From: Nitrospirales bacterium
GTDB taxonomy: Bacteria; Nitrospirota; Nitrospiria; Nitrospirales; NS-4
Direction of reading: 5' to 3'
Assembly: GCA_036505795.1 (NCBI GenBank)
Contig: DASXSU010000031.1
Coordinates: forward strand, 3,256-67,255
Length of the DNA stretch: 64,000 bases
Both the position numbers and the translations under genes were made by a program. The notes beneath the pieces are model-generated. The model had not been told where the DNA came from and searched no databases. It saw only the letters and a list, made by a program, of their open reading frames with translations. Below are positions 1 to 64,000 of the stretch, in pieces (positions within the stretch are counted from its first letter, which is position 1; each line of letters begins with the position of its first letter).

Positions 1-116
1 CCGACGAGACTGTCGATGACGCGGACGCGGAAGCCATGCTCGACGAGGAGATCGACCATATGACTGCCGATGAAACCGGCGCCTCCGGTGACGACGGCCA
101 ATGGTCGCGCGGCCAT
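1..116 (-). CDS. NAD-dependent epimerase/dehydratase (SDR), N-terminal part only; gene runs off the left edge
   Basis: Hand translation from ATG at 116-114: [38 protein letters not shown] (GxxGxxG Rossmann motif). Its ATG overlaps the upstream TGA (ATGA). Confidence 0.7.
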
Positions 117-1111
117 CACGCGACCCGAATGCGCTTGAGCACTTTGACGTTGTGGTAGCGTTCGTCGGTCATGCTATCCGGCAGCTTTCCTGCTCGGAAG
201 GCCATGGACAGATCCCGAACGGCATCCTCGATTCCCCGCTTCGGCTTAAACCCGATCTTTCGGGCAATCTTGTCGGAGTTAATATGGTAGGAACGATTGT
301 CGTTCGTTGGTGTAATCTGGATCGGAATTTCGGGCTTTTCGGGGAACTGCTGCTGCACGACCTGCTTCACCATCTTTGCGATCTCCATGATAGTGTGGTT
401 TTGGTAGCCCGCGTTAAATGTTTCCCCGGCGATGTCGACGTCCGGCACTTCGAGCAGCATTTTGTAGAGATCGCACATATCCTGGATATGCAGATTGGGC
501 CGCTTCTGCCCGCCGCCGAAGACGGTAATCTTGTTGTTGTTGACGGCATGGTTCGTGAGGATGTTGACAGAAAGGTCCAACCGCTGGCGGGGACTATAGC
601 CACAGATGGTGGCCGGGCGGATGGCAACGCACACAAAAGTTTTCGACTGATGCTTGAAGAGAAGTGGCTCACACATGCCCTTGAACTTGTTATAGAGCGT
701 CAGTGGCACTAACGGATGCTCTTCGGTTACCTCAGGAGCATCAGATACGCCATAGACGGAACTTGACGAGGCATAAATGAAACGCTTCACGCCTTGCTCC
801 TTCGCGGCAATGACGAGCGGTTCAAAACAGTCGTAGTTGATCGTCTGACTGAGCTGTTCATCGAGCTCAAACCCGGCATCATTTGAGATGCAGGCTAAAT
901 GGATCACGGCATCCATTCCGCGACAGGTATCTCTGAGCTTCGGAGTGTCACGGATGTCGGCCTGAATGAGCGTGAGGCCCGGAGTCGGTTTTAGTTCGCA
1001 GCCGTAGTACATGGTGTCGTAAACGGTGACCTTGTAGCCGGCGTCGAGCAACTGCGGAACCAGCAGCGTACCCACATAACCAGAACCGCCGGTGATGAGA
1101 ACATTCTTCAT
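116..1111 (-). CDS. NAD-dependent epimerase/dehydratase family (extended SDR) sugar-nucleotide enzyme
   Basis: 331-aa ORF with an ITGGSGYVG Rossmann motif and a YNKFK (YxxxK) catalytic motif. Substrate not assignable from sequence. Confidence 0.8.
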
Positions 1112-1144
1112 GCCGTGGAGCTCCTTATAATGAGAGCGGACCTG

Positions 1145-1888
1145 TCAGATGGCGGCCGGCCGGCGTTGGTAGGGAATACTATACCCGGCCGTTGTCGCAT
1201 CCTTGTGGAACATCTCAACCGTCTCGAGTGAGTAATCGCTGTGATCCTTCCCGAGCAGATGCAGCTTGTTCAGGATGTCGTTCGTGGCGGTGATAATATG
1301 ACAGCCGATCTCATTCGCCTGGACGATGTTCAGCAGCTCTCGCGGGCTGGCCCACAACAGCTCAGCCTTCGGCCGGCTTTGCAATAGCTTCAACGCGTCC
1401 CTCATGATAGGCACCGGATCCATTCCAGTGTCGGCAATGCGACCGGCGAAAACCGAGACGATGGCAGGGGTGTCGCCTACGAGCTGCTCGGCAATATCAC
1501 GGACCTGTTCCAACGTCATCACGGCAGTGATATTGAGTTTCACCCCGGCCGAGGACAGCCTGCGAATCAGCGGACCGGAAAACCTTCGCTTGGTATTGCT
1601 CACCGGGATCTTCACATTGACATTGCTGCCCCAGGAGGCAATTTCCATCGCCTGGCACTCCATCTCCTCAAACTCATCCGCAAACACCTCAAAGGAGACC
1701 GGCCTGTCCGGCACAACGGCAAGCACCTCAAGAGCGAATGCCTTATAGTCGGCGATACCAGCCTTCCGCATTAGTGTAGGATTTGTGGTGAATCCCTTGA
1801 TCCAGGACTTTGCGTACATTGTTCGGATGCCACCAATATCCGCTCCATCGGCAAAAATCTTGATATTCATTCCTTCCAGCTGCCTCAT
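1145..1888 (-). CDS. transaldolase / fructose-6-phosphate aldolase family protein
   Basis: KIFADGADIGGI...IKGFTTNPTLM, VNVKIPVS (Schiff-base Lys region) and IVSVFAGRIADTG are collinear with the FSA/TalC family. Start may be M1 (ATGA overlap with gmhB) or M7. Confidence 0.8.
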   Translation of the reverse strand: MRQLEGMNIKIFADGADIGGIRTMYAKSWIKGFTTNPTLMRKAGIADYKAFALEVLAVVPDRPVSFEVFADEFEEMECQAMEIASWGSNVNVKIPVSNTKRRFSGPLIRRLSSAGVKLNITAVMTLEQVRDIAEQLVGDTPAIVSVFAGRIADTGMDPVPIMRDALKLLQSRPKAELLWASPRELLNIVQANEIGCHIITATNDILNKLHLLGKDHSDYSLETVEMFHKDATTAGYSIPYQRRPAAI

Positions 1889-2451
1889 TCTCCCTCCTCT
1901 GACACGATGGGTTTCGTCCTAGGCGACTCAGCATGCCGGAGAATGATTGTAGCGGCCTCCCCTAAATCAGCACAGGTTGCGTCGGGGGTTTCTCGCAATG
2001 GCTCGGCATAACCACGGTCGATAAAGATTGTGAAGCACCCGGCGGCTTTGCCGGCCCCTACGTCCCGCCAGCGATCCCCAACCATGTAACTGCTCGCCAA
2101 GTTGATCTTGTGTTCTTCCGCAGCGGCCAGCAGCATGCCGGGTTTCGGCTTGTAGCATGTGCACTGAGCGCTGTCGAGTTCCCAACACACCTTGATATCG
2201 TCAATCGGCAATTCCTCGAGAAGCCGAGCATGCATCGCCTCGACGACCTCCCGTGGCTGGGTTCCCCTTCCAACATCGGGCTGATTGGTAGCGACAATCA
2301 ATACAAACCCGGCTTCCTTCAACCGGAGAATGGCTTCGCTGACGCCCGGTAGAATTTCAAAGTCAGCCAAAGAGGCGGGTGGATAGGGCAGGCCATCCCG
2401 CACGACGCTGCGGTTAATAACCCCATCCCGATCAAGAAAAACGGCTCGCAT
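1885..2451 (-). CDS. gmhB: HAD-IIIA phosphatase, D-glycero-D-manno-heptose 1,7-bisphosphate phosphatase-like
   Basis: Motifs VFLDRDGVIN, ATNQPDVGRG, CTCYKPKPGML and MVGDRWRDV; adjacent to gmhA. Confidence 0.75.
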   Translation of the reverse strand: MRAVFLDRDGVINRSVVRDGLPYPPASLADFEILPGVSEAILRLKEAGFVLIVATNQPDVGRGTQPREVVEAMHARLLEELPIDDIKVCWELDSAQCTCYKPKPGMLLAAAEEHKINLASSYMVGDRWRDVGAGKAAGCFTIFIDRGYAEPLRETPDATCADLGEAATIILRHAESPRTKPIVSEEGE

Positions 2452-2457
2452 TCGGAC

Positions 2458-3081
2458 TCAGCACTGAGGCGCTTTGACTGTATTTTCCCACTTCGTCTCA
2501 GCTAGCTGCAGCTTCGGGTGCGAGACAAGGCAATGCCACGCGACAGCGTGAAAGGCTTCCGTGTGGGGCGTCACGCGCGCGGCGTTGACGGTAGGAATGA
2601 CCAAGACGGCATCACCCATTTGCTTTGTGTATCCGCCATCGCGACCGACGACGCCATAGATTCTCAATCCCCTGCGCTTGGCTTCATCGACCGCGCGGAC
2701 AAGGTTGACACTGATGTTCTTGGCAGCGTTTCCCCCGCCGACCGAAAAGACAAAGACGGCATCATTGTCATTTGCGCGACTAACCCCGAGCCAGGCGGCA
2801 AAAACCGTTTCCCACCCTTCATCATTGGTGCGTGCCGTCAGTTCCGCAACATTATCCACGGGTGTGTAGGCCTCGATGCCGCAGAGCTTCCGGAAGTCAT
2901 TGACGGCATGGCTACAATTCGCCGCGCTGCCGCCGACTCCCAAGAGAAATAGCCGTCCTCCTCTCGCGCGTAGATCCGCGAGCCCTTCCGCAATACGCTC
3001 AAGCATCTCGTAATCGATGCGCTCAATGATCTGACTGGCTTCAGCGAAATATTCCGACGCGTGAGATGCCTTCAAATCCAA
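2458..3081 (-). CDS. gmhA: SIS-domain sedoheptulose-7-phosphate (phosphoheptose) isomerase
   Basis: 207 aa with FLLGVGGSAANCSHAVNDF and VFVFSVGGGN SIS motifs, in gmhB context. Confidence 0.75.
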   Translation of the reverse strand: MDLKASHASEYFAEASQIIERIDYEMLERIAEGLADLRARGGRLFLLGVGGSAANCSHAVNDFRKLCGIEAYTPVDNVAELTARTNDEGWETVFAAWLGVSRANDNDAVFVFSVGGGNAAKNISVNLVRAVDEAKRRGLRIYGVVGRDGGYTKQMGDAVLVIPTVNAARVTPHTEAFHAVAWHCLVSHPKLQLAETKWENTVKAPQC

Positions 3082-3124
3082 TGGTTGCCTGTTAAAGGAT
3101 TAGACCCGTTGGAAGCCTGTCGAG

Positions 3125-3153
3125 GTTCTAACAGGGGCCTCTCGTGGAGTCAA
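3125..3153 (-). promoter_or_regulatory. candidate sigma70-type promoter upstream of gmhA
   Basis: Minus strand reads TTGACT (3153-3148), 17-nt spacer, TAGAAC (3130-3125), about 45 nt upstream of the gmhA ATG. Confidence 0.35.
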
Positions 3154-3163
3154 GAATTTCTCA

Positions 3164-3184
3164 CTGCAACGAGCCTCGTTGCAG
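3164..3184 (-). other. perfect inverted repeat (10+1+10) in the lhgO-like/gmhA gap
   Basis: ctgcaacgag-c-ctcgttgcag. No clean U-tract on either strand, so it may be an RNA hairpin or processing site rather than a canonical terminator. Confidence 0.3.
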
Positions 3185-3206
3185 ACTGAATCTTAGAAAA
3201 AAGCGC

Positions 3207-4421
3207 TTATCTTTCCAAGGTCATTGTCCCGACCACGTGCTCTGCGAACGGCAACGCGGACGTAAATGCCGGAGACACTGCATTCAAGACATGGGTTGAG
3301 CGGGGTCCAGGTTCTACCACAAAGTCATTCAATAGTTCGGCAGTGTGCGTATTGACAAGCTGTGCGCGAATGCCAGCAGACTTTCCTGCCACCAGATCGT
3401 CTGGTTGAAGCCCTCTCACTAGGCCGGCCGCTTCACGATAAAAACCTCGCTTCGGCATTTTGCCGATCTCTTTGAGCGCGAGGGACCGAAAGTGATCGCG
3501 ATTTTTTGACAACAGCCGAACCATATACTTGACCATGGTCACAGCATCGCTCGCATTGGCGCCCTTGAGCCCCGAATATTGTTCGCGCCCAAGAAGCGGT
3601 AATGCGGACGGCCCGACGATCACCTCATCGTTTGGCCGCCTCGTGAAATGAATTCCGAGGAACGGGTTACGGAGATCCGGGACCGGGTAGATATTCCCTC
3701 GAACCCGAATGCGCGACTGGGGTCTGAGTTGGTAAAATCTTCCCAAAAAAGGAAGGATGCGATACTGCCGGCCGACACCAAACTCATGAGCAACACGATC
3801 GGCAAACAACCCGGCGCAGTTCACCAGATGCCCATAGGCGATACTGCCTCGCGTGGTTCGTGCGAGTCCGAGTTTGTCGGAACGCTCCCAAGCGCAATCG
3901 AACGCGAACAGCACTCCTTCTTTTTGTGCGTCTTCGAGCAGAGCACCCATCACGGCTTGCGGCACAACGACCGCCGTATCCTTTATAAAGAGCGCCTTTT
4001 CAGTCGTCTGCGCAAACGGCTCGAGTTCCTGCAAGGTGTGCTCATCAATGATATTGGCCTCAATGCCGTTTGACTGGGCACGTCTGTGTAACTCCTCCAG
4101 CGCCGGCAAATCGTGACGGGTTTGGGCGACGATCACTTTACCGGATTCGTTAATCGGTAGGTTTTTTTCGCGACAGTATGCGCGCATCCGCTGGTTGCCC
4201 GAGACGCATAAGCGAGCTTTGAGCGAGCCGGCTTGATAGTAGACGCCGGCGTGCAAGACTCCGCTGTTCCGACCACTGGCGTGCAGACCCGCCGACGGCT
4301 CCTTGTCTATGACCAGCACCCTTCCACCGTATCGACGATGCAACTCCCGTGATATTGCAACACCGACCACGCCTGCCCCAACCACTAGAAAATCACAGCT
4401 ATCTAATCTACCGTCGGGCAC
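3207..4421 (-). CDS. FAD-dependent oxidoreductase, L-2-hydroxyglutarate oxidase/dehydrogenase (LhgO) family
   Basis: Collinear with my recollection of E. coli LhgO: VVGAGVVGVA dinucleotide fold, RNSGVLHAGVYYQAGSLKA, ILPFLGRFYQL, IYPVPDLRNPFLGIHFTR, GIRAQLV, NAVSPAFTSALP. GTG start. Confidence 0.75.
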   Translation of the reverse strand: MPDGRLDSCDFLVVGAGVVGVAISRELHRRYGGRVLVIDKEPSAGLHASGRNSGVLHAGVYYQAGSLKARLCVSGNQRMRAYCREKNLPINESGKVIVAQTRHDLPALEELHRRAQSNGIEANIIDEHTLQELEPFAQTTEKALFIKDTAVVVPQAVMGALLEDAQKEGVLFAFDCAWERSDKLGLARTTRGSIAYGHLVNCAGLFADRVAHEFGVGRQYRILPFLGRFYQLRPQSRIRVRGNIYPVPDLRNPFLGIHFTRRPNDEVIVGPSALPLLGREQYSGLKGANASDAVTMVKYMVRLLSKNRDHFRSLALKEIGKMPKRGFYREAAGLVRGLQPDDLVAGKSAGIRAQLVNTHTAELLNDFVVEPGPRSTHVLNAVSPAFTSALPFAEHVVGTMTLER

Positions 4422-4520
4422 CTAAATAAGCACCTCCCATTTTCGTTAATGCTAGTACAATGACACGCGGGCCAGTGATTCCGGGTCACCCATTCAGCAT
4501 TCGGCAAACAACCCCGCCTG

Positions 4521-5045
4521 TTACATCTGCGTGTTCGCGTAAACGGGCACCACGTCTCTGGCATCAATCTCGACGGCCGCGGCCTGCTGGATCAGATGCA
4601 CGGCGATCACGAGACGGTGCCGCTTGTCTTTGCGAACCAGGACTCCTTGCACGCCTTCCAAAGGCCCTCGAATCACCTCGACCGGCATGCCTTCTCGAAG
4701 ATAGGGATATGAGTCGTATTCCAGAGTACTCGTAATCAGGACCTTGATCGCTTGCATTTCCTGCTCCGGAATTGGTTCCGGTCCGCTTGCGTTACCAATG
4801 ATGTCGACGACACCCCCCACTTTCAGCACCGCCAATCTGTCCTGCCAGGAAAACCGGGCAAAGCAATATCCTGGAAACAAAGGCCATTCAATTTCCTTTT
4901 TTCGATCCTTCCACTGATTCAGCCGTTTGATGGTCGGAAGGAGTTGCTCAACCCCGAGCGCAACGAAGCGATCGCGAACCTGCTTTTCGTGCCGGGATCG
5001 AGTGCGTATGGCGTACCAGAGGGGAATTCCGTTCAATTCAGGCAC
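4521..5045 (-). CDS. specialised NusG-family transcription antiterminator (NGN + KOW; RfaH/UpxY/TaA-like paralog)
   Basis: NGN domain: WYAIRTRSRHEKQVRDRF...WPLFPGYCFARF. C-terminal KOW: GMPVEVIRGPLEGVQGVLV. 174 aa, GTG start with GAGGG RBS. Confidence 0.75.
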   Translation of the reverse strand: MPELNGIPLWYAIRTRSRHEKQVRDRFVALGVEQLLPTIKRLNQWKDRKKEIEWPLFPGYCFARFSWQDRLAVLKVGGVVDIIGNASGPEPIPEQEMQAIKVLITSTLEYDSYPYLREGMPVEVIRGPLEGVQGVLVRKDKRHRLVIAVHLIQQAAAVEIDARDVVPVYANTQM

Positions 5046-5136
5046 AGCTCCGCCCTCTCACTTACAGACCACGAAAAAATTTTTCCTCCCTGAGTCTCCG
5101 AATACGTATAAAGAGACAGCAGAGAAGAACTGCCGC

Positions 5137-5155
5137 GTGACCACTACCGGGTCAC
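5137..5155 (-). other. 6-bp inverted repeat with a CGGTAGT loop spanning the regulator stop codon
   Basis: Minus strand reads GTGACC-CGGTAGT-GGTCAC. The loop resembles the GGTAG core of the E. coli ops element (GGCGGTAGCGTG). It lies in the leader of the NusG-paralog gene. Confidence 0.25.
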
Positions 5156-5727
5156 AAGGCCATGATCTTCGCTTTCGGAACCCCTTCACGTAGAATCAGG
5201 GCGTGAATTTCTTCCCTTTCGACCAGGTCGGCAATCAGCAGCGCGTCGTACTCCCAGTTCGCCAAGTTTTTTAAGGTCCATACCGGATAGGACAGAAAGA
5301 CCTGGTGCTGCTTACCATCGACAAAACCGACCAGTGTCATATTCATCTCTCGTAACGAGAGATAGGCAAGCTCTGCCAATTCCCCTGTTCCATAGATAAC
5401 AACGCGCTTGCCCCCCGCTTTCGACAAATCTGCGAGCCGGTACTTCAAACGGTCCCGAACATCGCGGTAATAGGATAAGGAATATTCCATGTACAGATAG
5501 GTGAGACGGGACTTCTCCGCCACGCCTCGAGTGGTTAAGAGATATTTAATACGGTGATGGGGAATGGTGGTAATCTTGATGTAGCCCTTTCGAATAAGCC
5601 GCTTGACATAGAGATTCGTCAGACCCAAAGCCACGCCGAGGCTTTTCGCTAGTGAGCGCTGTGAAACAGTGCTGTCACGAGCAACTTCGTCAAGTAGCCG
5701 TAAATCCCGCTGATCCTGCAAGTGCAT
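5152..5727 (-). CDS. winged-helix (MarR / EPS-associated type) regulator with an extra C-terminal Rossmann-like domain
   Basis: N-terminal wHTH: LRLLDEVARDSTVSQRSLAKSLGVALGLTNLYVKRLIRKGYI. C-terminal half: KRVVIYGTGELAELAYL...LVGFVDG. Confidence 0.55.
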   Translation of the reverse strand: MHLQDQRDLRLLDEVARDSTVSQRSLAKSLGVALGLTNLYVKRLIRKGYIKITTIPHHRIKYLLTTRGVAEKSRLTYLYMEYSLSYYRDVRDRLKYRLADLSKAGGKRVVIYGTGELAELAYLSLREMNMTLVGFVDGKQHQVFLSYPVWTLKNLANWEYDALLIADLVEREEIHALILREGVPKAKIMAL

Positions 5728-5912
5728 GAAAACCCTTACGTCTTACGTTGAGTGTTCACGATTTGAACATATTTACAAATGCCGGATCAAGTAGAAAGTG
5801 GGGACCGATTATGGTTGGTGAATCCGCCTGCCGCAGCAAAACGCTTTCTGTTGATCCCCAGAATGATTTGTGCAATAAAGCCAACCGGGCAGTCGGGGTT
5901 TGTGACGGGAAC

Positions 5913-6380
5913 ATGATGAAGAACGCCGGCATCATTTTATGGCTTTTTTACGGCCTGACGGCTCTTGGAGTCGCGGGCTGTCAGCATCAGACTCCTGCGT
6001 CTGAGCAGCAATATCGTCAGGAAGTCCGTTTCCGTGGCGCCTGGGACTATGCCATTGGTCGTCTCTCCTACGATGAAGTCCTGGAGTCATGGGGCCCTCC
6101 AACTTCTCTGCTTAGTGGCTATTCCCCGCAGGGCGGAACATTGGATTCAGCGCCGATTCTTGCCAATTGGCACTGGAACCATTCGCTTCCCGACATCGCC
6201 CCGCATTTTCCCGACGGCAGCCTCAGGTTCGGCGAGCAGATGGAATTAGTATTTGATCGGGAAACCAAGCGACTCATAGACTGGAAATACTGGGCATGGG
6301 GACCCACCTCACTTTTGTATAGGCACGAAGACAGTCAGAAAGCTGTGCTACCGACCGGCGGGATTTCTATTACTCAATGA
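5913..6380 (+). CDS. hypothetical lipoprotein
   Basis: Internal ATG at 5913 gives MMKNAGIILWLFYGLTALGVAGC, a signal peptide with lipobox (VAGC). The upstream 55 codons of the tracked ORF look non-coding. Confidence 0.55.
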   Translation: MMKNAGIILWLFYGLTALGVAGCQHQTPASEQQYRQEVRFRGAWDYAIGRLSYDEVLESWGPPTSLLSGYSPQGGTLDSAPILANWHWNHSLPDIAPHFPDGSLRFGEQMELVFDRETKRLIDWKYWAWGPTSLLYRHEDSQKAVLPTGGISITQ

Positions 6381-6411
6381 TCGTAGATGCGAGTGGCGGA
6401 GCGAGGCGGAG

Positions 6412-7425
6412 TCATCCGATCCGATAATATTCGCGATACCAGGCGACAAACCGCGCGATACCGGTCTCGAGGGGCGTCGCCGGCTTAAATCCGACATCCC
6501 GCACCAGATCCTCCACGTCGGCATACGTCTCGGGCACGTCTCCCGCTTGGAGGGGCATCATGTTCTTCTCCGCCTTCCTGCCAAGTTGCGTTTCCAGGAC
6601 TCCGATAAACTGCAGCAGATCGACCGGCTGGTTATTGCCGATATTATAGATCTTATACGGAGCTAGGCTGCTACCGGGATCCGGTCTCTCCCCGGACCAA
6701 CTCGTGTTGGGAGTCGGCGGTCGGTCTAACAGCCGCACCATCCCCTCCACGATGTCATCGATGTAGGTGAAGTCCCGTCGCATCTTTCCAAAGTTGAAGA
6801 CATTGATCGGCTCGTCATTGAGGATGGCCTTGGTGAACAGGAACAATGCCATGTCGGGTCGGCCCCACGGTCCATAGACCGTAAAAAACCGCAAACCGGT
6901 GACCGGCAGTCGATACAGGTGGCTGTAAGCATGCGCCATCAATTCGTTGGCTTTCTTGCTGGCCGCGTACAGGCTGATCGGATGATCGACATTGTCATGG
7001 ACAGAGAAAGGCATGCGTGTATTGGCGCCGTAGACCGAACTCGATGAAGCAAAGATGAGATGCTTTGTCTTGAAGTGCCGGCAGCATTCTAGAATTTGCG
7101 CAAAGCCCACTAGATTGCTGTCAATGTAAGCGAACGGATTTTTCTCGGCATAGCGCACGCCTGCTTGCGCGGCAAGGTTGACGACAATATCGGGAACCTG
7201 CTCCGTAAAGAGCTGGCGCATCCCGTCGCGATCAGCAAGGTCCAGCCTGGAAAAGGTGAAATTTGGCTGGCGCTGTAATTGAGCCAGCCGCGCTTCCTTG
7301 AGCGTGACATCGTAGTACTCGTTGAGATTGTCCAGGCCAAGAATCTCATCGCCGCGGGCCAGGAGTCTCTTTGCCAGATGAAATCCGATAAAGCCCGCTG
7401 CGCCGGTAATCAGAATTTTGGCCAC
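6412..7425 (-). CDS. NAD-dependent epimerase, UDP-glucuronate 4-epimerase-like
   Basis: [22 protein letters not shown]...[17 protein letters not shown] and YAASKKANE (YxxxK), the typical Cap1J/LpsL-type pattern. Confidence 0.7.
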
Positions 7426-7498
7426 GCGCGTCTTCCCGCCTCTACCAGATTGATTCGTTGACGTGGCTCAATGGCTGGAAAGATGAGCCCTTACACCT

Positions 7499-8275
7499 TT
7501 ACGGGGTACCGGGGTCATACGGCACTTCGGTAAAGATCGGTCCATATTTAGAAATCAATCCCTTACACTCCACCGCCTCGCTTGCCAGTCGCTCCATATT
7601 GTCGCGCACGATCTTCGTGTAGAGCTCTTCGATCTTCGACGGTCGGGCTTTGTACTCCCGGACTCCGTACTGATCAAGAGATGGCATTCGGCGCAGGATA
7701 TTCGCGTTCGGATGCTCGCCAGGGATCATCTCGATATATTCGTTGGCCCACAATGGCGGCTCTTTGCTGACTTGTGTCCAGTGCGGCGTGATGCAGTGAA
7801 ACCCATGCTTATCAAGTTCCCCCCGAACCAGCAGAGGCCCGATCTCCTTACCGAGAAAGTTCAAATCACAAGCGGCGCGCGCTGAGGGCGCGAGGCTCTC
7901 GAAAATTCCTTTGCGGCAGATCAAACTTTTCGGATCCTTGGCGAGGGTAAAACACGGCCGCCCGTCACGCTTGCGAATTGCCTCCCAGCCGTTCGCAGTA
8001 ATCCGTGAGTCTTCGGGCAGAAAGACCCAATAATCGCCGGCGCAGTTGGCATCGCAAAGAAGATAGTTATACCCCACGTTTTTGGGAACTGGGTTTCGAA
8101 TGACCGGGATACCGAGGGACGGAAAGTCGCACCCGTTCTGGATAAGCGTTAGTTGTACTCCGGTCTTTTGAAGGGCGGCCACCTGGGCGTGAAGGAAATA
8201 GTTGTGATGCTGAAGCTCCGCGTCGGGATCATTCGGAAAGACGACGGTCGCACAGATGAAACAGTGAAGCTTCAT
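7499..8275 (-). CDS. hypothetical protein, possibly a divergent GT-A-fold glycosyltransferase
   Basis: 258 aa; no family recognised. The N-terminal third (FICATVVF..., [25 protein letters not shown]) loosely follows the GT2 beta1/DxD layout. Its ATG overlaps the uxs stop. Confidence 0.3.
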
Positions 8276-9267
8276 AGGAGCCGTTTTCGAAAGTATGCAA
8301 TCGTACGCTGCAGACCTTCATCGAGGCTCACCTTCGGCTCCCAGCCGAGGAGCTTTCGCGCGCGCGTGATATCCGGGCGGCGCACCTTCGGATCATCCGC
8401 CGGCAGCGGCTTGAACTCGATAGGAATCCCCGTATCAATCAATGCTTGCACCTTCTGCGCGATTTCTAAGACCGAAAGTTCCTGCGGGTTGCCGATGTTC
8501 GTCGGATCATGGACGGATGCCGCACTGCGCTGGTAAATAAACGTCCGGTCGGTGCGCTCCTCGTGCGTCTTGTCCGAGGGCACCAGCAGCAGCCGGGTGA
8601 TCCCCTCGATCAAATCGTCCACATAGCAAAAACTGCGCGTCTGGCTGCCATCGCCGTAGACTGTCAGTGGTTGCCCGGTCAAGGCTTGCACGATAAAGTT
8701 GGAGACGACGCGCCCATCCTTTGGCCGCATGGCCGGCCCATAGGTGTTGAAAATGCGCACGATCCGCGTATCGACGCCGTGATACCGATGGTAGGCCATG
8801 GTCATGGCCTCGGCAAAACGCTTGGCCTCGTCGTACACCCCACGGGGACTGATCGGATTGACATTGCCCCAATATTCCTCCGGCTGCGGGGAAACCAAGG
8901 GATCGCCGTAGACCTCGGAAGTGCTGGCCAGCAGGAAGCGTGCGTTCTTGGCCTTCGCCAGCCCTAAGGCCTTGTGTGTTCCCAGGGCGCCGACCTTCAA
9001 GGTCGCGATGGGAAACTCTAGATAGTCTTGCGGGCTCGCGGGCGAGGCAAAATGCATCACCGCGCCGAGGGGACCGGCCACATGCAGGTAGTCGCAGACG
9101 TTGTACTTGACGAAGGTGAACCGTTCATGGCCGATGAGATGCGCGACATTGTCCATCCAACCCGTAATGAGGTTATCAATGCAGATGACCTCGTGCTCAA
9201 GGCCGATCAGCCGCTGGCACAGGTGGCTGCCCAGAAACCCAGCTCCGCCGGTGACGACTACGCGCAT
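8272..9267 (-). CDS. uxs: UDP-glucuronate decarboxylase (UDP-xylose synthase)
   Basis: From internal ATG 9267: [17 protein letters not shown]...[10 protein letters not shown]...YDEAKRFAE...RIFNTYGP...[14 protein letters not shown]. The longer tracked ORF would overlap the upstream GT2. Confidence 0.85.
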
Positions 9268-9269
9268 GT

Positions 9270-10064
9270 TTATCCCCGTTCGACCAGCGCGTGCCCGTAT
9301 CGAAGCTGTTCGTACCGCTCGATCATGGCGTCCTGAAAGTCTGTCCACCGGCGCTGGAACCAGTTGCCCCGGACGGTGCGACCCCATTTTTTTTGAAAGT
9401 ACTCCGAATTTTTTGCCGGATAGCTCTTGGTCTCGAGTCGCTTGATGGCTTTCTGCGTGACCATACCAAAATGATGGATAAAGGCTGACCCCGTCACGGC
9501 TGCGCTAAAGCCGGCCTTCTGGGAGCGCCACAGAAAATCGATGTCTTCGCAACCTCCATACACAAACTCTTCGTCGAAGAGTCCGATGCGATCAAACACC
9601 TCGCGTCGGATGAACATACAGGGTCCACGCAGTCCTCGACGAGTGGCGGCCCGGCACGCAGTCGTGAACTCCGCCGCGTAACGGTCCAGTTCATAATCTA
9701 GGGGCCCTTCACGCATGGCTGGGCTCACAATACCACATCCCTTTTCCTCCATGAAACTTAGGAGGGCCGGCAACCATCCCGGCGTCAGAACGATGTCGTT
9801 GCTTAAAATGCCGATCACGTCGCCGCGACTGGCGCGAATGCCCTGATTCCATCCCTTAGCGCATCCGAGATTCGTCACATTGGTAATGACCCGTATGTCC
9901 GTGCCCTTGAGATATTCTGACGTGCCGTCGGTGGACCCATTATCTACAATAATGAGTTCTCCGGCCTTGTCCGGCAACCGTTGGATGGACTCCACGCACT
10001 GCATCGTATGCATGAGCTGGTTGTAGACCGGGATGACGAGGCTGACGCGGTCGAAGGTGATCAC
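9270..10064 (-). CDS. glycosyltransferase family 2
   Basis: [10 protein letters not shown]...[11 protein letters not shown]...GCAKGWNQG...ILSNDIV. Confidence 0.8.
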
Positions 10065-11200
10065 ACGAAAACCCTTTCGATCCTCGGATGAGGACGCTGC
10101 AAGGCGAAGTCGTAGGCCGCCTTGAGTTGCTGAATCATGCTGCTATGGGAGAAGAGTGAGCCGACACGCGCGCGACCTGCTTTTCCCATTGCGCCAGCAC
10201 GGGCCGGGTCTCTCAGCAGCGCGATCACAGCCTCAGCCAGGGCGGGCGCGTCACCGGAAGGGACCAGTAGTCCTGTTTCACCGTTGTTCACGATCTCCGG
10301 AAGGCCTCCCGTGAGCGTCGCAACCACCGGCCTTTCCATGGCCATGGCCTCGAGGACGGCAATTCCAAACCCTTCCATCAAAGCCGGATGTACATAAACG
10401 GTAAATGCGGCAAGAAAGTCATCGACCGCCGCCTGGAACCCGGCAAAATGCACGCGGTCTTCGAGGCCGAGGGCGGCGACTCGAGCCCGTAACTTGCGTT
10501 CGTGGTCTGCCTCCCCCGTTCCGATCACGAGATAATGTGCGGCCGGAAAGGCGCTGAGGATACTCGGCAGAGCTGTCAACATGACCTCGTATCCCTTGCG
10601 TGAAAAGAGGCTACCAACCGTCCCCAGAAGCGGAGCGTCGGCAGGGATGCCAAACCTCGCCCGAACCGCAAGGGTTGTGGATTCGGCAGCAGCACGTCGA
10701 AGCTCCAAACCGCTGTACACGGTCTTCACCCGCTCAACCGAGATTCCCCCGCTGATCAAGGCATCTTGAATTCGACGGGACACCGCGAGTAAGAGATTCG
10801 CCTTGTCCAAATCATACTGCCGGACTTTCGAAGGCTCGATCTCCTGCCGGACATGCGCGATAACAGGAAGGCCGGTATCGGCAGCCGCCCCGAACGTTTG
10901 AGGCATCCACCAGATGTCATTGACATGCAGGAGAATCGGCTGCACCTCGCGAATGACTTTGCGTAGCTGGCGCACTGAGTACGTCCGCTGTACGTAGCCC
11001 AGGAATTTGCGCCAGGGCGGCAGGACGACGGTATGATGTTCGATCTTCCTGCCATCAAGTTCTCGCACAAAGGGCCCTTCTGCCGGACAGGCGACGACCG
11101 GGTGATATCCCAGGGTCGGAAGATCGTCCAGGATTCGCAGCAACTCCCGCTCGGCACCGCCGATTTCGGTCACCCCATGGATGATTAAGAGCTTAATCAC
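10061..11200 (-). CDS. glycosyltransferase family 4 (GT-B)
   Basis: C-terminal EGFGIAVLEAMAMERPVVATLTGGLPEIV (EX7E) motif; 379 aa. Confidence 0.8.
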   Translation of the reverse strand: MIKLLIIHGVTEIGGAERELLRILDDLPTLGYHPVVACPAEGPFVRELDGRKIEHHTVVLPPWRKFLGYVQRTYSVRQLRKVIREVQPILLHVNDIWWMPQTFGAAADTGLPVIAHVRQEIEPSKVRQYDLDKANLLLAVSRRIQDALISGGISVERVKTVYSGLELRRAAAESTTLAVRARFGIPADAPLLGTVGSLFSRKGYEVMLTALPSILSAFPAAHYLVIGTGEADHERKLRARVAALGLEDRVHFAGFQAAVDDFLAAFTVYVHPALMEGFGIAVLEAMAMERPVVATLTGGLPEIVNNGETGLLVPSGDAPALAEAVIALLRDPARAGAMGKAGRARVGSLFSHSSMIQQLKAAYDFALQRPHPRIERVFV

Positions 11201-11208
11201 TCGATGGC

Positions 11209-11973
11209 TTAATTGACAAGTGAATCATTCGGCTTCCTAATGGCTCCTACACGATAATTAAACAGGACCGCCGCACAGTCTTGTTCTCTCGCAAAATCCG
11301 TAAAGGCGCTATTCCAATCGGTGTCATCTGACAACAGCAGCCCTCCGGGGCGAAGATACGGCCAGGCAGCCTTGTATTCTAGGAGCATATGATCGTACGT
11401 ATGCAAGCTGTCATGAATGAAGATGTCGATCCTTTTCAGTTTCCGCAAAAGTTCAGGAAGCAACTCTTTGGCATCTCCAAGATGCAGGTGCCAGCGGGCT
11501 CTGAGACTATTCGGAACGAGCCACCCTGTTTGTCTCTCTCGAGCCATCACATCTTTCTGGCGGGCCCCATTGCCCAAATCCACATCTTGGTTGGGAAGAT
11601 CAATAGAATGAAGTACGCCATGACCATTTCGCTGCATCGCGAGCAATATGAATCGTGACGACAGGCCGTCGCAGACGCCGGTTTCAAGGATGACATCGGG
11701 ATTCATAAGGCGCACAAGGCCGTAGTACACGATGGGGTGCATCGGCATGCCCGACAACCCATCGAGTTCTTGAAACAGTGCCTCCTCGCACTCGAGCTCA
11801 TATAACACCGCTTCTACGCGCTCCTTGTCTGCGCCGGTGAGTTCCGCAATTTTCTCAAATCGGCCGATGTAATCAATCCAATGTTGCCTCAGACAGGTGA
11901 ATTTCTTCGGGTGACGATAGATAAAGCGCAGCGCAAACGGCAGAAATGAGCGCAGGATGAGAGCGGGTCTCAT
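11209..11973 (-). CDS. class I SAM-dependent methyltransferase (Methyltransf_24/CmcI-like)
   Basis: VILETGVCDGLSS...IDIFIHDSLHTYDH...LRPGGLLLSDD. Confidence 0.6.
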   Translation of the reverse strand: MRPALILRSFLPFALRFIYRHPKKFTCLRQHWIDYIGRFEKIAELTGADKERVEAVLYELECEEALFQELDGLSGMPMHPIVYYGLVRLMNPDVILETGVCDGLSSRFILLAMQRNGHGVLHSIDLPNQDVDLGNGARQKDVMARERQTGWLVPNSLRARWHLHLGDAKELLPELLRKLKRIDIFIHDSLHTYDHMLLEYKAAWPYLRPGGLLLSDDTDWNSAFTDFAREQDCAAVLFNYRVGAIRKPNDSLVN

Positions 11974-12998
11974 ACTGTTTTCAGTTCCTCTCTGACGGTC
12001 TGCCAGACTTCATCCAGGCTAATCAATCGCATGCAATTTTCGTCCCCTCTCAGGCAATCGGGATGAAAACAGCTGCGGCAGTCAATCTGTTTGTACAAAG
12101 TCCGGTGCCCCATCCCCCATGGGCCCCAGATGGCCGGATTGGAAGGACCGAAGAGGCCGACCACCCTGGTCCCGACGGCGGCGGCCATATGCATCGGCCC
12201 ATTGTCATTGGTGATCATCAGTGCGGCGCGCTCCAACACTGCTGCAAGCTCCTGCAGCCTCGTCTTGCCAGCGAGACTCCGGCACGGACTTGTCATCGAC
12301 CGCGCAATTTCCTCTATGACCTGCCGATCCTGCTCGCTCCCCAAGAACAACGCCTGCATTCCGCTCTGGGTTTGAATACGGTCAGCGAGGGCAGCAAACC
12401 GCTGTGCGGGCCATGCTTTGAACCACCACCGCGCCCCGGGGTGAAGACAAACAAATGCTCTCTCCGGCTCGACCTGCACTTCCTGGAGCAAACGTTGCGC
12501 AGCCTGTCGGGCATCACGGGTGACCGTAATGTGCAGAGCCGGCATACCACCAGCGAGTCCAAGAGCTGCAACCGCCGCCAGATGATAGTGAGTGGTGTGC
12601 ATCATGAATCGGTCGGCCTGTACGATGTGAGTATAGAGGCGTCCTCGCCATCGATCCTCGCTGTTGTAGCCCACACGGGCCGGCGCACCGGAAAGCCAAC
12701 TAAGGATCGCGGAACGGTCGCCGTCAGTGAGGTCCACGACCACATCAAATTGTCGCCGACGAAGGTGTGCCACCATCCGCCACTGCCGATACATCATTGT
12801 CCGGTCGACCACCAACAGCTCATCAAGCGCCGGATGACCCTGGACCACGTCCTCAGTTCCCGCGTTTACCAGCATCGTGATCCGCGCTTTGGGAAAGCCT
12901 TCCCGCAAACGACTCAGCACGGGCGTCGACAGGACGACATCGCCGATATAGCGGAGCTTGATGACGAGGATGCTCCGGGGATGTTCAATGTGCATCAT
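11970..12998 (-). CDS. glycosyltransferase family 9 (heptosyltransferase-like)
   Basis: From ATG 12998 (ATGA overlap with upstream stop): SILVIKLRYIGDVVLSTPVL...MITNDNGPMHMAAAVG. The Arg-rich 87-aa N-terminal extension of the tracked ORF is rejected. Confidence 0.8.
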   Translation of the reverse strand: MMHIEHPRSILVIKLRYIGDVVLSTPVLSRLREGFPKARITMLVNAGTEDVVQGHPALDELLVVDRTMMYRQWRMVAHLRRRQFDVVVDLTDGDRSAILSWLSGAPARVGYNSEDRWRGRLYTHIVQADRFMMHTTHYHLAAVAALGLAGGMPALHITVTRDARQAAQRLLQEVQVEPERAFVCLHPGARWWFKAWPAQRFAALADRIQTQSGMQALFLGSEQDRQVIEEIARSMTSPCRSLAGKTRLQELAAVLERAALMITNDNGPMHMAAAVGTRVVGLFGPSNPAIWGPWGMGHRTLYKQIDCRSCFHPDCLRGDENCMRLISLDEVWQTVREELKTV

Positions 12999-14122
12999 GT
13001 GTGGACAAGGCGGGACTCGGCCTCCGTCGCGAGATCGGCATATACGGCTAAAAGCTCGCGCGCCGAGCGGTCCCACCCGAAACTCTTCGCGCGGATCGGC
13101 CCTCGACGATGAAGCTCTTCGCGGACATCCGCGCTTGAAAGAACTTTTGCAATGGCGTTTGCAATCGCCTCCACGCTGGTTGGGTCCACAAGGATCGCCG
13201 CATCGCCTGCCACCTCCGGCAGCGCCGAGGTGTTCGAACAGATCACCGGCGCGCCGCATGCCATCGCCTCGAGCACCGGCATTCCGAATCCCTCATAGAG
13301 GGATGGGAAGACAAAGGCGGAGCAGGACGAGTAAAGGGCCCGCAGATCCTCTGTCGGCACATGACCGGGGAACAGGACGGCCGATTGCAGCTTGGTTTGA
13401 TGGACCGTTTTGTGCAGCAAGCCGCTTCCGCGATCCACTCCTCCCACCACGACCAAGTGAAATCCGTCACGAAGTCCTGGAACTCGGCCAAACGCTTCAA
13501 GGACCCGCACAATGTTTTTGCGCGGCTCGGCGCCGCCGGTGGCAAGAATAAATTGCTCCCGCACAATACCGCAGCGGGCCTTCACCGAGTCAATTACAAA
13601 TTTATCTCCGATGGGATAGAAGTCTGCACCCGCTCCATTGCTGACAACGGCGATCCGATGGCGCGGAACACCGTATAACTCCGCGATATCAGAAGCCGTA
13701 TGCTGAGAGACGGCGATCACCCGTGAGGCTCGAAGCGCTGTTCGTCGGCCTCGGCGAAAAGAGGACTGCTGACCGAAGAGCTTGCGTGACGGCTGAGGGA
13801 TTCGATCCAGCGCCAAGTCATGAATTGTGACCACCCCACCATAACGTCCCCATCCTCGAAGCTTGTAATTCATCCCATGAAAGATGTCCACGCGGTCCCA
13901 GCGTGCCCGGCTTCCCATGAGCCATGCGGGGCAACGAACGAGTTTTGCATTGGAAAACTTGTCCAACGCGGCGACATCAGCATCCGGAAGAGGATGTGGG
14001 GTATACAGATAATACTGATGCTCGGGAGATATCGCGATCAGGGCCCTGACAAGTTGTTCCACATAGGTCCCGACGCCGGCCCGCGTTCCCACAAGAGGGC
14101 TGACGTCCAGTGCAAGTCGCAT
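12995..14122 (-). CDS. glycosyltransferase family 4 (GT-B)
   Basis: [33 protein letters not shown] motif; 375 aa. Confidence 0.8.
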
Positions 14123-14149
14123 TGCCTCACCTCGTTGAGCCCCATGATG

Positions 14150-15661
14150 TCACGTCACCCGCGTGCCGCTGCCGGCGCCGGTCGACGATGTCCGCTTTAG
14201 AATGTTGCCTGGCATCTGTCCTTGACCCATCGAGTGCTCATAGCGAACGGCCGGGGCCGCGGTATTATAGGCAATTCCGAGCGCGCCGCGGACAGTTGCC
14301 TCCAACCAGTCCCGCAGCCGTACCAGTTCCTCGGCGCTCAGGTAATCTGTGTAGACGTACGACGTATACTCGCCGGGAATGCCCTTGTAATATTCCGCCA
14401 CTTCGCGGTAATCCACTTCCAAACTGTGCAACTGGTCTCCACTTTTCGGATAGGTGTAGGTCCAAACTCCGGGTTTGGTCTCTACCGCCTCGTCGAAGTA
14501 GGGCGTTCCGGGATAGGTCGTAATCACGCTCGTATCGAAGTCATCGGGTTTCACTTCGAGCAACCAGTCGGCCGTCGCGCGAATCGTCTCTTCCGATTCA
14601 CCGGGGTGTCCGACCGACATTAACGCCTTCACCTTGAGATGGTGCCGCCTGGCGATGTCCATGCAGCGCGTATTGTCGGCCCGAGATGATTTTTTCTGAA
14701 TATTCGTGAGAATACGCTCGTGCCCGGATTCAAAGCCTACCAGAATCCAGCGAAACCCCGCCCGGTACATCGCCGCCGCCTGCTGATCGGTAAACAGCTC
14801 GGCCTTGATGAAGCCGCGGAGTCGAAACTCTACGCCCAGCTTCTCTTGCGCCGCGGCGATCAGGTCCATCAACTCGATGATCTTTGGATTGACGTTGAGT
14901 TCGTCGTCGTAGAGCATAAATCCGGTCATGCCATAGGTCTCGTACAGCTGGACCATCTCGCGGACAATGTTCTCCGACGTCCGCATCCGGATGCGGCGAA
15001 GAAATGGACTCATCCGACCGCCGCAGAATCCGCAGCCGAAGGGACAGCCAAGCTGCGCGATCATCGACAGGGCGCGCACCCCATCGATGCTATAGTGATA
15101 GCTATCCACATCGATCAGATGCCGGGCGGGAAAGGGTAGCTCCGTGAGCTTCTTATTGGTCAGGAAGTAGTCGGACTTGGGATCATCCCCATCCACCAAC
15201 TTGGGCGCGGTGGGCTCCAATGCCTCGAACACTGCCAACTCTCCGTCTCCCACCACCATCACATCAAACATGCCCTCCAGCACTCGGTAGGCGGTGGTCG
15301 CACGGCCATCGTGCCCGCGTTTCTGCTCGTATTTATACGCCGCATGAATCAAGGTCACATGGGGACCGCCCAAAATGATGCGCGCCTCCGGCCGGGTGGC
15401 GCGTATCATCCGATAGATCTTTGTCGCGGCGGGCATCTGCGGAGTCGTCGCCGTCAACCCATAGCAGGGGGTGGGCCGAGCGCTCGCATAATCCCGCACC
15501 ACCTCCTCATAGTTTTCGACTCCGGAAAGATCCAGCATCTCGACCTCAATGCCTGCCTGCTCCAAGACTGCAGCGACCTTCAAGATGCCCAAGGTCATGA
15601 ACACGCGTTCGTCCAGAAGGAAGATCGACGGCGGGGTGATCAGACAGATCCGTTTGATCAT
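14150..15661 (-). CDS. B12-binding-domain radical SAM protein
   Basis: N-terminal cobalamin-binding-like Rossmann domain (ICLITPPS...LGILKVAAVLEQAGIEVEMLDL) and CPFGCGFC (CxxxCxxC) cluster motif. Start placed at ATG 15661 (ATGA overlap). Confidence 0.75.
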   Translation of the reverse strand: MIKRICLITPPSIFLLDERVFMTLGILKVAAVLEQAGIEVEMLDLSGVENYEEVVRDYASARPTPCYGLTATTPQMPAATKIYRMIRATRPEARIILGGPHVTLIHAAYKYEQKRGHDGRATTAYRVLEGMFDVMVVGDGELAVFEALEPTAPKLVDGDDPKSDYFLTNKKLTELPFPARHLIDVDSYHYSIDGVRALSMIAQLGCPFGCGFCGGRMSPFLRRIRMRTSENIVREMVQLYETYGMTGFMLYDDELNVNPKIIELMDLIAAAQEKLGVEFRLRGFIKAELFTDQQAAAMYRAGFRWILVGFESGHERILTNIQKKSSRADNTRCMDIARRHHLKVKALMSVGHPGESEETIRATADWLLEVKPDDFDTSVITTYPGTPYFDEAVETKPGVWTYTYPKSGDQLHSLEVDYREVAEYYKGIPGEYTSYVYTDYLSAEELVRLRDWLEATVRGALGIAYNTAAPAVRYEHSMGQGQMPGNILKRTSSTGAGSGTRVT

Positions 15662-16749
15662 ATCATCCTCGCGCACACATTCAGAAAATACTCGGCGCGC
15701 CGTTCGCAGGTATGATACTTCAACAAGTGCGCCCGCCCTTCGTTCGTAATGAGTTCGCGTTCCTCGTTCTCCTTCAGATAATACCGGACCAACGTCTCGA
15801 GATCACGCAGGTCAGGGCGACAGAAGACTGCGTGCTGCCTGTCTACAAAATCGTGTGGGATGAGGGTCTCGGGCGCGTCCGACAGGAGCATCGCACCCAT
15901 CCCGACGATCTCGAAGTATCGCAGCGAGGCGGTATGTCCACCCCCACGCACGTGCAGCGCGATCTTGGAGGCTGCGAGCTCACGGTAATAGGCCGTCGGT
16001 TCTTCCTTCTGCTGCTGATCGGCCCTAGGAGCCGGGCCATCGTCGAAAACCTTGGTCCATGCTCGCCGAGATCGGCCGGCCTTCAATTTATACTTGCGGT
16101 CGCCGGGGCTGGCGTACACGGCGCCGGAGAATCGAACCCCCTCCAACCGAGAGAGTATCGAGACCGCCTTTGTCCGACGCGGATGTGAGGCACGCCCTCG
16201 ATATGAGACATCGATGTCCTTCCTGACGGAATCCACGGCCGGCAGTGTCTCCATCACCAGCGACAACGGCAGGGGAACGGTGCGAGCGAACAGACCTCGA
16301 TCCCCGCGGAAGGTCCATAGCAGCGCCATTTGATCCTTCCAAGGGCTGCGGATCTTCCAAATATAGTCACGCTTGAAGTAGATTCGCAGCGGATAGCGGG
16401 CCAGCAGGTCATGACGGATATGCTCGTCGTCACTGCCGTCAATAAAGACCATCGGCGGAAACGGCACCTTCCGGTAGAGCTCCGCGCATTCGTCAAAGCA
16501 TTCCTGACGAAACGACGCAAGGCAGACCAGGTCGAAATACTTGTCTCGCAAGCGGTCAACAATCTCTTCTCGTGTCCATGCCCGTCCAGGGGTTGGAACC
16601 AGACACCAGGGAACTCGCGCAGGGTCATGCAGGCTACCCTTATAGGGATAATCCACCACCGCACCGTCGCCCAGGATTCTGGAGAGACCCACGTAGAGGG
16701 GGTCGGACACATAATCCAAATGATCGCTCGCGAGAAACAAGATTCGCAT
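15658..16749 (-). CDS. putative glycosyltransferase (CgeB/Glyco_trans_1_2-like C-terminal domain)
   Basis: 363 aa. The C-terminal RYFEIVGMGAMLLSD...VRYYLKENEERELITNEGRAHLLKYHT resembles CgeB-family spore/EPS maturation transferases. Assignment is by eye only. Confidence 0.45.
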   Translation of the reverse strand: MRILFLASDHLDYVSDPLYVGLSRILGDGAVVDYPYKGSLHDPARVPWCLVPTPGRAWTREEIVDRLRDKYFDLVCLASFRQECFDECAELYRKVPFPPMVFIDGSDDEHIRHDLLARYPLRIYFKRDYIWKIRSPWKDQMALLWTFRGDRGLFARTVPLPLSLVMETLPAVDSVRKDIDVSYRGRASHPRRTKAVSILSRLEGVRFSGAVYASPGDRKYKLKAGRSRRAWTKVFDDGPAPRADQQQKEEPTAYYRELAASKIALHVRGGGHTASLRYFEIVGMGAMLLSDAPETLIPHDFVDRQHAVFCRPDLRDLETLVRYYLKENEERELITNEGRAHLLKYHTCERRAEYFLNVCARMI

Positions 16750-16785
16750 TGTGGAGGCGCTTTATCCCGGTTATTCCAGCCTGCA

Positions 16786-16791
16786 ATTATA
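16786..16791 (-). promoter_or_regulatory. isolated perfect -10 box (TATAAT) in the rfbH-like/cgeB-like gap
   Basis: Minus strand reads ...cctagaTATAATtgcagg..., about 40 nt upstream of ATG 16749. No convincing -35. Confidence 0.2.
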
Positions 16792-16839
16792 TCTAGGTTT
16801 GTCTCCACGGAGAATAGCAAATTGCGGAGCATCCGTGGG

Positions 16840-18147
16840 TTAGGGCAACTTTTCAATAAAATCGGTCATACGGGCCTTTACATACCCGATCTGCTCATCC
16901 GTGAGGTTCGGGGAGACGCCCAGGAAGAACGTAGACCGGGTCGCCGTCACAGCATTGGGATAGTCGTACGGATTCCCAAGATGGCTATAGGCCGGATGAA
17001 AAAGCAGGTTGCCGGCAAAGTAGTTTCGCGTCTGGATCTTCGCGCTCTCAAGGTATCTCGTGAGCTGGTCCTTCGTAAACCGGTCCGTGATCACCGTCAC
17101 AGGAAACCCGAACCACGAGACGTCGGCTTTGGGATGCACTTTCACAGTTCGAAATAGGTCCGGGTACTGACTGAAAAACGCTTGGTAGACCTCGAAATGC
17201 GCTTTTCGCTGTTTGTGAATGCGCTCGAGCTTCTGGAGCTGCACGAGGCCGATCGCCCCCTGCAAGTCCAGCGGCTTAAGATTGTAGCCCATTTCGGTGA
17301 AGACATACTTATGGTCAATGGTCAAGTCCGGGATTGCCGGCAACCAGGCATCGAAGCGATGGCCGCAGGTGCCATTTTCCAAAAGATTTGCTTTGCCCAC
17401 GCAATAACAGTCCCGCCCCCACCAGCAGAGGCTTCGCAGGATTTTTTCCAAGTCGGGGCTGGAAGTCGAGACCATGCCCCCCTCTGCCGTCGTAATGTGA
17501 TGGGCGGGATAAAACGAGCACGTGGACATGACTCCGAAGCCACCCAGCGGGGTGCCCGCCCAGCGTGAACCTAACGCGTCGCACGTATCCTCCAAGAACA
17601 GCAGATCATGCTGGTGACACATTTCCTTAACTCGATCCAAGTCCGGTGGGTTTCCCAGGACATGGGCGAACATCAGAGCTTTTACATTCGAGTCGAGTTT
17701 GGCCTCCACCTGGTCTAGATCTAGGTTCAACGTCGCCAGTTCAATGTCCACAAAGACAGGTCGGTACTCGTTTTGCAAAATCGGCGCAACCGTTGTTGGA
17801 AAGCCTGCCACGGGTGTGATGATCCCGATGTCATGAAGATCATAGGATCTCTTCGAGCGTAATGCCGCGACCATTAATAGGTTGGCTGAGCTACCGGAAT
17901 TGCACATTACAGAATGTACGTGGCCCACATGCTGGGAGAACGAGCGTTCGAAGTCCCGGACTTTTTCTCCGCTGGTCAGCCACTTACCTTCGAGCAGCGT
18001 ATGGATGGCTTCGGTAACCTCTTCTTCGTCCCATACCGGACCCCCGTACGGAATTGTCGTCTTTCCGGGAATGAACTCCGCGTTCAGCCCGTAGACGCTC
18101 GTGATGGGCCAGTACTTGCGAACGAGGTTAAGAATGTCCGGATTCAT
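16840..18147 (-). CDS. DegT/RfbH-family PLP/PMP enzyme, CDP-4-keto-6-deoxyglucose-3-dehydrase (E1)-like
   Basis: 435 aa: FIPGKTTIPYGGPVWDEEE, NSGSSANLL, and the Cys-rich WWGRDCYC...GTCGHRF segment typical of RfbH/E1, followed by HKYVFTEMGYNLKPLDLQGAIG. Confidence 0.7.
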   Translation of the reverse strand: MNPDILNLVRKYWPITSVYGLNAEFIPGKTTIPYGGPVWDEEEVTEAIHTLLEGKWLTSGEKVRDFERSFSQHVGHVHSVMCNSGSSANLLMVAALRSKRSYDLHDIGIITPVAGFPTTVAPILQNEYRPVFVDIELATLNLDLDQVEAKLDSNVKALMFAHVLGNPPDLDRVKEMCHQHDLLFLEDTCDALGSRWAGTPLGGFGVMSTCSFYPAHHITTAEGGMVSTSSPDLEKILRSLCWWGRDCYCVGKANLLENGTCGHRFDAWLPAIPDLTIDHKYVFTEMGYNLKPLDLQGAIGLVQLQKLERIHKQRKAHFEVYQAFFSQYPDLFRTVKVHPKADVSWFGFPVTVITDRFTKDQLTRYLESAKIQTRNYFAGNLLFHPAYSHLGNPYDYPNAVTATRSTFFLGVSPNLTDEQIGYVKARMTDFIEKLP

Positions 18148-19051
18148 AGCTCGCCACAGTCATTCGGAGGCCTTGTTCGATATCAGTCTTTGGCGCCCAG
18201 CCCAATGATCGGATCTTGCCCGTGTTTGCGGAAAAGTTACGAATGCCCACGACCTCATGGAAGCGCGGCGGCGGAATGGACCGAAGCTCGGAACGCTTTT
18301 CTGTAAGGCGATGCAAGCAGTCAATCATCTCCTTGAAGAGGAGCGGCGTTCCCGATCCCACCAGATAGAGCTCCCCTGCCGGCGCCCGCGCGGCAACCGT
18401 CATGAGCGCCTCGACCGCGTCTTCGATGTAAAGATAATCCCGGAAAAAGTCGCCGCCATCATACAGATCGATCGGCTCTCCATTATACGCCTTGCGAATC
18501 AGTGTATTGAGTGCCGCCTTCTTGGGGTTATCGAATGCCTCCCCGGGACCGTAGACGTTGGTCAGCCGGCATACATTGACATGAATGTCATAGAGGCGGC
18601 CATAAACTTTGCAGAATTGTTCGGCACAGAGCTTCGTGGCAGGGTAAAGCCCGAGTGGCTCGCAACGACTGTTTTCATCAACGGGGAGACTCAGGGCGTT
18701 GCCGTAGACAAAAAACGTGCTGACAAACACCAGCTTCGGCCTGGAGGCCTTACAGGCCTCCAGCAGGGCAATAGTGCCTTCGCAGTTGGTCCGCACATCT
18801 AAATATGGATCGGTCAGAATGTTGTAGTTGTCTACGGTGCTGGCGCAGTGGAAAATCAGCTCTATCCCCTCGCAATCTTTCGCGCTCATGCTCTCCACCG
18901 GCCCGGTGGAGAGGCGAACTTTCTCGGGGCGGGCAAGACGCGCATACCCTTTCTCAGATCGCGTGCGCACCGTCACGTTGTGTTCAAGACACAGCCGGTT
19001 TGCCAGCGCCGCGCCGATAAAACCCAGTCCGCCGGTTATAAGCACATTCAT
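18128..19051 (-). CDS. NAD(P)-dependent SDR epimerase/reductase (RfbS/RfbJ-size class)
   Basis: From ATG 19051 (ATGA overlap): MNVLITGGLGFIGAALANRL...YPATKLCAE (YxxxK). 307 aa, immediately downstream of the GT2 gene and upstream of the rfbH-like gene. Confidence 0.7.
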   Translation of the reverse strand: MNVLITGGLGFIGAALANRLCLEHNVTVRTRSEKGYARLARPEKVRLSTGPVESMSAKDCEGIELIFHCASTVDNYNILTDPYLDVRTNCEGTIALLEACKASRPKLVFVSTFFVYGNALSLPVDENSRCEPLGLYPATKLCAEQFCKVYGRLYDIHVNVCRLTNVYGPGEAFDNPKKAALNTLIRKAYNGEPIDLYDGGDFFRDYLYIEDAVEALMTVAARAPAGELYLVGSGTPLLFKEMIDCLHRLTEKRSELRSIPPPRFHEVVGIRNFSANTGKIRSLGWAPKTDIEQGLRMTVASYESGHS

Positions 19052-19839
19052 GGGGACACGGGCCTGGATTGCGAGTTGAGCTCCCAAAGCTTTGCATATT
19101 TCACAAACGTGTACATGCTCGCGAAGACACAGATGAGAAACCCATGCATGCCCGCACGGAACCCTTGCCGCTTCACGTAGTATTTCCAAAAGGTATAGAG
19201 CGGCCTGATGGTGAGATCAGACCAGTACACACGCTGTTTGGATCTACCCCGCTCCTTGGCCGCCAGAGTCGTGAAGTTATTGAATTTGCGAAAGTGATCC
19301 TCAATGGTGCGTTCCGTATAGTGATCCAGAGGACAACTAAGATAGGCCGCCTGCCCTTCAAGCATGAATCTGTTGTGAGGCTCGGCATCATCAAGGCGAC
19401 CGGCGCCCCTGCGAAACAACCGCATCTGATAATCCGGATAGCATCCCGCCCATTTTACCCACTTGCCGTAGTAATAATTCCTTCGCGGGAGGGAATAGCC
19501 GGCAGGACTCCCAGGGGAAGACAGGATCGTTTCCATCTCCCGCCGCAATTCATCGCTGATCCGTTCATCCGCGTCCAGGATAAAGACCCAATCACACGTG
19601 GCCTGGTCAATTGAAAAGTTTTTTTGGTCCCCGAATCCCTTCCAAGGTCGTTGATAAATCCGTGGCGTAAACTGCCGACAAATCTCGAGCGTTCGATCCT
19701 GGCTGAAGGCATCCACCACGACGATCTCATCCATCCATTTTGCCGACTCGAGACAGTCTTGGATGTTTCTTTCTTCATTGAATACGACGATGACGCAGGA
19801 AATCGTTTGCCGCCCTGCAGGCGAGACGGCCTCAGCCAC
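19048..19839 (-). CDS. glycosyltransferase family 2 (paralog of 22996-23766)
   Basis: ISCVIVVFNEERNI...VVVDAFSQDRT...ILDADE; C-terminal FTLYTFWKYYVKRQGF...FVKYAKLWE. Start uncertain: GTG 19839 (8-nt overlap) is preferred over ATG 19914 (83-nt overlap). Confidence 0.75.
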   Translation of the reverse strand: MAEAVSPAGRQTISCVIVVFNEERNIQDCLESAKWMDEIVVVDAFSQDRTLEICRQFTPRIYQRPWKGFGDQKNFSIDQATCDWVFILDADERISDELRREMETILSSPGSPAGYSLPRRNYYYGKWVKWAGCYPDYQMRLFRRGAGRLDDAEPHNRFMLEGQAAYLSCPLDHYTERTIEDHFRKFNNFTTLAAKERGRSKQRVYWSDLTIRPLYTFWKYYVKRQGFRAGMHGFLICVFASMYTFVKYAKLWELNSQSRPVSP

Positions 19840-20677
19840 GGAAGCCCCGCCGCGCGATCTCCGGATACAACCGCCAATTAAGCCAGCGATTTCGCCGTGG
19901 GGCCAACCGCACACCCGACGCCACCCGTGCTTGCATGACGCGGGGATGAGTTCCCCGAAATTCTTTCAGAATCGGGTAGTCTTCAAAATCGAAGGCGTCC
20001 TGATGGTAGAGCTTCGCTTCGGAAGGGGGGGGAGCATCGCCGTGATAGACTTTCGTCTGCTCCTGCTTCTTAGCCAACATGATTTTCGGGTCCTTGACCC
20101 AGCCATAGTGAAAGATCCGAGCCCCCGAGAATGCGAGCCACTCAGGGGGTCCGCTCTGAACATATTGCCCCGTTGCCTTCAGATGAAACCCGACCGCATC
20201 GCCACACGATTCCACTTCTCCGTTATTGCGTATGATCCGGACCGCCTTATGATAGAACCAGGGATTGAGCGACCAGTAATCCCCCACGAAGTGCAGGTAA
20301 CGAAAGAGGAGCCCTCGCAGGGCAGGACTGTCTTGAGCCAACTCCAGCGCCTCCAGAATTCGTGGCAAATCCTGCTCATGGATCACTTCATCGGCCTGTA
20401 GATAGAACGCCCACTCACCGGTGCAGTGGGACAGGGCAATGTTCGTCTGCTGAGAGTAGATGAGGCCATCCTTTCGAAGGCTCTCATCCCAGACAGATTC
20501 GATGATCCGGATTTTGGGATCCCGAATCGACCGCACCAATTCCATCGTTCCATCGTCACAGCGGCCGACGTTGACCACAAACTCGTCGACGATCGGAAGA
20601 ATCGAGGTGATCGACTCGAGCAGCGGATATTGGTAGCGCACGGCATTGCGACAGAACGTAAAACCGCTGAGTGTCAT
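19832..20677 (-). CDS. glycosyltransferase family 2-like protein
   Basis: 281 aa: SGFTFCRNAVRYQYPLLESI...VNVGRCDDGT...FYLQADEV (DxD-like). ATGA overlap with the upstream GT4. Confidence 0.6.
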   Translation of the reverse strand: MTLSGFTFCRNAVRYQYPLLESITSILPIVDEFVVNVGRCDDGTMELVRSIRDPKIRIIESVWDESLRKDGLIYSQQTNIALSHCTGEWAFYLQADEVIHEQDLPRILEALELAQDSPALRGLLFRYLHFVGDYWSLNPWFYHKAVRIIRNNGEVESCGDAVGFHLKATGQYVQSGPPEWLAFSGARIFHYGWVKDPKIMLAKKQEQTKVYHGDAPPPSEAKLYHQDAFDFEDYPILKEFRGTHPRVMQARVASGVRLAPRRNRWLNWRLYPEIARRGFRG

Positions 20678-21714
20678 GCCAGGGGCTGCTCCAGAAGCTC
20701 GGTATAAAGCTGCTCCAACTTCCGCGTGAGTTTCGAAGCTTCGAATTGCTCTCGCGCTTTCTCATACCCCTGTTCTCCGAAGCGCTTTCGAAGCGGTTCG
20801 TTCTGCAGAAGCTCAATTACGGCATCGGCATATTGCCACGCGTACCGGACGACGAAACCGGTCTGGTTATGCTCCACGACCTCCGCCTGCGCATTGCATT
20901 TTTTCCGCTGGGGAGTGGCAATCGTCACGACCGGGAGCCCACTGGCCATGGCTTCTGCGAGCACCACTCCATAGCCTTCGCCAACCCGAGCCCCGTGGAT
21001 ATACACGTCGAGCCCCTGGTAGAACTCGGCAACTCCTAACATCGGCTCAGAGCATTCGACCCGATCTTCGATCCCCAGCTTCCGAAGATGCGCCCGGACC
21101 CGTGGCGTCACCCCCCGAAATCGACAGCGCATCTGCGGCGCGTATCGCCAGACCTTCGGCAAAATGTCGACACAAACGGGATGCCACTTCTGATCGTCGG
21201 CGCGGCTACAGCGACCAATAGTCCAGGCGAATTCCCGGCGTACCAGCGGGAATTCGACGAAGTCGATCGGCCCGTAGAGGACTTCGTAGCGCTTTCCATG
21301 GAACCGGCCGTACTTGCCGAGGTAATCATCCCGACACCATGCAGAAAAGAAAACATGAGCATCGATCTGGGGATTGCCAAGTGGATCGACGGCATCAAAC
21401 ACATTGGTCTCCACAATCTTGGGCCAACCCCGATGTTTGAGAGGCAAGGTGCCAGGTTCATGATCGCCAGCCCGATAGACATGATAGACGTCGATCTTCA
21501 GGTCTCGGATTAACCGGTCCAGATTGGGCGGCTCTACGATCACGGCAACCCCCAGGCGCTCGAATTCGGACACCCGCGATCCGCCTAACCGCAACCCACA
21601 GACAAAAACCTCAAAGCGAGATCGGTCCAGGTACTTGGAAAAGATTTGAATTGTTTTCTCTGTCCCGCCGATACCGAGCTGGTTACAGGCCATGAGAATT
21701 CGAATCTTCCTCAT
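20674..21714 (-). CDS. glycosyltransferase family 4 (GT-B)
   Basis: LGIGGTEK N-terminus and GEGYGVVLAEAMASGLPVVT motif; 346 aa. Confidence 0.75.
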   Translation of the reverse strand: MRKIRILMACNQLGIGGTEKTIQIFSKYLDRSRFEVFVCGLRLGGSRVSEFERLGVAVIVEPPNLDRLIRDLKIDVYHVYRAGDHEPGTLPLKHRGWPKIVETNVFDAVDPLGNPQIDAHVFFSAWCRDDYLGKYGRFHGKRYEVLYGPIDFVEFPLVRREFAWTIGRCSRADDQKWHPVCVDILPKVWRYAPQMRCRFRGVTPRVRAHLRKLGIEDRVECSEPMLGVAEFYQGLDVYIHGARVGEGYGVVLAEAMASGLPVVTIATPQRKKCNAQAEVVEHNQTGFVVRYAWQYADAVIELLQNEPLRKRFGEQGYEKAREQFEASKLTRKLEQLYTELLEQPLA

Positions 21715-21793
21715 GCCGCGCCAGGGGCTACGCCACTCTTAAGCCCCAACGACGGACCAAACCTCGGAATAAATCCCAACCACGCTGCGCACG

Positions 21794-22813
21794 TTAAACC
21801 CCTTCACTGAGGCGCGCCCGATAGAGCTTCTCATAGTATGCCCTAAACTCGCCGGCTTTGATTTTCTTCCACCACTGAGGATTGTCCCGGTACCAGAGTA
21901 CTGTACTCTTTAACGCGTCCTCAAAATCCTTACCGCAATGCCAGCCGAGCTTGTGCATCTTCCCGCAGTTGAGCGCATACCGGCGATCATGACCGGCCCG
22001 ATCCGTAATATGTCGAATCAGTGCAGGGGATTTTCCCAAAATTGCGAGGATCGCTTGCGCCACTTCGATATTCGTACGCTCGGAACCGCCACCGACATTA
22101 TAAATTTCTCCGGGCGTCCCGTGATCAAGCACATGCGCGATCCCGGCGCAGTGATCCTCCACATAGATCCAATCACGCTGCTGAAGACCATCCCCGTAGA
22201 GCGGCAATGCTTGGTCCTCCAGCGCATTGGTCACAAAAAGAGGGATGAACTTTTCCGGGTACTGATTCGGGCCAAAGGTATTGCTGCCGCGAGTGATCAG
22301 AACAGGTACACCGTACGTTGTAAAATAACTCCCGACCAGAAGATCGGCCCCTGCCTTGCTGGCCGCGTAGGGGCTACGGGGAACCACGGGATCGGATTCT
22401 GCCGAATGGCCCGTGGGAACATGGCCGTACACCTCATCAGTGCTGACCTGGAGATATCGACGAACGCCGGCCGCGCGGGCGGCTTCCAAGAGGACGGAGG
22501 TGCCGATTACATCCGTCCTTACAAACCCTGCCGGTTCATCAATTGAGCGGTCAACATGTGTTTCAGCGGCAAAATTGGCAATCGTGTCGATCCGATGTTC
22601 CTTGATGAGGTTTTCCACTGTCGCAGTGTCGCAGATGTCGCCCTGCACAAATCGGTAGCGAGCATGCGACGCCACATCCTGGAGGTTATTCAGATTGCCG
22701 GAGTAGCGGAGGGCATCGAGATTCACGACTCGCTCAGCGTCATCTCTCTTCACCAGAAGCCGCACAAAGTGCGACCCGATAAATCCGGCTCCGCCGGTGA
22801 CCAAGATCCGCAT
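21794..22813 (-). CDS. rfbB: dTDP-glucose 4,6-dehydratase
   Basis: From ATG 22813: [17 protein letters not shown]...AAETHVDRS...STDEVYG...YAASKAGAD...GDGLQQRDWIYVEDH...HDRRYA. Confidence 0.85.
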   Translation of the reverse strand: MRILVTGGAGFIGSHFVRLLVKRDDAERVVNLDALRYSGNLNNLQDVASHARYRFVQGDICDTATVENLIKEHRIDTIANFAAETHVDRSIDEPAGFVRTDVIGTSVLLEAARAAGVRRYLQVSTDEVYGHVPTGHSAESDPVVPRSPYAASKAGADLLVGSYFTTYGVPVLITRGSNTFGPNQYPEKFIPLFVTNALEDQALPLYGDGLQQRDWIYVEDHCAGIAHVLDHGTPGEIYNVGGGSERTNIEVAQAILAILGKSPALIRHITDRAGHDRRYALNCGKMHKLGWHCGKDFEDALKSTVLWYRDNPQWWKKIKAGEFRAYYEKLYRARLSEGV

Positions 22814-22829
22814 CCTCAGGCAATTCCCT

Positions 22830-22999
22830 TCATGTTGGATTGCATCCGCTGAACCCTGTTCGGCACCGGTCTGCGCGGACCAGCGTTTGTAGAGGATAGT
22901 CAATCATCGGCTTGCTATACACCGGCAGCAAATGTTGTTCACCGTCGTCAAAGGAAAGAGCCGGGTGCCAAGGCCTCCTGTGAGAATCACGCCTTTCAT
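22830..22999 (-). pseudogene. rfbA: remnant of glucose-1-phosphate thymidylyltransferase (first ~46 codons, frameshifted, rest deleted)
   Basis: Hand translation from ATG 22999 gives MKGVILTGGLGTRLFPLTTVNN. After a 1-nt shift near 22933 it continues HLLPVYSKPMIDYPLQTLVRAD, then nonsense and a stop at 22830, 16 nt before rfbB. The ATG overlaps the upstream GT2 TGA. Confidence 0.75.
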
Positions 23000-23766
23000 C
23001 GGTCGCGGCGACCGCTTGCTGAGCGCGTTCGCTCCCACAACTTGGCGTATTTGACGAAACTGTAATACGCATACAGGACAGCTAGGATGAGGCCCGGTGT
23101 CCGGTCCCGGAACCCTTGCCGAGCGATGTACATCTTGAAAAACATAAACAGAGGATGAGTCACGAGTTGATGGACATGGAATCGTCTGCCTCGTTGCGCC
23201 ATCTGGTCTGCCATCAAGGTAGAATACCTACTCATTTTGTGCAAGAACTGCCCGAGATCGCGAAAAGGCACCTGCATGACATGGCCGTGAAAGTAACCGA
23301 TATGGCCCTCCACCTGATAGCCTTCGTGGACGAGATCTTCGCGGTACCGCAACCGATGTCTGTTGAAGAACTGCGGTTGGCGATAATCCGGATACCAGCC
23401 GCCATGCCGGATCCAGCGGCCGAGAAAGAGATTCTTCCGAGGGATCAGATAAGCCTCGTAGCGCGGTCCCCGCAATAACTCCGCTTTGATTTCGTCTCTC
23501 AGCTCAGTCGTCGCCCGTTCATCGGCATCGAGGCTCAACACCCAGTCGTGCGTGAGCAACTCCAGCGCGCGATTTCGAAGTTTGCCGAATCCTTCAAAAT
23601 CACATTGGTACACCTTTTCCGTAAATTCCCGGCAAATGGAAATCGTACGATCGGTGCTGTGAGAATCCAGCACGACGATCTCATCCGCCCAGGTGATGCT
23701 GGCCAGCGCATCCCGAATCTTATCTTCCTCATTGAACGTGAGGATGTATGCGGACAGTTTAGACAC
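22996..23766 (-). CDS. glycosyltransferase family 2 (LPS core type, paralog of 19048-19839)
   Basis: LSAYILTFNEEDKI...VVLDSHSTDRT...SLDADE...PDYRQPQFF...FVKYAKLWE. Confidence 0.8.
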   Translation of the reverse strand: MSKLSAYILTFNEEDKIRDALASITWADEIVVLDSHSTDRTISICREFTEKVYQCDFEGFGKLRNRALELLTHDWVLSLDADERATTELRDEIKAELLRGPRYEAYLIPRKNLFLGRWIRHGGWYPDYRQPQFFNRHRLRYREDLVHEGYQVEGHIGYFHGHVMQVPFRDLGQFLHKMSRYSTLMADQMAQRGRRFHVHQLVTHPLFMFFKMYIARQGFRDRTPGLILAVLYAYYSFVKYAKLWERTRSASGRRDR

Positions 23767-23865
23767 GTGCTACCGCGAGTGAGGCTAGGAGTTTGGCCAT
23801 CCTCTTTCGACCTGGAAGAGAAATGATTTGATCCCCGATTCCGTGGGGCTTCACAGGCAGATTCT

Positions 23866-24036
23866 TCACGTGACAGGGATCGCCTCATCGATAAGCATCA
23901 CCGGGATATCATCCTTGATCGGATACATGAGCTTACAGCGAGGGCAGATCAGGCCATCGCTCTTCTCATTCAAATGGATGTCGCCCTTGCACTTCGGGCA
24001 CGCGAGAATCGCTAACAACTCCTTATCAATCGGCAT
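23866..24036 (-). CDS. Trm112/UPF0434 (YcaR-like) small zinc-ribbon protein
   Basis: 56-aa ORF below the track cutoff, hand translated: MPIDKELLAILACPKCKGDIHLNEKSDGLICPRCKLMYPIKDDIPVMLIDEAIPVT (CPxC...CPxC). Confidence 0.75.
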   Translation of the reverse strand: MPIDKELLAILACPKCKGDIHLNEKSDGLICPRCKLMYPIKDDIPVMLIDEAIPVT

Positions 24037-24118
24037 TGCTCCCTCCAGCCATTACACCCGCCCACCCCAGGCGCGCCAAGACGCGCCCCTTCCCGTTGTC
24101 ACCCACCCCTCTTCTTCA

Positions 24119-25207
24119 TCATCCCTCCGACCCGCTCGCCAGAACAGCGCCTTTTTGCCACTGCTTTGTGCTGGCTTGATTCGAATCCCGCACCATCCGG
24201 AGTGCCTGATGGAATACTTGCTCTGAACTGATGGACGTCAAGCATTCTAGCGCGTTCGGATTTACGCAACGCCGGCTGAGACAGGGGCTACAGGGAATCC
24301 CGCTTCGCAGGATCACATGCCCCGCTCCGTAGGGCCCGGTTCTGCGTGGATCGGTCGGGCCAAAAAGGGCTATGACCGGAGTGCTCAGGGCTGCAGCTAG
24401 ATGCATCGGACCCGAATCGTTCGTAATCAGAAGGCATGACCGTCTCAACAACGCGATCAATTCTTTGATGTTGGTCTTTCCTACCAGATCAATGGGTGAT
24501 GTCGTCATGTGCCGGACGACTGCCCGGCCCGCATCGGTTTCTGCCGGCGCTCCACTCACGGCCACCCGAATCCCTTCCTTTTGAAGCTGATCCGCCACCT
24601 GCGCAAATGAGGCGGGTGACCATTGCTTGGTGGGCCATCGCGCTCCTGCATTGATGGCCACCAACGGGATGCCTGGCGAGACGCCCGCTGAATTCACTAA
24701 TTGCTGAAGCCGTTTGTCGGCAGCCGTATCCATCGCCAGTGGAAATTGCAGTTGCTCCGATTCCTGTGGCGGCGCGCCGAGGGCACGAGCAATTAGCAGA
24801 TAGCGATCCACGGCGTGGATCGTCGGATCAGGCACCCCGACTTTTTGCGTGTAGAACCAGGGACTCCCTTCGCGCCCGCTGGCGAAGCCGATCCGCGTCG
24901 GCGCATGAGAAAGCCACCCCAAGATGGCGCTGCGCAGAAGCCCCTGGAGATCGACCACAAGGTCGAACTGTCCCGCCCGGACCGCACGAACCGCCTCCGG
25001 CCACCCGGCTAAAGTTAAATCCACAGGCAGAACGCGATCGATCGAGGGATTCGCCTCCAGCACAGCCGCCCATTGTCGTTTCACAAGCCACGTCAGCGCC
25101 GCCGATGGGAATCTTCGCCGCAGAGCGGCGGCGGTGGGAAGCGCGTGCACGATATCTCCCAGCGAGCTGGGCTTCAAAAGCAGAATGTTGCGAAAATCAG
25201 CTTGCAT
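24119..25207 (-). CDS. glycosyltransferase family 9, LPS heptosyltransferase (WaaC-like)
   Basis: From ATG 25207: RNILLLKPSSLGDIVHALPTAAAL...LITNDSGPMHLAAALSTP. Confidence 0.75.
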   Translation of the reverse strand: MQADFRNILLLKPSSLGDIVHALPTAAALRRRFPSAALTWLVKRQWAAVLEANPSIDRVLPVDLTLAGWPEAVRAVRAGQFDLVVDLQGLLRSAILGWLSHAPTRIGFASGREGSPWFYTQKVGVPDPTIHAVDRYLLIARALGAPPQESEQLQFPLAMDTAADKRLQQLVNSAGVSPGIPLVAINAGARWPTKQWSPASFAQVADQLQKEGIRVAVSGAPAETDAGRAVVRHMTTSPIDLVGKTNIKELIALLRRSCLLITNDSGPMHLAAALSTPVIALFGPTDPRRTGPYGAGHVILRSGIPCSPCLSRRCVNPNALECLTSISSEQVFHQALRMVRDSNQASTKQWQKGAVLASGSEG

Positions 25208-26948
25208 GCCGGGTCCTTGAGAGGGACAGGCTCTCTTGAGAGTCGGCGGCGGCCGAATTTTGCAGCACCCAATCAACCGCTTCCGTCAAGTCCTTCGCAG
25301 TATAATCGGGCGACAAATCTTGCGCGACCATCAAGACCCGCTCCTCTTCGGGACGAAAGCCGCTCAGGACAAAAATGCCGAGCGCACCGACATTGCGCGC
25401 CAAGGCGATATCGAGAGCGCGATCCCCGATCACAAAGGAACGCGCGGCTGTCAACCCGAGTTCTTGGCGTGCCTGCGCGACCAACCCTGAGGCCGGCTTT
25501 CGACAACCGCAGCCTTCATCCGGACGATGAAGGCACGCGTAAATTCCGTCCAGCCACGCGCCCGACTCGGCGAGCAAATCTTGGAGCCTTTGGTGGATTG
25601 CTCCAAGCGCCTCGATCGTGATGATGCCTCTCCCAACCCCGGATTGGTTTGTGACTAAAACAGTTTTGAGCCCCGCTTGGTTCAAGCGTGCGACGGCGCC
25701 GCCGACTCCAGGGAGCAGCCGCATCGCCACAGGATCGTTCAAATAACCCGGGTCCCAGTTCAACGTACCGTCGCGATCCAGAAATACAACGGGGGCACTA
25801 TGGCTGCTCATGCCGGCTTCCGCTTCGTGGGGCGATGGAGTATCCTTGCTGATGGAGAGCGAGCTTAACGCCAACGGTGAAACGCCCGCCTCCTGCAGTT
25901 GCCGCACAGCCGCCGAGTATACCTGTTCGGTCTGTATACCGCGCATGCACCGATGATCAATCGGACACTCCCGTAGCAAGCAGGGCGAACAGTCCACCGG
26001 GTGGCGGACCAATTCATGGCCGCTGCCGAACGGTGCGGTCGTGCGGGGATCCGTCGGCCCAAAGACCGCCACGACACGGACACCGAGCGCGGCGGCAATA
26101 TGCATCGGCCCGGCGTCGTTAGTGAGGAACAGCCGGCACTGCTTTACCAGCGCCATCAATTGCCGCACCGTTGTATGACCCGACAGGACGGTGTGAGGAG
26201 AGGTGAGCATTGCGGCGATGGCGCGGCCCAGTGCTTCTTCACCACGACCGCCGAAGATGAGCACATGAGCCTGGTATTCGGCGGCAAGACGCTCCGCGAG
26301 CTCGGCATATCGCTCCGGCAGCCACCGCTTTGCGGTTCCATAGGTGGATCCCGGATTCACACCAATAATCGGTTGTTCCGATAATACGCCAAAAGACTGG
26401 ATGCGTGCCGCCGCCTCGCGGTCCTCTGGAGCAGTCGTATAGAGAACGGGTGCTTCCGGCGTTATGGGAAAGCCCAGTGGCCGCAGCAATTCGAGATAGT
26501 ATTCGACTTGATGGGCCTGGAAAAGCGCGGAGGACCGCGCCACGCGATGAGTGAGAAGGAATCCTCGCCCATCCGTCGGATAGCCATAACGGTAAGGAAT
26601 ACCGGCCGCGGCCGCGAGGAGTGCCGCCTCAAACGCATTCTGAAACAGGACCGCCACATCAAACCGGCGGGACCTGAGCAACCGGGCCAATCGCCATTTC
26701 CCGCCTATTCCAGCATGCGTGCCCGGATTCCTGTACAGGATGATCTCGTCAATGGCCGGATGATTCTGAAACAGTTCTGCGACGGCGGGTTTGGCCAATA
26801 AGACGAGATGCGCGTCCGGAAAACCCCGCCGCAGCGCTTTGAGCGCGGGAGCCATCATGACTCCATCGCCCAGCCAATTCGTTCCCCGGATCAACAGTCG
26901 TTTCACCGCCCCGGGACGAATCAATTCTGTAAAACGAGTCGCTCCCAT
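25197..26948 (-). CDS. fusion protein: GT9 heptosyltransferase II-like (WaaF) plus C-terminal GmhB-type HAD phosphatase
   Basis: Single ORF. N-terminal part: RLLIRGTNWLGDGVMMAPALKAL...LTNDAGPMHIAAALG. C-terminal part: VVFLDRDGTLN...VTNQSGVGRG...CGCRKP...VIGDRALDI. Start is ATG 26948 or 26993. Confidence 0.8.
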   Translation of the reverse strand: MGATRFTELIRPGAVKRLLIRGTNWLGDGVMMAPALKALRRGFPDAHLVLLAKPAVAELFQNHPAIDEIILYRNPGTHAGIGGKWRLARLLRSRRFDVAVLFQNAFEAALLAAAAGIPYRYGYPTDGRGFLLTHRVARSSALFQAHQVEYYLELLRPLGFPITPEAPVLYTTAPEDREAAARIQSFGVLSEQPIIGVNPGSTYGTAKRWLPERYAELAERLAAEYQAHVLIFGGRGEEALGRAIAAMLTSPHTVLSGHTTVRQLMALVKQCRLFLTNDAGPMHIAAALGVRVVAVFGPTDPRTTAPFGSGHELVRHPVDCSPCLLRECPIDHRCMRGIQTEQVYSAAVRQLQEAGVSPLALSSLSISKDTPSPHEAEAGMSSHSAPVVFLDRDGTLNWDPGYLNDPVAMRLLPGVGGAVARLNQAGLKTVLVTNQSGVGRGIITIEALGAIHQRLQDLLAESGAWLDGIYACLHRPDEGCGCRKPASGLVAQARQELGLTAARSFVIGDRALDIALARNVGALGIFVLSGFRPEEERVLMVAQDLSPDYTAKDLTEAVDWVLQNSAAADSQESLSLSRTRHAS

Positions 26949-28030
26949 TCCTTCCAACCCTCGAGCCAGTTTACATCGATCCGGAGGACCCACATCCCGC
27001 TCAGGGGGACAGAATCACGCAACAATTGCAGCTTCACCGCATCCTTCTCGGTCGTGACCACATGATCTGCCCGCAGACTCCCGGCGACCTTTTCGACCCT
27101 TCGAATATCTTGAATGGAATACCGGTGATGGTCCGGGTAGATGCAATGATCAATGACGGTGGCGCCGAGACTCTCCAGCAGGCGGCGAAACGAGTCTGGA
27201 TTACCGATCCCGCTTAAGGCGACCACCCGCTCGCCCTTCAATGCGTCCGGCGGCTTGCTCTCGGAAGCAGCGCCGATTTTCTGCAGGGATGTTGGGATGA
27301 AGTCTGTGACACAGAGAGGCATTGACGGCGCCACATGACGAATCGCTTTCAGAACGTCAGCCAAATCTTCAGCCTGGCCGGCTCGGGTGACGAAGATGAG
27401 CGAGGCCCGCTTGAGCGCGGACAGTCGCTCCCGGAGTCGCCCTCGCGGAAGCAAGTCGCTGTTCCCAAAGGGGGCTGTCGCGTCGAGCAGCACGATATCG
27501 ATGTCCCGTTTCAATGCAAGATGCTGAAAACCATCATCGAGTACGAGCGTATCGACTTTAAAGCGATCCAGCAAATACCGGCCCGCCGCATAGCGGTCCG
27601 CCCCCACGACAACGGGGACGCCGGGGCAGCGCTCGGCGATCAGTAACGGCTCATCTCCGGTGTTCTCGGGGTCGCCTTGGATTGACCGGCCGTCTGAGAC
27701 TTCGAGGATATCCGATGTTGCCCGTCGCCCATAACCGCGGCTGACAACGCCGACCCTGCGGCCATTGCCGCGTAAGGCATTCGCCAAGGCGATCACGACC
27801 GGAGTCTTACCGGTTCCGCCCGCCGAAAGATTTCCGATACTGATGACCTTCACCGGCAGCGCGCGCTGCGCGATCAGGCCCGCTGCGTACAAGCGTTCCC
27901 TGGCGAGCATGCCGAGCCCGTACAGATGCGACAAGGGGACTAGGGGGGCGAGAGCCCATCTCACCGGCGATGACATTCCTGCATTGTCTCTCGTGATTCG
28001 TGAGTATTGATCGTATAGGATGCTTCCCAT
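26921..28030 (-). CDS. lpxK: tetraacyldisaccharide 4'-kinase
   Basis: ISIGNLSAGGTGKTPVV P-loop, VVSRGYGR and LDDGFQH motifs. Confidence 0.85.
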   Translation of the reverse strand: MGSILYDQYSRITRDNAGMSSPVRWALAPLVPLSHLYGLGMLARERLYAAGLIAQRALPVKVISIGNLSAGGTGKTPVVIALANALRGNGRRVGVVSRGYGRRATSDILEVSDGRSIQGDPENTGDEPLLIAERCPGVPVVVGADRYAAGRYLLDRFKVDTLVLDDGFQHLALKRDIDIVLLDATAPFGNSDLLPRGRLRERLSALKRASLIFVTRAGQAEDLADVLKAIRHVAPSMPLCVTDFIPTSLQKIGAASESKPPDALKGERVVALSGIGNPDSFRRLLESLGATVIDHCIYPDHHRYSIQDIRRVEKVAGSLRADHVVTTEKDAVKLQLLRDSVPLSGMWVLRIDVNWLEGWKEWERLVLQN

Positions 28031-28036
28031 GAATAG

Positions 28037-29317
28037 TTAACAATGACCCTTCGATTTCAACAGCTCGACTATGAGCTCCGCATTCTTCCCCACCGTTCCT
28101 TGGTTCGCTCGCACGATCTCCTCGGCCGCACGGCCCATCTTTTGAAGCCGGGCCCGATCTTTCAGCAGCCCACCTAATGCCACGGACATTTCCTCACCGT
28201 CTTGAACCTGGAGGGCACCTCCTTGCGACACCAACAACTCCGCAACCTCGGCAAAGTGATCCATATGGGGGCCGAAGACCAGGGCTTTGCCGCACGAAGC
28301 GGGCTCCAAAGGACTATGGCCGCCGATCGGCACGAGGCTGCCTCCCACAAACACCAGTGCCGCCTGTCGATACACCCCTGCCAACTCTCCGAATGTATCC
28401 AGGAGAATAATGCGAGGACCTCGCAGCACTTCCCGATGCTGATCGAGCGCTGTTCGCCTGAATACGGCAAATCCTCGTGCGCGAGCGATCGCCTCCAATG
28501 CCTCCACGCGCTCCAGATGGCGGGGAGCTAAAACAAGCACCAGGCCCGGTGCAACATCAAGCAGTCGGCGATAGCAGTCCAGCACGGCCTCCTCTTCAAT
28601 GGGATGGGTGCTGCCGGCAACAAATAATTCCTCATGTGCCTGCAGTCCAAGCTCGATCGGCTTCGCCGAGAGCCGATACGGAATTTGATCGAACTTGAGA
28701 TTCCCCGTGCGGACCACGCGGCTAGGATCGGCTCCGAGGGCCACGATGCGCTGCACGTCGCGGTCAGTTTGCATAAGCGATAGCGAAAACAAGCTGACGA
28801 TTCGCGAAAAAAATGGCCGGAGCCGCAGGTAGCCCTTGAAGGAATCGGTAGAAATCCTACCGTTCACCAGCACGCACAAAATCCCGCGATGTGCTGCAGC
28901 CTTCAGAAAGTTAGGCCACAACTCCGTCTCGACGATCAGGATAAGCCGCGGGCGGATCACTCCCAGTACCTTTCGGACGACCAATGGGAAATCCAGCGGA
29001 AAGTAGATGTGTTGCGCGAGTCCTTCGAGCCGGCGCGTCACCGTGTCTTTTCCGGTCTCAGTCACGGTGGAGACAACCACGCGCTGACGCGGATCACGCC
29101 TCTTGAGTTCTTGAACAAGCGGGACCACCGCATTGACTTCACCCATGGACACTGCGTGTATCCATATCGTGTGGCCATCCGCACAGTCCTCGGCCAAATG
29201 TTCCGGCAGCCATCCGAGGCGTTGCGCAAGCCCTCGACGGCAGCGCTTCTTTGCCAGAAGAATCCCGAGGATGACCGGCGAAGCCAGCGCCAAGGCGATA
29301 TTGTAGATGCCAAACAT
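28037..29317 (-). CDS. waaA: 3-deoxy-D-manno-octulosonic acid (Kdo) transferase
   Basis: From ATG 29317 (GGGAG 4 nt upstream): MFGIYNIALALASPVILGILL...IWIHAVSMGEVNAVVPLVQEL. About 427 aa, as in E. coli WaaA. The same frame is open upstream into the DUF374 C-terminus. Confidence 0.85.
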   Translation of the reverse strand: MFGIYNIALALASPVILGILLAKKRCRRGLAQRLGWLPEHLAEDCADGHTIWIHAVSMGEVNAVVPLVQELKRRDPRQRVVVSTVTETGKDTVTRRLEGLAQHIYFPLDFPLVVRKVLGVIRPRLILIVETELWPNFLKAAAHRGILCVLVNGRISTDSFKGYLRLRPFFSRIVSLFSLSLMQTDRDVQRIVALGADPSRVVRTGNLKFDQIPYRLSAKPIELGLQAHEELFVAGSTHPIEEEAVLDCYRRLLDVAPGLVLVLAPRHLERVEALEAIARARGFAVFRRTALDQHREVLRGPRIILLDTFGELAGVYRQAALVFVGGSLVPIGGHSPLEPASCGKALVFGPHMDHFAEVAELLVSQGGALQVQDGEEMSVALGGLLKDRARLQKMGRAAEEIVRANQGTVGKNAELIVELLKSKGHC

Positions 29318-30003
29318 GAGGCTCCCGAGGAGATCCCATGTCTTTCGCGGCCCTTCAACCCCTAGGAGCTGGTCCGCCTCGTCGCCCAGTTGGTTCAGCG
29401 CGATTTCCAATTCCACCCGCTTCGCCTCGATCTGCTCTTTGTCGGCGTCCTTCGAAACCCATATCGGCCTGCCCCAGAGGAAACATGCGCGACTGAATGG
29501 CATCGGCACCTCAAATCGATCCCAGCTCCCAAAGAGTTTTTTTTTGAGGCGGCAAAGGTGATGGGGAGGATCGGCAACCCTGTGAGCTTCGCCAGTTCGA
29601 TGACCCCACCCTGTGCGTGGCGCCGAGGGCCTCGGGGGCCATCGGGAGTCACGACCAGATCCGTTCCTGCTCGTCCGGCCCGTACCAACTCTCTGAGAGC
29701 CCGGCTTCCTCCACGCGTTGTTGAGCCACGCACCGTTCCAAAGCCGAACCAGCGCAATATCCGCGCGATCAATTCTCCATCGCGATGCGCGCTGATCAGG
29801 ATCTTCACGCCCGGCCCTCGGTACGACAACGGGATCATCAGTTGGCGACCGTGCCAGAACGCCATGATGATGTTTTTGCCCTCGTGCCATCGCGTGTCGA
29901 CTCTTTCCGGATGTATCGTCCGTAGACGCAGGGTCGCGCCGAGTCCGCGAATGACGACATACCCCAATGCCGGCAGAAGCCATAATTTAAGGCGGGGCCA
30001 CAT
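29318..30003 (-). CDS. DUF374 (lysophospholipid acyltransferase-like) protein, interrupted by a frameshift at an A9 tract and in frame with waaA downstream
   Basis: Frame A (29546-30003): MWPRLKLWLLPALGYVVIRG...TPDGPRGPRRHAQGGVIELAKLTGLPILPITFAASKK. Frame B (29318-29545): KLFGSWDRFEVPMPFSRACFLWGRPIWVSKDADKEQIEAKRVELE. No stop before the waaA ATG. Confidence 0.65.
29537..29545 (-). repeat. A9 (T9 on plus strand) homopolymer, the frameshift point of the DUF374 gene
   Basis: Plus strand reads gagTTTTTTTTTgagg. On the coding strand, TCA AAA AAA AAC contains the slippery heptamer A AAA AAA. Confidence 0.9.
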
Positions 30004-30061
30004 GGTCAGGGTTTCCCCCGTTCGCTCGCTTGTCGAAGCCGAGGCATGCTCGCGCAGGCCT

Positions 30062-31798
30062 TTAGGTTTTGTCTTCATCGTGGAACTGCATCTGATAGAG
30101 CCGCTTGTAGATCCCATGGGCAGCGAGAAGATCTTCGTGGCGGCCGATTTCAGCCACACGCCCACGCTCGAGCACCACGATGCGATCGGCTCGTTGTACC
30201 GTAGAAAGGCGGTGCGCGATGACGAAGGTCGTGCGACCTGTCATGAGGTTGGCCAGCGCCATTTGCACCATGCGTTCGGATTCGTTATCCAGCGAGGACG
30301 TGGCTTCGTCGAGGATGAGGATCGGCGGGTTGCGCAGCAACGCCCGCGCGATCGCGAGACGTTGTCGCTCTCCCCCCGAGAGTTTGACGCCGTTCTCGCC
30401 GATCAGGGTATCGTAGCCATTCGGAAGCCGCACGATGAAGTCGTGCGCAAAGGCGGCTTTTGCCGCCTCGACGACGGCTTCAGCGGTAGCCATGTCATTA
30501 CCATAGGCGATGTTATTCCGAACACAGTCGTCAAAGAGAAGCGTCTCCTGAGAGACTATTCCGATCCGGCGCCGCAAGGCCGACAACCGGATCTCGCGGA
30601 TATCGACACCGTCAATGAGAATCGCGCCGCTGCTTGGCTCATAAAACCGCGGAATCAGATTGACGAGCGAGGTTTTGCCTGCACCACTGCTTCCGACCAA
30701 CGCAAGAAGCTCACCCGCTTGAATCGCCAGCGTAATCTCACTGAGCGCCGGCGTATCAGCGCCATCGTATTGAAATGAGACCGCTCTGAGCTCAATGCCG
30801 GTTTTCACCCCGTCGAACTCCCGCTGGCCGGTGTCCAATGCCGCCTCGGTCGGAACATCCACCACGCTGAAGACCCGTTCGGCGGCCGAAAGCGCCTGCT
30901 GGATCGTGTTGTTCGCGGATGCGAGTCGCTTAATCGGCGTGTACATCAGAAAGACCGCAGTGAGAAAAGAGAAGAATGTGCCGGGTGTCATTGTGCCGCC
31001 GATCACCTGCGATCCCCCGTACCAAATAATGCCCGCGACCCCCATGACGCCGACCGCTTCGAGAACCGGAGACGTGATGGCGGACACCTGCGTCGACTTC
31101 ATGTTGGTGCGAAAGTAGGCTTCATTGAAACGTGCAAAGCGCTGAGATTCAGCGGCCTCCTGCGTAAATCCCTTGACGATCCGGATACCCGTCAGTGTCT
31201 CTTGCAATGCCAACGACATGTCGGCAGTCCGCTCCTGGCCGCTCGTTGCGATTCGACGCAGGCGGTTCCCGAACCGGATCATCGGATAGACCGATAGGGG
31301 AATGGCTACGATCGCAAGGAGCGACAACTGCCAATGCTGGTAAAAGATGACGCCCATCAGAACAAGAAACGTGAGACTTTGCTGAAAGAGATCTTTGAGA
31401 ACGCTGGAGACCGCATTTTGAATCCAGTTCACATCGTTGATCACGCGCGACATCATACGGCTCGATGGGTTCTTGAGATGAAACGTAATCGGCAGGCGCA
31501 TCAAGTGGCCGAAAAGCTGCTGCCGGATATCCGTAACCACGCGGCTGCCGACATAGATCATTAGATAAGCCTGCCCGTAGCCGGCGAGCCCTTTTAAAAC
31601 CGAGACCAGCATCAGTGCCACGGGAAGCAGCATCAGCCAGGTGCCATTCCTGTTAATGAAGACCTCATCCAAGGCGGGCTTCACCAGCCAGGCATAAGCC
31701 CCGGTCAACCCGGCGACGACGCTAGAGCACAGGCCGGCCGCCAGCAAACGGCCCCAGTACGGTCGCATGTAGCGCAGCAGGCGCAGGTACGTCTTCAT
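30062..31798 (-). CDS. msbA: lipid A export ABC transporter (permease/ATPase)
   Basis: 578 aa with six TM segments plus an NBD: GSSGAGKTS (Walker A), LSGGERQR (signature), ILILDEATS (Walker B). Lipid A context. Confidence 0.85.
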   Translation of the reverse strand: MKTYLRLLRYMRPYWGRLLAAGLCSSVVAGLTGAYAWLVKPALDEVFINRNGTWLMLLPVALMLVSVLKGLAGYGQAYLMIYVGSRVVTDIRQQLFGHLMRLPITFHLKNPSSRMMSRVINDVNWIQNAVSSVLKDLFQQSLTFLVLMGVIFYQHWQLSLLAIVAIPLSVYPMIRFGNRLRRIATSGQERTADMSLALQETLTGIRIVKGFTQEAAESQRFARFNEAYFRTNMKSTQVSAITSPVLEAVGVMGVAGIIWYGGSQVIGGTMTPGTFFSFLTAVFLMYTPIKRLASANNTIQQALSAAERVFSVVDVPTEAALDTGQREFDGVKTGIELRAVSFQYDGADTPALSEITLAIQAGELLALVGSSGAGKTSLVNLIPRFYEPSSGAILIDGVDIREIRLSALRRRIGIVSQETLLFDDCVRNNIAYGNDMATAEAVVEAAKAAFAHDFIVRLPNGYDTLIGENGVKLSGGERQRLAIARALLRNPPILILDEATSSLDNESERMVQMALANLMTGRTTFVIAHRLSTVQRADRIVVLERGRVAEIGRHEDLLAAHGIYKRLYQMQFHDEDKT

Positions 31799-32994
31799 TA
31801 AATGGGGACCTCTTCCGGTCCGAGGAGCTTGATGATTGTCTTTGCAGCGCGTTTTGACGCTCCCGGCTCCCCGAGAAGCGCCCGCACCCTGACCATTTCA
31901 GCCCGCATGTCATTGCGGTAACGGTCGTCTTTCAGGATTCGCCGTGCCTCCGCGGCAAGACGTTCGGGGCTTGCATGCGTCTGAATAAGCTCGGGGATGA
32001 AACTCCTGCCGGCAATGAGGTTGGGAAGTCCGATAGAAAACATCGGTATATTCGGCCAGCAGACCTGGCGGGCGGCCAGGGATGCGGGTGTGCTGGTCAG
32101 TAGACGTGCGATCAAGTACCCCAGCCACGCCATCTTGTAAACGATGACCATCGGCGTGCCGATAATGGCCGCTTGTAAGGTGGCAGTGCCCGAGGCGACG
32201 AACAAAAGATCCGACGCCGCCATGACCTCGTTGGGGTTTCCAGTGATCTGCCGGACGTCTATTCCGGCACGGTCGCACATGAGTTTAATTTCGTCTCGAT
32301 CCACGGTCTCGGCGACCGCCAGAACCATCCTAATAGGACCGCAGTCTGCGTTCAGAGTTCGCGCGGCCTCCAGCATCAACGGCAAGAGAGCTCGCACCTC
32401 GCCCATTCGACTTCCCGGCAGGAGGCCAAGGACACGCTCCTGGGGCTGCAGGCTATACGCCGCGCGAATGCCATCACGATCATACGATGGCGCCATCTCA
32501 TCCAGGAGCGGGTGGCCCACGAAGGTGCACGGCACGCCGGCTTGCCGATAGAGCTTCTCCTCGAACGGCAAGATGACCACCGCATGGTCAACGCGGCGCT
32601 GCATCCATTTCATGCGACCCGGCCGCCACGCCCAGAGCTGGGGCGTGATGTAGTAGACCACACGGCAGCCCGCGCGCTTGGCAACGCGAGCGAAGTGAAA
32701 ATTCAAGCCGGGCTGATCTATCAGGACCACGAGGTCCAGAGGCTCCCGGCGCAGAAACCGCCGGATCGCCAGGATACGGCCGACTAACACCCGTACTGCG
32801 CCCGGACCGATGAGCCCGATCACGTCCAACTGCGGGATACCTTCCAACATCTGCACCCCCGCCGCGCGCATACGGGCTCCCCCCACACCCTGAATAGATA
32901 GACTGGGATCCGATTCCCTCAAGGCCTGCGCCAGGTGAGCTCCATGGAGATCTCCGGACGCTTCGCCGGTGATGATGAGAATGCGTTTCGTCAT
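31798..32994 (-). CDS. lpxB: lipid-A-disaccharide synthase
   Basis: RILIITGEASGDLHGAHLAQAL N-terminus; 398 aa; context. Confidence 0.85.
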   Translation of the reverse strand: MTKRILIITGEASGDLHGAHLAQALRESDPSLSIQGVGGARMRAAGVQMLEGIPQLDVIGLIGPGAVRVLVGRILAIRRFLRREPLDLVVLIDQPGLNFHFARVAKRAGCRVVYYITPQLWAWRPGRMKWMQRRVDHAVVILPFEEKLYRQAGVPCTFVGHPLLDEMAPSYDRDGIRAAYSLQPQERVLGLLPGSRMGEVRALLPLMLEAARTLNADCGPIRMVLAVAETVDRDEIKLMCDRAGIDVRQITGNPNEVMAASDLLFVASGTATLQAAIIGTPMVIVYKMAWLGYLIARLLTSTPASLAARQVCWPNIPMFSIGLPNLIAGRSFIPELIQTHASPERLAAEARRILKDDRYRNDMRAEMVRVRALLGEPGASKRAAKTIIKLLGPEEVPI

Positions 32995-33932
32995 CGCTGG
33001 TCCGGCCGTCCTATTTGAGTCATGATGCTCTCGCTCAATCTGAGTGCCGCCATCCCAGCTTCGCCCGACACCAGCGGAGGCGTTCCGTGGAGAATGGACT
33101 CCAGAAACGCCTGGAGCTCCAGCTTAAGGGGTTCCTGCCCATCACCGCGAATCACCTCTGTGATGATCTCGGAGTGGCCTGTCGAGCCGACAATGCGCCG
33201 GCCGATCTTCGCGGTTTGCGCGAGCAGATCGACCACCAGAAAACTGTTCGATTCGTAGAAACGGATCTCCCTGACCTTTTCTTCAGCCAGCCGGTTGGCG
33301 CTGAAAGTCGCCATACAACCGGTCTCGAACAGCACCTGAGCATAGGCCACATCGGTCGTCGGCGATACGAGAGACACCCCCTGCGCATCGACGTGTCGCA
33401 CTCCGGCATCTAAAACGGAGAGCACAATATCGAGGTCGTGGATCATTAGATCGAGCACGACATTTACGTCCGCGCCGCGCGGCGTAAACGGCGCCCACCT
33501 TCGGCAGTCGATCAGTCGTGGCGCTTTAATCACTCCCAGGCTTGCCCGCAAGGCCGAGTTAAAGCGCTCAATATGACCCACCTGGAGGATCAATTTTCGC
33601 GCCGCGGCCATCCCCACCAGATCTTCCGCCTCTGCCGGAGTCACCGTCATGGGCTTCTCGACCAACACGTGGAGGCCGGCTTGCAGGCATTCCCGCGCGA
33701 TCTGATGATGAAGAGGCGTCGGAACGGCGACGCTGACCGCCTCGACCTGGCCGAACATCTCCCGAAAATCCGGGAACGCCCGGCAACGATGCTTGGTGGC
33801 AATCTCTTTCGCGAGACCGGCATCGGCATCGACAACTCCAACGAGGTCCGCCTCCTGAGCCTCCGCGTAGACCCGGGCATGGTGCTGCCCTAATGACCCC
33901 ACCCCGATGACGCCGACCTTCACGCGATGCAT
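32991..33932 (-). CDS. Gfo/Idh/MocA-family NAD(P) oxidoreductase (GnnA-like position in the lipid A cluster)
   Basis: VKVGVIGVGSLGQHHARVY Rossmann N-terminus and EKPMTVTPAEAEDL motif. Wedged between lpxI and lpxB, with ATGA overlap to lpxB. Confidence 0.7.
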   Translation of the reverse strand: MHRVKVGVIGVGSLGQHHARVYAEAQEADLVGVVDADAGLAKEIATKHRCRAFPDFREMFGQVEAVSVAVPTPLHHQIARECLQAGLHVLVEKPMTVTPAEAEDLVGMAAARKLILQVGHIERFNSALRASLGVIKAPRLIDCRRWAPFTPRGADVNVVLDLMIHDLDIVLSVLDAGVRHVDAQGVSLVSPTTDVAYAQVLFETGCMATFSANRLAEEKVREIRFYESNSFLVVDLLAQTAKIGRRIVGSTGHSEIITEVIRGDGQEPLKLELQAFLESILHGTPPLVSGEAGMAALRLSESIMTQIGRPDQR

Positions 33933-34004
33933 CAGAAGCGGTTATCCGTTAATCGTTCATCGTGCATTGCAATCCGATACAAGATTCGAGCTTCCCTATG
34001 CACA

Positions 34005-34883
34005 TTATGGCTTCGCATTTGACGACGCCACTCCAAGGACCGCAATTCCAGCCTTATCCGCCGCGGCAATTGCTTCCGCTCGATCCAAAAACAACGCGTG
34101 GCCGGCTTCAACGGCCAAGACCGAGGCACCACTCTTTGCCATAACCTCGATCGTCATTGGTCCAACAGTGGGGAGATCAAACCGGCGGTCCTGTTGGGGT
34201 TTGAATCGCTTGACGACGACCGCGCCACCGTTCGCCAGGGCTCCTCCCCGCCGGATCGCCTCATCCGTGCCCTCAACGGCTTCAATCGCGACGACGACGC
34301 GATCCTTGACGACCACGCATTGCCCGATATCCAGCTTCCCGACGGCCTGCGCGATTTCCCACCCGAAGTCGATGTCTCGCCGCTCGCTTTTCGTCGGCGA
34401 GCGCCGAGTAAGAACGCCCTCTTCCACCAGCAAGCCCTTTAATCCGAACGTTGATTCGCGAATCCGGATACCTTCAGCTTCAAGTTCCGACGCAAGGGCG
34501 CGCAAAAGCATATCGTCCTTTCGCCCATTCATGCGGCGAAGGAGCGTGAGGGCACGGAAGTCCGGGCGGATCGCAAACAGATGAGTCTTTTTGACGCCCC
34601 CAACCATGACGGCCTGGCGCACGCCGTCCTGCTTGAAGGCCTTGATCAACTTTCCGAGATGGCCTATGGAGATCCAATGAATGCGGTCAACGTGTTCCTC
34701 GAGAACCGGGTCTGTCTCGCCGAGCAAAGCTACCGCGGACACACGGTATCCCAGCCGGCGGGCATTCTCGGCAAACAGTCTTGGGAAACGTCCGTTGCCG
34801 GCGATGAGCCCAAGCCATGCTCCCGTCGTTGCCTCTGGGTCGTTGTCCGCGTGGTCCACTACAGGGTGCCTCGGAGACGCCAC
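34005..34883 (-). CDS. lpxI: UDP-2,3-diacylglucosamine hydrolase, LpxI type (DUF1009)
   Basis: LGLIAGNGRFPRLFAENARRLGY...VMVGGVKK...QCVVVKDRVVVAIEAVEGTDEAIRRGG, in the lpxA/lpxB neighbourhood. Confidence 0.75.
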   Translation of the reverse strand: MASPRHPVVDHADNDPEATTGAWLGLIAGNGRFPRLFAENARRLGYRVSAVALLGETDPVLEEHVDRIHWISIGHLGKLIKAFKQDGVRQAVMVGGVKKTHLFAIRPDFRALTLLRRMNGRKDDMLLRALASELEAEGIRIRESTFGLKGLLVEEGVLTRRSPTKSERRDIDFGWEIAQAVGKLDIGQCVVVKDRVVVAIEAVEGTDEAIRRGGALANGGAVVVKRFKPQQDRRFDLPTVGPMTIEVMAKSGASVLAVEAGHALFLDRAEAIAAADKAGIAVLGVASSNAKP

Positions 34884-34888
34884 GGCGA

Positions 34889-35695
34889 TCAGTCATCCTC
34901 GCGTTCATCCATGCCCTTGCAAACCCCTCGCTTGGTACTGTCAATAAACGCCAGGAGCTCTCGGACGTCGCGTGAATCAGCAAATTCATCGCGAACCTGT
35001 TTGACAGCTTCGGCAAAGCGCAGGTTTGAGCGAAACAAGGCGCGATAGACGCGCTTGAGCAGACGAATGCGGTCGTCTGAGAACCCATGGCGTTTCAAAC
35101 CGATCGTGTTCACGCCGAACAGCCGCGCGCGGTACCCACCTGCCGCTCGCATAAACGGGGGCACGTCCTGACCTAGCGCCGAGCACCCGCCGACCATGCT
35201 GTAAGCCCCGAGCCGCACATACTGATGAATGCCCGAGAGCCCGCCGACGATTGCGTGATCGCCAATCGTGATATGTCCGGCGAGAGTGGCGGCATTGGCC
35301 ATCACGACGTGGCTACCGATATGGCAATCGTGCGCGATATGGACATAGGCCATCAAGACGTTATGGTCTTCAAGGCTCGTCACGCCTCCGCCAAACGTCG
35401 TTGCCCGGTTGACCGTGACGAACTCACGAAGAATGTTGTGGTTGCCGATGCGAACGACCGTTTTCTCGCCTTTATACTGTAGATGCTGCGGTGGGGCGCC
35501 GAGCGAGACGAATGAATGGATTTGGCAGTCTTCTCCAATAGACGTCCACCCTTCGACGACCACATGCGCATCAATGCGTGTCCTCCGTCCGATACGCACG
35601 TGTTCGCCGATGATGCTGTAGGGCCCCACGGTGACTCCCTCGTCCAATTCGGCCTTGCTATGCACGACCGCTGTAGGATGCAGGCGGGTGCTCAT
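34889..35695 (-). CDS. lpxA: acyl-ACP--UDP-N-acetylglucosamine O-acyltransferase
   Basis: From ATG 35695 (ATGA overlap with fabZ): MSTRLHPTAVVHSKAELDEGVTVGPYSIIGEHVRIG. Hexapeptide repeats; 268 aa. Confidence 0.85.
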   Translation of the reverse strand: MSTRLHPTAVVHSKAELDEGVTVGPYSIIGEHVRIGRRTRIDAHVVVEGWTSIGEDCQIHSFVSLGAPPQHLQYKGEKTVVRIGNHNILREFVTVNRATTFGGGVTSLEDHNVLMAYVHIAHDCHIGSHVVMANAATLAGHITIGDHAIVGGLSGIHQYVRLGAYSMVGGCSALGQDVPPFMRAAGGYRARLFGVNTIGLKRHGFSDDRIRLLKRVYRALFRSNLRFAEAVKQVRDEFADSRDVRELLAFIDSTKRGVCKGMDEREDD

Positions 35696-36183
35696 GGTTC
35701 GCCCTCCGGCGTGGAGGTCCCGTCCGTAATCATCGCCATCAATTCCGCTTCGCACACGAGAGTCTTGTCGACGTACGCCTCGCCGCGAATCTTCCAATAG
35801 GGATGGCGAGCCCTCAGGACGTCCACTACAAAACGGAGCTGGTCCCCCGGTTCCACGGGTTTTCGAAACTTGGCCTTGTCGATCCCCATAAAATAGACGA
35901 GATTTGGGGCGCCTTCCTTGGAAGGTTTGGTGGACTTGAAAGCGAGAATCCCTCCTACCTGCGCCATGGCTTCGATGATGAGCACTCCGGGCATGATTGG
36001 GCGCCCTGGGAAATGACCCTGAAAAAACGGCTCATTGATCGTGACATTTTTCAGGCCGATCACGCGCTTGCCCACCTCTAAGTCCTCGATCCGATCGACC
36101 AACAAGAAGGGGTATCGATGAGGCAGGATCGCCTGGATTTCGATGTTATCGAGGCGGATGCCTTGAGTGACTTCGTTGCTCAC
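35692..36183 (-). CDS. fabZ: 3-hydroxyacyl-ACP dehydratase
   Basis: ILPHRYPFLLVDRI...HFPGRPIMPGVLIIEAMAQ. Confidence 0.9.
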   Translation of the reverse strand: MSNEVTQGIRLDNIEIQAILPHRYPFLLVDRIEDLEVGKRVIGLKNVTINEPFFQGHFPGRPIMPGVLIIEAMAQVGGILAFKSTKPSKEGAPNLVYFMGIDKAKFRKPVEPGDQLRFVVDVLRARHPYWKIRGEAYVDKTLVCEAELMAMITDGTSTPEGEP

Positions 36184-36740
36184 TTTGTCCCCTTATCTAG
36201 CTCCTTGATGACTCGGTCCGTGATGTCCAGTGAAGGATGGCTGTAGACGACGAGCGCGCCTGCGCCGTTATCGCCTTTTTCCACGACGAGACTGAGCCTC
36301 TCCTTGTCAGCGATGGCTTTGACGATCTGCTCGAGGCTCCTGTTGAATTCCTCTAGCACTTCCTTCTTCTTGTTCTGAACTTCCTGGGTGAGCTGGTTCA
36401 CCTTTCGCTGGTACTCCATGTAACGCTTGCGGAAGCTCTCTTCTTTGTCTTTCTTCGCTTCGGCGCTCAGCACCGCGCTTTGCTTGACCAGGTCTTCCTC
36501 TATTTTCTTCAGTTCCTCTTCTTCCAGATCGATGATCTTCTGCCGGCTCTTCAGGTATTCCTGGAGTGAATCCTTGATCTTCTTGCCGTTCTTTGTCCCA
36601 TCCAGAACTTTTTGAGGTTCCAGCACCCCGATCTTCAAATCTGCCGCCACCGACGCACCAGCCCATGCCAATGCTAGTATAGCGGCAAGGATCGCCATTC
36701 TGCAGCCGTTCTTCATGCTTGTATCCCTTCCCTGTGACAC
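36180..36740 (-). CDS. skp: OmpH/Skp periplasmic chaperone
   Basis: Signal peptide (AILAAILALAWAGASVAA) followed by a Lys/Glu-rich coiled-coil body; sits downstream of bamA. Start may be the internal MKNGC. Confidence 0.75.
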   Translation of the reverse strand: MSQGRDTSMKNGCRMAILAAILALAWAGASVAADLKIGVLEPQKVLDGTKNGKKIKDSLQEYLKSRQKIIDLEEEELKKIEEDLVKQSAVLSAEAKKDKEESFRKRYMEYQRKVNQLTQEVQNKKKEVLEEFNRSLEQIVKAIADKERLSLVVEKGDNGAGALVVYSHPSLDITDRVIKELDKGTK

Positions 36741-36752
36741 CGTGGCAGCCCT

Positions 36753-39128
36753 TCAGAAGAGCGAGCCGATTGAAAACTCAAAGACTCCAGCGCGTTCGCC
36801 CTCTCGCCGATCGAGATTGATCCCGTAGGCTAAACGTAGCGGCCCAAAAGGAGAAATCCAGCGCAGCTCCACGCCCGTTGCCCGGCGCAGATTGAGGTTC
36901 AACGCCTCGCCATCGTTGAAGCCTTTGCCGTAATCGAAAAATAGCACCCCTTTTACTTTCACTTCAGGAACCAAGGGAAAAATGAAATCGAAGTTAAAGA
37001 TGAGTTCTTTGGTGGCTCCCAGGATGCTAAAGTTGTCGCTGGCCACAGGGCCTGCTCGCCCGAAGCTAAAACCTCGCATCGTTTGAATGCCACCGACGAA
37101 AAACCGCTCGCCCACGGGCAGTGGCCTATCTCCACCATAGCTGTGGGCGACTCCCAACCGCACGCGCGGCGAGAAGACCGTGTCCCACACAACGGGGAAG
37201 TATCCCACGCTGTCGCCGATGAGTTTATAGAATTCGTTGTCGCCTCCCAGGATACTGCCGGCGAACTCCGCCGTCAGGCCATGCCGGGAGCCGCTTTTCG
37301 GATCAAAATAAAAGTCGCGGGTGTCGCGAGCAATCCCGCCCACGATGGCCTGGGTGGTACTAGACCCGAGTTGCTGCTGGATCAAAAGCGGGAGATCAGC
37401 AATTGGCGTTGTGGTTGTGACCCCTCCGCCTCCAAGAAAAAAGCCGGTTGGGGCATCAGCACTGATTGTCAGACGTTCCCGAATCAAGCTGACATTGCCG
37501 CTGAGATACTCTGAGAACCATTTACCGAGGACGACGTCGCCGCCTATGCGCCTCTCGAAATAACTGATGAAAAATGTCTCTCTGGCGTACAGGTCGATCT
37601 GCCCCGAAATCTGCTGGTCAAAGAGGTAGGGCTCACGAAAAGTGATGACGCCTAACGACCGCCGCTGTCCGAGTTGTCCGCGAATCTTCAACAACTGCCC
37701 CCGGCCGAATAAATTCCCTTCCGTGACATCCGCGACCAGCGACAACTGGTCGAGGGAGCTGAATCCTCCGCCAATGCTGAATGTGCCGGTTGATTTCTCC
37801 TTCACCTTGATGTCGAGATCGACCGTGTTCGGGTCGAGTTGCTTCGGAATGATTTCCACGGTTTCAAAGTAGTTAAGATTATTCAAACGTTGAAAGCTGC
37901 GCTTCAGCGCGGCGGTATCAATCAACTCGGCCTCGTTGAGCCGCAGTTCGCGACGGATGACTTTGTCGCGGGTCTTTTCGTTCCCTGAGATATTGATATT
38001 TCTCACGTGAATGAGGGCGCCTTCTTTACTTTCGAAGATCACTGTGGCCGTTTGTGTCTCCTGGTCGGGACGCACATCGGGGTTCACTTCGGCAAACGCG
38101 TATCCTTTGACGCCGTACAGGTCGGTGAGGCGCGTCACCTCGTCCCGGACCTCCGCCATACGAATAACCGATCCCTCTTTAAGCTTACTCCCGCTTCTGA
38201 GTTCGGACTCCGTGAAGAGAGTTTGTCCTTTATAGTCTGTCTTGGCAAGTTTGAACTGCGGACCTTCGACGACCGGAAACCGAATCGTGAACCATTTTTT
38301 ATCGGGGCTGAGGTCCACCGAAGGGGTGCCGACTTGCGAGTTCAGGTAGCCTTCGTCGAGATAGACCTGTCGCACGCGTTCGACGTCGTTGGAAAGTTCT
38401 TCCTTCTTATATATCCCGGAGTCGTCGAACCACGAAAAGAGAAGACTGTATTGCCTGGTGAACAAGGGCTTTTTCAGTTTCTTCACGGGAATAGATTTGG
38501 CCCCTTCGAAGGCCACTGTCTTGACTCGCGCTCGATCCCCCTCCTGAATAAAAAAGGTCAGGGTTTTCTTCTCGGTATCCAAAGTTTTGATTACCGGGAT
38601 AATGCGGGCATTATAGTAACCTTCCTCTTCATAAAGGACGCGCAATCGCTCCACGCTGTCTTTCACCTGCTGCTGATCCAGAAATGACTGGTTACGGACG
38701 GCCAATTTCTCCCTAAGCTTTTCATCTTTAATCTTCTCATTGCCGTCAAACACAATGTTCGTGATGAACGGTTTCTCCGTCACAACAAAGATGACCGCAA
38801 CGCCACCGGGCACCGGCTCTGTCTCCACACGCACATCTTCGAAGAACCCCAACTGGTAGACAGACCGGATTTGTTCCCGGATCGCCTCTGTTGAAAACCG
38901 TCCTCCCTCCTTCAACGTAATTCGTCCACGGATGGCGGGTACTTCTATGCGCTTATTGCCTTGGACCCGAATGGATTTAATCAGCGGCCCGGGCTCTTCT
39001 GCCCAGACATGTCCCCCCACGGCTGCTGCCAGTAGAGTCAACAAAAAACCTAGCAGAACTACGCAAAACTTTGGGAGGACGGTGCTGGCGGCGTTTGTCT
39101 TGTGGTATGGTGGGGTCAGAAAATGCAC
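36753..39128 (-). CDS. bamA: outer membrane protein assembly factor BamA
   Basis: 791 aa with signal peptide, POTRA repeats (IKSIRVQGNKRI..., ITNIVFDGNEKI..., VRNINISGNEKT...) and a beta-barrel ending in ...FEFSIGSLF. Confidence 0.9.
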   Translation of the reverse strand: MHFLTPPYHKTNAASTVLPKFCVVLLGFLLTLLAAAVGGHVWAEEPGPLIKSIRVQGNKRIEVPAIRGRITLKEGGRFSTEAIREQIRSVYQLGFFEDVRVETEPVPGGVAVIFVVTEKPFITNIVFDGNEKIKDEKLREKLAVRNQSFLDQQQVKDSVERLRVLYEEEGYYNARIIPVIKTLDTEKKTLTFFIQEGDRARVKTVAFEGAKSIPVKKLKKPLFTRQYSLLFSWFDDSGIYKKEELSNDVERVRQVYLDEGYLNSQVGTPSVDLSPDKKWFTIRFPVVEGPQFKLAKTDYKGQTLFTESELRSGSKLKEGSVIRMAEVRDEVTRLTDLYGVKGYAFAEVNPDVRPDQETQTATVIFESKEGALIHVRNINISGNEKTRDKVIRRELRLNEAELIDTAALKRSFQRLNNLNYFETVEIIPKQLDPNTVDLDIKVKEKSTGTFSIGGGFSSLDQLSLVADVTEGNLFGRGQLLKIRGQLGQRRSLGVITFREPYLFDQQISGQIDLYARETFFISYFERRIGGDVVLGKWFSEYLSGNVSLIRERLTISADAPTGFFLGGGGVTTTTPIADLPLLIQQQLGSSTTQAIVGGIARDTRDFYFDPKSGSRHGLTAEFAGSILGGDNEFYKLIGDSVGYFPVVWDTVFSPRVRLGVAHSYGGDRPLPVGERFFVGGIQTMRGFSFGRAGPVASDNFSILGATKELIFNFDFIFPLVPEVKVKGVLFFDYGKGFNDGEALNLNLRRATGVELRWISPFGPLRLAYGINLDRREGERAGVFEFSIGSLF

Positions 39129-39215
39129 AAGTCGTTCCTGCTCCCCGGTTTGGTTCCATTGACGCCTCGGACGAAGAGACGAAGGCTTTTCAAAGAGGGC
39201 CGTAAAAATGGAGAA

Positions 39216-39244
39216 ATTGTACAGATTGACCCCTTGGAAGTAAA
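39216..39244 (-). promoter_or_regulatory. candidate promoter for the bamA-led operon
   Basis: Minus strand reads TTTACT (39244-39239), 17 nt, TACAAT (39221-39216), about 85 nt upstream of the bamA ATG. Confidence 0.3.
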
Positions 39245-39279
39245 GAGAAAAAGCTACCGCCCACAGGCCCGGCGGTTCC

Positions 39280-39308
39280 TTGACTTTGGGGGGGGCGGTC
39301 CGTAGAAT
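39280..39308 (+). promoter_or_regulatory. near-consensus sigma70 promoter of galU, with a G8 tract in the spacer
   Basis: TTGACT (39280-39285), 17-nt spacer ttGGGGGGGGcggtccg, TAGAAT (39303-39308). The ATG at 39318 is only 10 nt after the -10 box. Confidence 0.5.
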
Positions 39309-39317
39309 CCGTTGATC

Positions 39318-40190
39318 ATGTCATCTTCGAATGTCACGAAAGCGGTCATTCCGGCTGCAGGGCAGGGGACTCGTTTTTTACCTGCCACCAAGGCCTCTCC
39401 GAAGGAAATGCTGCCGCTTGTGGATAAACCCCTCATTCAGTATATCGTGGAGGAAGCGGTCGCATCTGATATCCGGGATATTATCGTTATCTCAGGACGA
39501 GGCAAACGCGCCATTGAAGATCACTTCGATGTCTCCTATGAGCTGGAAGAGATGCTGAAACAGGCGAACAAAGACGATCTGTTAAAGGAGATTCGCCGGA
39601 TCTCGGAACTTGCCAACTTTTGTTATGTTCGACAACGGCATATGCGAGGCCTGGGCGACGCGATTCTGTGCGCCCGTCACCTGGTCGGCAACGAGCCATT
39701 CGTGGTGATGTTGGGAGACGAGATCATCGACGCTCAAGTGCCGGCGATTGCGCAATTAATGGAGCTCTATGAACGATTTCAGGCGCCGATTATCGGCGTG
39801 CAGGAAGTTCAACCGGATGAGGTCTGTAATTACGGAATTATCGCTTCGAAGCCGGCTGGCGACGGCATTTTTCATGTGACCGATCTGATCGAGAAACCCT
39901 CAATAGCCGAAGCTCCGTCGCGCATGGCGGTCATCGGCCGTTATGTCCTCACGCCGAACGTGTTTGCCGCCCTTGCAAAGACGCCTCCAGGCAAGAATCA
40001 GGAGATCCAACTGACCGACGCCCTCCGCATGGTCGCCAAGCAAGCACCAATGTATGCGTGTATTATTAAAGGAAAGCGCTATGACGCCGGCGATAAGCTG
40101 GGCTTCCTCAAAGCAACCGTGGAGTTCGCCCTGAGAAGTCCGGAGTTGGGTGAGCGCTTCGCCTGTTATCTGAAGCAACTCAGTCTTTAA
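39318..40190 (+). CDS. galU: UTP--glucose-1-phosphate uridylyltransferase
   Basis: KAVIPAAGQGTRFLPATKASPKEMLPLVDKPLIQY...GLGDAIL...VIGRYVLTP. Start is ATG 39318 (TTG 39312 also possible). Confidence 0.9.
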   Translation: MSSSNVTKAVIPAAGQGTRFLPATKASPKEMLPLVDKPLIQYIVEEAVASDIRDIIVISGRGKRAIEDHFDVSYELEEMLKQANKDDLLKEIRRISELANFCYVRQRHMRGLGDAILCARHLVGNEPFVVMLGDEIIDAQVPAIAQLMELYERFQAPIIGVQEVQPDEVCNYGIIASKPAGDGIFHVTDLIEKPSIAEAPSRMAVIGRYVLTPNVFAALAKTPPGKNQEIQLTDALRMVAKQAPMYACIIKGKRYDAGDKLGFLKATVEFALRSPELGERFACYLKQLSL

Positions 40191-40198
40191 CACATCAC

Positions 40199-42682
40199 AT
40201 GGCCGAGCAGACCCCGCAGACTCAGGCCGACCCTTCGCAGGTCGAGATTCCTGAATGCCTCGCCCTTCTTCCTATACGTGACATCGTGATGTTCCCGTAC
40301 ATGGTTTTACCATTATTTGTCGGCCGCGACATGTCGATCAAGGCCATTGAGGCCGCCTTGGCGGGCAACCGCATCATCATGCTGGCCGCGCAACGCTCTT
40401 TGGACGTTGAGAATCCTTCCCAGCAGGACATCCATACCGTGGGTACGGTAGGGATGGTGATGCGCATGCTGAAACTCCCTGACGACCGGATCAAAATCCT
40501 GGTCCAAGGATTGGCCAAGGCCCGCATCGTGGAGTTTGTCCAGAACAGTCCCTACTTCGAGGTGCGCATAGAGACCCTGATTGAAGAGAAGCCGCAAAGT
40601 TCCTTGGAGGGGGAAGCCCTTTTGCGGACGGTGAAGGAGCAACTTGAGCGGCTGGTGAGCCTCGGCAAAATCCTGATGCCGGACGTGATGGTGGTCATTG
40701 AAAACCTGCAGGATCCCGGCCGGCTTGCCGATATGGCGGTTTCGAATCTGGGACTTAAAGTGCAAGCCACGCAGGAGATCCTCGAGCTTCATGATCCGGT
40801 CGTGCGCCTCCGCCGGGTGAGCGAACTGATTGCTGCCGAAATCGAAGTGCTCTCCATGCAGCAAAAGATCCAGGCCGAGGCGAAGGGCGAGATGGACAAG
40901 ACGCAGCGGGAGTACTTCCTTCGCGAGCAATTGAAGGCGATTCAGAAGGAACTAGGAGAATTAGACGAGCGGGCCGAGGAAGTGGCGGAATTTCGGCGTT
41001 GTATCAAAGACGCCAAGATGCCTGAAAAAGTTCTCAAGGAAACAGAGAAGCAACTCAAGCGCCTCGAGAAGATGCATCCGGATACGGCCGAAGCCGCCAC
41101 CGTACGGACCTATTTAGAATGGATGGTGGAGCTGCCTTGGAGCAAAAAAACCACCGATAACCTTGACATCAAGATCGCGGCGAAAGTTCTCGACGAGGAC
41201 CATTACGACTTGGAGAAAGTCAAAGAACGGATCCTTGAATATTTGGCGGTCCGCAAAATGAAGGAGCGGATGAAAGGACCTATCCTGTGCTTTGTGGGTC
41301 CTCCCGGCGTGGGGAAAACCTCTCTGGGGAAGTCCATTGCGCGGGCGTTGGGCCGAGAGTTTGTACGGATTTCCCTCGGAGGCGTGCGCGACGAAGCCGA
41401 GATCCGAGGGCATCGTCGGACCTATGTTGGCGCGCTCCCGGGACGAATCATCCAAGGTATCAAGCAGGGGGCTTCCAACAATCCGGTCTTCATGATGGAC
41501 GAGGTGGACAAAGTAGGTGCTGATTTTCGCGGGGATCCATCCGCCGCGTTGCTCGAAGTCCTCGACCCAGAGCAAAACGGCGCTTTCAGCGACCACTACC
41601 TGGGCGTGCCGTTTGATCTCTCGGACGTGTTGTTTATCACCACCGCCAACCTGAAGGATCCGATCCTCTCTGCTCTGCGCGATCGTATGGAAGTGATTGA
41701 GATTCCAGGATATTCCCAGGAAGAAAAACTCGGAATCGCCAGGAAGTTTTTGATTCCGCGGCAACTCGAGGAGCACGGCATCAGCGACGCACATATCAAG
41801 TTCACCGATCCGGCGATCGAGCGCATGATTTCCGAATATACCCGTGAAGCGGGGGTGCGGAACCTTGAGCGCGAGATCGCCAATGTCATGCGCAAGGTGG
41901 TCAAGAAGATCGCCGAAGGCGAGCTGGGGTTATATGCGATTACTCCGGCTGTTATTCCCAAATACCTCGGTGTCCCGAAGCATGAGAATGAAGGTGAGGA
42001 GAAAAAGGATTTAATCGGGGTCGCCAAGGGCCTGGCCTGGACGGAGTGCGGAGGCGACATCATTCATATCGAAGCCACTCTTATGAAAGGCAAAGGTATT
42101 CTGACGCTCACCGGGCACCTTGGGGATGTCATGAAAGAATCGGCACACGCCGCGCTGAGCTATATCCGGTCCCGGGCGCACCAGCTCAAGATCAATCCGG
42201 AGATCTTTGCTCGCCATGACATTCATATCCACGTCCCCGCCGGAGCGATTCCAAAGGACGGCCCGTCCGCCGGCATCACGATGGCGACGGCTCTGGCTTC
42301 AGCGTTCACCAATACGCCATTGCGGCACGATATCGCCATGACGGGCGAAGTCACGCTACGGGGACGCGTGTTACAAATCGGCGGTCTGAAAGAAAAGATT
42401 CTCGCGGCCAAACGCGTGGGCATCTACACCGTGATTCTGCCGGAGCGAAATCAGAAGGACTTGACCGACATTCCGAAACACCTGTTAAAGGGAATGACCT
42501 TTGTGTTTGCGGATACGATGGAAGAGGTCCTTCGAGCGGCCCTTCGACGCTCGCAACCTCATGCGAGCCGGGTCAAATCCGTCAAAAGCTCGAAACCTGT
42601 CAAAATGTCAAAACTGGCCAAATCGTTAAAGCGAGCGCCGGCGCGGCGTCCTGTAGCTGCTGTCGCCGGTACGCGTCGCTGA
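40199..42682 (+). CDS. lon: ATP-dependent Lon protease
   Basis: 827 aa with an N-terminal LON domain, GPPGVGKTS Walker A and the PKDGPSAG catalytic Ser motif. Has a Lys/Ser/Ala-rich basic C-terminal tail. Confidence 0.95.
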
Positions 42683-43791
42683 TGGCCGAAGACCGGGTAA
42701 CGTCGAATCCACACAAAAGGTTAAGCAGGTCTGAGGGGGCATCAAAGCCGGTGCCGACACAGTCCCTCTCAGAGTTCGAGCTCATCCGGTACTTGCGCCG
42801 GTTGAAGCCGATCTCTCCCTGCCCCTCGATCCTCACAGGCATCGGCGACGACGCCGCCGTTATCCAACCCCGGCGGGGTCACGTTCTTCTAGCGAGCACA
42901 GATCTACTGACCGAACAAGTACACTTCGACTTTGCCTACATGACATATCGCCAGGTGGGATACCGGGCGGCCGTCGCGAATCTCAGCGATATGGCTGCAA
43001 TGGGGGCAACCCCGCGATACGCGCTGGTCGCGGTCGCCTTTCATCCAAAGACCGCCGTCCGGGACGTCAAAAGCCTTTTCACCGGGGTGTGGGAGGCTTG
43101 TACACTGGCTGACACTACTGTGATCGGCGGCGATACCTCATCGTCTTGCGACAGCGTCTTCGTCTGCCTGACGATTTTGGGAGAAGCTAAAGCAAAACAG
43201 GTGCTTACGCGATCCGGGGCCGGCCAGGGCGACGTCCTGTACGTCACGGGGACCCTCGGTGACTCGCGCGCCGGCTGGGAGATCTTGCGTCATCGAAAAG
43301 TCAGTTTCCCGTTGAAGACAGATCGGGACAGTGCCTATCTGTTGAAGCGACACATCAGGCCGACGGCGAGGTTAGCGGAGAGCCAAAAACTCGCGGCAAC
43401 CGGAGTGGCCAGCTCGGCTATCGATCTTTCTGATGGTCTGGCCGGAGACGTTCGGCACCTATGTGAAGAGAGCTCAGTGGGCGCATTGCTAGATGTGCGG
43501 CGATTGCCTGTCTCACAATCGCTCGTCAGCTATGCCCGTACTCAGCATAGGAATCCCTTGGACTATGCCCTTACCGGCGGCGAAGACTATGAGCTGTTAT
43601 TTACCGTGCCCGTCAAAAAGGTCTCTCAGGTTGATGCCTTGATCCATCGCGGGCAACTCTGCGCAACACCCATTGGGCGGATGACGGCGCCTCGGGAAGG
43701 CCTACGGATCATCTCCGCGAGTGGAAAAACCGGCCCCCTCAAAGCTCGCGGCTACGAGCATCGTATCGGACTGGATGGTGGGCGCCCATGA
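42682..43791 (+). CDS. thiL: thiamine-monophosphate kinase
   Basis: LSEFELIRYL...GIGDDAAVI...DLSDMAAMGA...GGDTS...DLSDGLAGD. Start uncertain (about 28-aa N-terminal extension if ATG 42682 is used). Confidence 0.8.
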   Translation: MAEDRVTSNPHKRLSRSEGASKPVPTQSLSEFELIRYLRRLKPISPCPSILTGIGDDAAVIQPRRGHVLLASTDLLTEQVHFDFAYMTYRQVGYRAAVANLSDMAAMGATPRYALVAVAFHPKTAVRDVKSLFTGVWEACTLADTTVIGGDTSSSCDSVFVCLTILGEAKAKQVLTRSGAGQGDVLYVTGTLGDSRAGWEILRHRKVSFPLKTDRDSAYLLKRHIRPTARLAESQKLAATGVASSAIDLSDGLAGDVRHLCEESSVGALLDVRRLPVSQSLVSYARTQHRNPLDYALTGGEDYELLFTVPVKKVSQVDALIHRGQLCATPIGRMTAPREGLRIISASGKTGPLKARGYEHRIGLDGGRP

Positions 43792-44276
43792 CATGGTCGA
43801 GGATTAAAAAGACCGCTCAGCACGTACTCCACCTGGGAGACCCTCCCAGCCGGACGGCGCTGGCATTTGCGATCGGCGTGTTCATCGGTTTCTCGCCGCT
43901 ATACGGCCTGCATACCATAAGCGTTCTGCTGTGCGCATGGGCGTTTCGACTCAACGTCGTCGCGATGCTGGCGGGCTCCTTTATCAACAACCCATGGACG
44001 GTGCTTCCCATCCTGGGAGCCACCATGTGGGTCGGGCTCCGGATTTGGCCCATTGACGCTACGCCGCCGTTGGATTGGGCCGATTTCACGTTTCAGATGC
44101 TGGGGCAGCAATTCCATCATTTCCTTCTTCCCTTCGTCCTCGGTAGCACGCTGCTCGGGATCCTGGGTGCGCTGCTGGCCTACCCGATCGTTCTCAAGAT
44201 CCTCCAACGCTACCACGAAAACCAACGACGTCTGAGCAGTGCTCTGGCCGGTTCTTTTCGAGACCACACAAAGTAG
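43788..44276 (+). CDS. DUF2062-family membrane protein
   Basis: PSRTALAFAIGVFIGFSPLYGLHTISVLLCAWAFRLN..., four predicted TM helices; 162 aa. Confidence 0.6.
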   Translation: MTWSRIKKTAQHVLHLGDPPSRTALAFAIGVFIGFSPLYGLHTISVLLCAWAFRLNVVAMLAGSFINNPWTVLPILGATMWVGLRIWPIDATPPLDWADFTFQMLGQQFHHFLLPFVLGSTLLGILGALLAYPIVLKILQRYHENQRRLSSALAGSFRDHTK

Positions 44277-44317
44277 TATGCTTGCGCCTCCTATGGGCGC
44301 GTGCTAGGATTTCGCAG

Positions 44318-45760
44318 GTGAAAACTCCGTTAGCCCTCGGTAAACTGCATTACGACGGCTTGGCGCTTATCGCCGATCCGATCCACGAATACATTACGTT
44401 CACCGCACCTTTCTCTACCCCGGTCGACACCGAAGGGACCGGTGCCTCGGAAACCACTGAAAAGGATTTGATCGACTCCCCGTGGATGCAACGTCTCCGT
44501 TACATCTTTCAGCTCCAGAGCGCGCGCTGGGTCTATCCCTCGGCAGAGCACAGCCGATTTGTGCATTCCCTTGGGGCTATGCACGTGGCTGGCCGGTTCG
44601 CTCGGCACCTCTACCCGTTTTTGCAGAAGGCCACGCGGGAAGTTCCGTCCGCGAACTATATAGAAGAACTTCTTCGGGTCACCTCGCTTCTCCACGATAT
44701 CGGCCATGGTCCGTTCTGCCATTTCTTTGATGAGAACTTTCTCGAGCAATTTCATCAGACGCACGAAAAGCTCGGGCAGATCATCATCCGGGAATATCTC
44801 GCCAAGATTATTCGCGGCATCCGCCGAAGTCCGACGGGACCGTTTGAGACCGGGGAAGAACTGGATCCGGATCAAGTCGCCCATCTGATCCTCAAGGATA
44901 AAGGCAAGGATAGCTCCGGCATGCCGCGGTGGCTGACCTTTCTCCAGCCGGTGATCTCAGGAAGTTATACGGGCGACAATCTCGACTATGTCTTGCGGGA
45001 TTCTTATATGTGCGGGGTCGCGGTGGGGCCCGTTGATCTTACGCGCCTGATCCATTACACCTTGATCACTGAACAGGGGTTCACCATCCATAAGACCGGC
45101 CTGCCCGCGCTCCAGATGTTCCTCAACACCCGTATGTACCTCTATTCCAATGTCTACTACCACCGCACCACGCGGGCCATCGATATCCACCTGCGTGAAA
45201 TCTTCGGTGAAACCATGAAGCTGGTGTTTCCCGAAGACCCGAGTAAAAAGATGGACGGATATCTGATGCTCACGGATTGGTCTCTTCTCGAAGAGGTCAG
45301 AAGTTGGGGCAAGGCTCAGCAAGCCAACCGCCGAAGGCTCGGCCAGGAGTGGGCCCATATTCTCAACCGCAATGTGAAGTGGAAGATGGCCTACAACACA
45401 GTCCTCAGCGATAAAGAACGGCCGCGCGGGATGGACTTTCCAAGCCCGGAGTATTTTGAAAAACAGATTCAAAGGGAACTGCCCGCGTCCCTTGCGCAGT
45501 TGCCCTTCAAGGTCGACATGGCCCCTCAAGATCCGCGCCCTGACCCGAAAGACATGCGGGGGTCGCCGCTATATGTCTTTGACCCGGCCACGCAAGAGAT
45601 TTCAACCGAGCCGCTCGCGGAATTTCTTGATCTTCTTCCCACCAGATTGATTCAGTTCCGCGTCTTTGCACAGAATCATGATACTGATAGAGAGTTGGCG
45701 CATGCAGCCTGCGCCGTGCTCAACAAGGCTCCTTCCGGCAGCATCTCCACCAACGTCTAA
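44318..45760 (+). CDS. HD-domain phosphohydrolase (dNTP triphosphohydrolase/SAMHD1-like)
   Basis: EHSRFVHSLGAMHVA...LLHDIGHGPFCH...YTGDNLDYVLRDSY. Start placed at GTG 44318 (AGGA 9 nt upstream); TTG 44282 also possible. Confidence 0.75.
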   Translation: MKTPLALGKLHYDGLALIADPIHEYITFTAPFSTPVDTEGTGASETTEKDLIDSPWMQRLRYIFQLQSARWVYPSAEHSRFVHSLGAMHVAGRFARHLYPFLQKATREVPSANYIEELLRVTSLLHDIGHGPFCHFFDENFLEQFHQTHEKLGQIIIREYLAKIIRGIRRSPTGPFETGEELDPDQVAHLILKDKGKDSSGMPRWLTFLQPVISGSYTGDNLDYVLRDSYMCGVAVGPVDLTRLIHYTLITEQGFTIHKTGLPALQMFLNTRMYLYSNVYYHRTTRAIDIHLREIFGETMKLVFPEDPSKKMDGYLMLTDWSLLEEVRSWGKAQQANRRRLGQEWAHILNRNVKWKMAYNTVLSDKERPRGMDFPSPEYFEKQIQRELPASLAQLPFKVDMAPQDPRPDPKDMRGSPLYVFDPATQEISTEPLAEFLDLLPTRLIQFRVFAQNHDTDRELAHAACAVLNKAPSGSISTNV

Positions 45761-45930
45761 TTATCTTCAGTCACCCTGATCTTGTTGAAGGGTCTGCGGT
45801 GAACTGAACTTTCCGCTGAATGGTGAGTAACCCTAATTAACAAAGAGAAAGTCGCCCGTCCCCTTTCACTTCAAGGTAGGACAAGGCCACCATTTGCTGA
45901 CTTCCGGATTGATTGAGCTCATCGATGAGC

Positions 45931-46293
45931 CTAGCTCTGGCTCTTCCGTTCGAGGTTCTCCACGCGCTCGTTGAGGTGGTGATAGGAGCTGCGGATCAAG
46001 GCATGCGTTTCGCGAAAGCGTTCGTCGATCCGGACCTGGTCCTGAGCATAGCGCCCTTCGACAAAGGTGGCAAACCCTTCGGCCACAAGCTTGACTTGAT
46101 GGCGAAGGTCTTCGATCAGGATGCCATTATGACGCTTGACCTCGTCAAACCCCACATGCATCTCGCCGCGCATCCCTTCGAACTTCCCTTCGAATTCCTC
46201 CCGCAACTCTTCGAAGCGCTGGTCAATTCCCGTAAAGCGCCGGTCAATTCTCGCAAATCGCTCATCTAAATATTGAACCAGTTCCTGATCCAT
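45931..46293 (-). CDS. hypothetical small coiled-coil protein with ERF/IDxRF repeats
   Basis: 120 aa, GGAG RBS 9 nt upstream, GC3-rich codons. MDQELVQYLDERFARIDRRFTGIDQRFEELREEFEGKFEG...; no family recognised. Confidence 0.55.
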   Translation of the reverse strand: MDQELVQYLDERFARIDRRFTGIDQRFEELREEFEGKFEGMRGEMHVGFDEVKRHNGILIEDLRHQVKLVAEGFATFVEGRYAQDQVRIDERFRETHALIRSSYHHLNERVENLERKSQS

Positions 46294-46316
46294 TACCGCC
46301 GCTCCGCCGTGAATAA

Positions 46317-46345
46317 AGACTAGACTCCGGCATTATTCTTGTCAA
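46317..46345 (-). promoter_or_regulatory. candidate promoter of the 120-aa gene
   Basis: Minus strand reads TTGACA (46345-46340), 17 nt, TAGTCT (46322-46317), about 24 nt upstream of ATG 46293. Confidence 0.4.
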
Positions 46346-46436
46346 TGAGACACGGGAGCCGCAAATAGGTTAAACCAGACGTGAACCGGTGAAGGCGGTC
46401 TTCGGGCAAGCCGGGTAGAGGCGAATCTGCAAAGCT

Positions 46437-47417
46437 TTAGGGCGTGCTCTCGATCGGCAGTCTCGTCAGCGAGAAGGGATTGACACGGGAGCCATTCAGC
46501 CAAGCTCCCCAATGCAGATGCGGGCCGGTTGCGCGGCCGCTCTTGCCGACAGTTCCAATAATCTGGCCACGCTCCACCCGATCGCCTTGCTTTACTTTCG
46601 CCGTTTGCAAATGCGAATACATAGTGTAGAGGCCCAAACCGTGGTCCAGGATCACGCTCCTGCCGCTAAAGAAATGGTCATCGACCATGCGGACAATCCC
46701 ATCGTTCGTGGCTCTGAGCGGTGTGCCAAGAGGCGCGGCAATATCCTCACCGGTATGCTGATTGCGCGGCTGGCCATTTAAAATGCGCCGGCCCCCAAAA
46801 GCCCCCGTCATCACGCCATCTACCGGCACCACGAACGGCTTCACCCAGAGGCGCTCCGGTTCGGAGCTTCCGAAGACCAGCCGGATTTCCTCGCGCTCCC
46901 TGGCGATTCGCTTCAACGCGGCGGCGTCCGGATCAACCTGACCTTTCGGCAACGTCAGACGTTGCTCCCGGAAATCCTCTGCAGCCACGGCAATCGGAAA
47001 CACCTGCTGCCGGCCGCCCTCAGACGAGGTGAACTCAACCAGAAGATCCGCAGTCCCCGGGGGATCAGCCATGTCGATGCCCACAAGGGCGGCAAATTCA
47101 TCTTCCGAAATTTTGAAAAACGGGATGCGGCGACCGAGTAGCGTCCCGAGAGCCGATATCGGGTGATCGTCGACCTTGATGCGCAGGTAAAGAATTCCCC
47201 CTTGTTTCCCGGACAAGGAGAGTGAGTGACCGACAACTGGGGAAGGGCCACTCTCTGGAGCAGCCGGACCGCCAATCGGGGGAATGTCGACAGACGCGGT
47301 TGCGAGAGCAGCGAGCGATAGCACCCAGGCAATAAGAGCAGGGAGGACCACGTCAGCGGAAGGCGCGCTGGCCTCCGACTTGTGAGAGCAGCTCCTCCAC
47401 CCGTCGGTTCGTGGCAC
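46437..47417 (-). CDS. M23-family metallopeptidase (catalytic residues intact), secreted
   Basis: HTGEDIAAPLGTP (HxxxD) and GPHLHWGAW (HxH); hydrophobic N-terminal LPALIAWVLSLAALATASV. Start is ATG 47417 (65-nt overlap with pafA) or GTG 47351. Confidence 0.8.
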   Translation of the reverse strand: MPRTDGWRSCSHKSEASAPSADVVLPALIAWVLSLAALATASVDIPPIGGPAAPESGPSPVVGHSLSLSGKQGGILYLRIKVDDHPISALGTLLGRRIPFFKISEDEFAALVGIDMADPPGTADLLVEFTSSEGGRQQVFPIAVAAEDFREQRLTLPKGQVDPDAAALKRIAREREEIRLVFGSSEPERLWVKPFVVPVDGVMTGAFGGRRILNGQPRNQHTGEDIAAPLGTPLRATNDGIVRMVDDHFFSGRSVILDHGLGLYTMYSHLQTAKVKQGDRVERGQIIGTVGKSGRATGPHLHWGAWLNGSRVNPFSLTRLPIESTP

Positions 47418-48729
47418 TGAAGGGGTCCATACAGAGAATCGTCTCTTCCCAATAGCCGTTCAGTTTGAGATAGGTCCAATCCACCGTGTACGATCGATTC
47501 TTCGCCCGGGCAAAGCGTATAAAATCGCCGCGGACCTTCGCCCGCGTGCTTTGGGGCGGGGTCGTCATCGCGCGCTGGACGTCCTCTTCCGGCACGAGCT
47601 TCTCCACCAGCTCGCGTTTTTCAAGGAGGTAATATAAGCCGCGCGACCGTTTGACGTCGTGGTACTGCAGGTCCATCAGCATAATGCGCGGGTCGTCCCA
47701 GCCGCACCCTTTTCGCTCCATGTACTGCTGCATTAACTGCTTCTTCACCACCCAATCCACCTCGTGGCAAAGCTGCATGGGGTCCTCTTCCAACCGGTCG
47801 AGCACCCCCGCCCACCGGCGCACAACGTCGGCCTCTACCGCGTCCTCCTCAGTGGACCAGAGATATTCCATCGCCCGCTCAAGATAGATCCGCTGAATCT
47901 CGATCGCGGTCAGCTCACGCCCATCTTCCAACTTGATTTTTTTCTTCAGAGTGGTATCGCGCGCAATCTCCCGGATCGCCTTCACCGGATCGTCGAGTTC
48001 GATACCATTGACCGTAAATCCGTCCTCGATCATCGACAACACGAGCGCCGCGGTCCCCACCTTTAGATATGTGGCGTGCTCGGACATGTTCGAATCGCCG
48101 ACAATAATATGTAGCCGCCGGTACTTCTCGGCGTCGGCATGCGGCTCATCACGGGTATTGATAATGCTCCGGGACGAGGTCGTGGAGGAGGACGTCTTCT
48201 CGTGAATGTGCTGTGCGCGTTGAGACAGGCAGAGCTGGGTCTTGCCGGAGAGCTTTAACACCTTGCCCGCGCCCGCGAAGACCTGCCGGGTCACAAAGAA
48301 CGGGATCAACTGCTCCGTGACCTTCCAAAAGTCCACGTCCCGTCGCATCAAAAAGTTTTCATGACAGCCGTAGGTATTACCCAACGAATCGGTGTTGTTT
48401 TTGAAGATATAAATTTCACCGGAGAGGCCTTCCTCGCGCAAGCGTTCTTCAGCCGCGGGCAGGCAGGCTTCCAGCAGCCGCTCACCCGCTTTGTCGTGGA
48501 TCACCAGATCCATGACGTTGTCACACTCAGGGGTCGAATATTCGGGATGGCACCCGGTGTCCTGATAAAATCGGGCCCCGTTGACCAAGAACGCATTTGA
48601 GGGCCAGCTATTTGGAATCAAGCCTTCGAAGATATAACCGAGGACTTTTTCGATCGGCAGGTAGATCCGGCCGTTCGGCGAGAAAATCAGGCCGTATTCG
48701 TTCTCAAGACCGAAGATGCGCGGCTTCAT
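47353..48729 (-). CDS. pafA: Pup--protein ligase-type (PafA-like) carboxylate-amine ligase
   Basis: 458 aa: IFGLENEYGL...NGARFYQDTGCHPEYSTPECD...TRDEPHADAEKYRRLHIIVGDSNMSE, collinear with mycobacterial PafA. Lacks the ~35-aa insert of the paralog. Confidence 0.8.
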   Translation of the reverse strand: MKPRIFGLENEYGLIFSPNGRIYLPIEKVLGYIFEGLIPNSWPSNAFLVNGARFYQDTGCHPEYSTPECDNVMDLVIHDKAGERLLEACLPAAEERLREEGLSGEIYIFKNNTDSLGNTYGCHENFLMRRDVDFWKVTEQLIPFFVTRQVFAGAGKVLKLSGKTQLCLSQRAQHIHEKTSSSTTSSRSIINTRDEPHADAEKYRRLHIIVGDSNMSEHATYLKVGTAALVLSMIEDGFTVNGIELDDPVKAIREIARDTTLKKKIKLEDGRELTAIEIQRIYLERAMEYLWSTEEDAVEADVVRRWAGVLDRLEEDPMQLCHEVDWVVKKQLMQQYMERKGCGWDDPRIMLMDLQYHDVKRSRGLYYLLEKRELVEKLVPEEDVQRAMTTPPQSTRAKVRGDFIRFARAKNRSYTVDWTYLKLNGYWEETILCMDPFSATNRRVEELLSQVGGQRAFR

Positions 48730-49415
48730 GAAGACGCCAAGAGCGTTCGCAGCTCCGAGGGAGCAAGCCGCCGGAAGGTCCGGCCCTGTCGGTTGCGATC
48801 CAGCACGGCAACTTCCAACCCATCAGGTCCTAATTTTTGATTTGTCACGCTGTCCAAGGCTTCGACGCTCAGCTTTAGAGCGTCCCGTAAAGAAATGGTA
48901 CCTGCTGCTGAGCGTCCCTTGAGAAAGGCCAAGAGATTTTCGAACTTGCCCCCGATCACCGCGATCCCTCGCTCGTCAATGATGCTGCCGTCAAAAGAGA
49001 TTCGGTACATCTCGTTGCTCTTTTCGCCTTCCCCGACCTCGACCACCAGAATTTCGACCTCCAACGGCTTGGGGTCGGTACTGAAAATCGATCCGATGGT
49101 CTGCGAGTAGGCATTCGCGAGAGACTTGGCGGTCACGTCCTCGCGACTGTACATATAGCCCTTCAGGTCCGCGTGCCGAATCCCGGCTTTCCGGAGAATT
49201 TCATACTCATTGTACTTGCCGGCCCCTGAAAAAGCGATGCGGTCGTACATCTCGGAGATCTTATGAAGGGACGCGCTGGGATTGTCCGCAACCAGGAGAA
49301 TGCCATCGGCATTTTCCATGGCGATGATGGACCGGCCCTTGGCAATACCCTTCTTGGCATACTCGGCCTTATCGGCCATCATCTGCTCAGGAGAGACGTA
49401 GTATGGTAATGCCAC
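48726..49415 (-). CDS. prcA: 20S proteasome alpha subunit
   Basis: MALPYYVSPEQMMADKAEYAKKGIAKGRS...LHKISEMYDRIAFSGAGKYNEYE, very similar in layout to M. tuberculosis PrcA. Confidence 0.9.
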   Translation of the reverse strand: MALPYYVSPEQMMADKAEYAKKGIAKGRSIIAMENADGILLVADNPSASLHKISEMYDRIAFSGAGKYNEYEILRKAGIRHADLKGYMYSREDVTAKSLANAYSQTIGSIFSTDPKPLEVEILVVEVGEGEKSNEMYRISFDGSIIDERGIAVIGGKFENLLAFLKGRSAAGTISLRDALKLSVEALDSVTNQKLGPDGLEVAVLDRNRQGRTFRRLAPSELRTLLASS

Positions 49416-49417
49416 GG

Positions 49418-50242
49418 CTACCCCTTCTCCCGGCGGCTTGCAATCAGTGCCCGACAGGCGTCGGCGATCTGCGCTTCCTGAAGATCGCGGACCCCTTCTT
49501 CGGTGATCATTTTGATGGTCGGATAGATTCCACGGATTAAATCCGGCCCACCCGTTCCCACATCTTCTTCCGCCGCATTGTAGAGCGCCTCCACGGCTAC
49601 CTTCAGCGCGTCGGATTCGGGGAGATCCCGCCGGTAGAGCAGCTTCATCGTATCCCGAGCGTCCTTGCCACCGGAGCCGACGGCGTAATACTCGATTTCC
49701 TCGTAGCGTCCGCCCGTCACATCGTATTTGAAGATCCGGCCCTCTCGGCGCTTCAGATCGTACCCTGCGAAAATCGGCACTACCACCAAGCCCTGAAAGG
49801 CCATGGGCAGATTGCCCCGAACCATCTGCGCCAGCTTATTTGCCTTTCCCTCGCAGGAGAGAATATCGCCTTCCAGTTTCTCGTAATGCTCCAGCTCAAT
49901 CTGAAACAGGCGGGCAAGTTCGAGGGCCGGTCCCGCCGCTCCAGCGATGGCAACAGCTGAATGCTGATCGGTCCTGAACACCTTGTCAATTCGGCGAGAG
50001 GCCACCTGAAAGCCCTCGGTCGCCTGCCGATCGCCGGCGATCAGGACTCCGCCCCGGAATCGGATCGCAAGGATCGTCGTGCCATGCGGGACTGGCGGCA
50101 TGCCGGTTGACGTCGAAAAGGGGGTGCCGGGCGCCGAACGGGATCCGGGCTCGGCCAAGGGGGAGCCCAAAGAACCGGGGCGGCTGTTTACGAGAAAATC
50201 GTAGAAGCTTGACCCTGGATTATCGTCCCTGTGCAGCGGCAC
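49418..50242 (-). CDS. prcB: 20S proteasome beta subunit with propeptide
   Basis: Propeptide SSFYDFLV... (cf. Mtb SSFTDFLR), processing site PHG/TTILAIRF (Thr1) and LELEHYEKLEG. GTG start 7 nt after the dop stop. Confidence 0.9.
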   Translation of the reverse strand: MPLHRDDNPGSSFYDFLVNSRPGSLGSPLAEPGSRSAPGTPFSTSTGMPPVPHGTTILAIRFRGGVLIAGDRQATEGFQVASRRIDKVFRTDQHSAVAIAGAAGPALELARLFQIELEHYEKLEGDILSCEGKANKLAQMVRGNLPMAFQGLVVVPIFAGYDLKRREGRIFKYDVTGGRYEEIEYYAVGSGGKDARDTMKLLYRRDLPESDALKVAVEALYNAAEEDVGTGGPDLIRGIYPTIKMITEEGVRDLQEAQIADACRALIASRREKG

Positions 50243-50249
50243 GGGGCGG

Positions 50250-51731
50250 TCAGGCCTTCAACTTGGTCAAGAGAGAATCGACCGTATCGGATTCGTCCAG
50301 TAAGCCTTTGGTGAGCGATTCGGTCCCGCGCGTGGGTTCCATGAGCGGGACTTTCTTGATGGCGGCATTGCCGATATCGAACAGCACCGATGTCCAACTT
50401 GCGGCATAGACTTCCTGCGGCCACTTCTTCACACAGCCCGCCCGAAAATAGGCGCGGGTTTCGGTTGGCGCATGGCTCTCCGCACGGAGCACCTCGGCAT
50501 CCGACACAATCCGTTCGATGTGATGCCCTCGCTCGAGCGTGAAATACAGCCCTTTCTCCGGCCGCACATCGTGATACTGAAGGTCCATCATCGCCGCACG
50601 AGGGTCATCCCAGCCACACCCCTTCCGCTCGATGTAGGCTTCGATGAGAGACCGCTTGGCCGTCCAGTCCAGTTCGCGCACCAGATCACGAGGATCGTGC
50701 TCAAGCTTATCAAGCGTCTCTTCCCAGCGCACCATGACCTCCTTGACCGGGACAGTGAGCTCATGGCTGGCATAGAAATCCTGCGCGGCCTTCAAATAGG
50801 CACGCTGAATGGCGATAGCAGTCATGGGCTTCCCGCCGCTGAGGCGAAGGTCCGCCTTAACCGCGAGATCCCTGGAGACCTGCTTAATCGCCTGGACGGG
50901 ATCTTCGACGTCGATCGGCGGAAGGGGCCAATCGGCTTCGACCATGTCGAGAAGAATCGCCATCGTTCCGACCTTCAGATAGGTCGAACATTCCGCCATA
51001 TTCACATCCCCGGCGATGACATGCAGACGACGATACTTGGCCGGATCGGCATGCGGTTCATCCCGGGTATTGACGATGGGGCGTTTGACCATGGTGTTGA
51101 GATCTACGAGCGATTCAAAGAAATCGGCTCGCTGGGATATCTGATACTGACACGGCGCGGTTTGATTCTCGGCCCCAATCTTGCCGGCCCCTGCGTAGAT
51201 CTGGCGGGTGACAAGAAACGGAAGCAAGGCGCGCACGAATCGTTCGAAGGCTACTGTCCGGCTCACAAGATAATTCTCGTGATAGCCATAGCTATTGCCT
51301 TTTCCGTCCGTGTTGTTCTTATAGACGAGGAACTTTCCTGGTCCACGCACCTGTTCAACACCGCGAAGCGCCGCGGCGACGATCCGCTCCCCCGCCTTTT
51401 CGTAGGCCACGACTTCCCTGGCGGTCACGCATTCCGGGCTGGAGTATTCGGGATGTGCGCCGTCGACATAGAGCCGACCGCCGTTTGCGAGAACTTTGTT
51501 CAGCAACCGGTTGTAGTCCGGACCGGGTCGCTCTCTCTCGCCCTCGACTTCGAAGCCCCGAATATCAAGCAGTGGGTTCTCATTCTCGTAGTCCCACAGA
51601 ATTTTCGGGGACGGAAAATGCGGGTAATGATTGATTAGAAACAGGGAATTTGAAACGGGGTCGGCGGCGTCCGTATCGCGGGTGGCGATGCCGAACTCAG
51701 TCTCCGTCCCCAGGACTCGCTTGATCATCAT
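50250..51731 (-). CDS. dop: Dop-type deamidase/depupylase
   Basis: 493 aa: VLGTETEFGIA...WDYENENPLLDIRGFE...NGGRLYVDGAHPEYSSPEC...TRDEPHADPAKYRRLHVIAGDVNMAE. About 35 aa longer than the PafA-like paralog. Confidence 0.8.
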   Translation of the reverse strand: MMIKRVLGTETEFGIATRDTDAADPVSNSLFLINHYPHFPSPKILWDYENENPLLDIRGFEVEGERERPGPDYNRLLNKVLANGGRLYVDGAHPEYSSPECVTAREVVAYEKAGERIVAAALRGVEQVRGPGKFLVYKNNTDGKGNSYGYHENYLVSRTVAFERFVRALLPFLVTRQIYAGAGKIGAENQTAPCQYQISQRADFFESLVDLNTMVKRPIVNTRDEPHADPAKYRRLHVIAGDVNMAECSTYLKVGTMAILLDMVEADWPLPPIDVEDPVQAIKQVSRDLAVKADLRLSGGKPMTAIAIQRAYLKAAQDFYASHELTVPVKEVMVRWEETLDKLEHDPRDLVRELDWTAKRSLIEAYIERKGCGWDDPRAAMMDLQYHDVRPEKGLYFTLERGHHIERIVSDAEVLRAESHAPTETRAYFRAGCVKKWPQEVYAASWTSVLFDIGNAAIKKVPLMEPTRGTESLTKGLLDESDTVDSLLTKLKA

Positions 51732-51755
51732 GCTGCCGTCTCAGGTGAATACAAA

Positions 51756-53513
51756 TCAGAGATAATGGCCGGTGGTGACGGTCTCAATCCGACGGGACTC
51801 GTTGGAGCCAGCCGTAATGGTACGGACATGGACGATCCTATCGGCTTTCTTCCCGGCGATCTTCGCCCAATCGTCTGGATTGGTCGTGTTCGGCAGGTCT
51901 TCATGTTCCTTGAACTCGTCCCGTACGGCCTTCAGAAGGTCCTCGGCCTTGATGCCCCGTTCTCCCTTGGCCAACAGGCGTTTAATGGCGTATTTCTTGG
52001 CACGCGACACGATCCCTTCGATCAAGGCCCCGCTGGCGAAGTCCTTGAGGTAAAACGTCTCCTTGTCGCCGTTGCCGTACGTGACCTCCAGATACTGGTT
52101 CTCTTCGCTCAAGGCGTACATCGATTCGACTGTTTGCGTGATCAGACGCTCCACGGCTCGTGTCGCATCCTCCCCATCCTGTGTGAGTTCCTGAGCATGC
52201 CAAGGAAGATCGGCGGTCAGGTATTTCGAAAAGATATCCTTCGCCGCCGCTTTGTCCGGGCGGTCGATTTTTATCTTCACGTCCAACCGGCCGGGACGGA
52301 GCACGGCCGGATCGATGAGATCCTGCCGATTACTGGCGCCGATGACAATGACGTTTCGCAACCGCTCCACGCCGTCGATCTCGGACAAAAATTGGGGCAC
52401 GATGGTGGACTCCACATCTGAGGAAATGCCGCTGCCACGCGTGCGAAAAAGCGCGTCCATCTCGTCAAAAAAGACAATGACCGGGAAGCCGTCGTCCGCT
52501 TTCTCCTTGGCCTTCTTAAAGACTTCGCGAATCTGGCGCTCTGATTCCCCGACGTATTTGTTGAGAAGTTCCGGTCCCTTCACATGCAGGAAGAAACTGC
52601 GGACTTCTTTCGACGTCAGATGCCCGAGTTTGTGCGCGATCGAATTGGCGACCGCCTTGGCGATCAGGGTCTTGCCACAACCTGGAGGACCGTACAGAAG
52701 CACCCCCTTAGGAGCCCGCAACTTGTGTTCCTTGAAAAGCTCGGGATGCAGAACCGGCAACTCCACGGCATCCTGGATCTGCTCGATCTGGTCGTGGAGT
52801 CCGCCGATGTCCGTATACTTGATGTCCGGCACCTCCTCTAGCACCAATTCCTCGACTTCGGACTTCGGGAGCTTTTCGAGCAAGTAGCCCGAGCGCGCGT
52901 CGTACAAGAGGTGATCGCCGACGCTCAGTCGCTGTACCAGCAGCGGTTCGGCGAACTCTGCAACCCGCTCCTCATCAGTCCGCAGCGTCACGATAGCTCG
53001 TTTTCCATCGAGATTGTCCTTCACGCGGACGACTTCGCCCTGCACATCAAACCCTCGGCATTCAATCACATTCAAGGCTTCGTTGAGGATGACTTCCTGG
53101 CCCTTGCGGAGATCTTTAACGCGAATGGATGGGTGTAGGTTGACCTTCAGCTTGCGACCGGTGACATAGACGTTCACCGTTTCATCGTCATTCGCGCCCG
53201 AGTAGATCCCATAGGAGGCCGGCGGAGCGGTAAGTTTTTCCACTTCCATCCGCATGGCCTCGATCCGAGACTTTGCTTCCTGAAGCGCCTCGGTCAGTCG
53301 ATCATTCTGTTTGTGCACCTGCTCAAGCTGCGCTCGCGTCTGGCTCAGCCGGCGCACCTCTTCTTCGAGAGAACGGATCTGAACCAGGAGTTTCTCTTTG
53401 TCGCGCTGCTCATCGTGCATGCCGCCCTCCTCAGAGTGCTCATCGGACAGGCGCTCGGTTAACTTCTTCACGGTATTCCGAATCGAACTCAATCGCCCGG
53501 GAGCCTTCTTCAT
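51756..53513 (-). CDS. mpa: proteasome-associated AAA ATPase (Mpa/ARC)
   Basis: N-terminal coiled coil, OB domains, GPPGCGKT Walker [16 protein letters not shown]-terminus is ...TGHYL (cf. mycobacterial GQYL tail). Confidence 0.9.
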
Positions 53514-53560
53514 CGATGACGCCTTACTCGGTGCAAAAACGCCTCAACACTATTTAGATT

Positions 53561-54244
53561 CTAGCATCGCGTTCCTTGAGGGTCAACAGCCCCTCCAGCC
53601 ACTTCCGTAGGTGGCCACTTCTCAAGTTCAGTCAAAAACTCTTTGCAGGCGCGCTCCACGTCACTCGCAGCCATCACACTCCCTACAACCGCGACGCCAT
53701 GTGCGCCCGCATGCCGCACATCGCGTACGCGCGCCGGCGTGATCCCGCCGATGCCGAACAGAGGAAGCCGGCAGTGTCGTCGCGCTCGCTCGAACTCCGG
53801 CAGACCGATCGGCGGACCGAACGCGCGTTTCGATGGCGTTTCGAAGATTGGACCGAGTACCACAAAGTCCGCCCCGGCCGATTCGGCGCGGAGCGCTTCC
53901 TCGGCTGAATGCGCCGAAATCCCTATGATGGCGCTCTGGCCCATCAGGCGGCGCGCAACCAACGGCGCAATCCCGTGCGCGGGCAGATGCACCGCGCCGC
54001 TCCCGACCGTCATTGCCAGGTCGATCCGGTCGTTAATGGCGAGTCTCGCCCCCTGCGCCGTGGCCAGCTGCAACAAGTCGCGAGCGAGCGACAGTAATGG
54101 CCGTGTCGGGAGATCTTTTTCACGAAGCTGGATGGCGCGCACCCCTGCTCCAAGGGCCACGCGGCAAACATCAAGGAGGGATCGCCCCTGAACCTGGTGC
54201 CGATCGGTAATTAAATAGAACGAAAAATCAACCCTGTGCCCCAT
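53561..54244 (-). CDS. thiE: thiamine-phosphate synthase
   Basis: FYLITDR...IQLREKD...INDRIDLA...GISAHS...DFVVLGPIFETPSK...FGIGGI. Confidence 0.85.
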   Translation of the reverse strand: MGHRVDFSFYLITDRHQVQGRSLLDVCRVALGAGVRAIQLREKDLPTRPLLSLARDLLQLATAQGARLAINDRIDLAMTVGSGAVHLPAHGIAPLVARRLMGQSAIIGISAHSAEEALRAESAGADFVVLGPIFETPSKRAFGPPIGLPEFERARRHCRLPLFGIGGITPARVRDVRHAGAHGVAVVGSVMAASDVERACKEFLTELEKWPPTEVAGGAVDPQGTRC

Positions 54245-54273
54245 AACGGAGGTCAGCGGAGGATCAAGAGTAC

Positions 54274-55047
54274 CTACAACATTCCCTCGATGGGACTGCT
54301 CGCGGTCGCGTACAGCTTCCTCGGGATGCGGCCGGCTTTAAACGCCAGGCGTCCTGCCCACACGGCATACTTCATGGCTTCCGCCATGACGATCGGCTCC
54401 TTCGCGCCCGCAATCGCAGTATTCATCAACACCGCATCGGCGCCGTACTCCATGGCCAATGCGGCATCCGAGGCCGTCCCGACACCCGCGTCAACGATGA
54501 CCGGGACCTTGACGGCTTCCATTAAAATCTTCAGGTTGTACGGATTGCGAATCCCCAGACCCGAACCAATAGGCGCCGCCAGAGGCATCACGGCAGGACA
54601 ACCAAGATCTACCAGGCGCTTCGCCACAATCGGATCATCATTGGTATAGGGCAAGACGATGAATCCTTCCTTCACTAAAATTTTGGCCGCTTCGAGCAAG
54701 CCCGCCGTGTCCGGAAATAACGTCTTCTCATCCCCGATGACTTCCAGTTTCACCATATCGGAGATGCCGGCCGCGCGCGCCAGCCGGGCATATCGAAGCG
54801 CATCTTCGACGGTATAGCAACCGGCCGTGTTCGGCAGGATTTTGTATTTTTTGGGACTGAGATAATCCAATAAATTCTCGGATGCTCGATCGGTAATGTT
54901 TACTCGCCGCACGGCGACCGTCACCATATCCGCTCCCGAGGCCTCGATCGCTTTTTGCGTTTCGATGAAATCCTTGTATTTACCCGTGCCAACCCATAGA
55001 CGGGATCCGATTTCAACGCCGGCGATGGTCAGCACGTCATCCTTCAT
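54274..55047 (-). CDS. thiG: thiazole synthase
   Basis: From ATG 55047: [24 protein letters not shown]...VTVAVRR...LPNTAGC...[13 protein letters not shown]. Confidence 0.9.
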
Positions 55048-55337
55048 GCGATCTCCTTGCCTCCGCCCGCCGCCCTGGGAGTCATCGACCCCTTGCAACG
55101 AAGAGCAACGGGTGCCCCGGACAGACTCCTTGTCCCCCCGCCGCCGCCAATAAACCCGATCACCTCGACTCGATCCCCGTCGCGCAGGGCAGTCCCTTCA
55201 AAAGCGCGCCGATCCACGATCGTGAGGTTCACTTCGACCGCCACCTGATTACTTCGGATCTTGAGGTCCGATAAAAGAGAAGCGATCGAGCAGGCTTCCG
55301 GCACATCCCGTGACTCCCCGTTCAGCACAATTCGCAT
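55044..55337 (-). CDS. thiS: ThiS sulfur-carrier protein with a ~30-aa extension beyond the C-terminal Gly-Gly
   Basis: From ATG 55337: [25 protein letters not shown]...[16 protein letters not shown], then [29 protein letters not shown] to the TGA overlapping the thiG ATG. Confidence 0.75.
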
Positions 55338-55411
55338 GCTTCTCGGCATCTTATCATACGGCTGCGAAACCCTGTCAATGCCACGGCCCATCACCGCGCT
55401 TCGTGACGCTC

Positions 55412-55440
55412 TTGGCGCGGCTCGTTGTGATGCCTATAAT
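55412..55440 (+). promoter_or_regulatory. candidate promoter giving a leaderless mRNA for the HhH gene
   Basis: TTGGCG (55412-55417), 17 nt, TATAAT (55435-55440). The ATG at 55446 is 5 nt after the -10 box, with no room for an RBS. Confidence 0.4.
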
Positions 55441-55445
55441 ACGCC

Positions 55446-55919
55446 ATGGCCGAGTCACGCAATCACGCGATCGCCTGGGAACTGCGCCGGCTGGCGGCTG
55501 AACTGGATCGAAAGGAGGCCAATCCTTTTCGAGTCCGGGCCTACAGGCGAGCGGCGGACGCCATTTCGAGCCTGCCTGAGGATGCCGCCGCCGTAGCCCG
55601 CAGAGGGGAGCTGCGTCGGATTAAAGGAATCGGCCCTGACCTCGCCAAGCGGATTGAAGCTTATTGCGAGCGCGGCAGCATGAACACGGGAACCGAGGGC
55701 GAGGATCTCCTGCCTGCCGCCATCGCCGGCTGGGCATCGCTGCCCGGTTTCTCAACATCAATCCTGCGTTATTTGCACGACCGGCTTCAGATTCGCACGC
55801 TGGATGACCTGGAAGCGCTCGTGCGTTCCAGGTTCCTGAGAACTCTCCCTGATGTCACCGCGGCCGATGACGAGATTCTAGAAGAGATCTCGCGGCTGCG
55901 GGCTCGGCTTGAAGCTTGA
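55446..55919 (+). CDS. stand-alone helix-hairpin-helix protein resembling the PolX N-terminal (8-kDa plus fingers) module
   Basis: ANPFRVRAYRRAADAISSLPEDAAAVARRGELRRIKGIGPDLAKRIEAY, then a second HhH-like LPGFSTSILRYLHDRLQIRTLDDLE. 157 aa, with no palm/thumb or PHP domain. Confidence 0.6.
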   Translation: MAESRNHAIAWELRRLAAELDRKEANPFRVRAYRRAADAISSLPEDAAAVARRGELRRIKGIGPDLAKRIEAYCERGSMNTGTEGEDLLPAAIAGWASLPGFSTSILRYLHDRLQIRTLDDLEALVRSRFLRTLPDVTAADDEILEEISRLRARLEA

Positions 55920-56089
55920 CTGGAAGCAAGCGTCTCTGTTAACCCTTCTCTAAAGGCGTGCTCTTGTGGTACCGGGCGCTTCCCGAGGTTGGCGGGCCAG
56001 TGATCCCGCCACAGTGTTGAGGAGCGCTCAAAAATTCGCTGAACGGGTCAATGGATACGACATCCGGTTTTGAGCAGGAAGAAACGTCT

Positions 56090-56326
56090 ATGCCCGTGGT
56101 AGCCTTTATCCTCATCGAAGTGACCGGTGACCACACTAAAAGCGCGTACAAAACCATCCAAAGGATGGCCGGCGCCAAGGCCTGCTATATGCTCAGCGGC
56201 ACTTATGACATTCTTGTGCACGTGGAAGCGGAGTCCCTTGAGGCGCTGAGTGATCTATTGTTGTCGAAGATCCGGTCGGTGGATGGTGTGGTGAAGACCA
56301 CCACCTGCATGGTCTTGAATATGTAG
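56090..56326 (+). CDS. stand-alone Lrp/AsnC-type ligand-binding (RAM) domain protein
   Basis: From ATG 56090 (AGGAAG upstream): MPVVAFILIEVTGDHTKSAYKTIQRMAGAKACYMLSGTYDILVHVEAESLEALSDLLLSKIRSVDGVVKTTTCMVL. Confidence 0.65.
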   Translation: MPVVAFILIEVTGDHTKSAYKTIQRMAGAKACYMLSGTYDILVHVEAESLEALSDLLLSKIRSVDGVVKTTTCMVLNM

Positions 56327-56347
56327 TCTTGCTCACAGAGTCAAAAG

Positions 56348-56383
56348 AAAGGCCCTCGAGGAAAGCTCCTCGAGGGCCTTTTT
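56348..56383. terminator. bidirectional rho-independent terminator between the RAM-domain gene and groEL
   Basis: aaaGGCCCTCGAGG-aaagct-CCTCGAGGGCCttttt: an 11-bp GC-rich stem flanked by A-run and T-run, sitting between convergent genes. Confidence 0.8.
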
Positions 56384-56406
56384 CGTTCCTGCCTCGTGGC
56401 GGGCTT

Positions 56407-58071
<1,665 letters not shown>

Positions 58072-58130
58072 TTAAATTCAACTGTAAAAATACACTTTTT
58101 GGCTGTCTGCCTGAGCTTGTTGCGGCGATG

Positions 58131-58433
58131 CTATTTGTCGAAGATGCCTAGAATATCTTCTTCTTTGATGATCAGATAATCGGTGCCCTCGACATTAATC
58201 TTGCTGCCGGAGTATTTATCGAAGAGGATGATGTCGCCGACCTTCACGGATTTCACTTCAGCGCCGCATCCCTCGATTTTCCCACGCTGAGGCTTTTCCT
58301 TAGCCGCATCGGGGATATAAATCCCCCCTGCTGTCCGCTCTAACTCCTCGGTATAGCTGACGAAGCAACGATCTTTGAGAGGCTTAAACCCTATGGTTGC
58401 TGCTGCTTTCTTCTCGGCTGTTTGCACTGCCAT
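58131..58433 (-). CDS. groES: co-chaperonin GroES
   Basis: FKPLKDRCFVSYTEELERTAGGIYIPDAAKEKPQRGKI...; 100 aa, upstream of groEL. Confidence 0.95.
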   Translation of the reverse strand: MAVQTAEKKAAATIGFKPLKDRCFVSYTEELERTAGGIYIPDAAKEKPQRGKIEGCGAEVKSVKVGDIILFDKYSGSKINVEGTDYLIIKEEDILGIFDK

Positions 58434-58568
58434 CTGCTCTACCCTCCTTGTGACTTGATTGTAGGTATTGGTATTGACCCAGGCTCGGAGAACCCCCGTT
58501 CCTCCGTATAAAGGTCATCCTAAGAAGTAAGGCCGGTTCCGGCAGAATCAAGCCCTGTAGAAAAATTT

Positions 58569-59963
58569 TTACATGGTTTTTTCTGCGTGGACGTCGCGCT
58601 GGTTCGGCCGTAACTCCTTGAAAATCATCCATGATTTCAACAAATCGGTCGCTTTCTGCAATTGAGGGTCGTCCTCCTCCCCTTCTTTCCCGTCCTTACC
58701 GTCTTTGCTCTTGGCGTCCTTGTCTTTTTTGCCGTCTTTAGACTCCGGCTTGATCACCGGCGGCTCCGGCAGAGGGGTGGGCACAACCGCGGGCTCTTCT
58801 TTGTTCGGGTCGCGCAGAGACTTATCGAGATCCCGTTCCCGTATCGGCGTGGCCGTGGTCGGCTTTCCCTTGACGACGATGTCCGGGGAGATCCCGATAC
58901 CATGGATGCTCCGACCCTTCGGGGTATAGTACTTCGCGGTGGTAAGGCGCAGACCTGAACCATCGCCGAGCGGCAAGATGGTCTGCACAGAACCCTTCCC
59001 GAAAGTCTGTACGCCCACAACCACCGCGCGTCCCCAGTCTTGTAAGGCCCCTGCCACAATCTCGGAGGCGCTCGCGCTCCCTTCATTAACCAGAATAATC
59101 ATGGGATAGTCTTCCGGCTGGTCTTTGATGTGGGATGGGTACTCGTCCTTTCGTCCATCCCGGGTCTTGATGTACACGATGAGCCGGTTTAAGCCGACAA
59201 ATTGCTCGGAGACGTCGATCGCGGCCGTGAGCAGGCCCCCCGGGTTGTTACGAAGATCTAAGATGAGCGACTGCATCTTCTGGTCATGTAACTTCTTAAG
59301 CGCACCGACCATGTCCCTGGCGGTCTGGTCCTGGAACTGGGTCAACCGGACATAGCCGATATTGCTTTCAAGCATTCTCGACTTCACGCTCTCGATTTTG
59401 ATGATCTCACGAGTCAGAACAAAGACCAGCGGTTCGGCGACTCCCTCACGGTGGATCGTGAGAGTCACTTTGGTGCCCTTAGGCCCCCGCATCTTCTGCA
59501 CCGCGTCCATGAGGGTCATGTCCTTCGTGGTTTCGTTATTCACCTTCATAATGACATCGGATGGCTTGACTCCTGCTCGCTCCGCCGGCGTGCCATCGAT
59601 CGGCGCGATCACCGTCAAACGATTCTCTTTCATGCCGATTTGAATCCCGACACCTCCGAATTCCCCCTTGGTCTCGACCTGAACCTCTTTATACACATCG
59701 GGCTGCATGAACGCAGAGTGGGGATCAAGTGTGGCCAGCATGCCGCGGATGGCGCCATAGACGAGATCCTTGGTCTTGACCTCTTCGACATAGTGCTTTT
59801 GGATGTGTGCCAGCACCTCGGTGAAGGTCTTGAGCTCTTCATAGGTTTCCGTGGCCATCACGGCCCGGTCCCATCCTTTACCGATGATGACCCCTGTCAC
59901 GAGCGTGACCACGAAGACGATGGTCAGGCCCATTTTTATCCTACTTGCCTTGCCTTCCATCAC
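58569..59963 (-). CDS. ctpA: carboxy-terminal processing (S41, Ctp/Prc-type) peptidase
   Basis: N-terminal TM helix, PDZ region (GGVGIQIG...VIAPIDGTPAERAGVKPSDVI), LILDLRNNPGG, VNEGSASASEI. Lys/Asp/Gly-rich C-terminal tail. Confidence 0.85.
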   Translation of the reverse strand: MMEGKASRIKMGLTIVFVVTLVTGVIIGKGWDRAVMATETYEELKTFTEVLAHIQKHYVEEVKTKDLVYGAIRGMLATLDPHSAFMQPDVYKEVQVETKGEFGGVGIQIGMKENRLTVIAPIDGTPAERAGVKPSDVIMKVNNETTKDMTLMDAVQKMRGPKGTKVTLTIHREGVAEPLVFVLTREIIKIESVKSRMLESNIGYVRLTQFQDQTARDMVGALKKLHDQKMQSLILDLRNNPGGLLTAAIDVSEQFVGLNRLIVYIKTRDGRKDEYPSHIKDQPEDYPMIILVNEGSASASEIVAGALQDWGRAVVVGVQTFGKGSVQTILPLGDGSGLRLTTAKYYTPKGRSIHGIGISPDIVVKGKPTTATPIRERDLDKSLRDPNKEEPAVVPTPLPEPPVIKPESKDGKKDKDAKSKDGKDGKEGEEDDPQLQKATDLLKSWMIFKELRPNQRDVHAEKTM

Positions 59964-59976
59964 GTACTCCTTTTCC

Positions 59977-61161
59977 TTACCGCCGTCTTGTTAACCACGG
60001 CAGCGGATCGAGGGCTTCCCCTCCTTGCCGCAACTCAAAATAGAGGGTGCTCTGGCCGGTGAGGCCCGTATCGCCGATCTCACCGATGGGCTGATTGCCA
60101 CGCACCGTGTCTCCTACTCCCACCAGCAGCTTGGACGCGTGCGCGTACAGCGTGAAATAACCCTCGCCATGATCGACGATCACCAAGAGCCCATAGCCCC
60201 GCATCCAATCCGCAAAGGCGACCACCCCTTCGAACACCGAACGGATGAGACTGCCCTGCGCGGCTCGAATCTCGATGCCTTTGCGCTGCACATACGTTTC
60301 GAACTTCGGATGCTTTTGCCGGCCGAACAGCGTCATGACTTCGCCTTCGGTGGGCCACCCCAGCCGCCCTTTCAGTTTGCCTAGGCCTTCGCCCCCACTC
60401 TCGGGACGGAAGGCGGCCGCCGCTTTGCGCTTTGACTCGAATTCTCTCAGCAAGCCTTCGAGCCGGTGCGCTGACTTCTCGAGCTCGCCGGCTACCGTTT
60501 CATAGAGCACTTTTTCGCTGCGCACCCGGGCCAGGATCGCATCCTTCTTGGCGCGCTCCTCCCGAACCTGAGCCAGTTTCTCGGCCGTCTCCTCCTGGTA
60601 GGATACCAGCTCAGCCCGCACTTGTCGCAGTCTGGCATTCGTCGATTCGAGCTGAGTGAGATCAGTGCGGTAGCCTTCCAGCATCTGATACTCCCGGCGA
60701 GAGATCCAGCGCAACATGGCGTAGCGTGACAGCAGATCCTGGCTATCGTGCGAAGCCAGCAGCAACCTCATGTCCGCGGCTGGTCCTTCCTTATACATGA
60801 CCCGCAATCGGCTGCGGATTGAGTCCTGGCGCTCTTCCATTCTCTTCCGCACACGGAGGACGGCGCTGCTCGTCGCTTCAAGGTCATGATCCTTCTGCTT
60901 GAGTTTTGCGGTCAGATGGGCTAATGCCTCACGACGGCGCTTCAACTGATGATCCACATCTTCGATAGATTGCAGGACGGAGGCTTCCTTGCGCTGCGCG
61001 TCGCCGGAGCGCCGCTTATTTTCCTTAATCTCTCCTTTTAGCTTCTCGAGACTCTGCTGCTCTTTCTTGATCTTCTCCGCAAGGCTGTCGGCCGAGCGGA
61101 CGGGCATGGGCAGCGCCAAAAGAAGAGCGATCAACACCGCGCCCGTGATCGGATACATCAC
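59977..61161 (-). CDS. EnvC-like murein hydrolase activator (coiled coil plus degenerate LytM/M23 domain)
   Basis: Long coiled coil followed by an M23-like domain lacking metal ligands (GIEIRAAQG instead of HxxxD; TLYFELR instead of HLHFE). Directly downstream of ftsEX. Confidence 0.75.
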   Translation of the reverse strand: MMYPITGAVLIALLLALPMPVRSADSLAEKIKKEQQSLEKLKGEIKENKRRSGDAQRKEASVLQSIEDVDHQLKRRREALAHLTAKLKQKDHDLEATSSAVLRVRKRMEERQDSIRSRLRVMYKEGPAADMRLLLASHDSQDLLSRYAMLRWISRREYQMLEGYRTDLTQLESTNARLRQVRAELVSYQEETAEKLAQVREERAKKDAILARVRSEKVLYETVAGELEKSAHRLEGLLREFESKRKAAAAFRPESGGEGLGKLKGRLGWPTEGEVMTLFGRQKHPKFETYVQRKGIEIRAAQGSLIRSVFEGVVAFADWMRGYGLLVIVDHGEGYFTLYAHASKLLVGVGDTVRGNQPIGEIGDTGLTGQSTLYFELRQGGEALDPLPWLTRRR

Positions 61162-62057
61162 CGCCGCACATCCCGAAGATGCCCCAGTGATACAACGCTT
61201 CCGAGGAAACCGAGCATGGTCCCCAGAAGCACCATCGCGGCCATCAATTGGGCCGGCAGAAACGACAGCCCGGCGCCAAGCCCCCAGAAGCTGCCGTGCA
61301 ACGCCATCTTCGTCTCCGCAAAACCAAATACTGCCCGCAATAGCAGGAGGGAACCGGCCGCGCCGAGCCCTCCCAACAGGGCCCCCTCTAAAAGAAAGGG
61401 CGTCTTGATAAATCCCGGTGTCGCTCCGATCAATCGCAAAATCTCAATGTCTTCCCGCCGCGCATAGAGGGTCAGGCGAATGGTATTGGCCAGAATGGTC
61501 ACCATCGATGCCGCCAGGACGGCGCCGACCAGAATCCCTAGGAGCCGCAGATACCGTAATCCCGCGGCCAGATTCTCAATCAGGTCACGATTGTAGAGGA
61601 CCTCTTCCACTTCAGGCAGCGCCTGCAAGCGTTGCACGAGGACGGCGACCGCTGTCGATGTTCGAAAGCGGGGCACGATTTTCAGGACCAGCGACGCCGG
61701 AAACGGATTCTCCCCTAGTCCGTTCAACAATCGCTCCTCTGACGGAAAGCGATTGCGGAACGACTCCAAGGCCTGCTCGCGCGTCACGAATTCTATGCCG
61801 GCAATGGCAGCATCGTCGCTGAGCTTCGCGCGCAACGCGGTCATCGCCTGAGAGGTGACGGAATCCCGGAAATACACGATCACTTTGATCTCTTCATGCA
61901 AAGAGCTGAGCACGCCTTGAATGTTGAGATAGAGTAGGAGAAAGACTCCCATGCCCAACATCGTAAAGGCGGTGGTGACGACCGCTGTCACCGTCGTCGT
62001 GCGGTTCGTCATCATGTTATCGACCGCCTCGCTCAAAAGATAGCGGACCCGGGTCAT
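61158..62057 (-). CDS. ftsX: cell division ABC transporter permease FtsX
   Basis: 299 aa with four TM helices, a periplasmic loop and the FtsX C-terminal pattern; follows ftsE. Confidence 0.85.
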   Translation of the reverse strand: MTRVRYLLSEAVDNMMTNRTTTVTAVVTTAFTMLGMGVFLLLYLNIQGVLSSLHEEIKVIVYFRDSVTSQAMTALRAKLSDDAAIAGIEFVTREQALESFRNRFPSEERLLNGLGENPFPASLVLKIVPRFRTSTAVAVLVQRLQALPEVEEVLYNRDLIENLAAGLRYLRLLGILVGAVLAASMVTILANTIRLTLYARREDIEILRLIGATPGFIKTPFLLEGALLGGLGAAGSLLLLRAVFGFAETKMALHGSFWGLGAGLSFLPAQLMAAMVLLGTMLGFLGSVVSLGHLRDVRR

Positions 62058-62059
62058 GG

Positions 62060-62722
62060 TTACGCAGCGCTGCCCGCCAGGACCCGGCCGTGCTCCAACA
62101 TGATCATCCGCCGATTTTGGCGCGCCATCAAGTTTGCATTATGCGTAGCGACGACGACGGTCGTCCCCCGTAGATTGACCGCCTTCAACAAGTCAAGGAT
62201 TTCTGTGGACAGGACGGCGTCCAGATTGCTCGTGGGCTCATCGGCTAACAGAATAAGCGGATCGTTCACAATGGCGCGCGCCAGGCACACTCTTTGCTGC
62301 TCGCCCGCTGAGAGAGTGGGCGGCAACGCCTTTTGGAGTTTATCCAAACCAACGAGCCGCAGGGCTTCAAACACCTTGCCTCTGAGTAGGCCTTCCGAGA
62401 GGCCGACCACCTTCAGCGTGATCGCAACATTTTCGAACACGGTCTTCCGCGGCAGCAGACGAAAGTCTTGAAAGATAATGCCCATCGACCGGCGTAGATA
62501 GGGTACCGCCGACTCCTTCAGCTCGCTGAGGTTCTTATTATTCACCAAAATGTGGCCTTCATCGGGCGTTTCCGCCCGAAATATCAACCGGAGAAGAGTC
62601 GTCTTGCCGGCCCCGCTCGGACCGGTCAGATAAACAAATTCGCCTTTCTCGATCTTTACATTCACATCGTGGAGAGCGGGCCGGCCTTGAAAGCTCTTCG
62701 AGACATGATAGATCTCGATCAT
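62060..62722 (-). CDS. ftsE: cell division ATP-binding protein FtsE
   Basis: MIEIYHVSKSF...GPSGAGKTTLLRL...LSAGEQQRV...LLADEPTSNLD. Confidence 0.9.
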   Translation of the reverse strand: MIEIYHVSKSFQGRPALHDVNVKIEKGEFVYLTGPSGAGKTTLLRLIFRAETPDEGHILVNNKNLSELKESAVPYLRRSMGIIFQDFRLLPRKTVFENVAITLKVVGLSEGLLRGKVFEALRLVGLDKLQKALPPTLSAGEQQRVCLARAIVNDPLILLADEPTSNLDAVLSTEILDLLKAVNLRGTTVVVATHNANLMARQNRRMIMLEHGRVLAGSAA

Positions 62723-63102
62723 GGAGAAGTGCGATGGGCCGCGACCTCAAAGGCACCAGTCACGAGTTCAATCTGCCACGCGTTCGAATCCTTCCCGGAG
62801 ATAAGGACGGCGTCAAAACGACAGGGGCGATCGCCCAAATGCCGCGCCGCCAAAAATTGTTGCGCGAGTCGTGCGATACGAGCCTGCTTGGTCAATGTGA
62901 TGGCCTCAGCGGGCCCGCCGAAGCGATCACTCGTTCTGGCTTTGACTTCAATAAACACCAGCGTCCCCCGGTCCTCCGCGATCAAATCGATTTCCCCCAG
63001 TCGAGTGCGATAATTGGAAGCAAGGATCCGGTAACCCCGGCGTTCCAAAAACTTCGCGGCCGCCCGCTCTCCTTCACTCCCGCAGCGAAGCTTCGCGCTC
63101 AT
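62719..63102 (-). CDS. yraN: YraN-family (UPF0102) endonuclease-like protein
   Basis: From ATG 63102 (ATGA overlap with rnhB): GERAAAKFLERRGYRILASNYRTRLGEIDLIAEDRGTLVFIEVKAR. Confidence 0.8.
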   Translation of the reverse strand: MSAKLRCGSEGERAAAKFLERRGYRILASNYRTRLGEIDLIAEDRGTLVFIEVKARTSDRFGGPAEAITLTKQARIARLAQQFLAARHLGDRPCRFDAVLISGKDSNAWQIELVTGAFEVAAHRTSP

Positions 63103-63719
63103 CGCGACAGGAACTTTCGAATCGGCATAAAACTTCGGCGATGCAAGCTGCACGGCCCATAACGTCTAAGACACCGCAGATGCTCCGCCGTCCCATATCC
63201 CTTGTGCCTCAGAAACCCGTATTCCGGAAATCTTCGATGGGCCTCGACCATCAGGCGATCACGCGTCACCTTCGCCAGGACCGAGGCGGCGGCGACAGAC
63301 ATGCATAACCCATCGCCTTTGATGACCATCCGCTGTTCGATGTCGACATCCGGGAGCCGGATCGCATCAAGGAGAAGAAAATCAGGTGGGGGAGAAAGTT
63401 GGAGCAGGGCTTGTTGCATGGCCCGGCGGGCGGCTTGCCGGATATTGACCGCATCAATGATCTTTGCGTCTACGATCCCCACACCAAAGCCGAACGCCAC
63501 GTCCCTGATCAGGTCATAGAACCCCTCCCGTTGTCGCTCGTTCAGTCGCTTCGAGTCCCGAAGCCCGATAAGCGCACGACAGCGCCGGGGGAGGATGACG
63601 GCCGCTGCGACAACCGGTCCGGCCAGCGGTCCGCATCCGACTTCGTCCAAGCCGGCTATGCGCCGGAATCCCCGAACCCATGCTTCGCATTCGAAGAGTT
63701 CGTCGGCCGTCAATGGCAC
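63099..63719 (-). CDS. rnhB: ribonuclease HII
   Basis: IAGLDEVGCGPLAGPVVAAAV...DSKRLNERQRE...ASVLAKVTRD...KGYGT. Confidence 0.9.
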   Translation of the reverse strand: MPLTADELFECEAWVRGFRRIAGLDEVGCGPLAGPVVAAAVILPRRCRALIGLRDSKRLNERQREGFYDLIRDVAFGFGVGIVDAKIIDAVNIRQAARRAMQQALLQLSPPPDFLLLDAIRLPDVDIEQRMVIKGDGLCMSVAAASVLAKVTRDRLMVEAHRRFPEYGFLRHKGYGTAEHLRCLRRYGPCSLHRRSFMPIRKFLSR

Positions 63720-63730
63720 GAGCGTGTAGG

Positions 63731-64000
63731 CTAAGCGCCGGCCGGAACTTCCGCCGCAGCCGCGGGCACCGGTGCGGACTCCTGCTTGGTCTTGCCCTCT
63801 GCGAGGTATTCGCGTTCTGCAACCCGCGCCATTTTGCCCTTCTTCGTGCGCAAATAATACAGCTTGGCTCGACGAACGCGGCCCTGGCGCACGACCTCAA
63901 TCCGATCGACTACCGGCGAGTGAATTGGGAAAATCCGTTCGACCCACACGCCGAACGACGACTTCCGCACCGTGAAGGTCTCGGCGTTGCGACCGCCTTT
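63731..64000 (-). CDS. rplS: 50S ribosomal protein L19, C-terminal part (start lies beyond the right edge)
   Basis: In-frame to the window edge: [51 protein letters not shown], plus an Ala/Pro-rich C-terminal tail. Confidence 0.9.

What the first reader, a model, noticed from the sequence alone, without database searches (positions are those of the whole stretch)
1..5727. NusG-paralog-led heptose operon containing an L-2-hydroxyglutarate oxidase-family flavoenzyme
Seen: the co-directional genes are MarR/EPS-type wHTH regulator, specialised NusG (NGN+KOW), LhgO-family FAD oxidoreductase, gmhA, gmhB, transaldolase-family gene and two SDR epimerase/dehydratases (the last runs off the window). 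Established: GmhA and GmhB make heptose phosphates from sedoheptulose-7-P, a transaldolase product. NusG paralogs such as RfaH, UpxY and TaA drive long polysaccharide operons. As I recall, the Campylobacter GDP-heptose C4-dehydrogenase Cj1427 reoxidises its bound NADH with 2-oxoglutarate, releasing L-2-hydroxyglutarate. Inference: the LhgO-like enzyme could recycle L-2-HG to 2-oxoglutarate for an SDR that oxidises an NDP-heptose. That would be a self-contained module for a modified (4-keto or 6-deoxy) heptose. I am not aware of a described LhgO partner in glycan clusters. No heptose kinase or nucleotidyltransferase is visible, so these may lie left of the window.
Basis: partly seen in the sequence, partly recalled or inferred. 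Interest (0 to 1): 0.65.

Follow-up and report, generated by a model that had tools for sequence, protein, structure and literature searches.

The report
LhgO flavoenzyme inside a sugar-nucleotide operon
A gene for an enzyme that normally clears the waste metabolite L-2-hydroxyglutarate sits at the head of a cell-surface sugar operon in a Nitrospira-like bacterium, and it lies beside the same kind of sugar dehydrogenase in four other bacterial lineages, so it probably recycles that dehydrogenase's by-product.

Summary
In order they are a wHTH regulator, a UpxY-type NusG paralog, LhgO, a GmhA-like SIS isomerase, a GmhB-like HAD phosphatase, a transaldolase, SDR1 and the start of SDR2. The "gmhA" and "gmhB" score below the curated thresholds for those names.

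Syntenic relatives show what lies left of the window. The operon continues with an HldE-like nucleotidyltransferase/kinase, a Gfo/Idh/MocA enzyme, an NDP-sugar dehydrogenase, a reductase, a methyltransferase, a split transketolase and a DegT aminotransferase.

The core idea gained support:
- The LhgO keeps all six residues that bind 2-oxoglutarate/L-2-HG.
- SDR1's closest solved structure is Cj1427, but SDR1 belongs to a sister clade (29% identity).
- LhgO lies on the same strand within about 5 kb of a Cj1427-family SDR in four further lineages, including plasmid pDMC1 of the cultured Solidesulfovibrio magneticus RS-1.

Three caveats remain:
- 18 of 20 copies of the sugar cassette elsewhere lack LhgO.
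- Nitrospira keeps LhgO at this position whatever cassette follows.
- Nothing has been tested biochemically, and the sugar could be larger than a heptose.

Verdict: partly supported. This is a new, cis-encoded L-enantiomer variant of the known coupling between D2HGDH and WbpB.

The parts
5152..5727 (-). Winged-helix regulator, 191 aa, with a MarR/EPS-like N-terminal half
   Evidence: HTH_24 gives 42.6 bits. TIGR04176 MarR_EPS gives 58.9 bits, below its cutoff of 88. The gene is conserved upstream of the NusG paralog in L006, L008/L065 and L070.
5046..5151 (-). Intergenic leader between the regulator and the NusG paralog. It holds a weak hairpin (5136-5116) and a conserved 34-nt block (5079-5046) that ends at the GTG start codon.
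   Evidence: The terminator-like hit is within the number expected from shuffles. The block TTTTTTCGTGGTCTGTAAGTGAGAGGGCGGAGCT is nearly invariant across four loci. No Rfam family matches and no ops element is present.
4521..5045 (-). UpxY-type specialised NusG paralog, 174 aa
   Evidence: NF033644 gives 124.4 bits against a cutoff of 100. PF02357 (NGN domain) gives 67 bits. The gene lies directly upstream of LhgO in L004 (no gap), L006, L065, L009 and L073.
3207..4421 (-). LhgO-family FAD-dependent L-2-hydroxyglutarate oxidase/dehydrogenase, 404 aa
   Evidence: NF008726 gives 334.8 bits against a cutoff of 299. Drosophila L2HGDH (8W75) matches at E 3e-52. Residues S53, H57, Y245, L255, H258 and R352 equal the 2-OG-binding residues of dmL2HGDH and are invariant or nearly so (R352 in 185 of 186, the others in all 186) across homologues (PMC10726252).
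3082..3206 (-). Gap of 125 bp between LhgO and the SIS gene.
   Evidence: Sequence read directly. The scan found no promoter or terminator here. The equivalent gap is about 8 bp in L004 and 9 bp in L030.
2458..3081 (-). GmhA-like SIS_2 sugar-phosphate isomerase, 207 aa
   Evidence: SIS_2 gives 37.5 bits. The gmhA equivalog gives 50.3 bits against 209. Thirteen of the 14 PDB hits, including the top 13, are phosphoheptose isomerases. The positions of the metal ligands are retained as H/D/E/H.
1885..2451 (-). GmhB-like HAD-IIIA phosphatase, 188 aa
   Evidence: NF006506 gives 116.4 bits against 178. TIGR01656 gives 116.2 bits against 84.15.
1145..1888 (-). Transaldolase, 247 aa. Its start overlaps the stop codon of the HAD gene.
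   Evidence: TIGR02134 gives 354.4 bits against 281.95. PDB transaldolases match at E 4e-17.
116..1111 (-). SDR1, 331 aa: an extended SDR in the sister clade of the Cj1427 GDP-heptose C4 dehydrogenase
   Evidence: The best PDB hit is 6VO6/6VO8 at 115.6 bits; the next best is 83.4 bits. Identity to Cj1427 is 29% over 314 aa. It shares the motif SPRxRxDLxVN with the Cj1427 clade and groups beside it in an NJ tree. 6VO6 is C. jejuni Cj1427.
1..116 (-). N-terminus of SDR2, a GalE-like NDP-sugar 4-epimerase-type SDR that runs off the window
   Evidence: The reading [19 protein letters not shown]... comes directly from the sequence. The full-length orthologue in L004 best matches UDP-hexose 4-epimerases such as 4ZRM and 6DNT.

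Best explanation
Window 1-5727 is the 5' part of a long sugar-nucleotide operon. The operon is headed by a NusG (UpxY-type) paralog and sits at the variable end of the LPS supercluster of a Nitrospira-like bacterium.

Proposed mechanism:
1. The transaldolase supplies a ketose phosphate, most likely sedoheptulose-7-P.
2. The GmhA-like isomerase, the GmhB-like phosphatase and an HldE-like kinase/nucleotidyltransferase (just left of the window) turn it into an NDP-heptose.
3. SDR1, a relative of Cj1427, oxidises the sugar at C4. It uses 2-oxoglutarate to re-oxidise its bound NADH and releases L-2-hydroxyglutarate.
4. The LhgO flavoenzyme oxidises L-2-HG back to 2-oxoglutarate and passes the electrons to quinone or O2. 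This removes an inhibitory dead-end product and pulls the sugar oxidation forward.
5. Downstream enzymes then elaborate the keto-sugar. These are an epimerase, a Gfo/Idh/MocA enzyme with an NDP-sugar dehydrogenase, a reductase, a methyltransferase, a split transketolase and an aminotransferase.

Shown: gene identities, gene order, the intact LhgO pocket, SDR1's relatedness to Cj1427, and the recurrent clustering of LhgO with Cj1427-family SDRs. Inferred: every catalytic step, the use of 2-oxoglutarate by SDR1, and co-transcription.
For: - LhgO passes the curated equivalog threshold. It keeps all six 2-OG/L-2-HG contact residues, invariant or nearly so (R352 in 185 of 186) across homologues (residues from PMC10726252).
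- SDR1's best solved relative is Cj1427, by a margin of 32 bits. SDR1 shares a clade-specific motif with it. Cj1427 makes L-2-HG from 2-oxoglutarate (PMC10680097).
- LhgO and a Cj1427-family SDR lie on the same strand in four further settings:
  - L030: Cj1427 orthologue (59% identity)-TK-TK-rSAM-LhgO-GmhA-GHMP kinase-NTP transferase-DegT, with 9-bp gaps on either side of LhgO.
  - L059, a gammaproteobacterium: NTP transferase-LhgO-SDR-RmlC-like epimerase-reductase, with overlapping genes.
  - L152, Bacillota: NusG paralog...LhgO-GHMP kinase-Cj1427 orthologue (66%).
  - S. magneticus RS-1 plasmid pDMC1: Cj1427 orthologue (65%)...lhgO-SIS in one co-directional string.
- Tight spacing in relatives points to co-transcription. 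L004 has no gap between the NusG paralog and LhgO and about 8 bp between LhgO and SIS.
- There is a precedent. In P. aeruginosa, D2HGDH recycles the D-2-HG made by WbpB and is needed for full O-antigen production (PMC8651671).
Against: - The sugar cassette is widespread without LhgO. Only 2 of 20 metagenomic copies with enough upstream sequence carry it, and in L070 it is reduced to an 84-aa remnant.
- Four of seven Cj1427 orthologues whose surroundings I examined have no LhgO within 10-15 kb. From memory, the C. jejuni capsule locus has none either.
- In Nitrospiraceae, LhgO keeps this position when the downstream genes are glycosyltransferases, RmlA/B/D-like genes or WbpB-like genes. Its position here could therefore be inherited synteny.
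- SDR1 is only 29% identical to Cj1427 and lies in a sister clade. Its cofactor behaviour is unknown.
- No transcript or enzyme data exist.
Confidence: 0.55

Rival explanations
1. The LhgO is a housekeeping metabolite-repair enzyme that clears L-2-HG made by malate dehydrogenase side activity. It sits at the conserved edge of the Nitrospira LPS locus only through inherited synteny and has no specific link to the sugar pathway.
For: - LhgO orthologues (62-84% identity) occupy the same junction in all Nitrospiraceae examined, whatever follows them.
- The scan found only one LhgO locus per genome.
- 18 of 20 sugar cassettes outside this lineage lack it.
- Most LhgO loci outside Nitrospiraceae show no glycan genes nearby.
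Against: - It does not explain why LhgO is tightly packed or overlapping with Cj1427-family SDRs and heptose-activation genes in four unrelated lineages, including a 58.7-kb plasmid.
- It does not explain why LhgO is the first gene after the antiterminator, with no gap at all in L004.
Confidence: 0.25
2. LhgO does recycle 2-hydroxyglutarate for the glycan pathway, but the enzyme producing it is not SDR1. It would be a Gfo/Idh/MocA dehydrogenase of the WbpB/WlbA type, or another enzyme in the locus.
For: - The cassette contains a Gfo/Idh/MocA enzyme.
- In Nitrospira NFB02, LhgO is followed directly by a fusion of a Gfo/Idh/MocA domain with a WlbB-like acetyltransferase, then a DegT.
- Orthologues of that pair sit beside LhgO in a Nitrospinota MAG (L056) and a Margulisbacteria MAG (L044).
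- WbpB re-oxidises its bound NADH with 2-oxoglutarate (PMC8651671).
Against: - WbpB makes the D enantiomer (PMC8651671), which an L-specific enzyme would not use.
- The cassette's own Gfo/Idh/MocA protein has only generic PDB and NCBIfam matches.
- L059, L152 and pDMC1 show no recognised Gfo/Idh/MocA gene near LhgO.
Confidence: 0.1
3. The LhgO-like flavoenzyme acts directly on a pathway intermediate, such as a sugar or another 2-hydroxy acid, in the way the FAD-dependent heptose 4'-oxidase SepI does in septacidin biosynthesis.
For: FAD enzymes can make 4-keto-heptoses (SepI; PMC9978623). The related GlpO enzymes in this superfamily oxidise a phosphorylated polyol.
Against: - SepI belongs to the unrelated GMC family.
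- The window protein passes the LhgO equivalog cutoff.
- It retains every residue that binds the C1 and C5 carboxylates of 2-OG, including the Arg that recognises C5 (PMC10726252).
Confidence: 0.05

Closest known systems
[quoted passage not shown]
   Same: It is an extended SDR and the closest solved structure to SDR1. Both share the motif SPRxRxDLxVN. Both occur in a heptose-type activation context. Cj1427 produces L-2-HG from 2-oxoglutarate (PMC10680097).
   Different: SDR1 is 29% identical and in a sister clade. Here the sugar is activated by an HldE-like PfkB/cytidylyltransferase fusion, not by the GHMP kinase and NTP transferase used with Cj1427. From memory, no LhgO is known in the C. 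jejuni capsule locus. SDR1's dependence on 2-oxoglutarate is untested.
Coupling of D2HGDH with WbpB (and with SerA) in Pseudomonas aeruginosa
   Same: A 2-hydroxyglutarate dehydrogenase regenerates 2-oxoglutarate for a sugar-nucleotide dehydrogenase that holds NADH tightly, and this sustains O-antigen synthesis (PMC8651671).
   Different: That system uses the D enantiomer, an unrelated flavoenzyme family and an unlinked gene. Here the enzyme is L-specific by its pocket and is encoded inside the glycan operon.
LhgO/YgaF and L2HGDH in glutarate/lysine catabolism and metabolite repair
   Same: Same family above the curated threshold, with an identical substrate pocket (PMC10726252).
   Different: The genomic context differs. 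Here the gene is in LPS or other polysaccharide operons, not, from memory, in the csiD/gabDT-type catabolic operons.
UpxY, RfaH and LoaP, the specialised NusG paralogs that head polysaccharide operons
   Same: Membership of the UpxY family is above the cutoff, and the gene lies at the 5' end of a long co-directional glycan gene string.
   Different: A wHTH regulator precedes it. No ops or JUMPstart element was found. A different conserved 34-nt leader is present instead.
Lincosamide C8-sugar pathway (LmbR, N, P, K, O, M, L, Z, S)
   Same: The same set of enzyme roles is present: transaldolase, isomerase, phosphatase, kinase, nucleotidyltransferase, epimerase, dehydrogenase, oxidoreductase and aminotransferase (PMC4351081 Table 2, compared).
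   Different: No sequence comparison was possible. The kinase and nucleotidyltransferase here are HldE-like and fused. The cassette also has a split transketolase and a methyltransferase. The product is unknown.

Membership tests
LhgO / L2HGDH (NF008726) | Full-length match above the curated equivalog cutoff | tested here: met
   334.8 bits against a cutoff of 299, covering residues 9-397.
LhgO / L2HGDH (NF008726) | The residues that contact 2-OG/L-2-HG (dmL2HGDH S88, H92, Y289, L299, H302, R393) | tested here: met
   S53, H57, Y245, L255, H258 and R352 are present. The first five are invariant in all 186 homologues and R352 in 185 of 186 (PMC10726252).
LhgO / L2HGDH (NF008726) | FAD-dependent oxidation of L-2-hydroxyglutarate | not testable with these tools
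   This needs an enzyme assay.
Cj1427-type ping-pong NDP-heptose C4 dehydrogenase | Closest relative among solved structures, and a shared clade motif | tested here: met
   6VO6 gives 115.6 bits and the next hit 83.4 bits. The motif SPRxRxDLxVN is present in both clades and absent from 12 other SDRs.
Cj1427-type ping-pong NDP-heptose C4 dehydrogenase | Orthology, meaning placement in the same clade as Cj1427 | tested here: not met
   Identity is 29%. SDR1 falls in a sister clade in the NJ tree, whereas true orthologues are 55-69% identical to Cj1427.
Cj1427-type ping-pong NDP-heptose C4 dehydrogenase | Tightly bound NADH that is re-oxidised by 2-oxoglutarate to give L-2-HG | not testable with these tools
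   This needs the purified protein.
UpxY-type NusG paralog | Family model above its cutoff, with an NGN domain | tested here: met
   NF033644 gives 124.4 bits against 100. PF02357 gives 67 bits.
UpxY-type NusG paralog | A cis recruitment element and antitermination of its own operon | tested here: inconclusive
   No ops or Rfam element was found. A conserved 34-nt leader was found, but its function is unknown.
Canonical ADP-heptose pathway (GmhA, GmhB, HldE) | Equivalog-level matches for the isomerase, the phosphatase and the kinase/adenylyltransferase | tested here: not met
   GmhA gives 50.3 bits against 209, and GmhB 116.4 against 178. The HldE-like protein in relatives gives 130 bits against 521, with its two domains in reversed order. 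All are clear homologues; 13 of the 14 PDB hits for the SIS protein are GmhA.
Lincosamide-type octose pathway | The same complement of enzyme families, starting with a dedicated transaldolase | tested here: inconclusive
   The families match at the level of enzyme roles (PMC4351081). No Lmb sequences were available for direct comparison.

The most novel reading that the evidence does not exclude
LhgO is a dedicated, operon-encoded regeneration partner for a widespread family of sugar-nucleotide dehydrogenases that use 2-oxoglutarate as their hydride sink (the Cj1427/SDR1 clade, and perhaps some WbpB-like enzymes). Together they would form an L-2-HG/2-oxoglutarate shuttle that links sugar C4 oxidation to the respiratory chain. 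In Nitrospira this would feed an uncharacterised higher-carbon, aminated and methylated sugar in the LPS.
Probability: 0.45. Interest if true: 0.7.

Novelty: new variant of a known kind. Interest (0 to 1): 0.6.

Why it matters
Cj1427-type enzymes release one L-2-hydroxyglutarate for every sugar they oxidise, and the fate of that product has not been described. L-2-HG inhibits enzymes that depend on 2-oxoglutarate.

A LhgO encoded in cis would explain how cells make this chemistry sustainable. It would give LhgO a biosynthetic role beyond catabolism and repair. It would also mirror the coupling of D2HGDH with WbpB that supports O-antigen synthesis in Pseudomonas.

The idea can be tested directly. 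The gene pair occurs on a small plasmid of a cultured bacterium, Solidesulfovibrio magneticus RS-1, and both enzymes should be easy to assay.

The analysis also flags a widespread and highly conserved sugar cassette of at least 13 genes whose product is unknown. That cassette is part of the surface glycan of nitrite-oxidising Nitrospira.

Tried and rejected
- **Extending the contig.** An exact-sequence look-up of the window's LhgO found nothing. P0001 gave the JGI contig, which adds only about 240 bp to the left. P0121 is 100% identical on a 151-kb NCBI contig, but that contig is not on record. I therefore relied on syntenic relatives.
- **LhgO as an integral part of the cassette.** Rejected: only 2 of 20 cassettes carry it.
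- **The flavoenzyme as a direct sugar oxidase like SepI.** Rejected on family membership and pocket residues (PMC9978623).
- **An internal promoter at 3153-3125.** It did not pass the scan, and the gap is only about 8 bp in L004. The question stays open.
- **ops/JUMPstart or other known leader RNAs.** None found.
- **The cassette's Gfo/Idh/MocA enzyme as a WbpB/WlbA orthologue.** It has only generic matches.
- **Plasmid and ICE hits for SDR1.** The A. oryzae and P. aeruginosa hits carry only generic annotation and no LhgO.
- **Papers not held.** The primary Cj1427 papers and the lincosamide papers could not be read. Their details are cited second-hand or from memory.
- **Literature search.** No held paper links 2-hydroxyglutarate dehydrogenases of the L type to heptose or glycan clusters.

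Full report
**1.

The genes are on the minus strand of window 1-5727, in this order:

| Gene | Coordinates | Size |
|---|---|---|
| wHTH regulator | 5727-5152 | 191 aa |
| NusG paralog | 5045-4521 | 174 aa |
| LhgO-family flavoenzyme | 4421-3207 | 404 aa |
| SIS_2 protein | 3081-2458 | 207 aa |
| HAD-IIIA phosphatase | 2451-1885 | 188 aa |
| Transaldolase | 1888-1145 | 247 aa |
| SDR1 | 1111-116 | 331 aa |
| SDR2 (N-terminus only) | 116-1 | runs off the window |

The ATG of SDR2 overlaps the SDR1 stop codon.

Curated models give three firm names:
- UpxY-family antiterminator: 124.4 bits against a cutoff of 100.
- L-2-hydroxyglutarate oxidase: 334.8 bits against 299.
- Transaldolase TIGR02134: 354.4 bits against 282.

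The gmhA model gives 50.3 bits against 209, and the GmhB model 116.4 against 178. However, 13 of the 14 solved structures matching the SIS protein, including the top 13, are GmhA, and the positions of the metal ligands are kept. The regulator scores below the MarR_EPS cutoff (58.9 bits against 88).

The window comes from a Nitrospirales genome. The LhgO and SDR1 have identical or near-identical copies in Nitrospirales and JGI contigs, and the next relatives are Nitrospira at 62-84% identity.

**2. The surroundings**

Most of the right-hand part of the window, to about 39 kb, is one co-directional outer-membrane and LPS supercluster. It contains:
- BamA, Skp, FabZ, LpxA and LpxI
- a Gfo/Idh/MocA gene
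- LpxB, MsbA, KdtA and LpxK
- a GT9-HAD fusion and a second GT9
- many glycosyltransferases, SDRs, a DegT and a B12-radical SAM enzyme

Ca. Nitrospira bockiana has the same order, with its LhgO orthologue directly after the core glycosyltransferases.

**3. What lies left of the window**

The source contig could not be extended. Syntenic relatives show the continuation instead. The relatives are L004 (LhgO 84% identical), L069, L070 and L073. After SDR2 they carry:
- a fused cytidylyltransferase-like and PfkB kinase protein, whose domains are HldE-like but reversed in order and sub-threshold (130 bits against 521)
- a Gfo/Idh/MocA oxidoreductase
- a nucleotide-sugar dehydrogenase
- an RmlD-like SDR
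- a methyltransferase
- an optional further SDR
- a split transketolase
- a DegT aminotransferase
- a hexapeptide acyltransferase

The "self-contained module" is really a cassette of 13 or more genes.

The cassette is widespread and strongly conserved. A metagenome scan gave 464 matches, with SDR1 67-92% identical. PGAP gives its members only generic names in a cultured Azospirillum.

**4. The flavoenzyme is a genuine LhgO by every sequence test available**

Its closest solved relative is Drosophila L2HGDH (E 3e-52). That structure defines six residues that hold 2-oxoglutarate: S88, H92, Y289, L299, H302 and R393 (PMC10726252). The window protein has all six, at S53, H57, Y245, L255, H258 and R352. 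Five are invariant in all 186 homologues I aligned and R352 is present in 185 of 186, including the distant ones discussed below. This argues against a new substrate such as a sugar. The FAD-dependent heptose 4'-oxidase SepI does exist (PMC9978623), but it belongs to the unrelated GMC family.

**5. SDR1 is a relative of Cj1427 but not its orthologue**

- Its best PDB hit is 6VO6/6VO8 at 115.6 bits over the full length; the next hit scores 83.4 bits.
- The 6VO6 sequence is 96% identical to the 313-aa C. jejuni protein cluster, so it is Cj1427.
- The other SDRs of the locus score only 16-69 bits against Cj1427, against 125 bits for SDR1.
- In an NJ tree the SDR1 clade is sister to the Cj1427 clade and stands apart from 12 other extended SDRs.
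- Both clades carry the motif SPRxRxDLxVN, which none of the 12 outgroup SDRs has.
- Identity is only 29%, whereas true orthologues are 55-69% identical to Cj1427.

Cj1427 holds NADH tightly and is re-oxidised by 2-oxoglutarate, giving L-2-HG (PMC10680097).

**6. Is LhgO linked to the sugar chemistry? Evidence against a tight link**

- Of 20 metagenomic copies of the cassette with at least 1.5 kb upstream, only two carry LhgO. Both are Nitrospira-like. In L070 only an 84-aa remnant is left.
- In Nitrospiraceae, LhgO stays at the junction between the LPS core and the variable region, whatever follows it:
  - glycosyltransferases
  - a fusion of a Gfo/Idh/MocA domain and a WlbB-like acetyltransferase, plus DegT
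  - RmlA/B/D-like genes
- Most LhgO loci outside the family show no glycan genes nearby.

**7. Evidence for a link**

LhgO is found packed against Cj1427-family SDRs in four further lineages, with different gene orders:

| Locus | Lineage | Arrangement (same strand) |
|---|---|---|
| L030 | Another Nitrospirota MAG | Cj1427 orthologue (59%)-split transketolase-B12 rSAM-LhgO-GmhA-GHMP kinase-NTP transferase-DegT; 9-bp gaps beside LhgO. This is a Campylobacter-type GDP-heptose set. |
| L059 | Gammaproteobacterial MAG | NTP transferase-LhgO-SDR-RmlC-like 3,5-epimerase-reductase-C-methyltransferase, with overlapping genes. The SDR's only strong PDB hit is Cj1427 (E 7e-25). |
| L152 | Bacillota MAG | NusG paralog...LhgO-GHMP kinase-Cj1427 orthologue (66%) |
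| pDMC1 (58.7 kb) | Solidesulfovibrio magneticus RS-1 | Cj1427 orthologue (65%) and annotated lhgO-SIS in one co-directional glycan string |

The other four Cj1427 orthologues I examined lack LhgO within 10-15 kb. So three of seven orthologue loci have it.

For two single-copy genes, the chance of lying within about 5 kb on one strand is well under 1% per genome. That figure is my own rough estimate, and two of the positive loci were found from the LhgO side, which biases the sample. The recurrence across phyla is still hard to put down to accident.

Spacing supports co-transcription. In L004 there is no gap between the NusG paralog and LhgO and about 8 bp between LhgO and SIS. In the window the gaps are 99 and 125 bp, with no predicted terminator and no scan-passing promoter.

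**8. Best reading**

- LhgO most likely recycles the L-2-HG released by a sugar-nucleotide dehydrogenase that depends on 2-oxoglutarate.
- In this operon that dehydrogenase is probably SDR1.
- The effect would be to regenerate 2-oxoglutarate and pass the electrons to the respiratory chain.
- This is the L-enantiomer counterpart, encoded in cis, of an established coupling. In P. aeruginosa, WbpB makes D-2-HG, and D2HGDH is needed for full O-antigen production (PMC8651671).
- The aminotransferase in the cassette would return 2-oxoglutarate from glutamate. Without LhgO, L-2-HG would then be the net waste product.
- I put this at about 0.55. The main rival is a housekeeping LhgO kept here by synteny, at 0.25.
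- A variant has a Gfo/Idh/MocA enzyme as the source of the 2-HG (0.1). It is supported by LhgO sitting beside orthologous Gfo/Idh/MocA-acetyltransferase and DegT pairs in Nitrospira, Nitrospinota and Margulisbacteria. It is weakened by WbpB's D-stereochemistry.

**9. Heptose or something larger?**

The GmhA-like, GmhB-like and HldE-like proteins, and the parallel with true GDP-heptose loci (L030, L152, pDMC1), favour a heptose.

Two points leave room for doubt. All four activation enzymes are sub-threshold. A dedicated transaldolase is also unnecessary for ordinary heptose synthesis.

The set of enzyme roles in the cassette matches the lincosamide C8 pathway role for role: transaldolase LmbR, isomerase LmbN, kinase LmbP, phosphatase LmbK, nucleotidyltransferase LmbO, epimerase LmbM, dehydrogenase LmbL, oxidoreductase LmbZ and aminotransferase LmbS (PMC4351081 Table 2). 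I could not compare sequences, so an octose-type product stays open at roughly 0.2-0.25. That question is independent of what LhgO does.

**10. Novelty**

Searches of the held literature found nothing that links LhgO or L-2-HG oxidation to heptose or glycan loci. The library is incomplete, so this is not proof of absence.

I rate the finding a new variant of a known kind, with interest 0.6. It is a specific and cheaply testable answer to what happens to Cj1427's by-product. It also points to a conserved sugar cassette of unknown product in Nitrospira LPS.

Noticed in passing
window 5046-5079 (minus strand), just 5' of the NusG-paralog GTG start: A 34-nt block, TTTTTTCGTGGTCTGTAAGTGAGAGGGCGGAGCT, is nearly invariant across four loci whose NusG paralogs are only 77-80% identical. 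Its 3' end together with the start codon, GGCGGAGCTGTG, loosely resembles the RfaH ops element (8 of 12 positions). It could be a ribosome-binding or leader element, or a recruitment site.
   Followed up: partly
L030 5443-8443; L154 10001-12726; L158 11995-15518; L157 13416-18603; L151 11980-15053: Cj1427-family SDRs are repeatedly clustered with a split transketolase or E1-like pair, and usually a DegT aminotransferase, across phyla. In L030, L151 and L154 the pair immediately follows the SDR; in pDMC1 (L157) it lies upstream. This suggests the 4-keto sugar receives a ThDP-dependent two-carbon transfer before amination.
   Followed up: partly
L069 8046-20996; L070 8048-20999; about 460 metagenome matches: The cassette SIS-HAD-TAL-SDR1-SDR2-nucleotidyltransferase/kinase-GFO-UGDH-like-SDR-methyltransferase-TK-TK-DegT is widespread and very conserved (SDR1 67-92% identical). 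Its members have only generic annotation. Its set of enzyme roles parallels the lincosamide octose pathway.
   Followed up: partly
L066-L068 11272-13862; L056 6410-9285; L034 5147-9633: LhgO also sits directly beside RmlA/RmlB/RmlD-like genes in Nitrospira, a Nitrospinota MAG and a Thermodesulfobacterium MAG. No 2-oxoglutarate-dependent enzyme is evident there, so the recycling model does not explain these cases.
   Followed up: no
L070 7676-7930: In one soil contig the LhgO is reduced to an 84-aa DAO fragment while the NusG paralog and the whole sugar cassette remain intact. The cassette can evidently persist without a LhgO in cis.
   Followed up: no
window 25197-26993 (minus strand): A 598-aa fusion of a GT9 heptosyltransferase with a GmhB-like HAD phosphatase domain. 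Ca. N. bockiana (L002) has the same fusion.
   Followed up: no
window 28037-29983 (minus strand): The Kdo transferase ORF is 648 aa, with about 250 N-terminal residues that match nothing. In N. bockiana a separate DUF374 gene precedes KdtA, so this may be a gene fusion or an over-extended ORF.
   Followed up: no
window 5748-6380 (plus strand): A 210-aa ORF on the opposite strand, with no Pfam or NCBIfam match, fills the 680-bp space upstream of the regulator. It may be a real divergent gene or part of a long leader region.
   Followed up: no
L004 11206-12363 and 13173-14169: In the closest long relative, the SIS and HAD genes read as one 385-aa fused ORF, and SDR1 is split by an apparent frameshift. 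This could be an assembly error or decay.
   Followed up: no
L155 (P. aeruginosa p2014S05-249-1, 582544-583590): A member of the SDR1 clade (45.6% identical) lies in a small cluster carried on an ICE. The cluster has a class III aminotransferase, a GNAT acetyltransferase, a cytidylyltransferase, a GH65 enzyme, an MFS transporter and a DegT. No LhgO is present.
   Followed up: no

What the first reader, a model, noticed from the sequence alone, without database searches (positions are those of the whole stretch)
28037..30003. DUF374 gene broken at an A9 tract; a -1 shift restores it and fuses it to Kdo transferase WaaA
Seen: the DUF374 reading frame (start ATG 30003) runs ...ITFAASKK into TCA AAA AAA AAC at 29547-29536, then decays into Arg-rich nonsense. 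The conserved DUF374 C-terminus (KLFGSWDRFEVPMPFSRACFLWGRPIWV...) lies in the -1 frame. That frame continues without a stop into WaaA (MFGIYNIALAL... from 29317). The junction A AAA AAA is a classic slippery heptamer, and A9 is long enough for transcriptional slippage. One extra A would give the same protein. WaaA also has its own GGGAG plus ATG and could be made independently. Inference, three options: a homopolymer sequencing error; programmed -1 frameshifting or RNA polymerase slippage tuning the DUF374(-WaaA) dose; or a phase-variable or decaying gene.
Basis: partly seen in the sequence, partly recalled or inferred. Interest (0 to 1): 0.6.

Follow-up and report, generated by a model that had tools for sequence, protein, structure and literature searches.

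The report
Slippery A-run recodes Nitrospira lpxJ
A lipid A acyltransferase gene (lpxJ, formerly DUF374) is one A short of being in frame at a run of nine A's, not only here but in almost every Nitrospira relative examined, so the active enzyme is probably made by slippage at that run, which public annotation does not flag.

Summary
On the minus strand, the DUF374 gene (the lipid A late acyltransferase LpxJ) reads TCA AAA AAA AAC at 29547-29536 and then runs into an Arg-rich nonsense tail. The -1 frame encodes the conserved C-terminus and continues without a stop into WaaA.

It is not a sequencing error or a decaying gene:
- 23 DNA-checked Nitrospirales loci carry the same tract in the same codon phase, one A short. 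They include strain NS4, assembled twice independently.
- In an unbiased protein survey, 115 of 119 Nitrospira clusters are broken at this site.
- Downstream of the tract, the -1 frame is under purifying selection (pN/pS 0.42). The annotated frame is not (1.22).
- The -1 frame supplies the SWD residues that mutagenesis showed to be essential in Rickettsia LpxJ.
- All synonymous sites in the tract are frozen, and there is no conserved RNA stimulator.

The most likely mechanism is RNA polymerase slippage (+1 A), possibly helped by -1 ribosomal frameshifting. Rare in-frame A10, A11 and A13 alleles show the tract also changes length in DNA.

The fusion to WaaA occurs only in the window's sub-clade (6 loci). 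Other relatives end LpxJ with a stop. I found no prior report. I rate it a new member of a known kind, with interest 0.6.

The parts
29395..30003 (-). lpxJ (DUF374) zero-frame ORF as it stands in the DNA. It gives 202 aa: 155 genuine residues followed by a 47-aa Arg-rich out-of-frame tail, ending at TGA 29397-29395. NCBI annotates it from an upstream ATG at 30078 as a 227-aa 'lysophospholipid acyltransferase family protein'.
   Evidence: Pfam PF04028 matches residues 61-127. The tail evolves like non-coding sequence (pN/pS 1.22).
29537..29545 (-). A9 tract (T9 on the + strand), the slippage site. It sits in the codons TCA AAA AAA AAC (29547-29536). It contains the -1 heptamers A_AAA_AAA and A_AAA_AAC. 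Its length equals that of the RNA:DNA hybrid in an elongating RNA polymerase.
   Evidence: The tract has the same position and phase in 23 out-of-frame Nitrospirales loci. All synonymous sites inside it are invariant. It is the only A/T run of 9 or more in 210 kb.
29366..29539 (-). C-terminal third of LpxJ (residues 156-213), encoded in the -1 frame. It carries the SWD motif (W161, D162), PxPF and a long terminal helix.
   Evidence: It aligns with in-frame homologues, with invariant S160, W161, D162, F164, P167, P169, G178 and P180. pN/pS is 0.42. The AlphaFold model shows strands 155-177 and helix 189-213 at pLDDT 76-97. The equivalents W172 and D173 are essential in R. typhi LpxJ (PMC6148475).
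29318..29365 (-). Open linker (residues 214-229) that joins the LpxJ C-terminus to WaaA in the -1 frame. Relatives outside this sub-clade have a stop here; the window does not.
   Evidence: The model shows residues 219-229 as disordered. Linker lengths in the six fused loci are 18, 19 or 21 aa and the linker is always open.
28037..29317 (-). waaA (Kdo transferase). It has its own ATG at 29317 and lies in the same frame as the LpxJ C-terminal segment.
   Evidence: Pfam PF04413, E = 1e-60. The NCBIfam PRK05749 models score 363 bits, below the equivalog cut-off. The ATG is conserved in 6 of 6 fused loci.
29322..29326 (-). GGGAG, a possible Shine-Dalgarno sequence for independent WaaA initiation, 4 nt before the ATG. 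It is also the codons for Gly-Ser of the linker.
   Evidence: It is not conserved in the other fused loci: GGTGG in L081 and nothing in L082, L083 or L101.
30062..31798 (-). msbA (lipid A flippase ABC transporter), immediately upstream in the same operon.
   Evidence: Pfam ABC_membrane and ABC_tran.
26921..28030 (-). lpxK (tetraacyldisaccharide 4'-kinase), immediately downstream in the same operon.
   Evidence: Pfam PF02606, E = 3e-97.

Best explanation
The gene is lpxJ, the DUF374-family lipid A late (secondary) acyltransferase. It sits in a lipid A operon: lpxI, an oxidoreductase, lpxB, msbA, lpxJ, waaA, lpxK and a heptosyltransferase.

In the DNA of this organism, and of almost all Nitrospirales that carry the tract, lpxJ really is one A short of being in frame at a conserved run of nine A's (shown). 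Translating the unedited message gives a 202-aa product that lacks the essential Trp-Asp of the SWD motif, so it should be inactive (inferred from mutagenesis of the Rickettsia enzyme).

Active LpxJ is made by recoding at the run. Most likely RNA polymerase slips on the nine-base homopolymeric hybrid and adds one extra A to a fraction of transcripts, which are then translated normally as ...SKKKLFGSWDRF... (inferred). Ribosomes could also shift -1 on A_AAA_AAA or A_AAA_AAC and give the identical protein. With no conserved stimulator, I expect that to be the minor route (inferred).

The consequence is that active LpxJ is held to a fraction of the translation passing through the operon. Whether this is an adaptive dose setting or a tolerated frameshift that now locks the tract in place cannot be decided here.

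In the window's sub-clade the stop after lpxJ has been lost. The slipped message there yields a 655-aa LpxJ-WaaA bifunctional protein with the same layout as direct fusions found in other phyla. WaaA can probably still be made alone from its conserved ATG.

The tract occasionally changes length in DNA too (A10, A11, A13 alleles), but those alleles are rare.
For: **The break is real and clade-wide.**
- The genome scan gave 10 of 10 Nitrospirales species representatives with TCA AAA AAA AAN in the same phase and SWD in the -1 frame. The loci from other phyla that could be scored (52) were in frame and had no tract.
- The metagenome scan gave 7 of 7 tract-bearing loci out of frame.
- Further loci L101-L105 show the same, including Nitrospira sp. 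NS4 (GCA_049546785.1) and an independent Logan assembly of another run, identical over 5,654 nt with A9.
- Protein surveys gave 68 of the 120 best clusters broken at [S/L]KK[N/K/T]. With a query that ends before the tract, and so is unbiased, 115 of 119 were broken.
- On a tree of the upstream part, the broken clusters form one large clade with only three nested exceptions.

**The -1 frame is the coding frame.**
- Nei-Gojobori counts over 105 pairs gave pN/pS 0.35 upstream in the zero frame. Downstream they gave 0.42 in the -1 frame, 1.22 in the zero frame and 1.53 in the +1 frame, with pS about 0.6.
- Family-invariant residues lie in the -1 frame.
- W172 and D173 of R. typhi LpxJ are essential (PMC6148475).
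- The post-tract segment is an integral, confidently modelled part of an acyltransferase fold like PlsC, PatA and LpxM.

**The tract itself is under selection.**
- All 9 A's are invariant, including 4 synonymous sites, while third positions elsewhere vary at 0.36-0.38.
- It is eroded in only one lineage, and that lineage is in frame (AAA AAG AAA, L091-93).
- A/T runs of 9 or more are otherwise absent from 210 kb.

**The mechanism favours polymerase slippage.**
- There is no conserved RNA structure: RNAalifold gives -4.8 kcal/mol with covariation +0.4, and the window sequence has z = +1.07 against shuffles.
- There is no upstream SD-like element and no Rfam family.
- Conservation covers the full 9-nt length, not just a heptamer.
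- Published efficiencies: an A9 run gave 40% frameshifting in an E. coli reporter, A7 10% and A11 63% (PMC3711429). The A9 run in Thermus dnaX gives about 50% slipped product (PMC1088944). An A11 run rescues Citrobacter tssM (PMC4256274).

**The fusion is plausible.** Six loci are fused, with linkers of 18, 19 or 21 aa, all open. Direct in-frame LpxJ-WaaA proteins of 620-700 aa are common elsewhere and are colinear with the window's fusion.
Against: - There are no RNA or protein data. Neither slipped transcripts nor the full-length or fused protein has been seen, and RNA polymerase slippage has not been measured in any Nitrospira.
- In-frame alleles with an intact tract exist in several sub-clades: A10 in L094 and L096-L099, A11 in L100, A13 in L095. 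One strain differs only by A10 against A13. So DNA-level switching is real and could matter functionally.
- The heptamers A_AAA_AAA, A_AAA_AAC and A_AAA_AAG are in the correct phase for -1 ribosomal frameshifting. Sequence alone cannot separate the two routes, because they give the same protein.
- Dominance of A9 over A10 could come from a deletion bias at long runs rather than from selection for the out-of-frame state.
- Most assemblies are metagenomic consensus sequences, so minority alleles are invisible.
Confidence: 0.55

Rival explanations
1. DNA-level phase variation. The tract is a contingency locus. Slipped-strand mispairing during replication toggles lpxJ between OFF (A9) and ON (A10), giving populations a mix of lipid A acylation states, for example against phages, predators or antimicrobial peptides. 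The -1 frame is kept intact because ON cells are periodically selected.
For: - Length variants exist with otherwise identical or near-identical flanks. L094 and L095 differ only by A10 against A13 over 3,663 nt. A9 and A10 pairs occur in three sub-clades (L013 and L097; L016/L075 and L099; P0065/P0085 and P0002/P0004).
- The intact tract is retained even in in-frame alleles.
- The gene modifies a surface molecule.
- Poly-A tracts in the Vibrio cholerae LPS genes wbeL and manA are proven contingency loci (PMC3441752).
Against: - The OFF state is overwhelmingly dominant in unbiased samples: 115 of 119 clusters, 10 of 10 genome representatives and 7 of 7 metagenome loci.
- The window's fused sub-clade has about 118 member sequences by my sum of the column. 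No in-frame counterpart appears among the top hits.
- The out-of-frame clade is old (pS about 0.6) and nearly pure, yet the downstream frame is as constrained as the upstream one. That is hard to maintain if the region is expressed only in rare ON cells.
- In the V. cholerae precedent the default allele is in frame.
Confidence: 0.2
2. Programmed -1 ribosomal frameshifting is the main route. tRNA-Lys slips back on A_AAA_AAA or A_AAA_AAC (A_AAA_AAG in some relatives), as in E. coli dnaX.
For: - Canonical X_XXY_YYZ heptamers lie in the correct phase in all loci.
- L013 and L014 have A_AAA_AAG. From my own knowledge, this is the most shift-prone bacterial heptamer.
- The product would be identical to that of in-frame homologues.
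Against: - There is no conserved downstream hairpin or pseudoknot and no upstream SD-like stimulator.
- From my own knowledge, unstimulated lysine heptamers shift at only a few percent in E. coli.
- Conservation extends to all nine A's, beyond what one heptamer needs.
- Variants keep or lengthen the run (A10 with an Ile or Thr codon in L101 and L015) rather than keeping a particular heptamer.
Confidence: 0.15
3. Homopolymer sequencing or assembly error. The true sequence is A10 and the gene is simply in frame, which in this window would make it a plain lpxJ-waaA fusion gene.
For: Homopolymers are error-prone, especially in long-read assemblies. A few assemblies do report A10.
Against: - The same one-base deficit appears in hundreds of independent sequences from NCBI, JGI, ENA and Logan, most from MEGAHIT or SPAdes short-read assemblies.
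- It appears in two independent assemblies of strain NS4.
- No other homopolymer in the window breaks a gene.
Confidence: 0.02
4. Pseudogene. lpxJ is inactivated and decaying in these lineages.
For: The annotated product is truncated and lacks essential residues.
Against: - The -1 frame downstream shows purifying selection equal to the upstream part. It has no stops or indels in any of the loci analysed, despite near-saturated synonymous divergence.
- The tract's synonymous sites are frozen.
Confidence: 0.03

Closest known systems
Thermus thermophilus dnaX, with transcriptional slippage at an A9 run (Larsen et al. 2000, as summarised in PMC1088944 and PMC3711429)
   Same: It is a chromosomal, non-mobile gene with a run of exactly nine A's in the sense strand. 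RNA polymerase produces transcripts with variable numbers of A's, and two protein forms result from one gene.
   Different: In dnaX the templated frame gives the full-length protein (tau) and slippage gives the shorter one (gamma). Here the templated frame gives a truncated, presumably dead product, and slippage is needed for the functional enzyme. The lpxJ case is predicted only, not shown.
Citrobacter rodentium and Yersinia pseudotuberculosis tssM, where transcriptional frameshifting at a poly-A run rescues a prematurely interrupted gene (PMC4256274)
   Same: The ORF is interrupted in the DNA. A poly-A run just before the break lets RNA polymerase add A's and restore the full-length protein. 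Both length variants are made.
   Different: The tssM run is 11 A's and is known from a few enterobacterial strains. The lpxJ tract is conserved across an order-level clade. A role for the short product was shown for TssM and is unknown here.
Mg-chelatase chlD/bchD and other poly-A recoding clusters found by GeneTack (PMC3711429; PMC9227772)
   Same: These are conserved -1 frame transitions at A-runs in housekeeping biosynthetic genes across genera. Frameshift efficiency grows with run length (A7 10%, A9 40%, A11 63%).
   Different: The gene family and the clade differ. That survey included a single Nitrospirae genome and does not list this gene.
Endosymbiont genes rescued by polymerase infidelity at poly(A) tracts in Buchnera and Blochmannia (cited in PMC5009743; details from my own knowledge)
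   Same: Frameshifted genes with long A-runs stay functional because slippage restores the frame. This fits the non-adaptive reading in which a tolerated frameshift locks the tract in place.
   Different: Those cases occur in AT-rich, degenerating genomes with many such tracts. Here the genome is 57% GC and this is the only such tract in 210 kb.
Vibrio cholerae O1 wbeL and manA poly-A contingency loci (PMC3441752)
   Same: They are poly-A (A8, A9) tracts inside LPS biosynthesis genes, conserved in all strains. Their length changes in DNA alter the cell surface. The authors also tested whether nonstandard decoding explains residual activity of the shifted wbeL allele (I did not read the outcome).
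   Different: The default allele there is in frame, and OFF variants arise under phage pressure. In Nitrospirales the default allele is out of frame in about 97% of clusters.
Direct LpxJ(DUF374)-WaaA fusion proteins of other phyla, for example MBI5624855.1 from Elusimicrobiota, 652 aa
   Same: They have the same domain order and the same retained hydrophobic helix at the junction. They match the window's 655-aa product end to end.
   Different: They are encoded in one uninterrupted frame, with no A-run at the equivalent site.

Membership tests
LpxJ / DUF374 lipid A late acyltransferase (PF04028) | Significant match to the DUF374 profile | tested here: met
   PF04028 scores E = 5e-29 and 100 bits against a cut-off of 26.8, at residues 61-127.
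LpxJ / DUF374 lipid A late acyltransferase (PF04028) | The six residues shown to be essential in R. typhi LpxJ (W60, H61, D86, D132, W172, D173; PMC6148475) | tested here: met
   W50, H51, D75, D121, W161 and D162 fall in columns that are invariant or nearly invariant (D75) across 16 homologues. W161 and D162 are present only if the -1 frame is read; the zero-frame product lacks them. The residue correspondence is by motif (FWH, HRDGE, PDGP, SWD), not by a direct alignment to the Rickettsia sequence.
LpxJ / DUF374 lipid A late acyltransferase (PF04028) | LPLAT/AGPAT acyltransferase fold | tested here: met
   The AlphaFold model has pLDDT 85.7 and pTM 0.84. The best Foldseek hits are PlsC 5kym, PatA 5f2z and LpxM 5knk, with E from 1e-7 to 3e-5 and TM about 0.5.
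LpxJ / DUF374 lipid A late acyltransferase (PF04028) | 3' secondary acylation of lipid A or lipid IVA | not testable with these tools
   This needs lipid A mass spectrometry or complementation of an E. coli lpxM mutant. The genomic context between msbA and waaA-lpxK is consistent.
Programmed transcriptional realignment (RNA polymerase slippage) genes | Homopolymeric A or T run of about 8-9 or more at the frame transition | tested here: met
   A9 lies at 29545-29537. Relatives have A9 or A10.
Programmed transcriptional realignment (RNA polymerase slippage) genes | The run and the frame transition are conserved in orthologues, with the downstream ORF under selection in the new frame | tested here: met
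   23 out-of-frame loci carry an invariant tract. pN/pS is 0.42 in the -1 frame against 1.22 in the zero frame.
Programmed transcriptional realignment (RNA polymerase slippage) genes | Transcripts with non-templated extra A's, and the corresponding protein | not testable with these tools
Programmed -1 ribosomal frameshifting (dnaX or IS type) | X_XXY_YYZ slippery heptamer in the zero-frame phase | tested here: met
   A_AAA_AAA and A_AAA_AAC are present, with A_AAA_AAG in L013 and L014.
Programmed -1 ribosomal frameshifting (dnaX or IS type) | A conserved stimulator: a downstream stem-loop or pseudoknot, or an upstream SD-like sequence | tested here: not met
   RNAalifold gives -4.8 kcal/mol with covariation +0.4. 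The window fold has z = +1.07. The upstream sequence ACCTTTGCCGCC is not SD-like. There is no Rfam hit.
Phase-variable contingency locus (slipped-strand mispairing) | Repeat-length polymorphism between closely related genomes | tested here: met
   L094 and L095 differ only by A10 against A13 and are otherwise identical. A9 and A10 alleles occur within sub-clades.
Phase-variable contingency locus (slipped-strand mispairing) | Both ON and OFF alleles are common in natural populations | tested here: not met
   115 of 119 clusters are OFF, as are 17 of 17 loci from the unbiased DNA scans. Within-population read frequencies could not be tested.
WaaA (Kdo transferase) | Glycos_transf_N domain and a full-length match to WaaA models | tested here: met
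   PF04413 scores E = 1.2e-60. NF004388 matches model positions 4-422 of 425 at 363 bits. That is below the 438-bit equivalog cut-off, so family membership is supported but the exact equivalog is not.

The most novel reading that the evidence does not exclude
The tract is an adaptive, two-tier control device for outer-membrane lipid A. RNA polymerase slippage at the conserved A9 run sets a fixed sub-stoichiometric dose of LpxJ relative to the co-transcribed msbA, waaA and lpxK. Rare A9 to A10 changes in DNA provide a heritable high-expression state. In the window's sub-clade the same slip creates a bifunctional LpxJ-WaaA enzyme that physically couples secondary acylation to Kdo transfer. The order of late lipid A steps would then be governed by a transcriptional error rate.
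Probability: 0.25. Interest if true: 0.75.

Novelty: new member of a known kind. Interest (0 to 1): 0.6.

Why it matters
Nitrospira are the main nitrite oxidisers, and the complete ammonia oxidisers, in soils, waters and wastewater plants.

If the prediction holds, an order-wide housekeeping gene for outer-membrane biogenesis depends on slippage at a single A-run. That would add lipid A biosynthesis to the short list of cellular, non-mobile bacterial genes that use recoding, alongside dnaX, prfB, tssM and chlD.

Practically, public annotation is wrong in a systematic way. Hundreds of Nitrospirales entries, including this MAG's P0001, list a truncated 'lysophospholipid acyltransferase family protein' with a nonsense tail. 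The essential C-terminus, and in one sub-clade a 655-aa LpxJ-WaaA fusion, go unannotated.

The case is directly testable in existing cultures such as Nitrospira sp. NS4 and N. lenta. It also offers a natural series of alleles (A9, A10, A11, A13 and an eroded tract) for separating RNA-level, ribosome-level and DNA-level slippage.

Tried and rejected
1. **Conserved RNA stimulator.** I aligned 16 loci from -45 to +90 around the tract. I ran RNAalifold, folded the window sequence alone and scanned Rfam. The only Rfam hit was a sub-threshold MS2 hairpin match on the opposite strand, which I take as chance. Nothing was found.
2. **Upstream SD-like stimulator.** None is present.
3. **Fusion as the conserved point of the frameshift.** Rejected. 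Only 6 loci are fused. In the rest the -1 frame stops after 63-68 codons, and waaA lies in any of the three frames with gaps of 0-280 nt.
4. **A function for the zero-frame tail.** Rejected. Its length varies from 30 to 78 aa, its pN/pS is 1.22, and its commonest stop at +139 is a by-product of the conserved Leu-Asn codons CTG AAC in the -1 frame.
5. **Genome-wide homopolymer errors in this assembly.** Rejected.
6. **State frequencies from the first protein search.** That list over-represents in-frame distant relatives, because broken ones score lower. I redid the survey with a query that ends before the tract.
7. **In-frame variants inside the two largest broken clusters.** This was uninformative. 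An in-frame variant would not cluster at 90% identity with broken ones.
8. **Evidence from metatranscriptome assemblies.** I could not tell whether any Logan or JGI contig derives from RNA, so nothing can be concluded.
9. **Literature.** Searches for DUF374 or LpxJ with frameshift, Nitrospira with slippage or frameshifting, and lipid A with slippage found no prior description. The library lacks most subscription journals, so this absence is not proof.
Full report
**1. The observation.**

On the minus strand an ORF starts at ATG 30003 and reads ...PILPITFAAS KK N through TCA AAA AAA AAC (29547-29536). The A-run is 29545-29537, nine bases long. The ORF continues as SLGAGIDLRCRCHSVAHVSSGAGRYGFRRTPTKSRSRRSGWNWKSR to TGA 29397-29395.

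Re-reading one A, or adding one A to the message, gives ...SKKKLFGSWDRFEVPMPFSRACFLWGRPIWV.... That frame is open through ATG 29317 (MFGIYNIALAL...) to TAA 28039-28037, giving a 655-aa product. Pfam places DUF374 at residues 61-127 and the Kdo-transferase N-domain at 259-440. NCBIfam WaaA models match residues 231-650. GGGAG lies 4 nt upstream of the WaaA ATG.

A9 is the longest homopolymer in the window. The only other long A/T run, A8 at 9394-9387, is read through in frame by a GT2 gene. No other gene is broken at a homopolymer.

**2. What the gene is.**

DUF374 is the LpxJ family of lipid A late acyltransferases. These enzymes add the 3' secondary acyl chain and can act before Kdo transfer by WaaA (PMC6148475). 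The neighbours on the same strand, tightly packed, are:
- lpxI (34883-34005)
- a GFO/IDH/MocA oxidoreductase
- lpxB
- msbA (31798-30062)
- lpxJ
- waaA
- lpxK (28030-26921)
- a heptosyltransferase-HAD phosphatase fusion

A model of the frame-corrected protein is confident (pLDDT 85.7, pTM 0.84). Its best structural matches are PlsC, PatA and LpxM.

**3. The break is conserved, not an error.**

A search with the corrected LpxJ returned many relatives at 65-83% identity that match only the first 67-72% of the query. They end ...FAASKKNS followed by an Arg-rich tail. Of the best 120 clusters, 68 are broken in this way.

A scan of one genome per species returned 10 Nitrospirales loci. All have TC plus A9 in the same codon phase, with the SWD motif in the -1 frame. 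L015 has A10, where the next codon starts with A, and keeps the same register. The 52 loci from other phyla that could be scored are in frame and have no A-run. The metagenome scan added 7 tract-bearing loci, all out of frame. Further look-ups added L101-L103.

Because broken distant relatives score lower, the first survey was biased towards in-frame sequences. A second search used a query that stops just before the tract and sampled the genus Nitrospira. There, 115 of 119 clusters are broken. These include Nitrospira sp. NS4. Its GenBank assembly and an independent Logan assembly of a different run are identical over 5,654 nt, both with A9.

The 30 sampled members of the two largest clusters are distinct alleles, and all are broken. 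On a tree of the part upstream of the tract, the broken clusters form one large clade with three nested in-frame exceptions. The public annotation of this very MAG (P0001) is the truncated zero-frame product, and its name carries no flag.

**4. The -1 frame is the coding frame downstream.**

Aligned with in-frame homologues, the -1 translation supplies the invariant residues S160, W161, D162, F164, P167, P169, G178 and P180.

I computed Nei-Gojobori proportions over 15 loci and 105 pairs:

| Region | Frame | pN/pS |
|---|---|---|
| Upstream of the tract | zero | 0.35 |
| Downstream of the tract | -1 | 0.42 |
| Downstream of the tract | zero (annotated) | 1.22 |
| Downstream of the tract | +1 | 1.53 |

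Synonymous divergence is about 0.6. No locus has a stop or a frame-breaking indel in the 57 codons analysed.

In R. typhi LpxJ, W172A and D173A abolish activity, as do W60, H61, D86 and D132 (PMC6148475). By motif these correspond to W161 and D162 here. They lie just after the tract, so the zero-frame product should be inactive. In the model the post-tract segment forms three strands and a long helix at pLDDT 76-97.

**5. The tract itself is conserved.**

In the 16-locus alignment all nine A's are invariant. This includes the fourfold-degenerate third base of the Ser codon and the three Lys third positions of the -1 frame. Third positions elsewhere differ from consensus at 0.36-0.38.

In 210 kb of Nitrospirales DNA held here, the lpxJ tract is the only A/T run of 9 or more.

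Only one lineage has eroded it (TTG AAA AAG AAA CTC, L091-93), and that lineage is in frame.

**6. Which slippage?**

- I found no conserved RNA structure. RNAalifold gives -4.8 kcal/mol with a positive covariation term, and the window sequence folds no better than shuffles (z = +1.07).
- I found no SD-like sequence upstream and no Rfam family.
- Conservation covers the whole 9-nt run rather than one heptamer. Where the following codon begins with A, the run simply becomes A10 and remains one short (L015, L101).
- Nine is the length at which selection against A/T runs becomes evident in many bacterial genomes. It is also the run length used by Thermus dnaX, with about 50% slipped product (PMC1088944).
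- In E. coli reporters an A9 run gave 40% frameshifting, A7 10% and A11 63% (PMC3711429). An A11 run rescues the interrupted tssM of Citrobacter by transcriptional slippage (PMC4256274).

I therefore rank RNA polymerase slippage (+1 A) first. Ribosomal -1 shifting on A_AAA_AAA, A_AAA_AAC or A_AAA_AAG is a possible contributor. The two routes give the same protein, and sequence alone cannot separate them.

**7. DNA-level variation.**

In-frame relatives with KKK at the site all keep an intact, longer run: A10 in L094, L096, L097, L098 and L099, A11 in L100, and A13 in L095. L094 and L095, from two sequencing runs, are identical over 3,663 nt except for A10 against A13.

So the tract also slips during replication, and in-frame alleles are viable. 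They are rare, however: 4 of 119 clusters in the unbiased survey. None appears for the window's sub-clade among the top hits. The nearest relatives of the A10/A13 strain, at 96-97% identity, are broken.

Phase variation is therefore kept as a rival or a second layer, not as the main reading. The closest DNA-level precedent is the poly-A tracts in V. cholerae wbeL and manA, where the default allele is in frame (PMC3441752).

Whether A9 is favoured, for example to set a dose, cannot be decided here. It may instead be merely tolerated, with the tract then held in place because any AAG substitution would kill slippage.

**8. The fusion to WaaA.**

In the window, L081, L082, L083, L101 and L102 the -1 frame runs on into WaaA, for 500-510 codons after the tract. 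L081 runs off the end of its contig while still open. The linkers are 18, 19 or 21 aa long and always open, and the WaaA ATG is conserved in 6 of 6. The GGGAG is specific to the window.

In all other sub-clades the -1 frame ends 63-68 codons after the tract, or 78-97 in L013, L014 and L015. There waaA is a separate gene in any frame.

Direct, uninterrupted LpxJ-WaaA proteins of 620-700 aa are common in other phyla, for example Elusimicrobiota MBI5624855.1. They are colinear with the window's product, including the hydrophobic helix at the junction. The model shows the linker as disordered.

The fused product is thus plausible and probably functional, but it is a derived feature of one sub-clade.

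**9. Comparison and novelty.**

The arrangement works like Thermus dnaX, Citrobacter tssM and the Mg-chelatase poly-A cases. It differs from dnaX in that the slipped product, not the templated one, is the functional enzyme. It differs from tssM in being conserved across an order.

I found no paper that links LpxJ/DUF374, lipid A genes or Nitrospira to slippage or frameshifting. The GeneTack survey included one Nitrospirae genome. The searched library is incomplete, so priority cannot be excluded.

I rate it a new member of a known kind, with interest 0.6.

**10. Shown and inferred.**

Shown:
- the break, its conservation and its phase
- selection on the -1 frame and on the tract
- the absence of a conserved stimulator
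- the DNA length variants
- the distribution of the fusion

Inferred:
- that slipped transcripts or shifted ribosomes make the active protein, and in what proportion
- that the short product is inactive
- any adaptive role

Noticed in passing
window 25197-26993 (-): A 598-aa ORF combines a GT9 heptosyltransferase domain (residues 100-346) with a C-terminal HAD phosphatase, possibly GmhB-like (426-572). It overlaps the end of lpxK by 73 nt. L101 has a similar 571-aa gene.
   Followed up: no
L101 1-416, compared with window 31798-33932 (-): In L101 the gene upstream of msbA is called as one 594-aa product with GFO_IDH_MocA plus LpxB domains. In the window the oxidoreductase (32991-33932) and lpxB (31798-32994) are separate ORFs that overlap by 4 nt. 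This may be a second lineage-specific fusion in the same operon.
   Followed up: no
L094 and L095 (Logan SRR21422022 and SRR12397970), tract at 1983: Two contigs from unrelated sequencing runs are identical over 3,663 nt except for the lpxJ tract, A10 against A13. Both are in frame, giving KKK against KKKK. I could not tell whether either run is DNA or RNA.
   Followed up: partly
window 9387-9394 and 8272-9387 (-): An A8 run lies inside a GT2 glycosyltransferase gene (10064-9270) and is read through in frame. The 371-aa epimerase ORF listed from 9387 is over-extended. Its Pfam match starts at residue 43, so the real start is probably ATG 9267 (MRVVVTGGA).
   Followed up: partly
window 30003-30078 (-): NCBI's product P0001 starts at ATG 30078, inside the 3' end of msbA. 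Homologue N-termini align with the ATG at 30003 (MWPRLKLW). In in-frame relatives lpxJ overlaps msbA by 4 nt. The true start is unresolved.
   Followed up: no
window 28037-29317 (-): WaaA scores below the NCBIfam equivalog cut-offs for all five PRK05749 models (best 363 bits against 438), although the match is full length. It is a divergent WaaA; how many Kdo residues it transfers is unknown.
   Followed up: no
window 29395-29397 (-) and the equivalent sites in L013, L016, L034, L075, L081, L082 and L102: The zero-frame stop falls at the same place (+139 nt after the tract) in distant lineages. It is created by the conserved Leu-Asn codons (CTG AAC) of the -1 frame, so it is a by-product and not an independent signal.
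   Followed up: yes
window 20025-20032 and 39288-39295: There are two G8 runs. The first lies inside an uninterrupted 281-aa ORF. The second lies between divergent genes (36753-39128 on the minus strand, 39312-40190 on the plus strand).
   Followed up: no

What the first reader, a model, noticed from the sequence alone, without database searches (positions are those of the whole stretch)
47353..53513. Complete Mpa-Dop-PrcB-PrcA-PafA proteasome operon with no slot for a Pup/UBact modifier gene
Seen: the minus-strand order is mpa, dop, prcB, prcA, pafA, separated by 24 nt, 7 nt, 2 nt and a 4-nt overlap. That leaves no room for a 55-70 aa gene between dop and prcB, where actinobacteria keep pup. 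I hand-read the nearby gaps (45761-45930, 46294-46436, 53514-53560, 55338-55445) on both strands. None holds a small ORF ending in Gly-Gly-Gln/Glu or another Gly-Gln/Glu terminus. The machinery looks intact. Both ligase-type (458 aa) and Dop-type (493 aa) paralogs are present. PrcB keeps its propeptide and the HG/TT Thr1 site. Mpa ends in HYL, like the mycobacterial GQYL docking tail. Established: Pup in Actinobacteria, and UBact reported for Nitrospirae and other Gram-negative phyla, are normally encoded inside this cluster. Inference: the modifier is relocated, too divergent to recognise, or replaced by something undescribed.
Basis: partly seen in the sequence, partly recalled or inferred. 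Interest (0 to 1): 0.7.

Follow-up and report, generated by a model that had tools for sequence, protein, structure and literature searches.

The report
Proteasome operon whose Pup gene moved
This is an ordinary, intact bacterial Pup-proteasome operon from an uncultured Nitrospira-like bacterium; the small tag gene (pup) is missing from it because in this whole family pup sits at another place in the chromosome, not because a new kind of tag is in use.

Summary
On the minus strand, mpa, dop, prcB, prcA and pafA are packed with 24, 7 and 2 nt gaps and a 4-nt overlap. All five pass NCBIfam equivalog cut-offs. No Pup or UBact sequence occurs in any frame of the 64-kb window, or in 8.7 kb beyond its right end.

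The absence is a lineage trait, not a puzzle. Of 80 related Nitrospirota genomes, 79 have the same pup-less operon with the same flanks (thiS-thiG-thiE ... M23 peptidase). Five other Nitrospirota loci keep a canonical pup between dop and prcB in that same context; the two included in the tree branch basally.

Nitrospiraceae do carry a highly conserved canonical Pup (65 aa, ending QKGGE or QKGGQ). It is a stand-alone gene between hppA and recJ-relA in four divergent lineages and in 119 of 120 metagenome loci. In Ca. Nitrospira bockiana, one chromosome holds both the pup-less operon and this pup, about 50 kb upstream of mpa.

The window's five genes are under strong purifying selection (dN/dS 0.015-0.13). 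Simple relocation is therefore the best explanation (about 0.88). I could not see the window organism's own pup, because the expected position lies outside the sequence I could reach. Interest is low.

The parts
51756..53513 (-). mpa/arc, the proteasomal AAA+ ATPase (585 aa). It has an N-terminal coiled coil, two OB domains, an AAA domain and a C-terminal ...TTGHYL docking tail.
   Evidence: TIGR03689 738.5 bits against a cut-off of 504.75. Pfam Prot_ATP_ID_OB_N, Prot_ATP_ID_OB_C and AAA. Best solved relative is M. tuberculosis Mpa, 7PX9, E 3e-194. Translation.
50250..51731 (-). dop, the depupylase/deamidase (493 aa).
   Evidence: TIGR03688 539.9 bits against a cut-off of 492.3; it scores lower on the PafA model. 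Pfam Pup_ligase E 1.5e-169.
50243..50249 (-). The 7-nt dop-prcB junction. This is the position where pup (about 200 nt) sits in the Nitrospirota loci that keep it in the operon (L073, L087, L090, L092, L095). No remnant of pup is left here.
   Evidence: Searches show pup at this junction in relatives. Searches show no Pup-like sequence here.
49418..50242 (-). prcB, the 20S proteasome beta subunit (274 aa), with a propeptide and the PHG|TT Thr1 processing site.
   Evidence: TIGR03690 314 bits against a cut-off of 191.9. The alignment shows invariant H53-G54-T55-T56 and a conserved N-terminal GSSF motif.
48726..49415 (-). prcA, the 20S proteasome alpha subunit (229 aa).
   Evidence: TIGR03691 306 bits against a cut-off of 139.
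47353..48729 (-). pafA, the Pup-protein ligase (458 aa). It is the most conserved gene of the operon: 97% amino-acid identity to L001, dN/dS 0.015.
   Evidence: TIGR03686 562.9 bits against a cut-off of 551.3. Best solved relative is C. glutamicum PafA, 4B0T, E 5e-111. dN/dS.
53561..55337 (-). The conserved upstream flank: thiE (53561-54244), thiG (54274-55047) and thiS (55044-55337). The same flank is present whether or not pup is in the operon.
   Evidence: Pfam TMP-TENI and ThiG. JGI gene calls in L094. Same order in L087, L090, L092 and L101.
46437..47417 (-). The conserved downstream flank: an M23 peptidase. Its true start is probably downstream of the ORF's first start codon, which overlaps pafA.
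   Evidence: Pfam Peptidase_M23 E 5e-30. The same neighbour follows pafA in L087, L090 and L101.

Best explanation
The window holds a complete, functional Pup-proteasome machinery operon (mpa-dop-prcB-prcA-pafA) from an uncultured Nitrospirales lineage. In this lineage the pup gene was removed from its ancestral slot between dop and prcB.

The tag is still a canonical Pup. In the Nitrospiraceae radiation it is a stand-alone gene between the H+-pyrophosphatase gene (hppA) and recJ-relA/spoT, tens of kb from the operon. The pathway would then work as in actinobacteria. PafA ligates the C-terminal Glu of Pup to substrate lysines. Mpa binds Pup through its coiled coil and feeds the substrate into the PrcAB core. 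Dop removes Pup, and deamidates it where it ends in Gln.

Shown here: the operon is intact; pup is absent from about 73 kb; the pup-less arrangement is lineage-wide; canonical pup exists at the unlinked locus in related genomes, including one chromosome that holds both.

Inferred: the window's own organism has pup at such a locus. If the spacing of Ca. N. bockiana holds, that would be about 40 kb beyond the right end of the window.
For: (1) All five genes pass curated equivalog cut-offs.

(2) Of 80 related genome loci (dop plus or minus 8 kb), 79 lack any Pup or UBact. Only L073 keeps pup between dop and prcB.

(3) Other Nitrospirota (L087, L090, L092, L095) show thiS-thiG-thiE-mpa-dop-pup-prcB-prcA-pafA, mostly followed by the M23 peptidase. 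Their flanks match the window, so this is the same locus with and without pup.

(4) A paralog-rooted NJ tree places the pup-bearing L073 and L087 basal, and puts all pup-less operons, including the window's clade, in one group.

(5) Canonical Pup proteins (PF05639, ending NAEEFVKNYVQKGGE/Q) are annotated in N. defluvii, Nitrospira sp. ND1, Ca. N. bockiana, Kam-Ns4a and many MAGs.

(6) Their context is hppA-pup-recJ-relA in four divergent lineages (L081-85, L088-89, L097, L099). RelA identity among these lineages is 73-80% and RecJ identity 57-67%. The same context holds in 119 of 120 metagenome loci.

(7) Same chromosome: in Ca. N. bockiana OZ224215.1, pup lies at 1,084,023-1,084,220 and the pup-less operon at 1,134,690 onward, 50.5 kb apart. 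Its Dop is 73% identical to the window's, which is within the range separating Nitrospira lineages from each other.

(8) dN/dS is 0.015-0.13 for all five genes between the window and L001-L003. PafA is the most constrained, so the ligase is still in use.
Against: The window organism's own pup was not observed. It is absent from the 64-kb window and from 8.7 kb beyond it. The rest of the JGI contig and genome could not be read.

No Pup protein in the hit lists could be tied to the window's clade (90-97% Dop relatives). Pup is too conserved for 90% clusters to separate lineages.

The NJ tree has no bootstrap support values.
Confidence: 0.88

Rival explanations
1. The modifier has been lost in the window's clade. 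The proteasome, Mpa, PafA and Dop persist for Pup-independent roles, such as ATP-dependent degradation of unfolded proteins, or as a system in early decay.
For: No pup in about 73 kb. No Pup protein could be assigned to the clade.
Against: PafA and Dop have no known role without Pup, yet PafA is the most conserved gene of the operon (97% identity, dN/dS 0.015-0.03). More than 70 Dop clusters of this clade are all full length. Sister lineages with the identical pup-less operon keep a canonical pup elsewhere.
Confidence: 0.04
2. A novel or highly divergent modifier, neither Pup-like nor UBact-like, replaces Pup and is encoded at an unrecognised place.
For: Only the absence of a recognisable gene in the window. 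The 120-aa coiled-coil ORF at 45931-46293 next to the operon has no known family.
Against: Pup in this phylum is extremely conserved: the C-terminal 25 residues are nearly invariant across lineages. There is therefore no trend towards divergence. The 120-aa ORF ends in ...RKSQS, has no Gly-Gln/Glu terminus, and has no homolog in any of 101 related loci. No small ORF is conserved near the operon. The PafA and Mpa sequences remain close to Pup-using homologs.
Confidence: 0.04
3. Artefact: pup was missed because of a frameshift or assembly error, or a wrong prcB start hides a small gene in the dop-prcB region.
For: JGI called a shorter prcB (227 aa), leaving about 148 nt after dop. A 58-aa ORF (51728-51904) overlaps the mpa/dop boundary.
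Against: The 148 nt are the in-frame PrcB propeptide, whose GSSF(Y/F)D motif is conserved in relatives with and without pup. The 58-aa ORF is an out-of-frame overlap inside mpa, with no Pup or UBact similarity. The same tight junction recurs in 79 independent assemblies. tblastn across stop codons finds nothing.
Confidence: 0.01

Closest known systems
Actinobacterial Pup-proteasome system (M. tuberculosis mpa; dop-pup-prcB-prcA; pafA)
   Same: It has the same five machinery proteins, all at equivalog level. These include the Mpa C-terminal Tyr-Leu tail, the PrcB propeptide with Thr1, and separate Dop and PafA paralogs.
   Different: pup is not between dop and prcB, although a 2012 review calls the gene order 'rigidly conserved' in pupylation-competent organisms (PMC3511204). 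All five genes are packed into one tight operon. The host is a Gram-negative Nitrospirota bacterium.
Nitrospiraceae Pup-proteasome system with unlinked pup (e.g. Ca. Nitrospira bockiana OZ224215.1; N. defluvii Pup CBK42955.1)
   Same: The operon order and flanks are identical (thiS-thiG-thiE-mpa-dop-prcB-prcA-pafA-M23-HD-DUF2062) and there is no pup in the operon. Dop is 66-73% identical.
   Different: In those genomes pup has been located, at hppA-pup-recJ-relA. For the window's organism it has not. The window also has groES-groEL and a 120-aa ORF inserted in the flanks.
Nitrospirota operons that keep pup in place (L073 Nitrospiria bacterium, L087, L090, L092, L095)
   Same: Same flanking genes and same machinery.
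   Different: They keep a 64-67-aa pup immediately upstream of prcB. The window has 7 nt there.
UBact systems (PF20513 / NF033388) of Verrucomicrobia, Armatimonadota and others
   Same: A homologous Mpa/Dop/PafA/proteasome machinery in Gram-negative bacteria.
   Different: The tag family differs: UBact ends in ...RYRQR(T/S)G(E/Q). No UBact was found in the window or in 80 related loci. The Nitrospirota examined use Pup-type tags.

Membership tests
Pup-proteasome system | Proteasomal AAA+ ATPase Mpa/ARC with coiled coil, OB domains and a C-terminal docking tail | tested here: met
   TIGR03689 738 bits against a cut-off of 505. OB_N, OB_C and AAA domains. Ends in GHYL. Matches 7PX9 at E 3e-194.
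Pup-proteasome system | Pup ligase PafA | tested here: met
   TIGR03686 562.9 bits against a cut-off of 551.3. Matches 4B0T at E 5e-111. N-terminal GLENEYG motif.
Pup-proteasome system | Depupylase/deamidase Dop, distinct from PafA | tested here: met
   TIGR03688 539.9 bits against a cut-off of 492.3. It is 35 aa longer than PafA.
Pup-proteasome system | 20S core: PrcA plus PrcB with a propeptide and catalytic Thr1 | tested here: met
   TIGR03691 and TIGR03690 both above cut-off. HG|TT is invariant in the alignment.
Pup-proteasome system | A pup gene (60-70 aa, C-terminal Gly-Gly-Gln/Glu; PF05639 / TIGR03687) in the genome | tested here: inconclusive
   Absent from the 64-kb window plus 8.7 kb. 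Present at an unlinked locus in related genomes that have the same operon.
Pup-proteasome system, canonical gene order | pup lies directly between dop and prcB | tested here: not met
   The dop-prcB gap is 7 nt. The same holds in 79 of 80 related loci.
Pup-proteasome system | Covalent pupylation of lysines and Pup-dependent degradation | not testable with these tools
   This needs proteomics or biochemistry. Purifying selection on all five genes (dN/dS 0.015-0.13) is only indirect support.
UBact system | A UBact gene (PF20513 / NF033388, ending ...RQR(T/S)G(E/Q)) in or near the cluster | tested here: not met
   An HMM of 120 UBact proteins gave a best E of 0.23 in the window and 0.69 in 80 loci. 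No ORF has such a terminus.

The most novel reading that the evidence does not exclude
The window's clade of uncultured Nitrospirales, unlike its Nitrospira relatives, has no canonical pup anywhere. Its strongly conserved PafA, Dop and Mpa would then act on a different, undescribed small protein tag.
Probability: 0.04. Interest if true: 0.8.

Novelty: new member of a known kind. Interest (0 to 1): 0.15.

Why it matters
The finding matters little as a discovery. It removes a false lead: a 'modifier-less' proteasome operon in Nitrospirota is the normal state of the family and does not point to a new tagging system.

One modest point of interest remains. The gene order of the pupylation locus, described as rigidly conserved, is broken in a whole family. 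There the tag gene sits next to recJ and the stringent-response gene relA/spoT. This arrangement is conserved in 119 of 120 environmental loci sampled. Tag supply may therefore be regulated separately from the machinery in these nitrite oxidisers, but this is untested.

Tried and rejected
- The 58-aa ORF at 51728-51904, which ends 4 nt into dop. It is an out-of-frame overlap inside mpa with a Pro/Ser/Arg-rich sequence and no family hit.
- The 120-aa ORF at 45931-46293. It is a coiled coil that ends in KSQS, has no family, and has no homolog in 101 related loci.
- All six-frame ORFs ending in G-Q/E. None is Pup-like.
- Spacers between prcA and pafA, and between dop and prcB, in relatives (L004, L037, L045, L064, L076, L079, L080). 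They hold no tag ORF; L080 holds repeat insertions.
- ThiS as an alternative tag, because it sits just upstream and has a GG motif. I rejected it: PafA chemistry needs a C-terminal Glu gamma-carboxylate, and thiS is present in the same place in relatives that do have pup.
- The shorter prcB start called by JGI. I rejected it because of the conserved propeptide motif.
- The UBact paper is not in the library. A UBact sequence recalled from memory was validated against NF033388 and then replaced by 120 real sequences.
- No window gene has a homolog in any pup locus flank, so relative position could not be inferred that way.
Full report
**Observation.** The minus strand of 47353-53513 carries five tightly packed ORFs of 585, 493, 274, 229 and 458 aa. 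They are separated by 24, 7 and 2 nt and a 4-nt overlap. Pfam and NCBIfam identify them as Mpa, Dop, PrcB, PrcA and PafA, and each passes the curated equivalog cut-off. Mpa ends in ...TTGHYL. PrcB has the PHG|TT processing site and a propeptide whose GSSF(Y/F)D motif is conserved in relatives. That motif fixes the long start codon and the 7-nt dop-prcB gap. PafA and Mpa are close to the solved C. glutamicum PafA (4B0T) and M. tuberculosis Mpa (7PX9).

**No tag gene in reach.** None of the six-frame ORFs ending in Gly-Gln/Glu looks like a tag. phmmer with M. tuberculosis Pup and a Nitrospirota Pup found nothing significant. Neither did an HMM of 109 Nitrospirota Pups or sensitive tblastn. A UBact query found nothing, and nor did an HMM of 120 database UBact proteins (PF20513). 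The window matches JGI metagenome contig 3300036862|Ga0376051_0000014 from window position 45,855 onward. The 8.7 kb of that contig beyond the right end of the window also lacks Pup and UBact.

**The pup-less operon is a lineage trait.** A scan of one genome per species returned 80 Nitrospirota loci with Dop 62-90% identical to the window's. The order thiG-thiE-mpa-dop-prcB-prcA-pafA-M23 peptidase recurs, and dop abuts prcB in nearly all of them. Only L073 (a Nitrospiria bacterium) has a Pup...NYIQKGGE, between dop and prcB.

Searching the protein database with that Pup returned 155 Pup-family proteins. For some, the context is the full ancestral operon thiS-thiG-thiE-mpa-dop-pup-prcB-prcA-pafA, in L087 and L090 followed by the M23 peptidase (L087, L090, L092, L095). 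The flanks equal those of the window, so this is the same locus with pup present or absent. A paralog-rooted NJ tree of Dop and PafA places the two pup-bearing loci it includes (L073, L087) basal and puts all pup-less operons, including the window with L001-L003, together. This fits a single departure of pup from the operon. The tree has no bootstrap values.

**Where pup went.** Many Pup hits are annotated as Nitrospira: N. defluvii CBK42955.1, Nitrospira sp. ND1, Ca. N. bockiana, Kam-Ns4a and numerous MAGs. They are 65-69 aa long and nearly invariant over the C-terminal half (...KEDIDKLVDEIDDVLEKNAEEFVKNYVQKGGE).

Their context is always hppA (H+-pyrophosphatase), then pup, then recJ and relA/spoT, with no proteasome gene within 6-8 kb (L081-85, L088-89, L097, L099). 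The flanking RelA (73-80% identity) and RecJ (57-67%) show that these loci come from divergent lineages. A degenerate DNA pattern for this Pup type matched exactly the 11 unlinked loci among those held. Of these, 119 have hppA, recJ or relA next to pup, and one (L131) is operon-linked.

**Same-genome demonstration.** In the 4.46-Mb chromosome of Ca. Nitrospira bockiana (OZ224215.1), pup lies at 1,084,023-1,084,220 between hppA and recJ-relA. The pup-less operon thiS-thiG-thiE-mpa-dop-prcB-prcA-pafA-M23-HD-DUF2062 lies at 1,130,486-1,143,967. Both are on the same strand, with 50.5 kb from the pup stop to the mpa start. Its Dop is 73% identical to the window's. Nitrospira lineages differ from each other by similar amounts (69-80%). 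The synteny downstream of pafA (M23, HD-domain protein, DUF2062) also matches the window.

**Is the machinery in use?** Between the window and its three closest relatives (L001-L003), dN/dS is 0.015-0.13 for all five genes. It is lowest for pafA, which is 97% identical to L001 at the amino-acid level with synonymous sites near saturation. More than 70 full-length Dop clusters belong to this clade. A ligase and a depupylase under such constraint imply a substrate tag.

**Conclusion and mechanism.** The best explanation (about 0.88) is simple relocation. The organism uses a canonical Pup encoded elsewhere, most likely at an hppA-pup-recJ-relA locus. The pathway would work as in actinobacteria: PafA ligates Pup, Mpa recognises Pup and unfolds the substrate, PrcAB degrades it, and Dop reverses the tagging.

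Shown here are the intact machinery, the absence of pup in about 73 kb, the lineage-wide pattern, and the unlinked canonical pup in relatives, including one chromosome that holds both. The presence of such a pup in this particular organism is inferred. If the N. bockiana spacing holds, it would lie about 40 kb beyond the window, still on the JGI contig, in a part I could not fetch because the look-ups were exhausted.

**Rivals.**
- True loss of the tag (0.04) is disfavoured by the constraint on PafA and Dop.
- A novel tag (0.04) has no positive evidence. The only unexplained small ORF nearby (45931-46293, 120 aa) lacks a suitable terminus and has no homolog in 101 related loci.
- An annotation or assembly artefact (0.01) is excluded by the conserved propeptide and by recurrence of the junction in 79 independent assemblies.

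**Comparison with the known.** This is a Pup-proteasome system, not a UBact system. It differs from the textbook locus only in gene order. A 2012 review states that the order is rigidly conserved in pupylation-competent organisms (PMC3511204). I found no paper in the library that describes the unlinked pup of Nitrospira, but the gene is already annotated as Pup in public Nitrospira genomes. I rate the finding as a new member of a known kind and of low interest (0.15).

Noticed in passing
window 55044-55337 (-), overlapping the thiG start at 55047: The thiS ORF reads 31 codons past the canonical ...EVIGFIGGG terminus (97 aa as called by JGI) and overlaps thiG. Relatives vary: a stop right after GGG (L073, L017), tails of 2-25 aa in many Nitrospira, and an in-frame 327-aa ThiS-ThiG fusion in L002. 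A sulfur carrier needs a free Gly-Gly end, so these forms would need processing, or the poly-G run attracts frameshifts.
   Followed up: partly
window 45931-46293 (-): A 120-aa predicted coiled-coil ORF lies between the M23 peptidase and the HD-domain gene. It has no NCBIfam hit and only a weak sub-threshold Pfam match, and no homolog in any of 101 related loci. It is absent from the same spot in Ca. N. bockiana.
   Followed up: partly
L081-L085, L088-L089, L097, L099, L102-L221 (related loci): In Nitrospiraceae, pup is a stand-alone gene in a very stable hppA-pup-recJ-relA/spoT neighbourhood (119 of 120 metagenome loci). It has 85-210 nt spacers on both sides. The closeness to the stringent-response gene may mean separate regulation of the tag; this is untested.
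   Followed up: partly
window 45,855 (left limit of JGI contig Ga0376051_0000014): The only public contig carrying the window's exact Dop starts at window position 45,855, so the left 45.8 kb of the window comes from another assembly. A protein from the left end is not on record. Gene order across the point (pafA-M23-HD-DUF2062) matches N. bockiana, so no chimera is suspected.
   Followed up: partly
window 56407-58433 (-): groES-groEL sit between the HHH_8-domain gene and the S41 (CtpB-like) peptidase. In Ca. N. bockiana (L101) those two genes are adjacent, with no chaperonin genes between them.
   Followed up: no
L080 9476-9717 and 11251-12147: One marine-type Nitrospirales genome has repeat-like insertions in the dop-prcB and prcA-pafA spacers. 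The recurring translated motif is ...GEGRVRG.../...PLPWWEREG.... They hold no tag ORF.
   Followed up: no
L131 (Hainich H14 metagenome contig, 1341 bp): This is the only metagenome locus whose Pup has the 'unlinked-type' C-terminal signature (KLVDxIDDVLE...) but sits between dop and prcB. Its Dop fragment is only 55% identical to the window's. It could be an intermediate or an independent lineage.
   Followed up: no
P0201, P0219, P0224 (Pup proteins from long-read assemblies); L088: Several database 'Pup' proteins have N-termini such as MRWKNRS... These are the normal MEKQERK... read in another frame. hppA, recJ and relA are split in L088. These are frameshift errors in nanopore assemblies, not variants.
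   Followed up: partly
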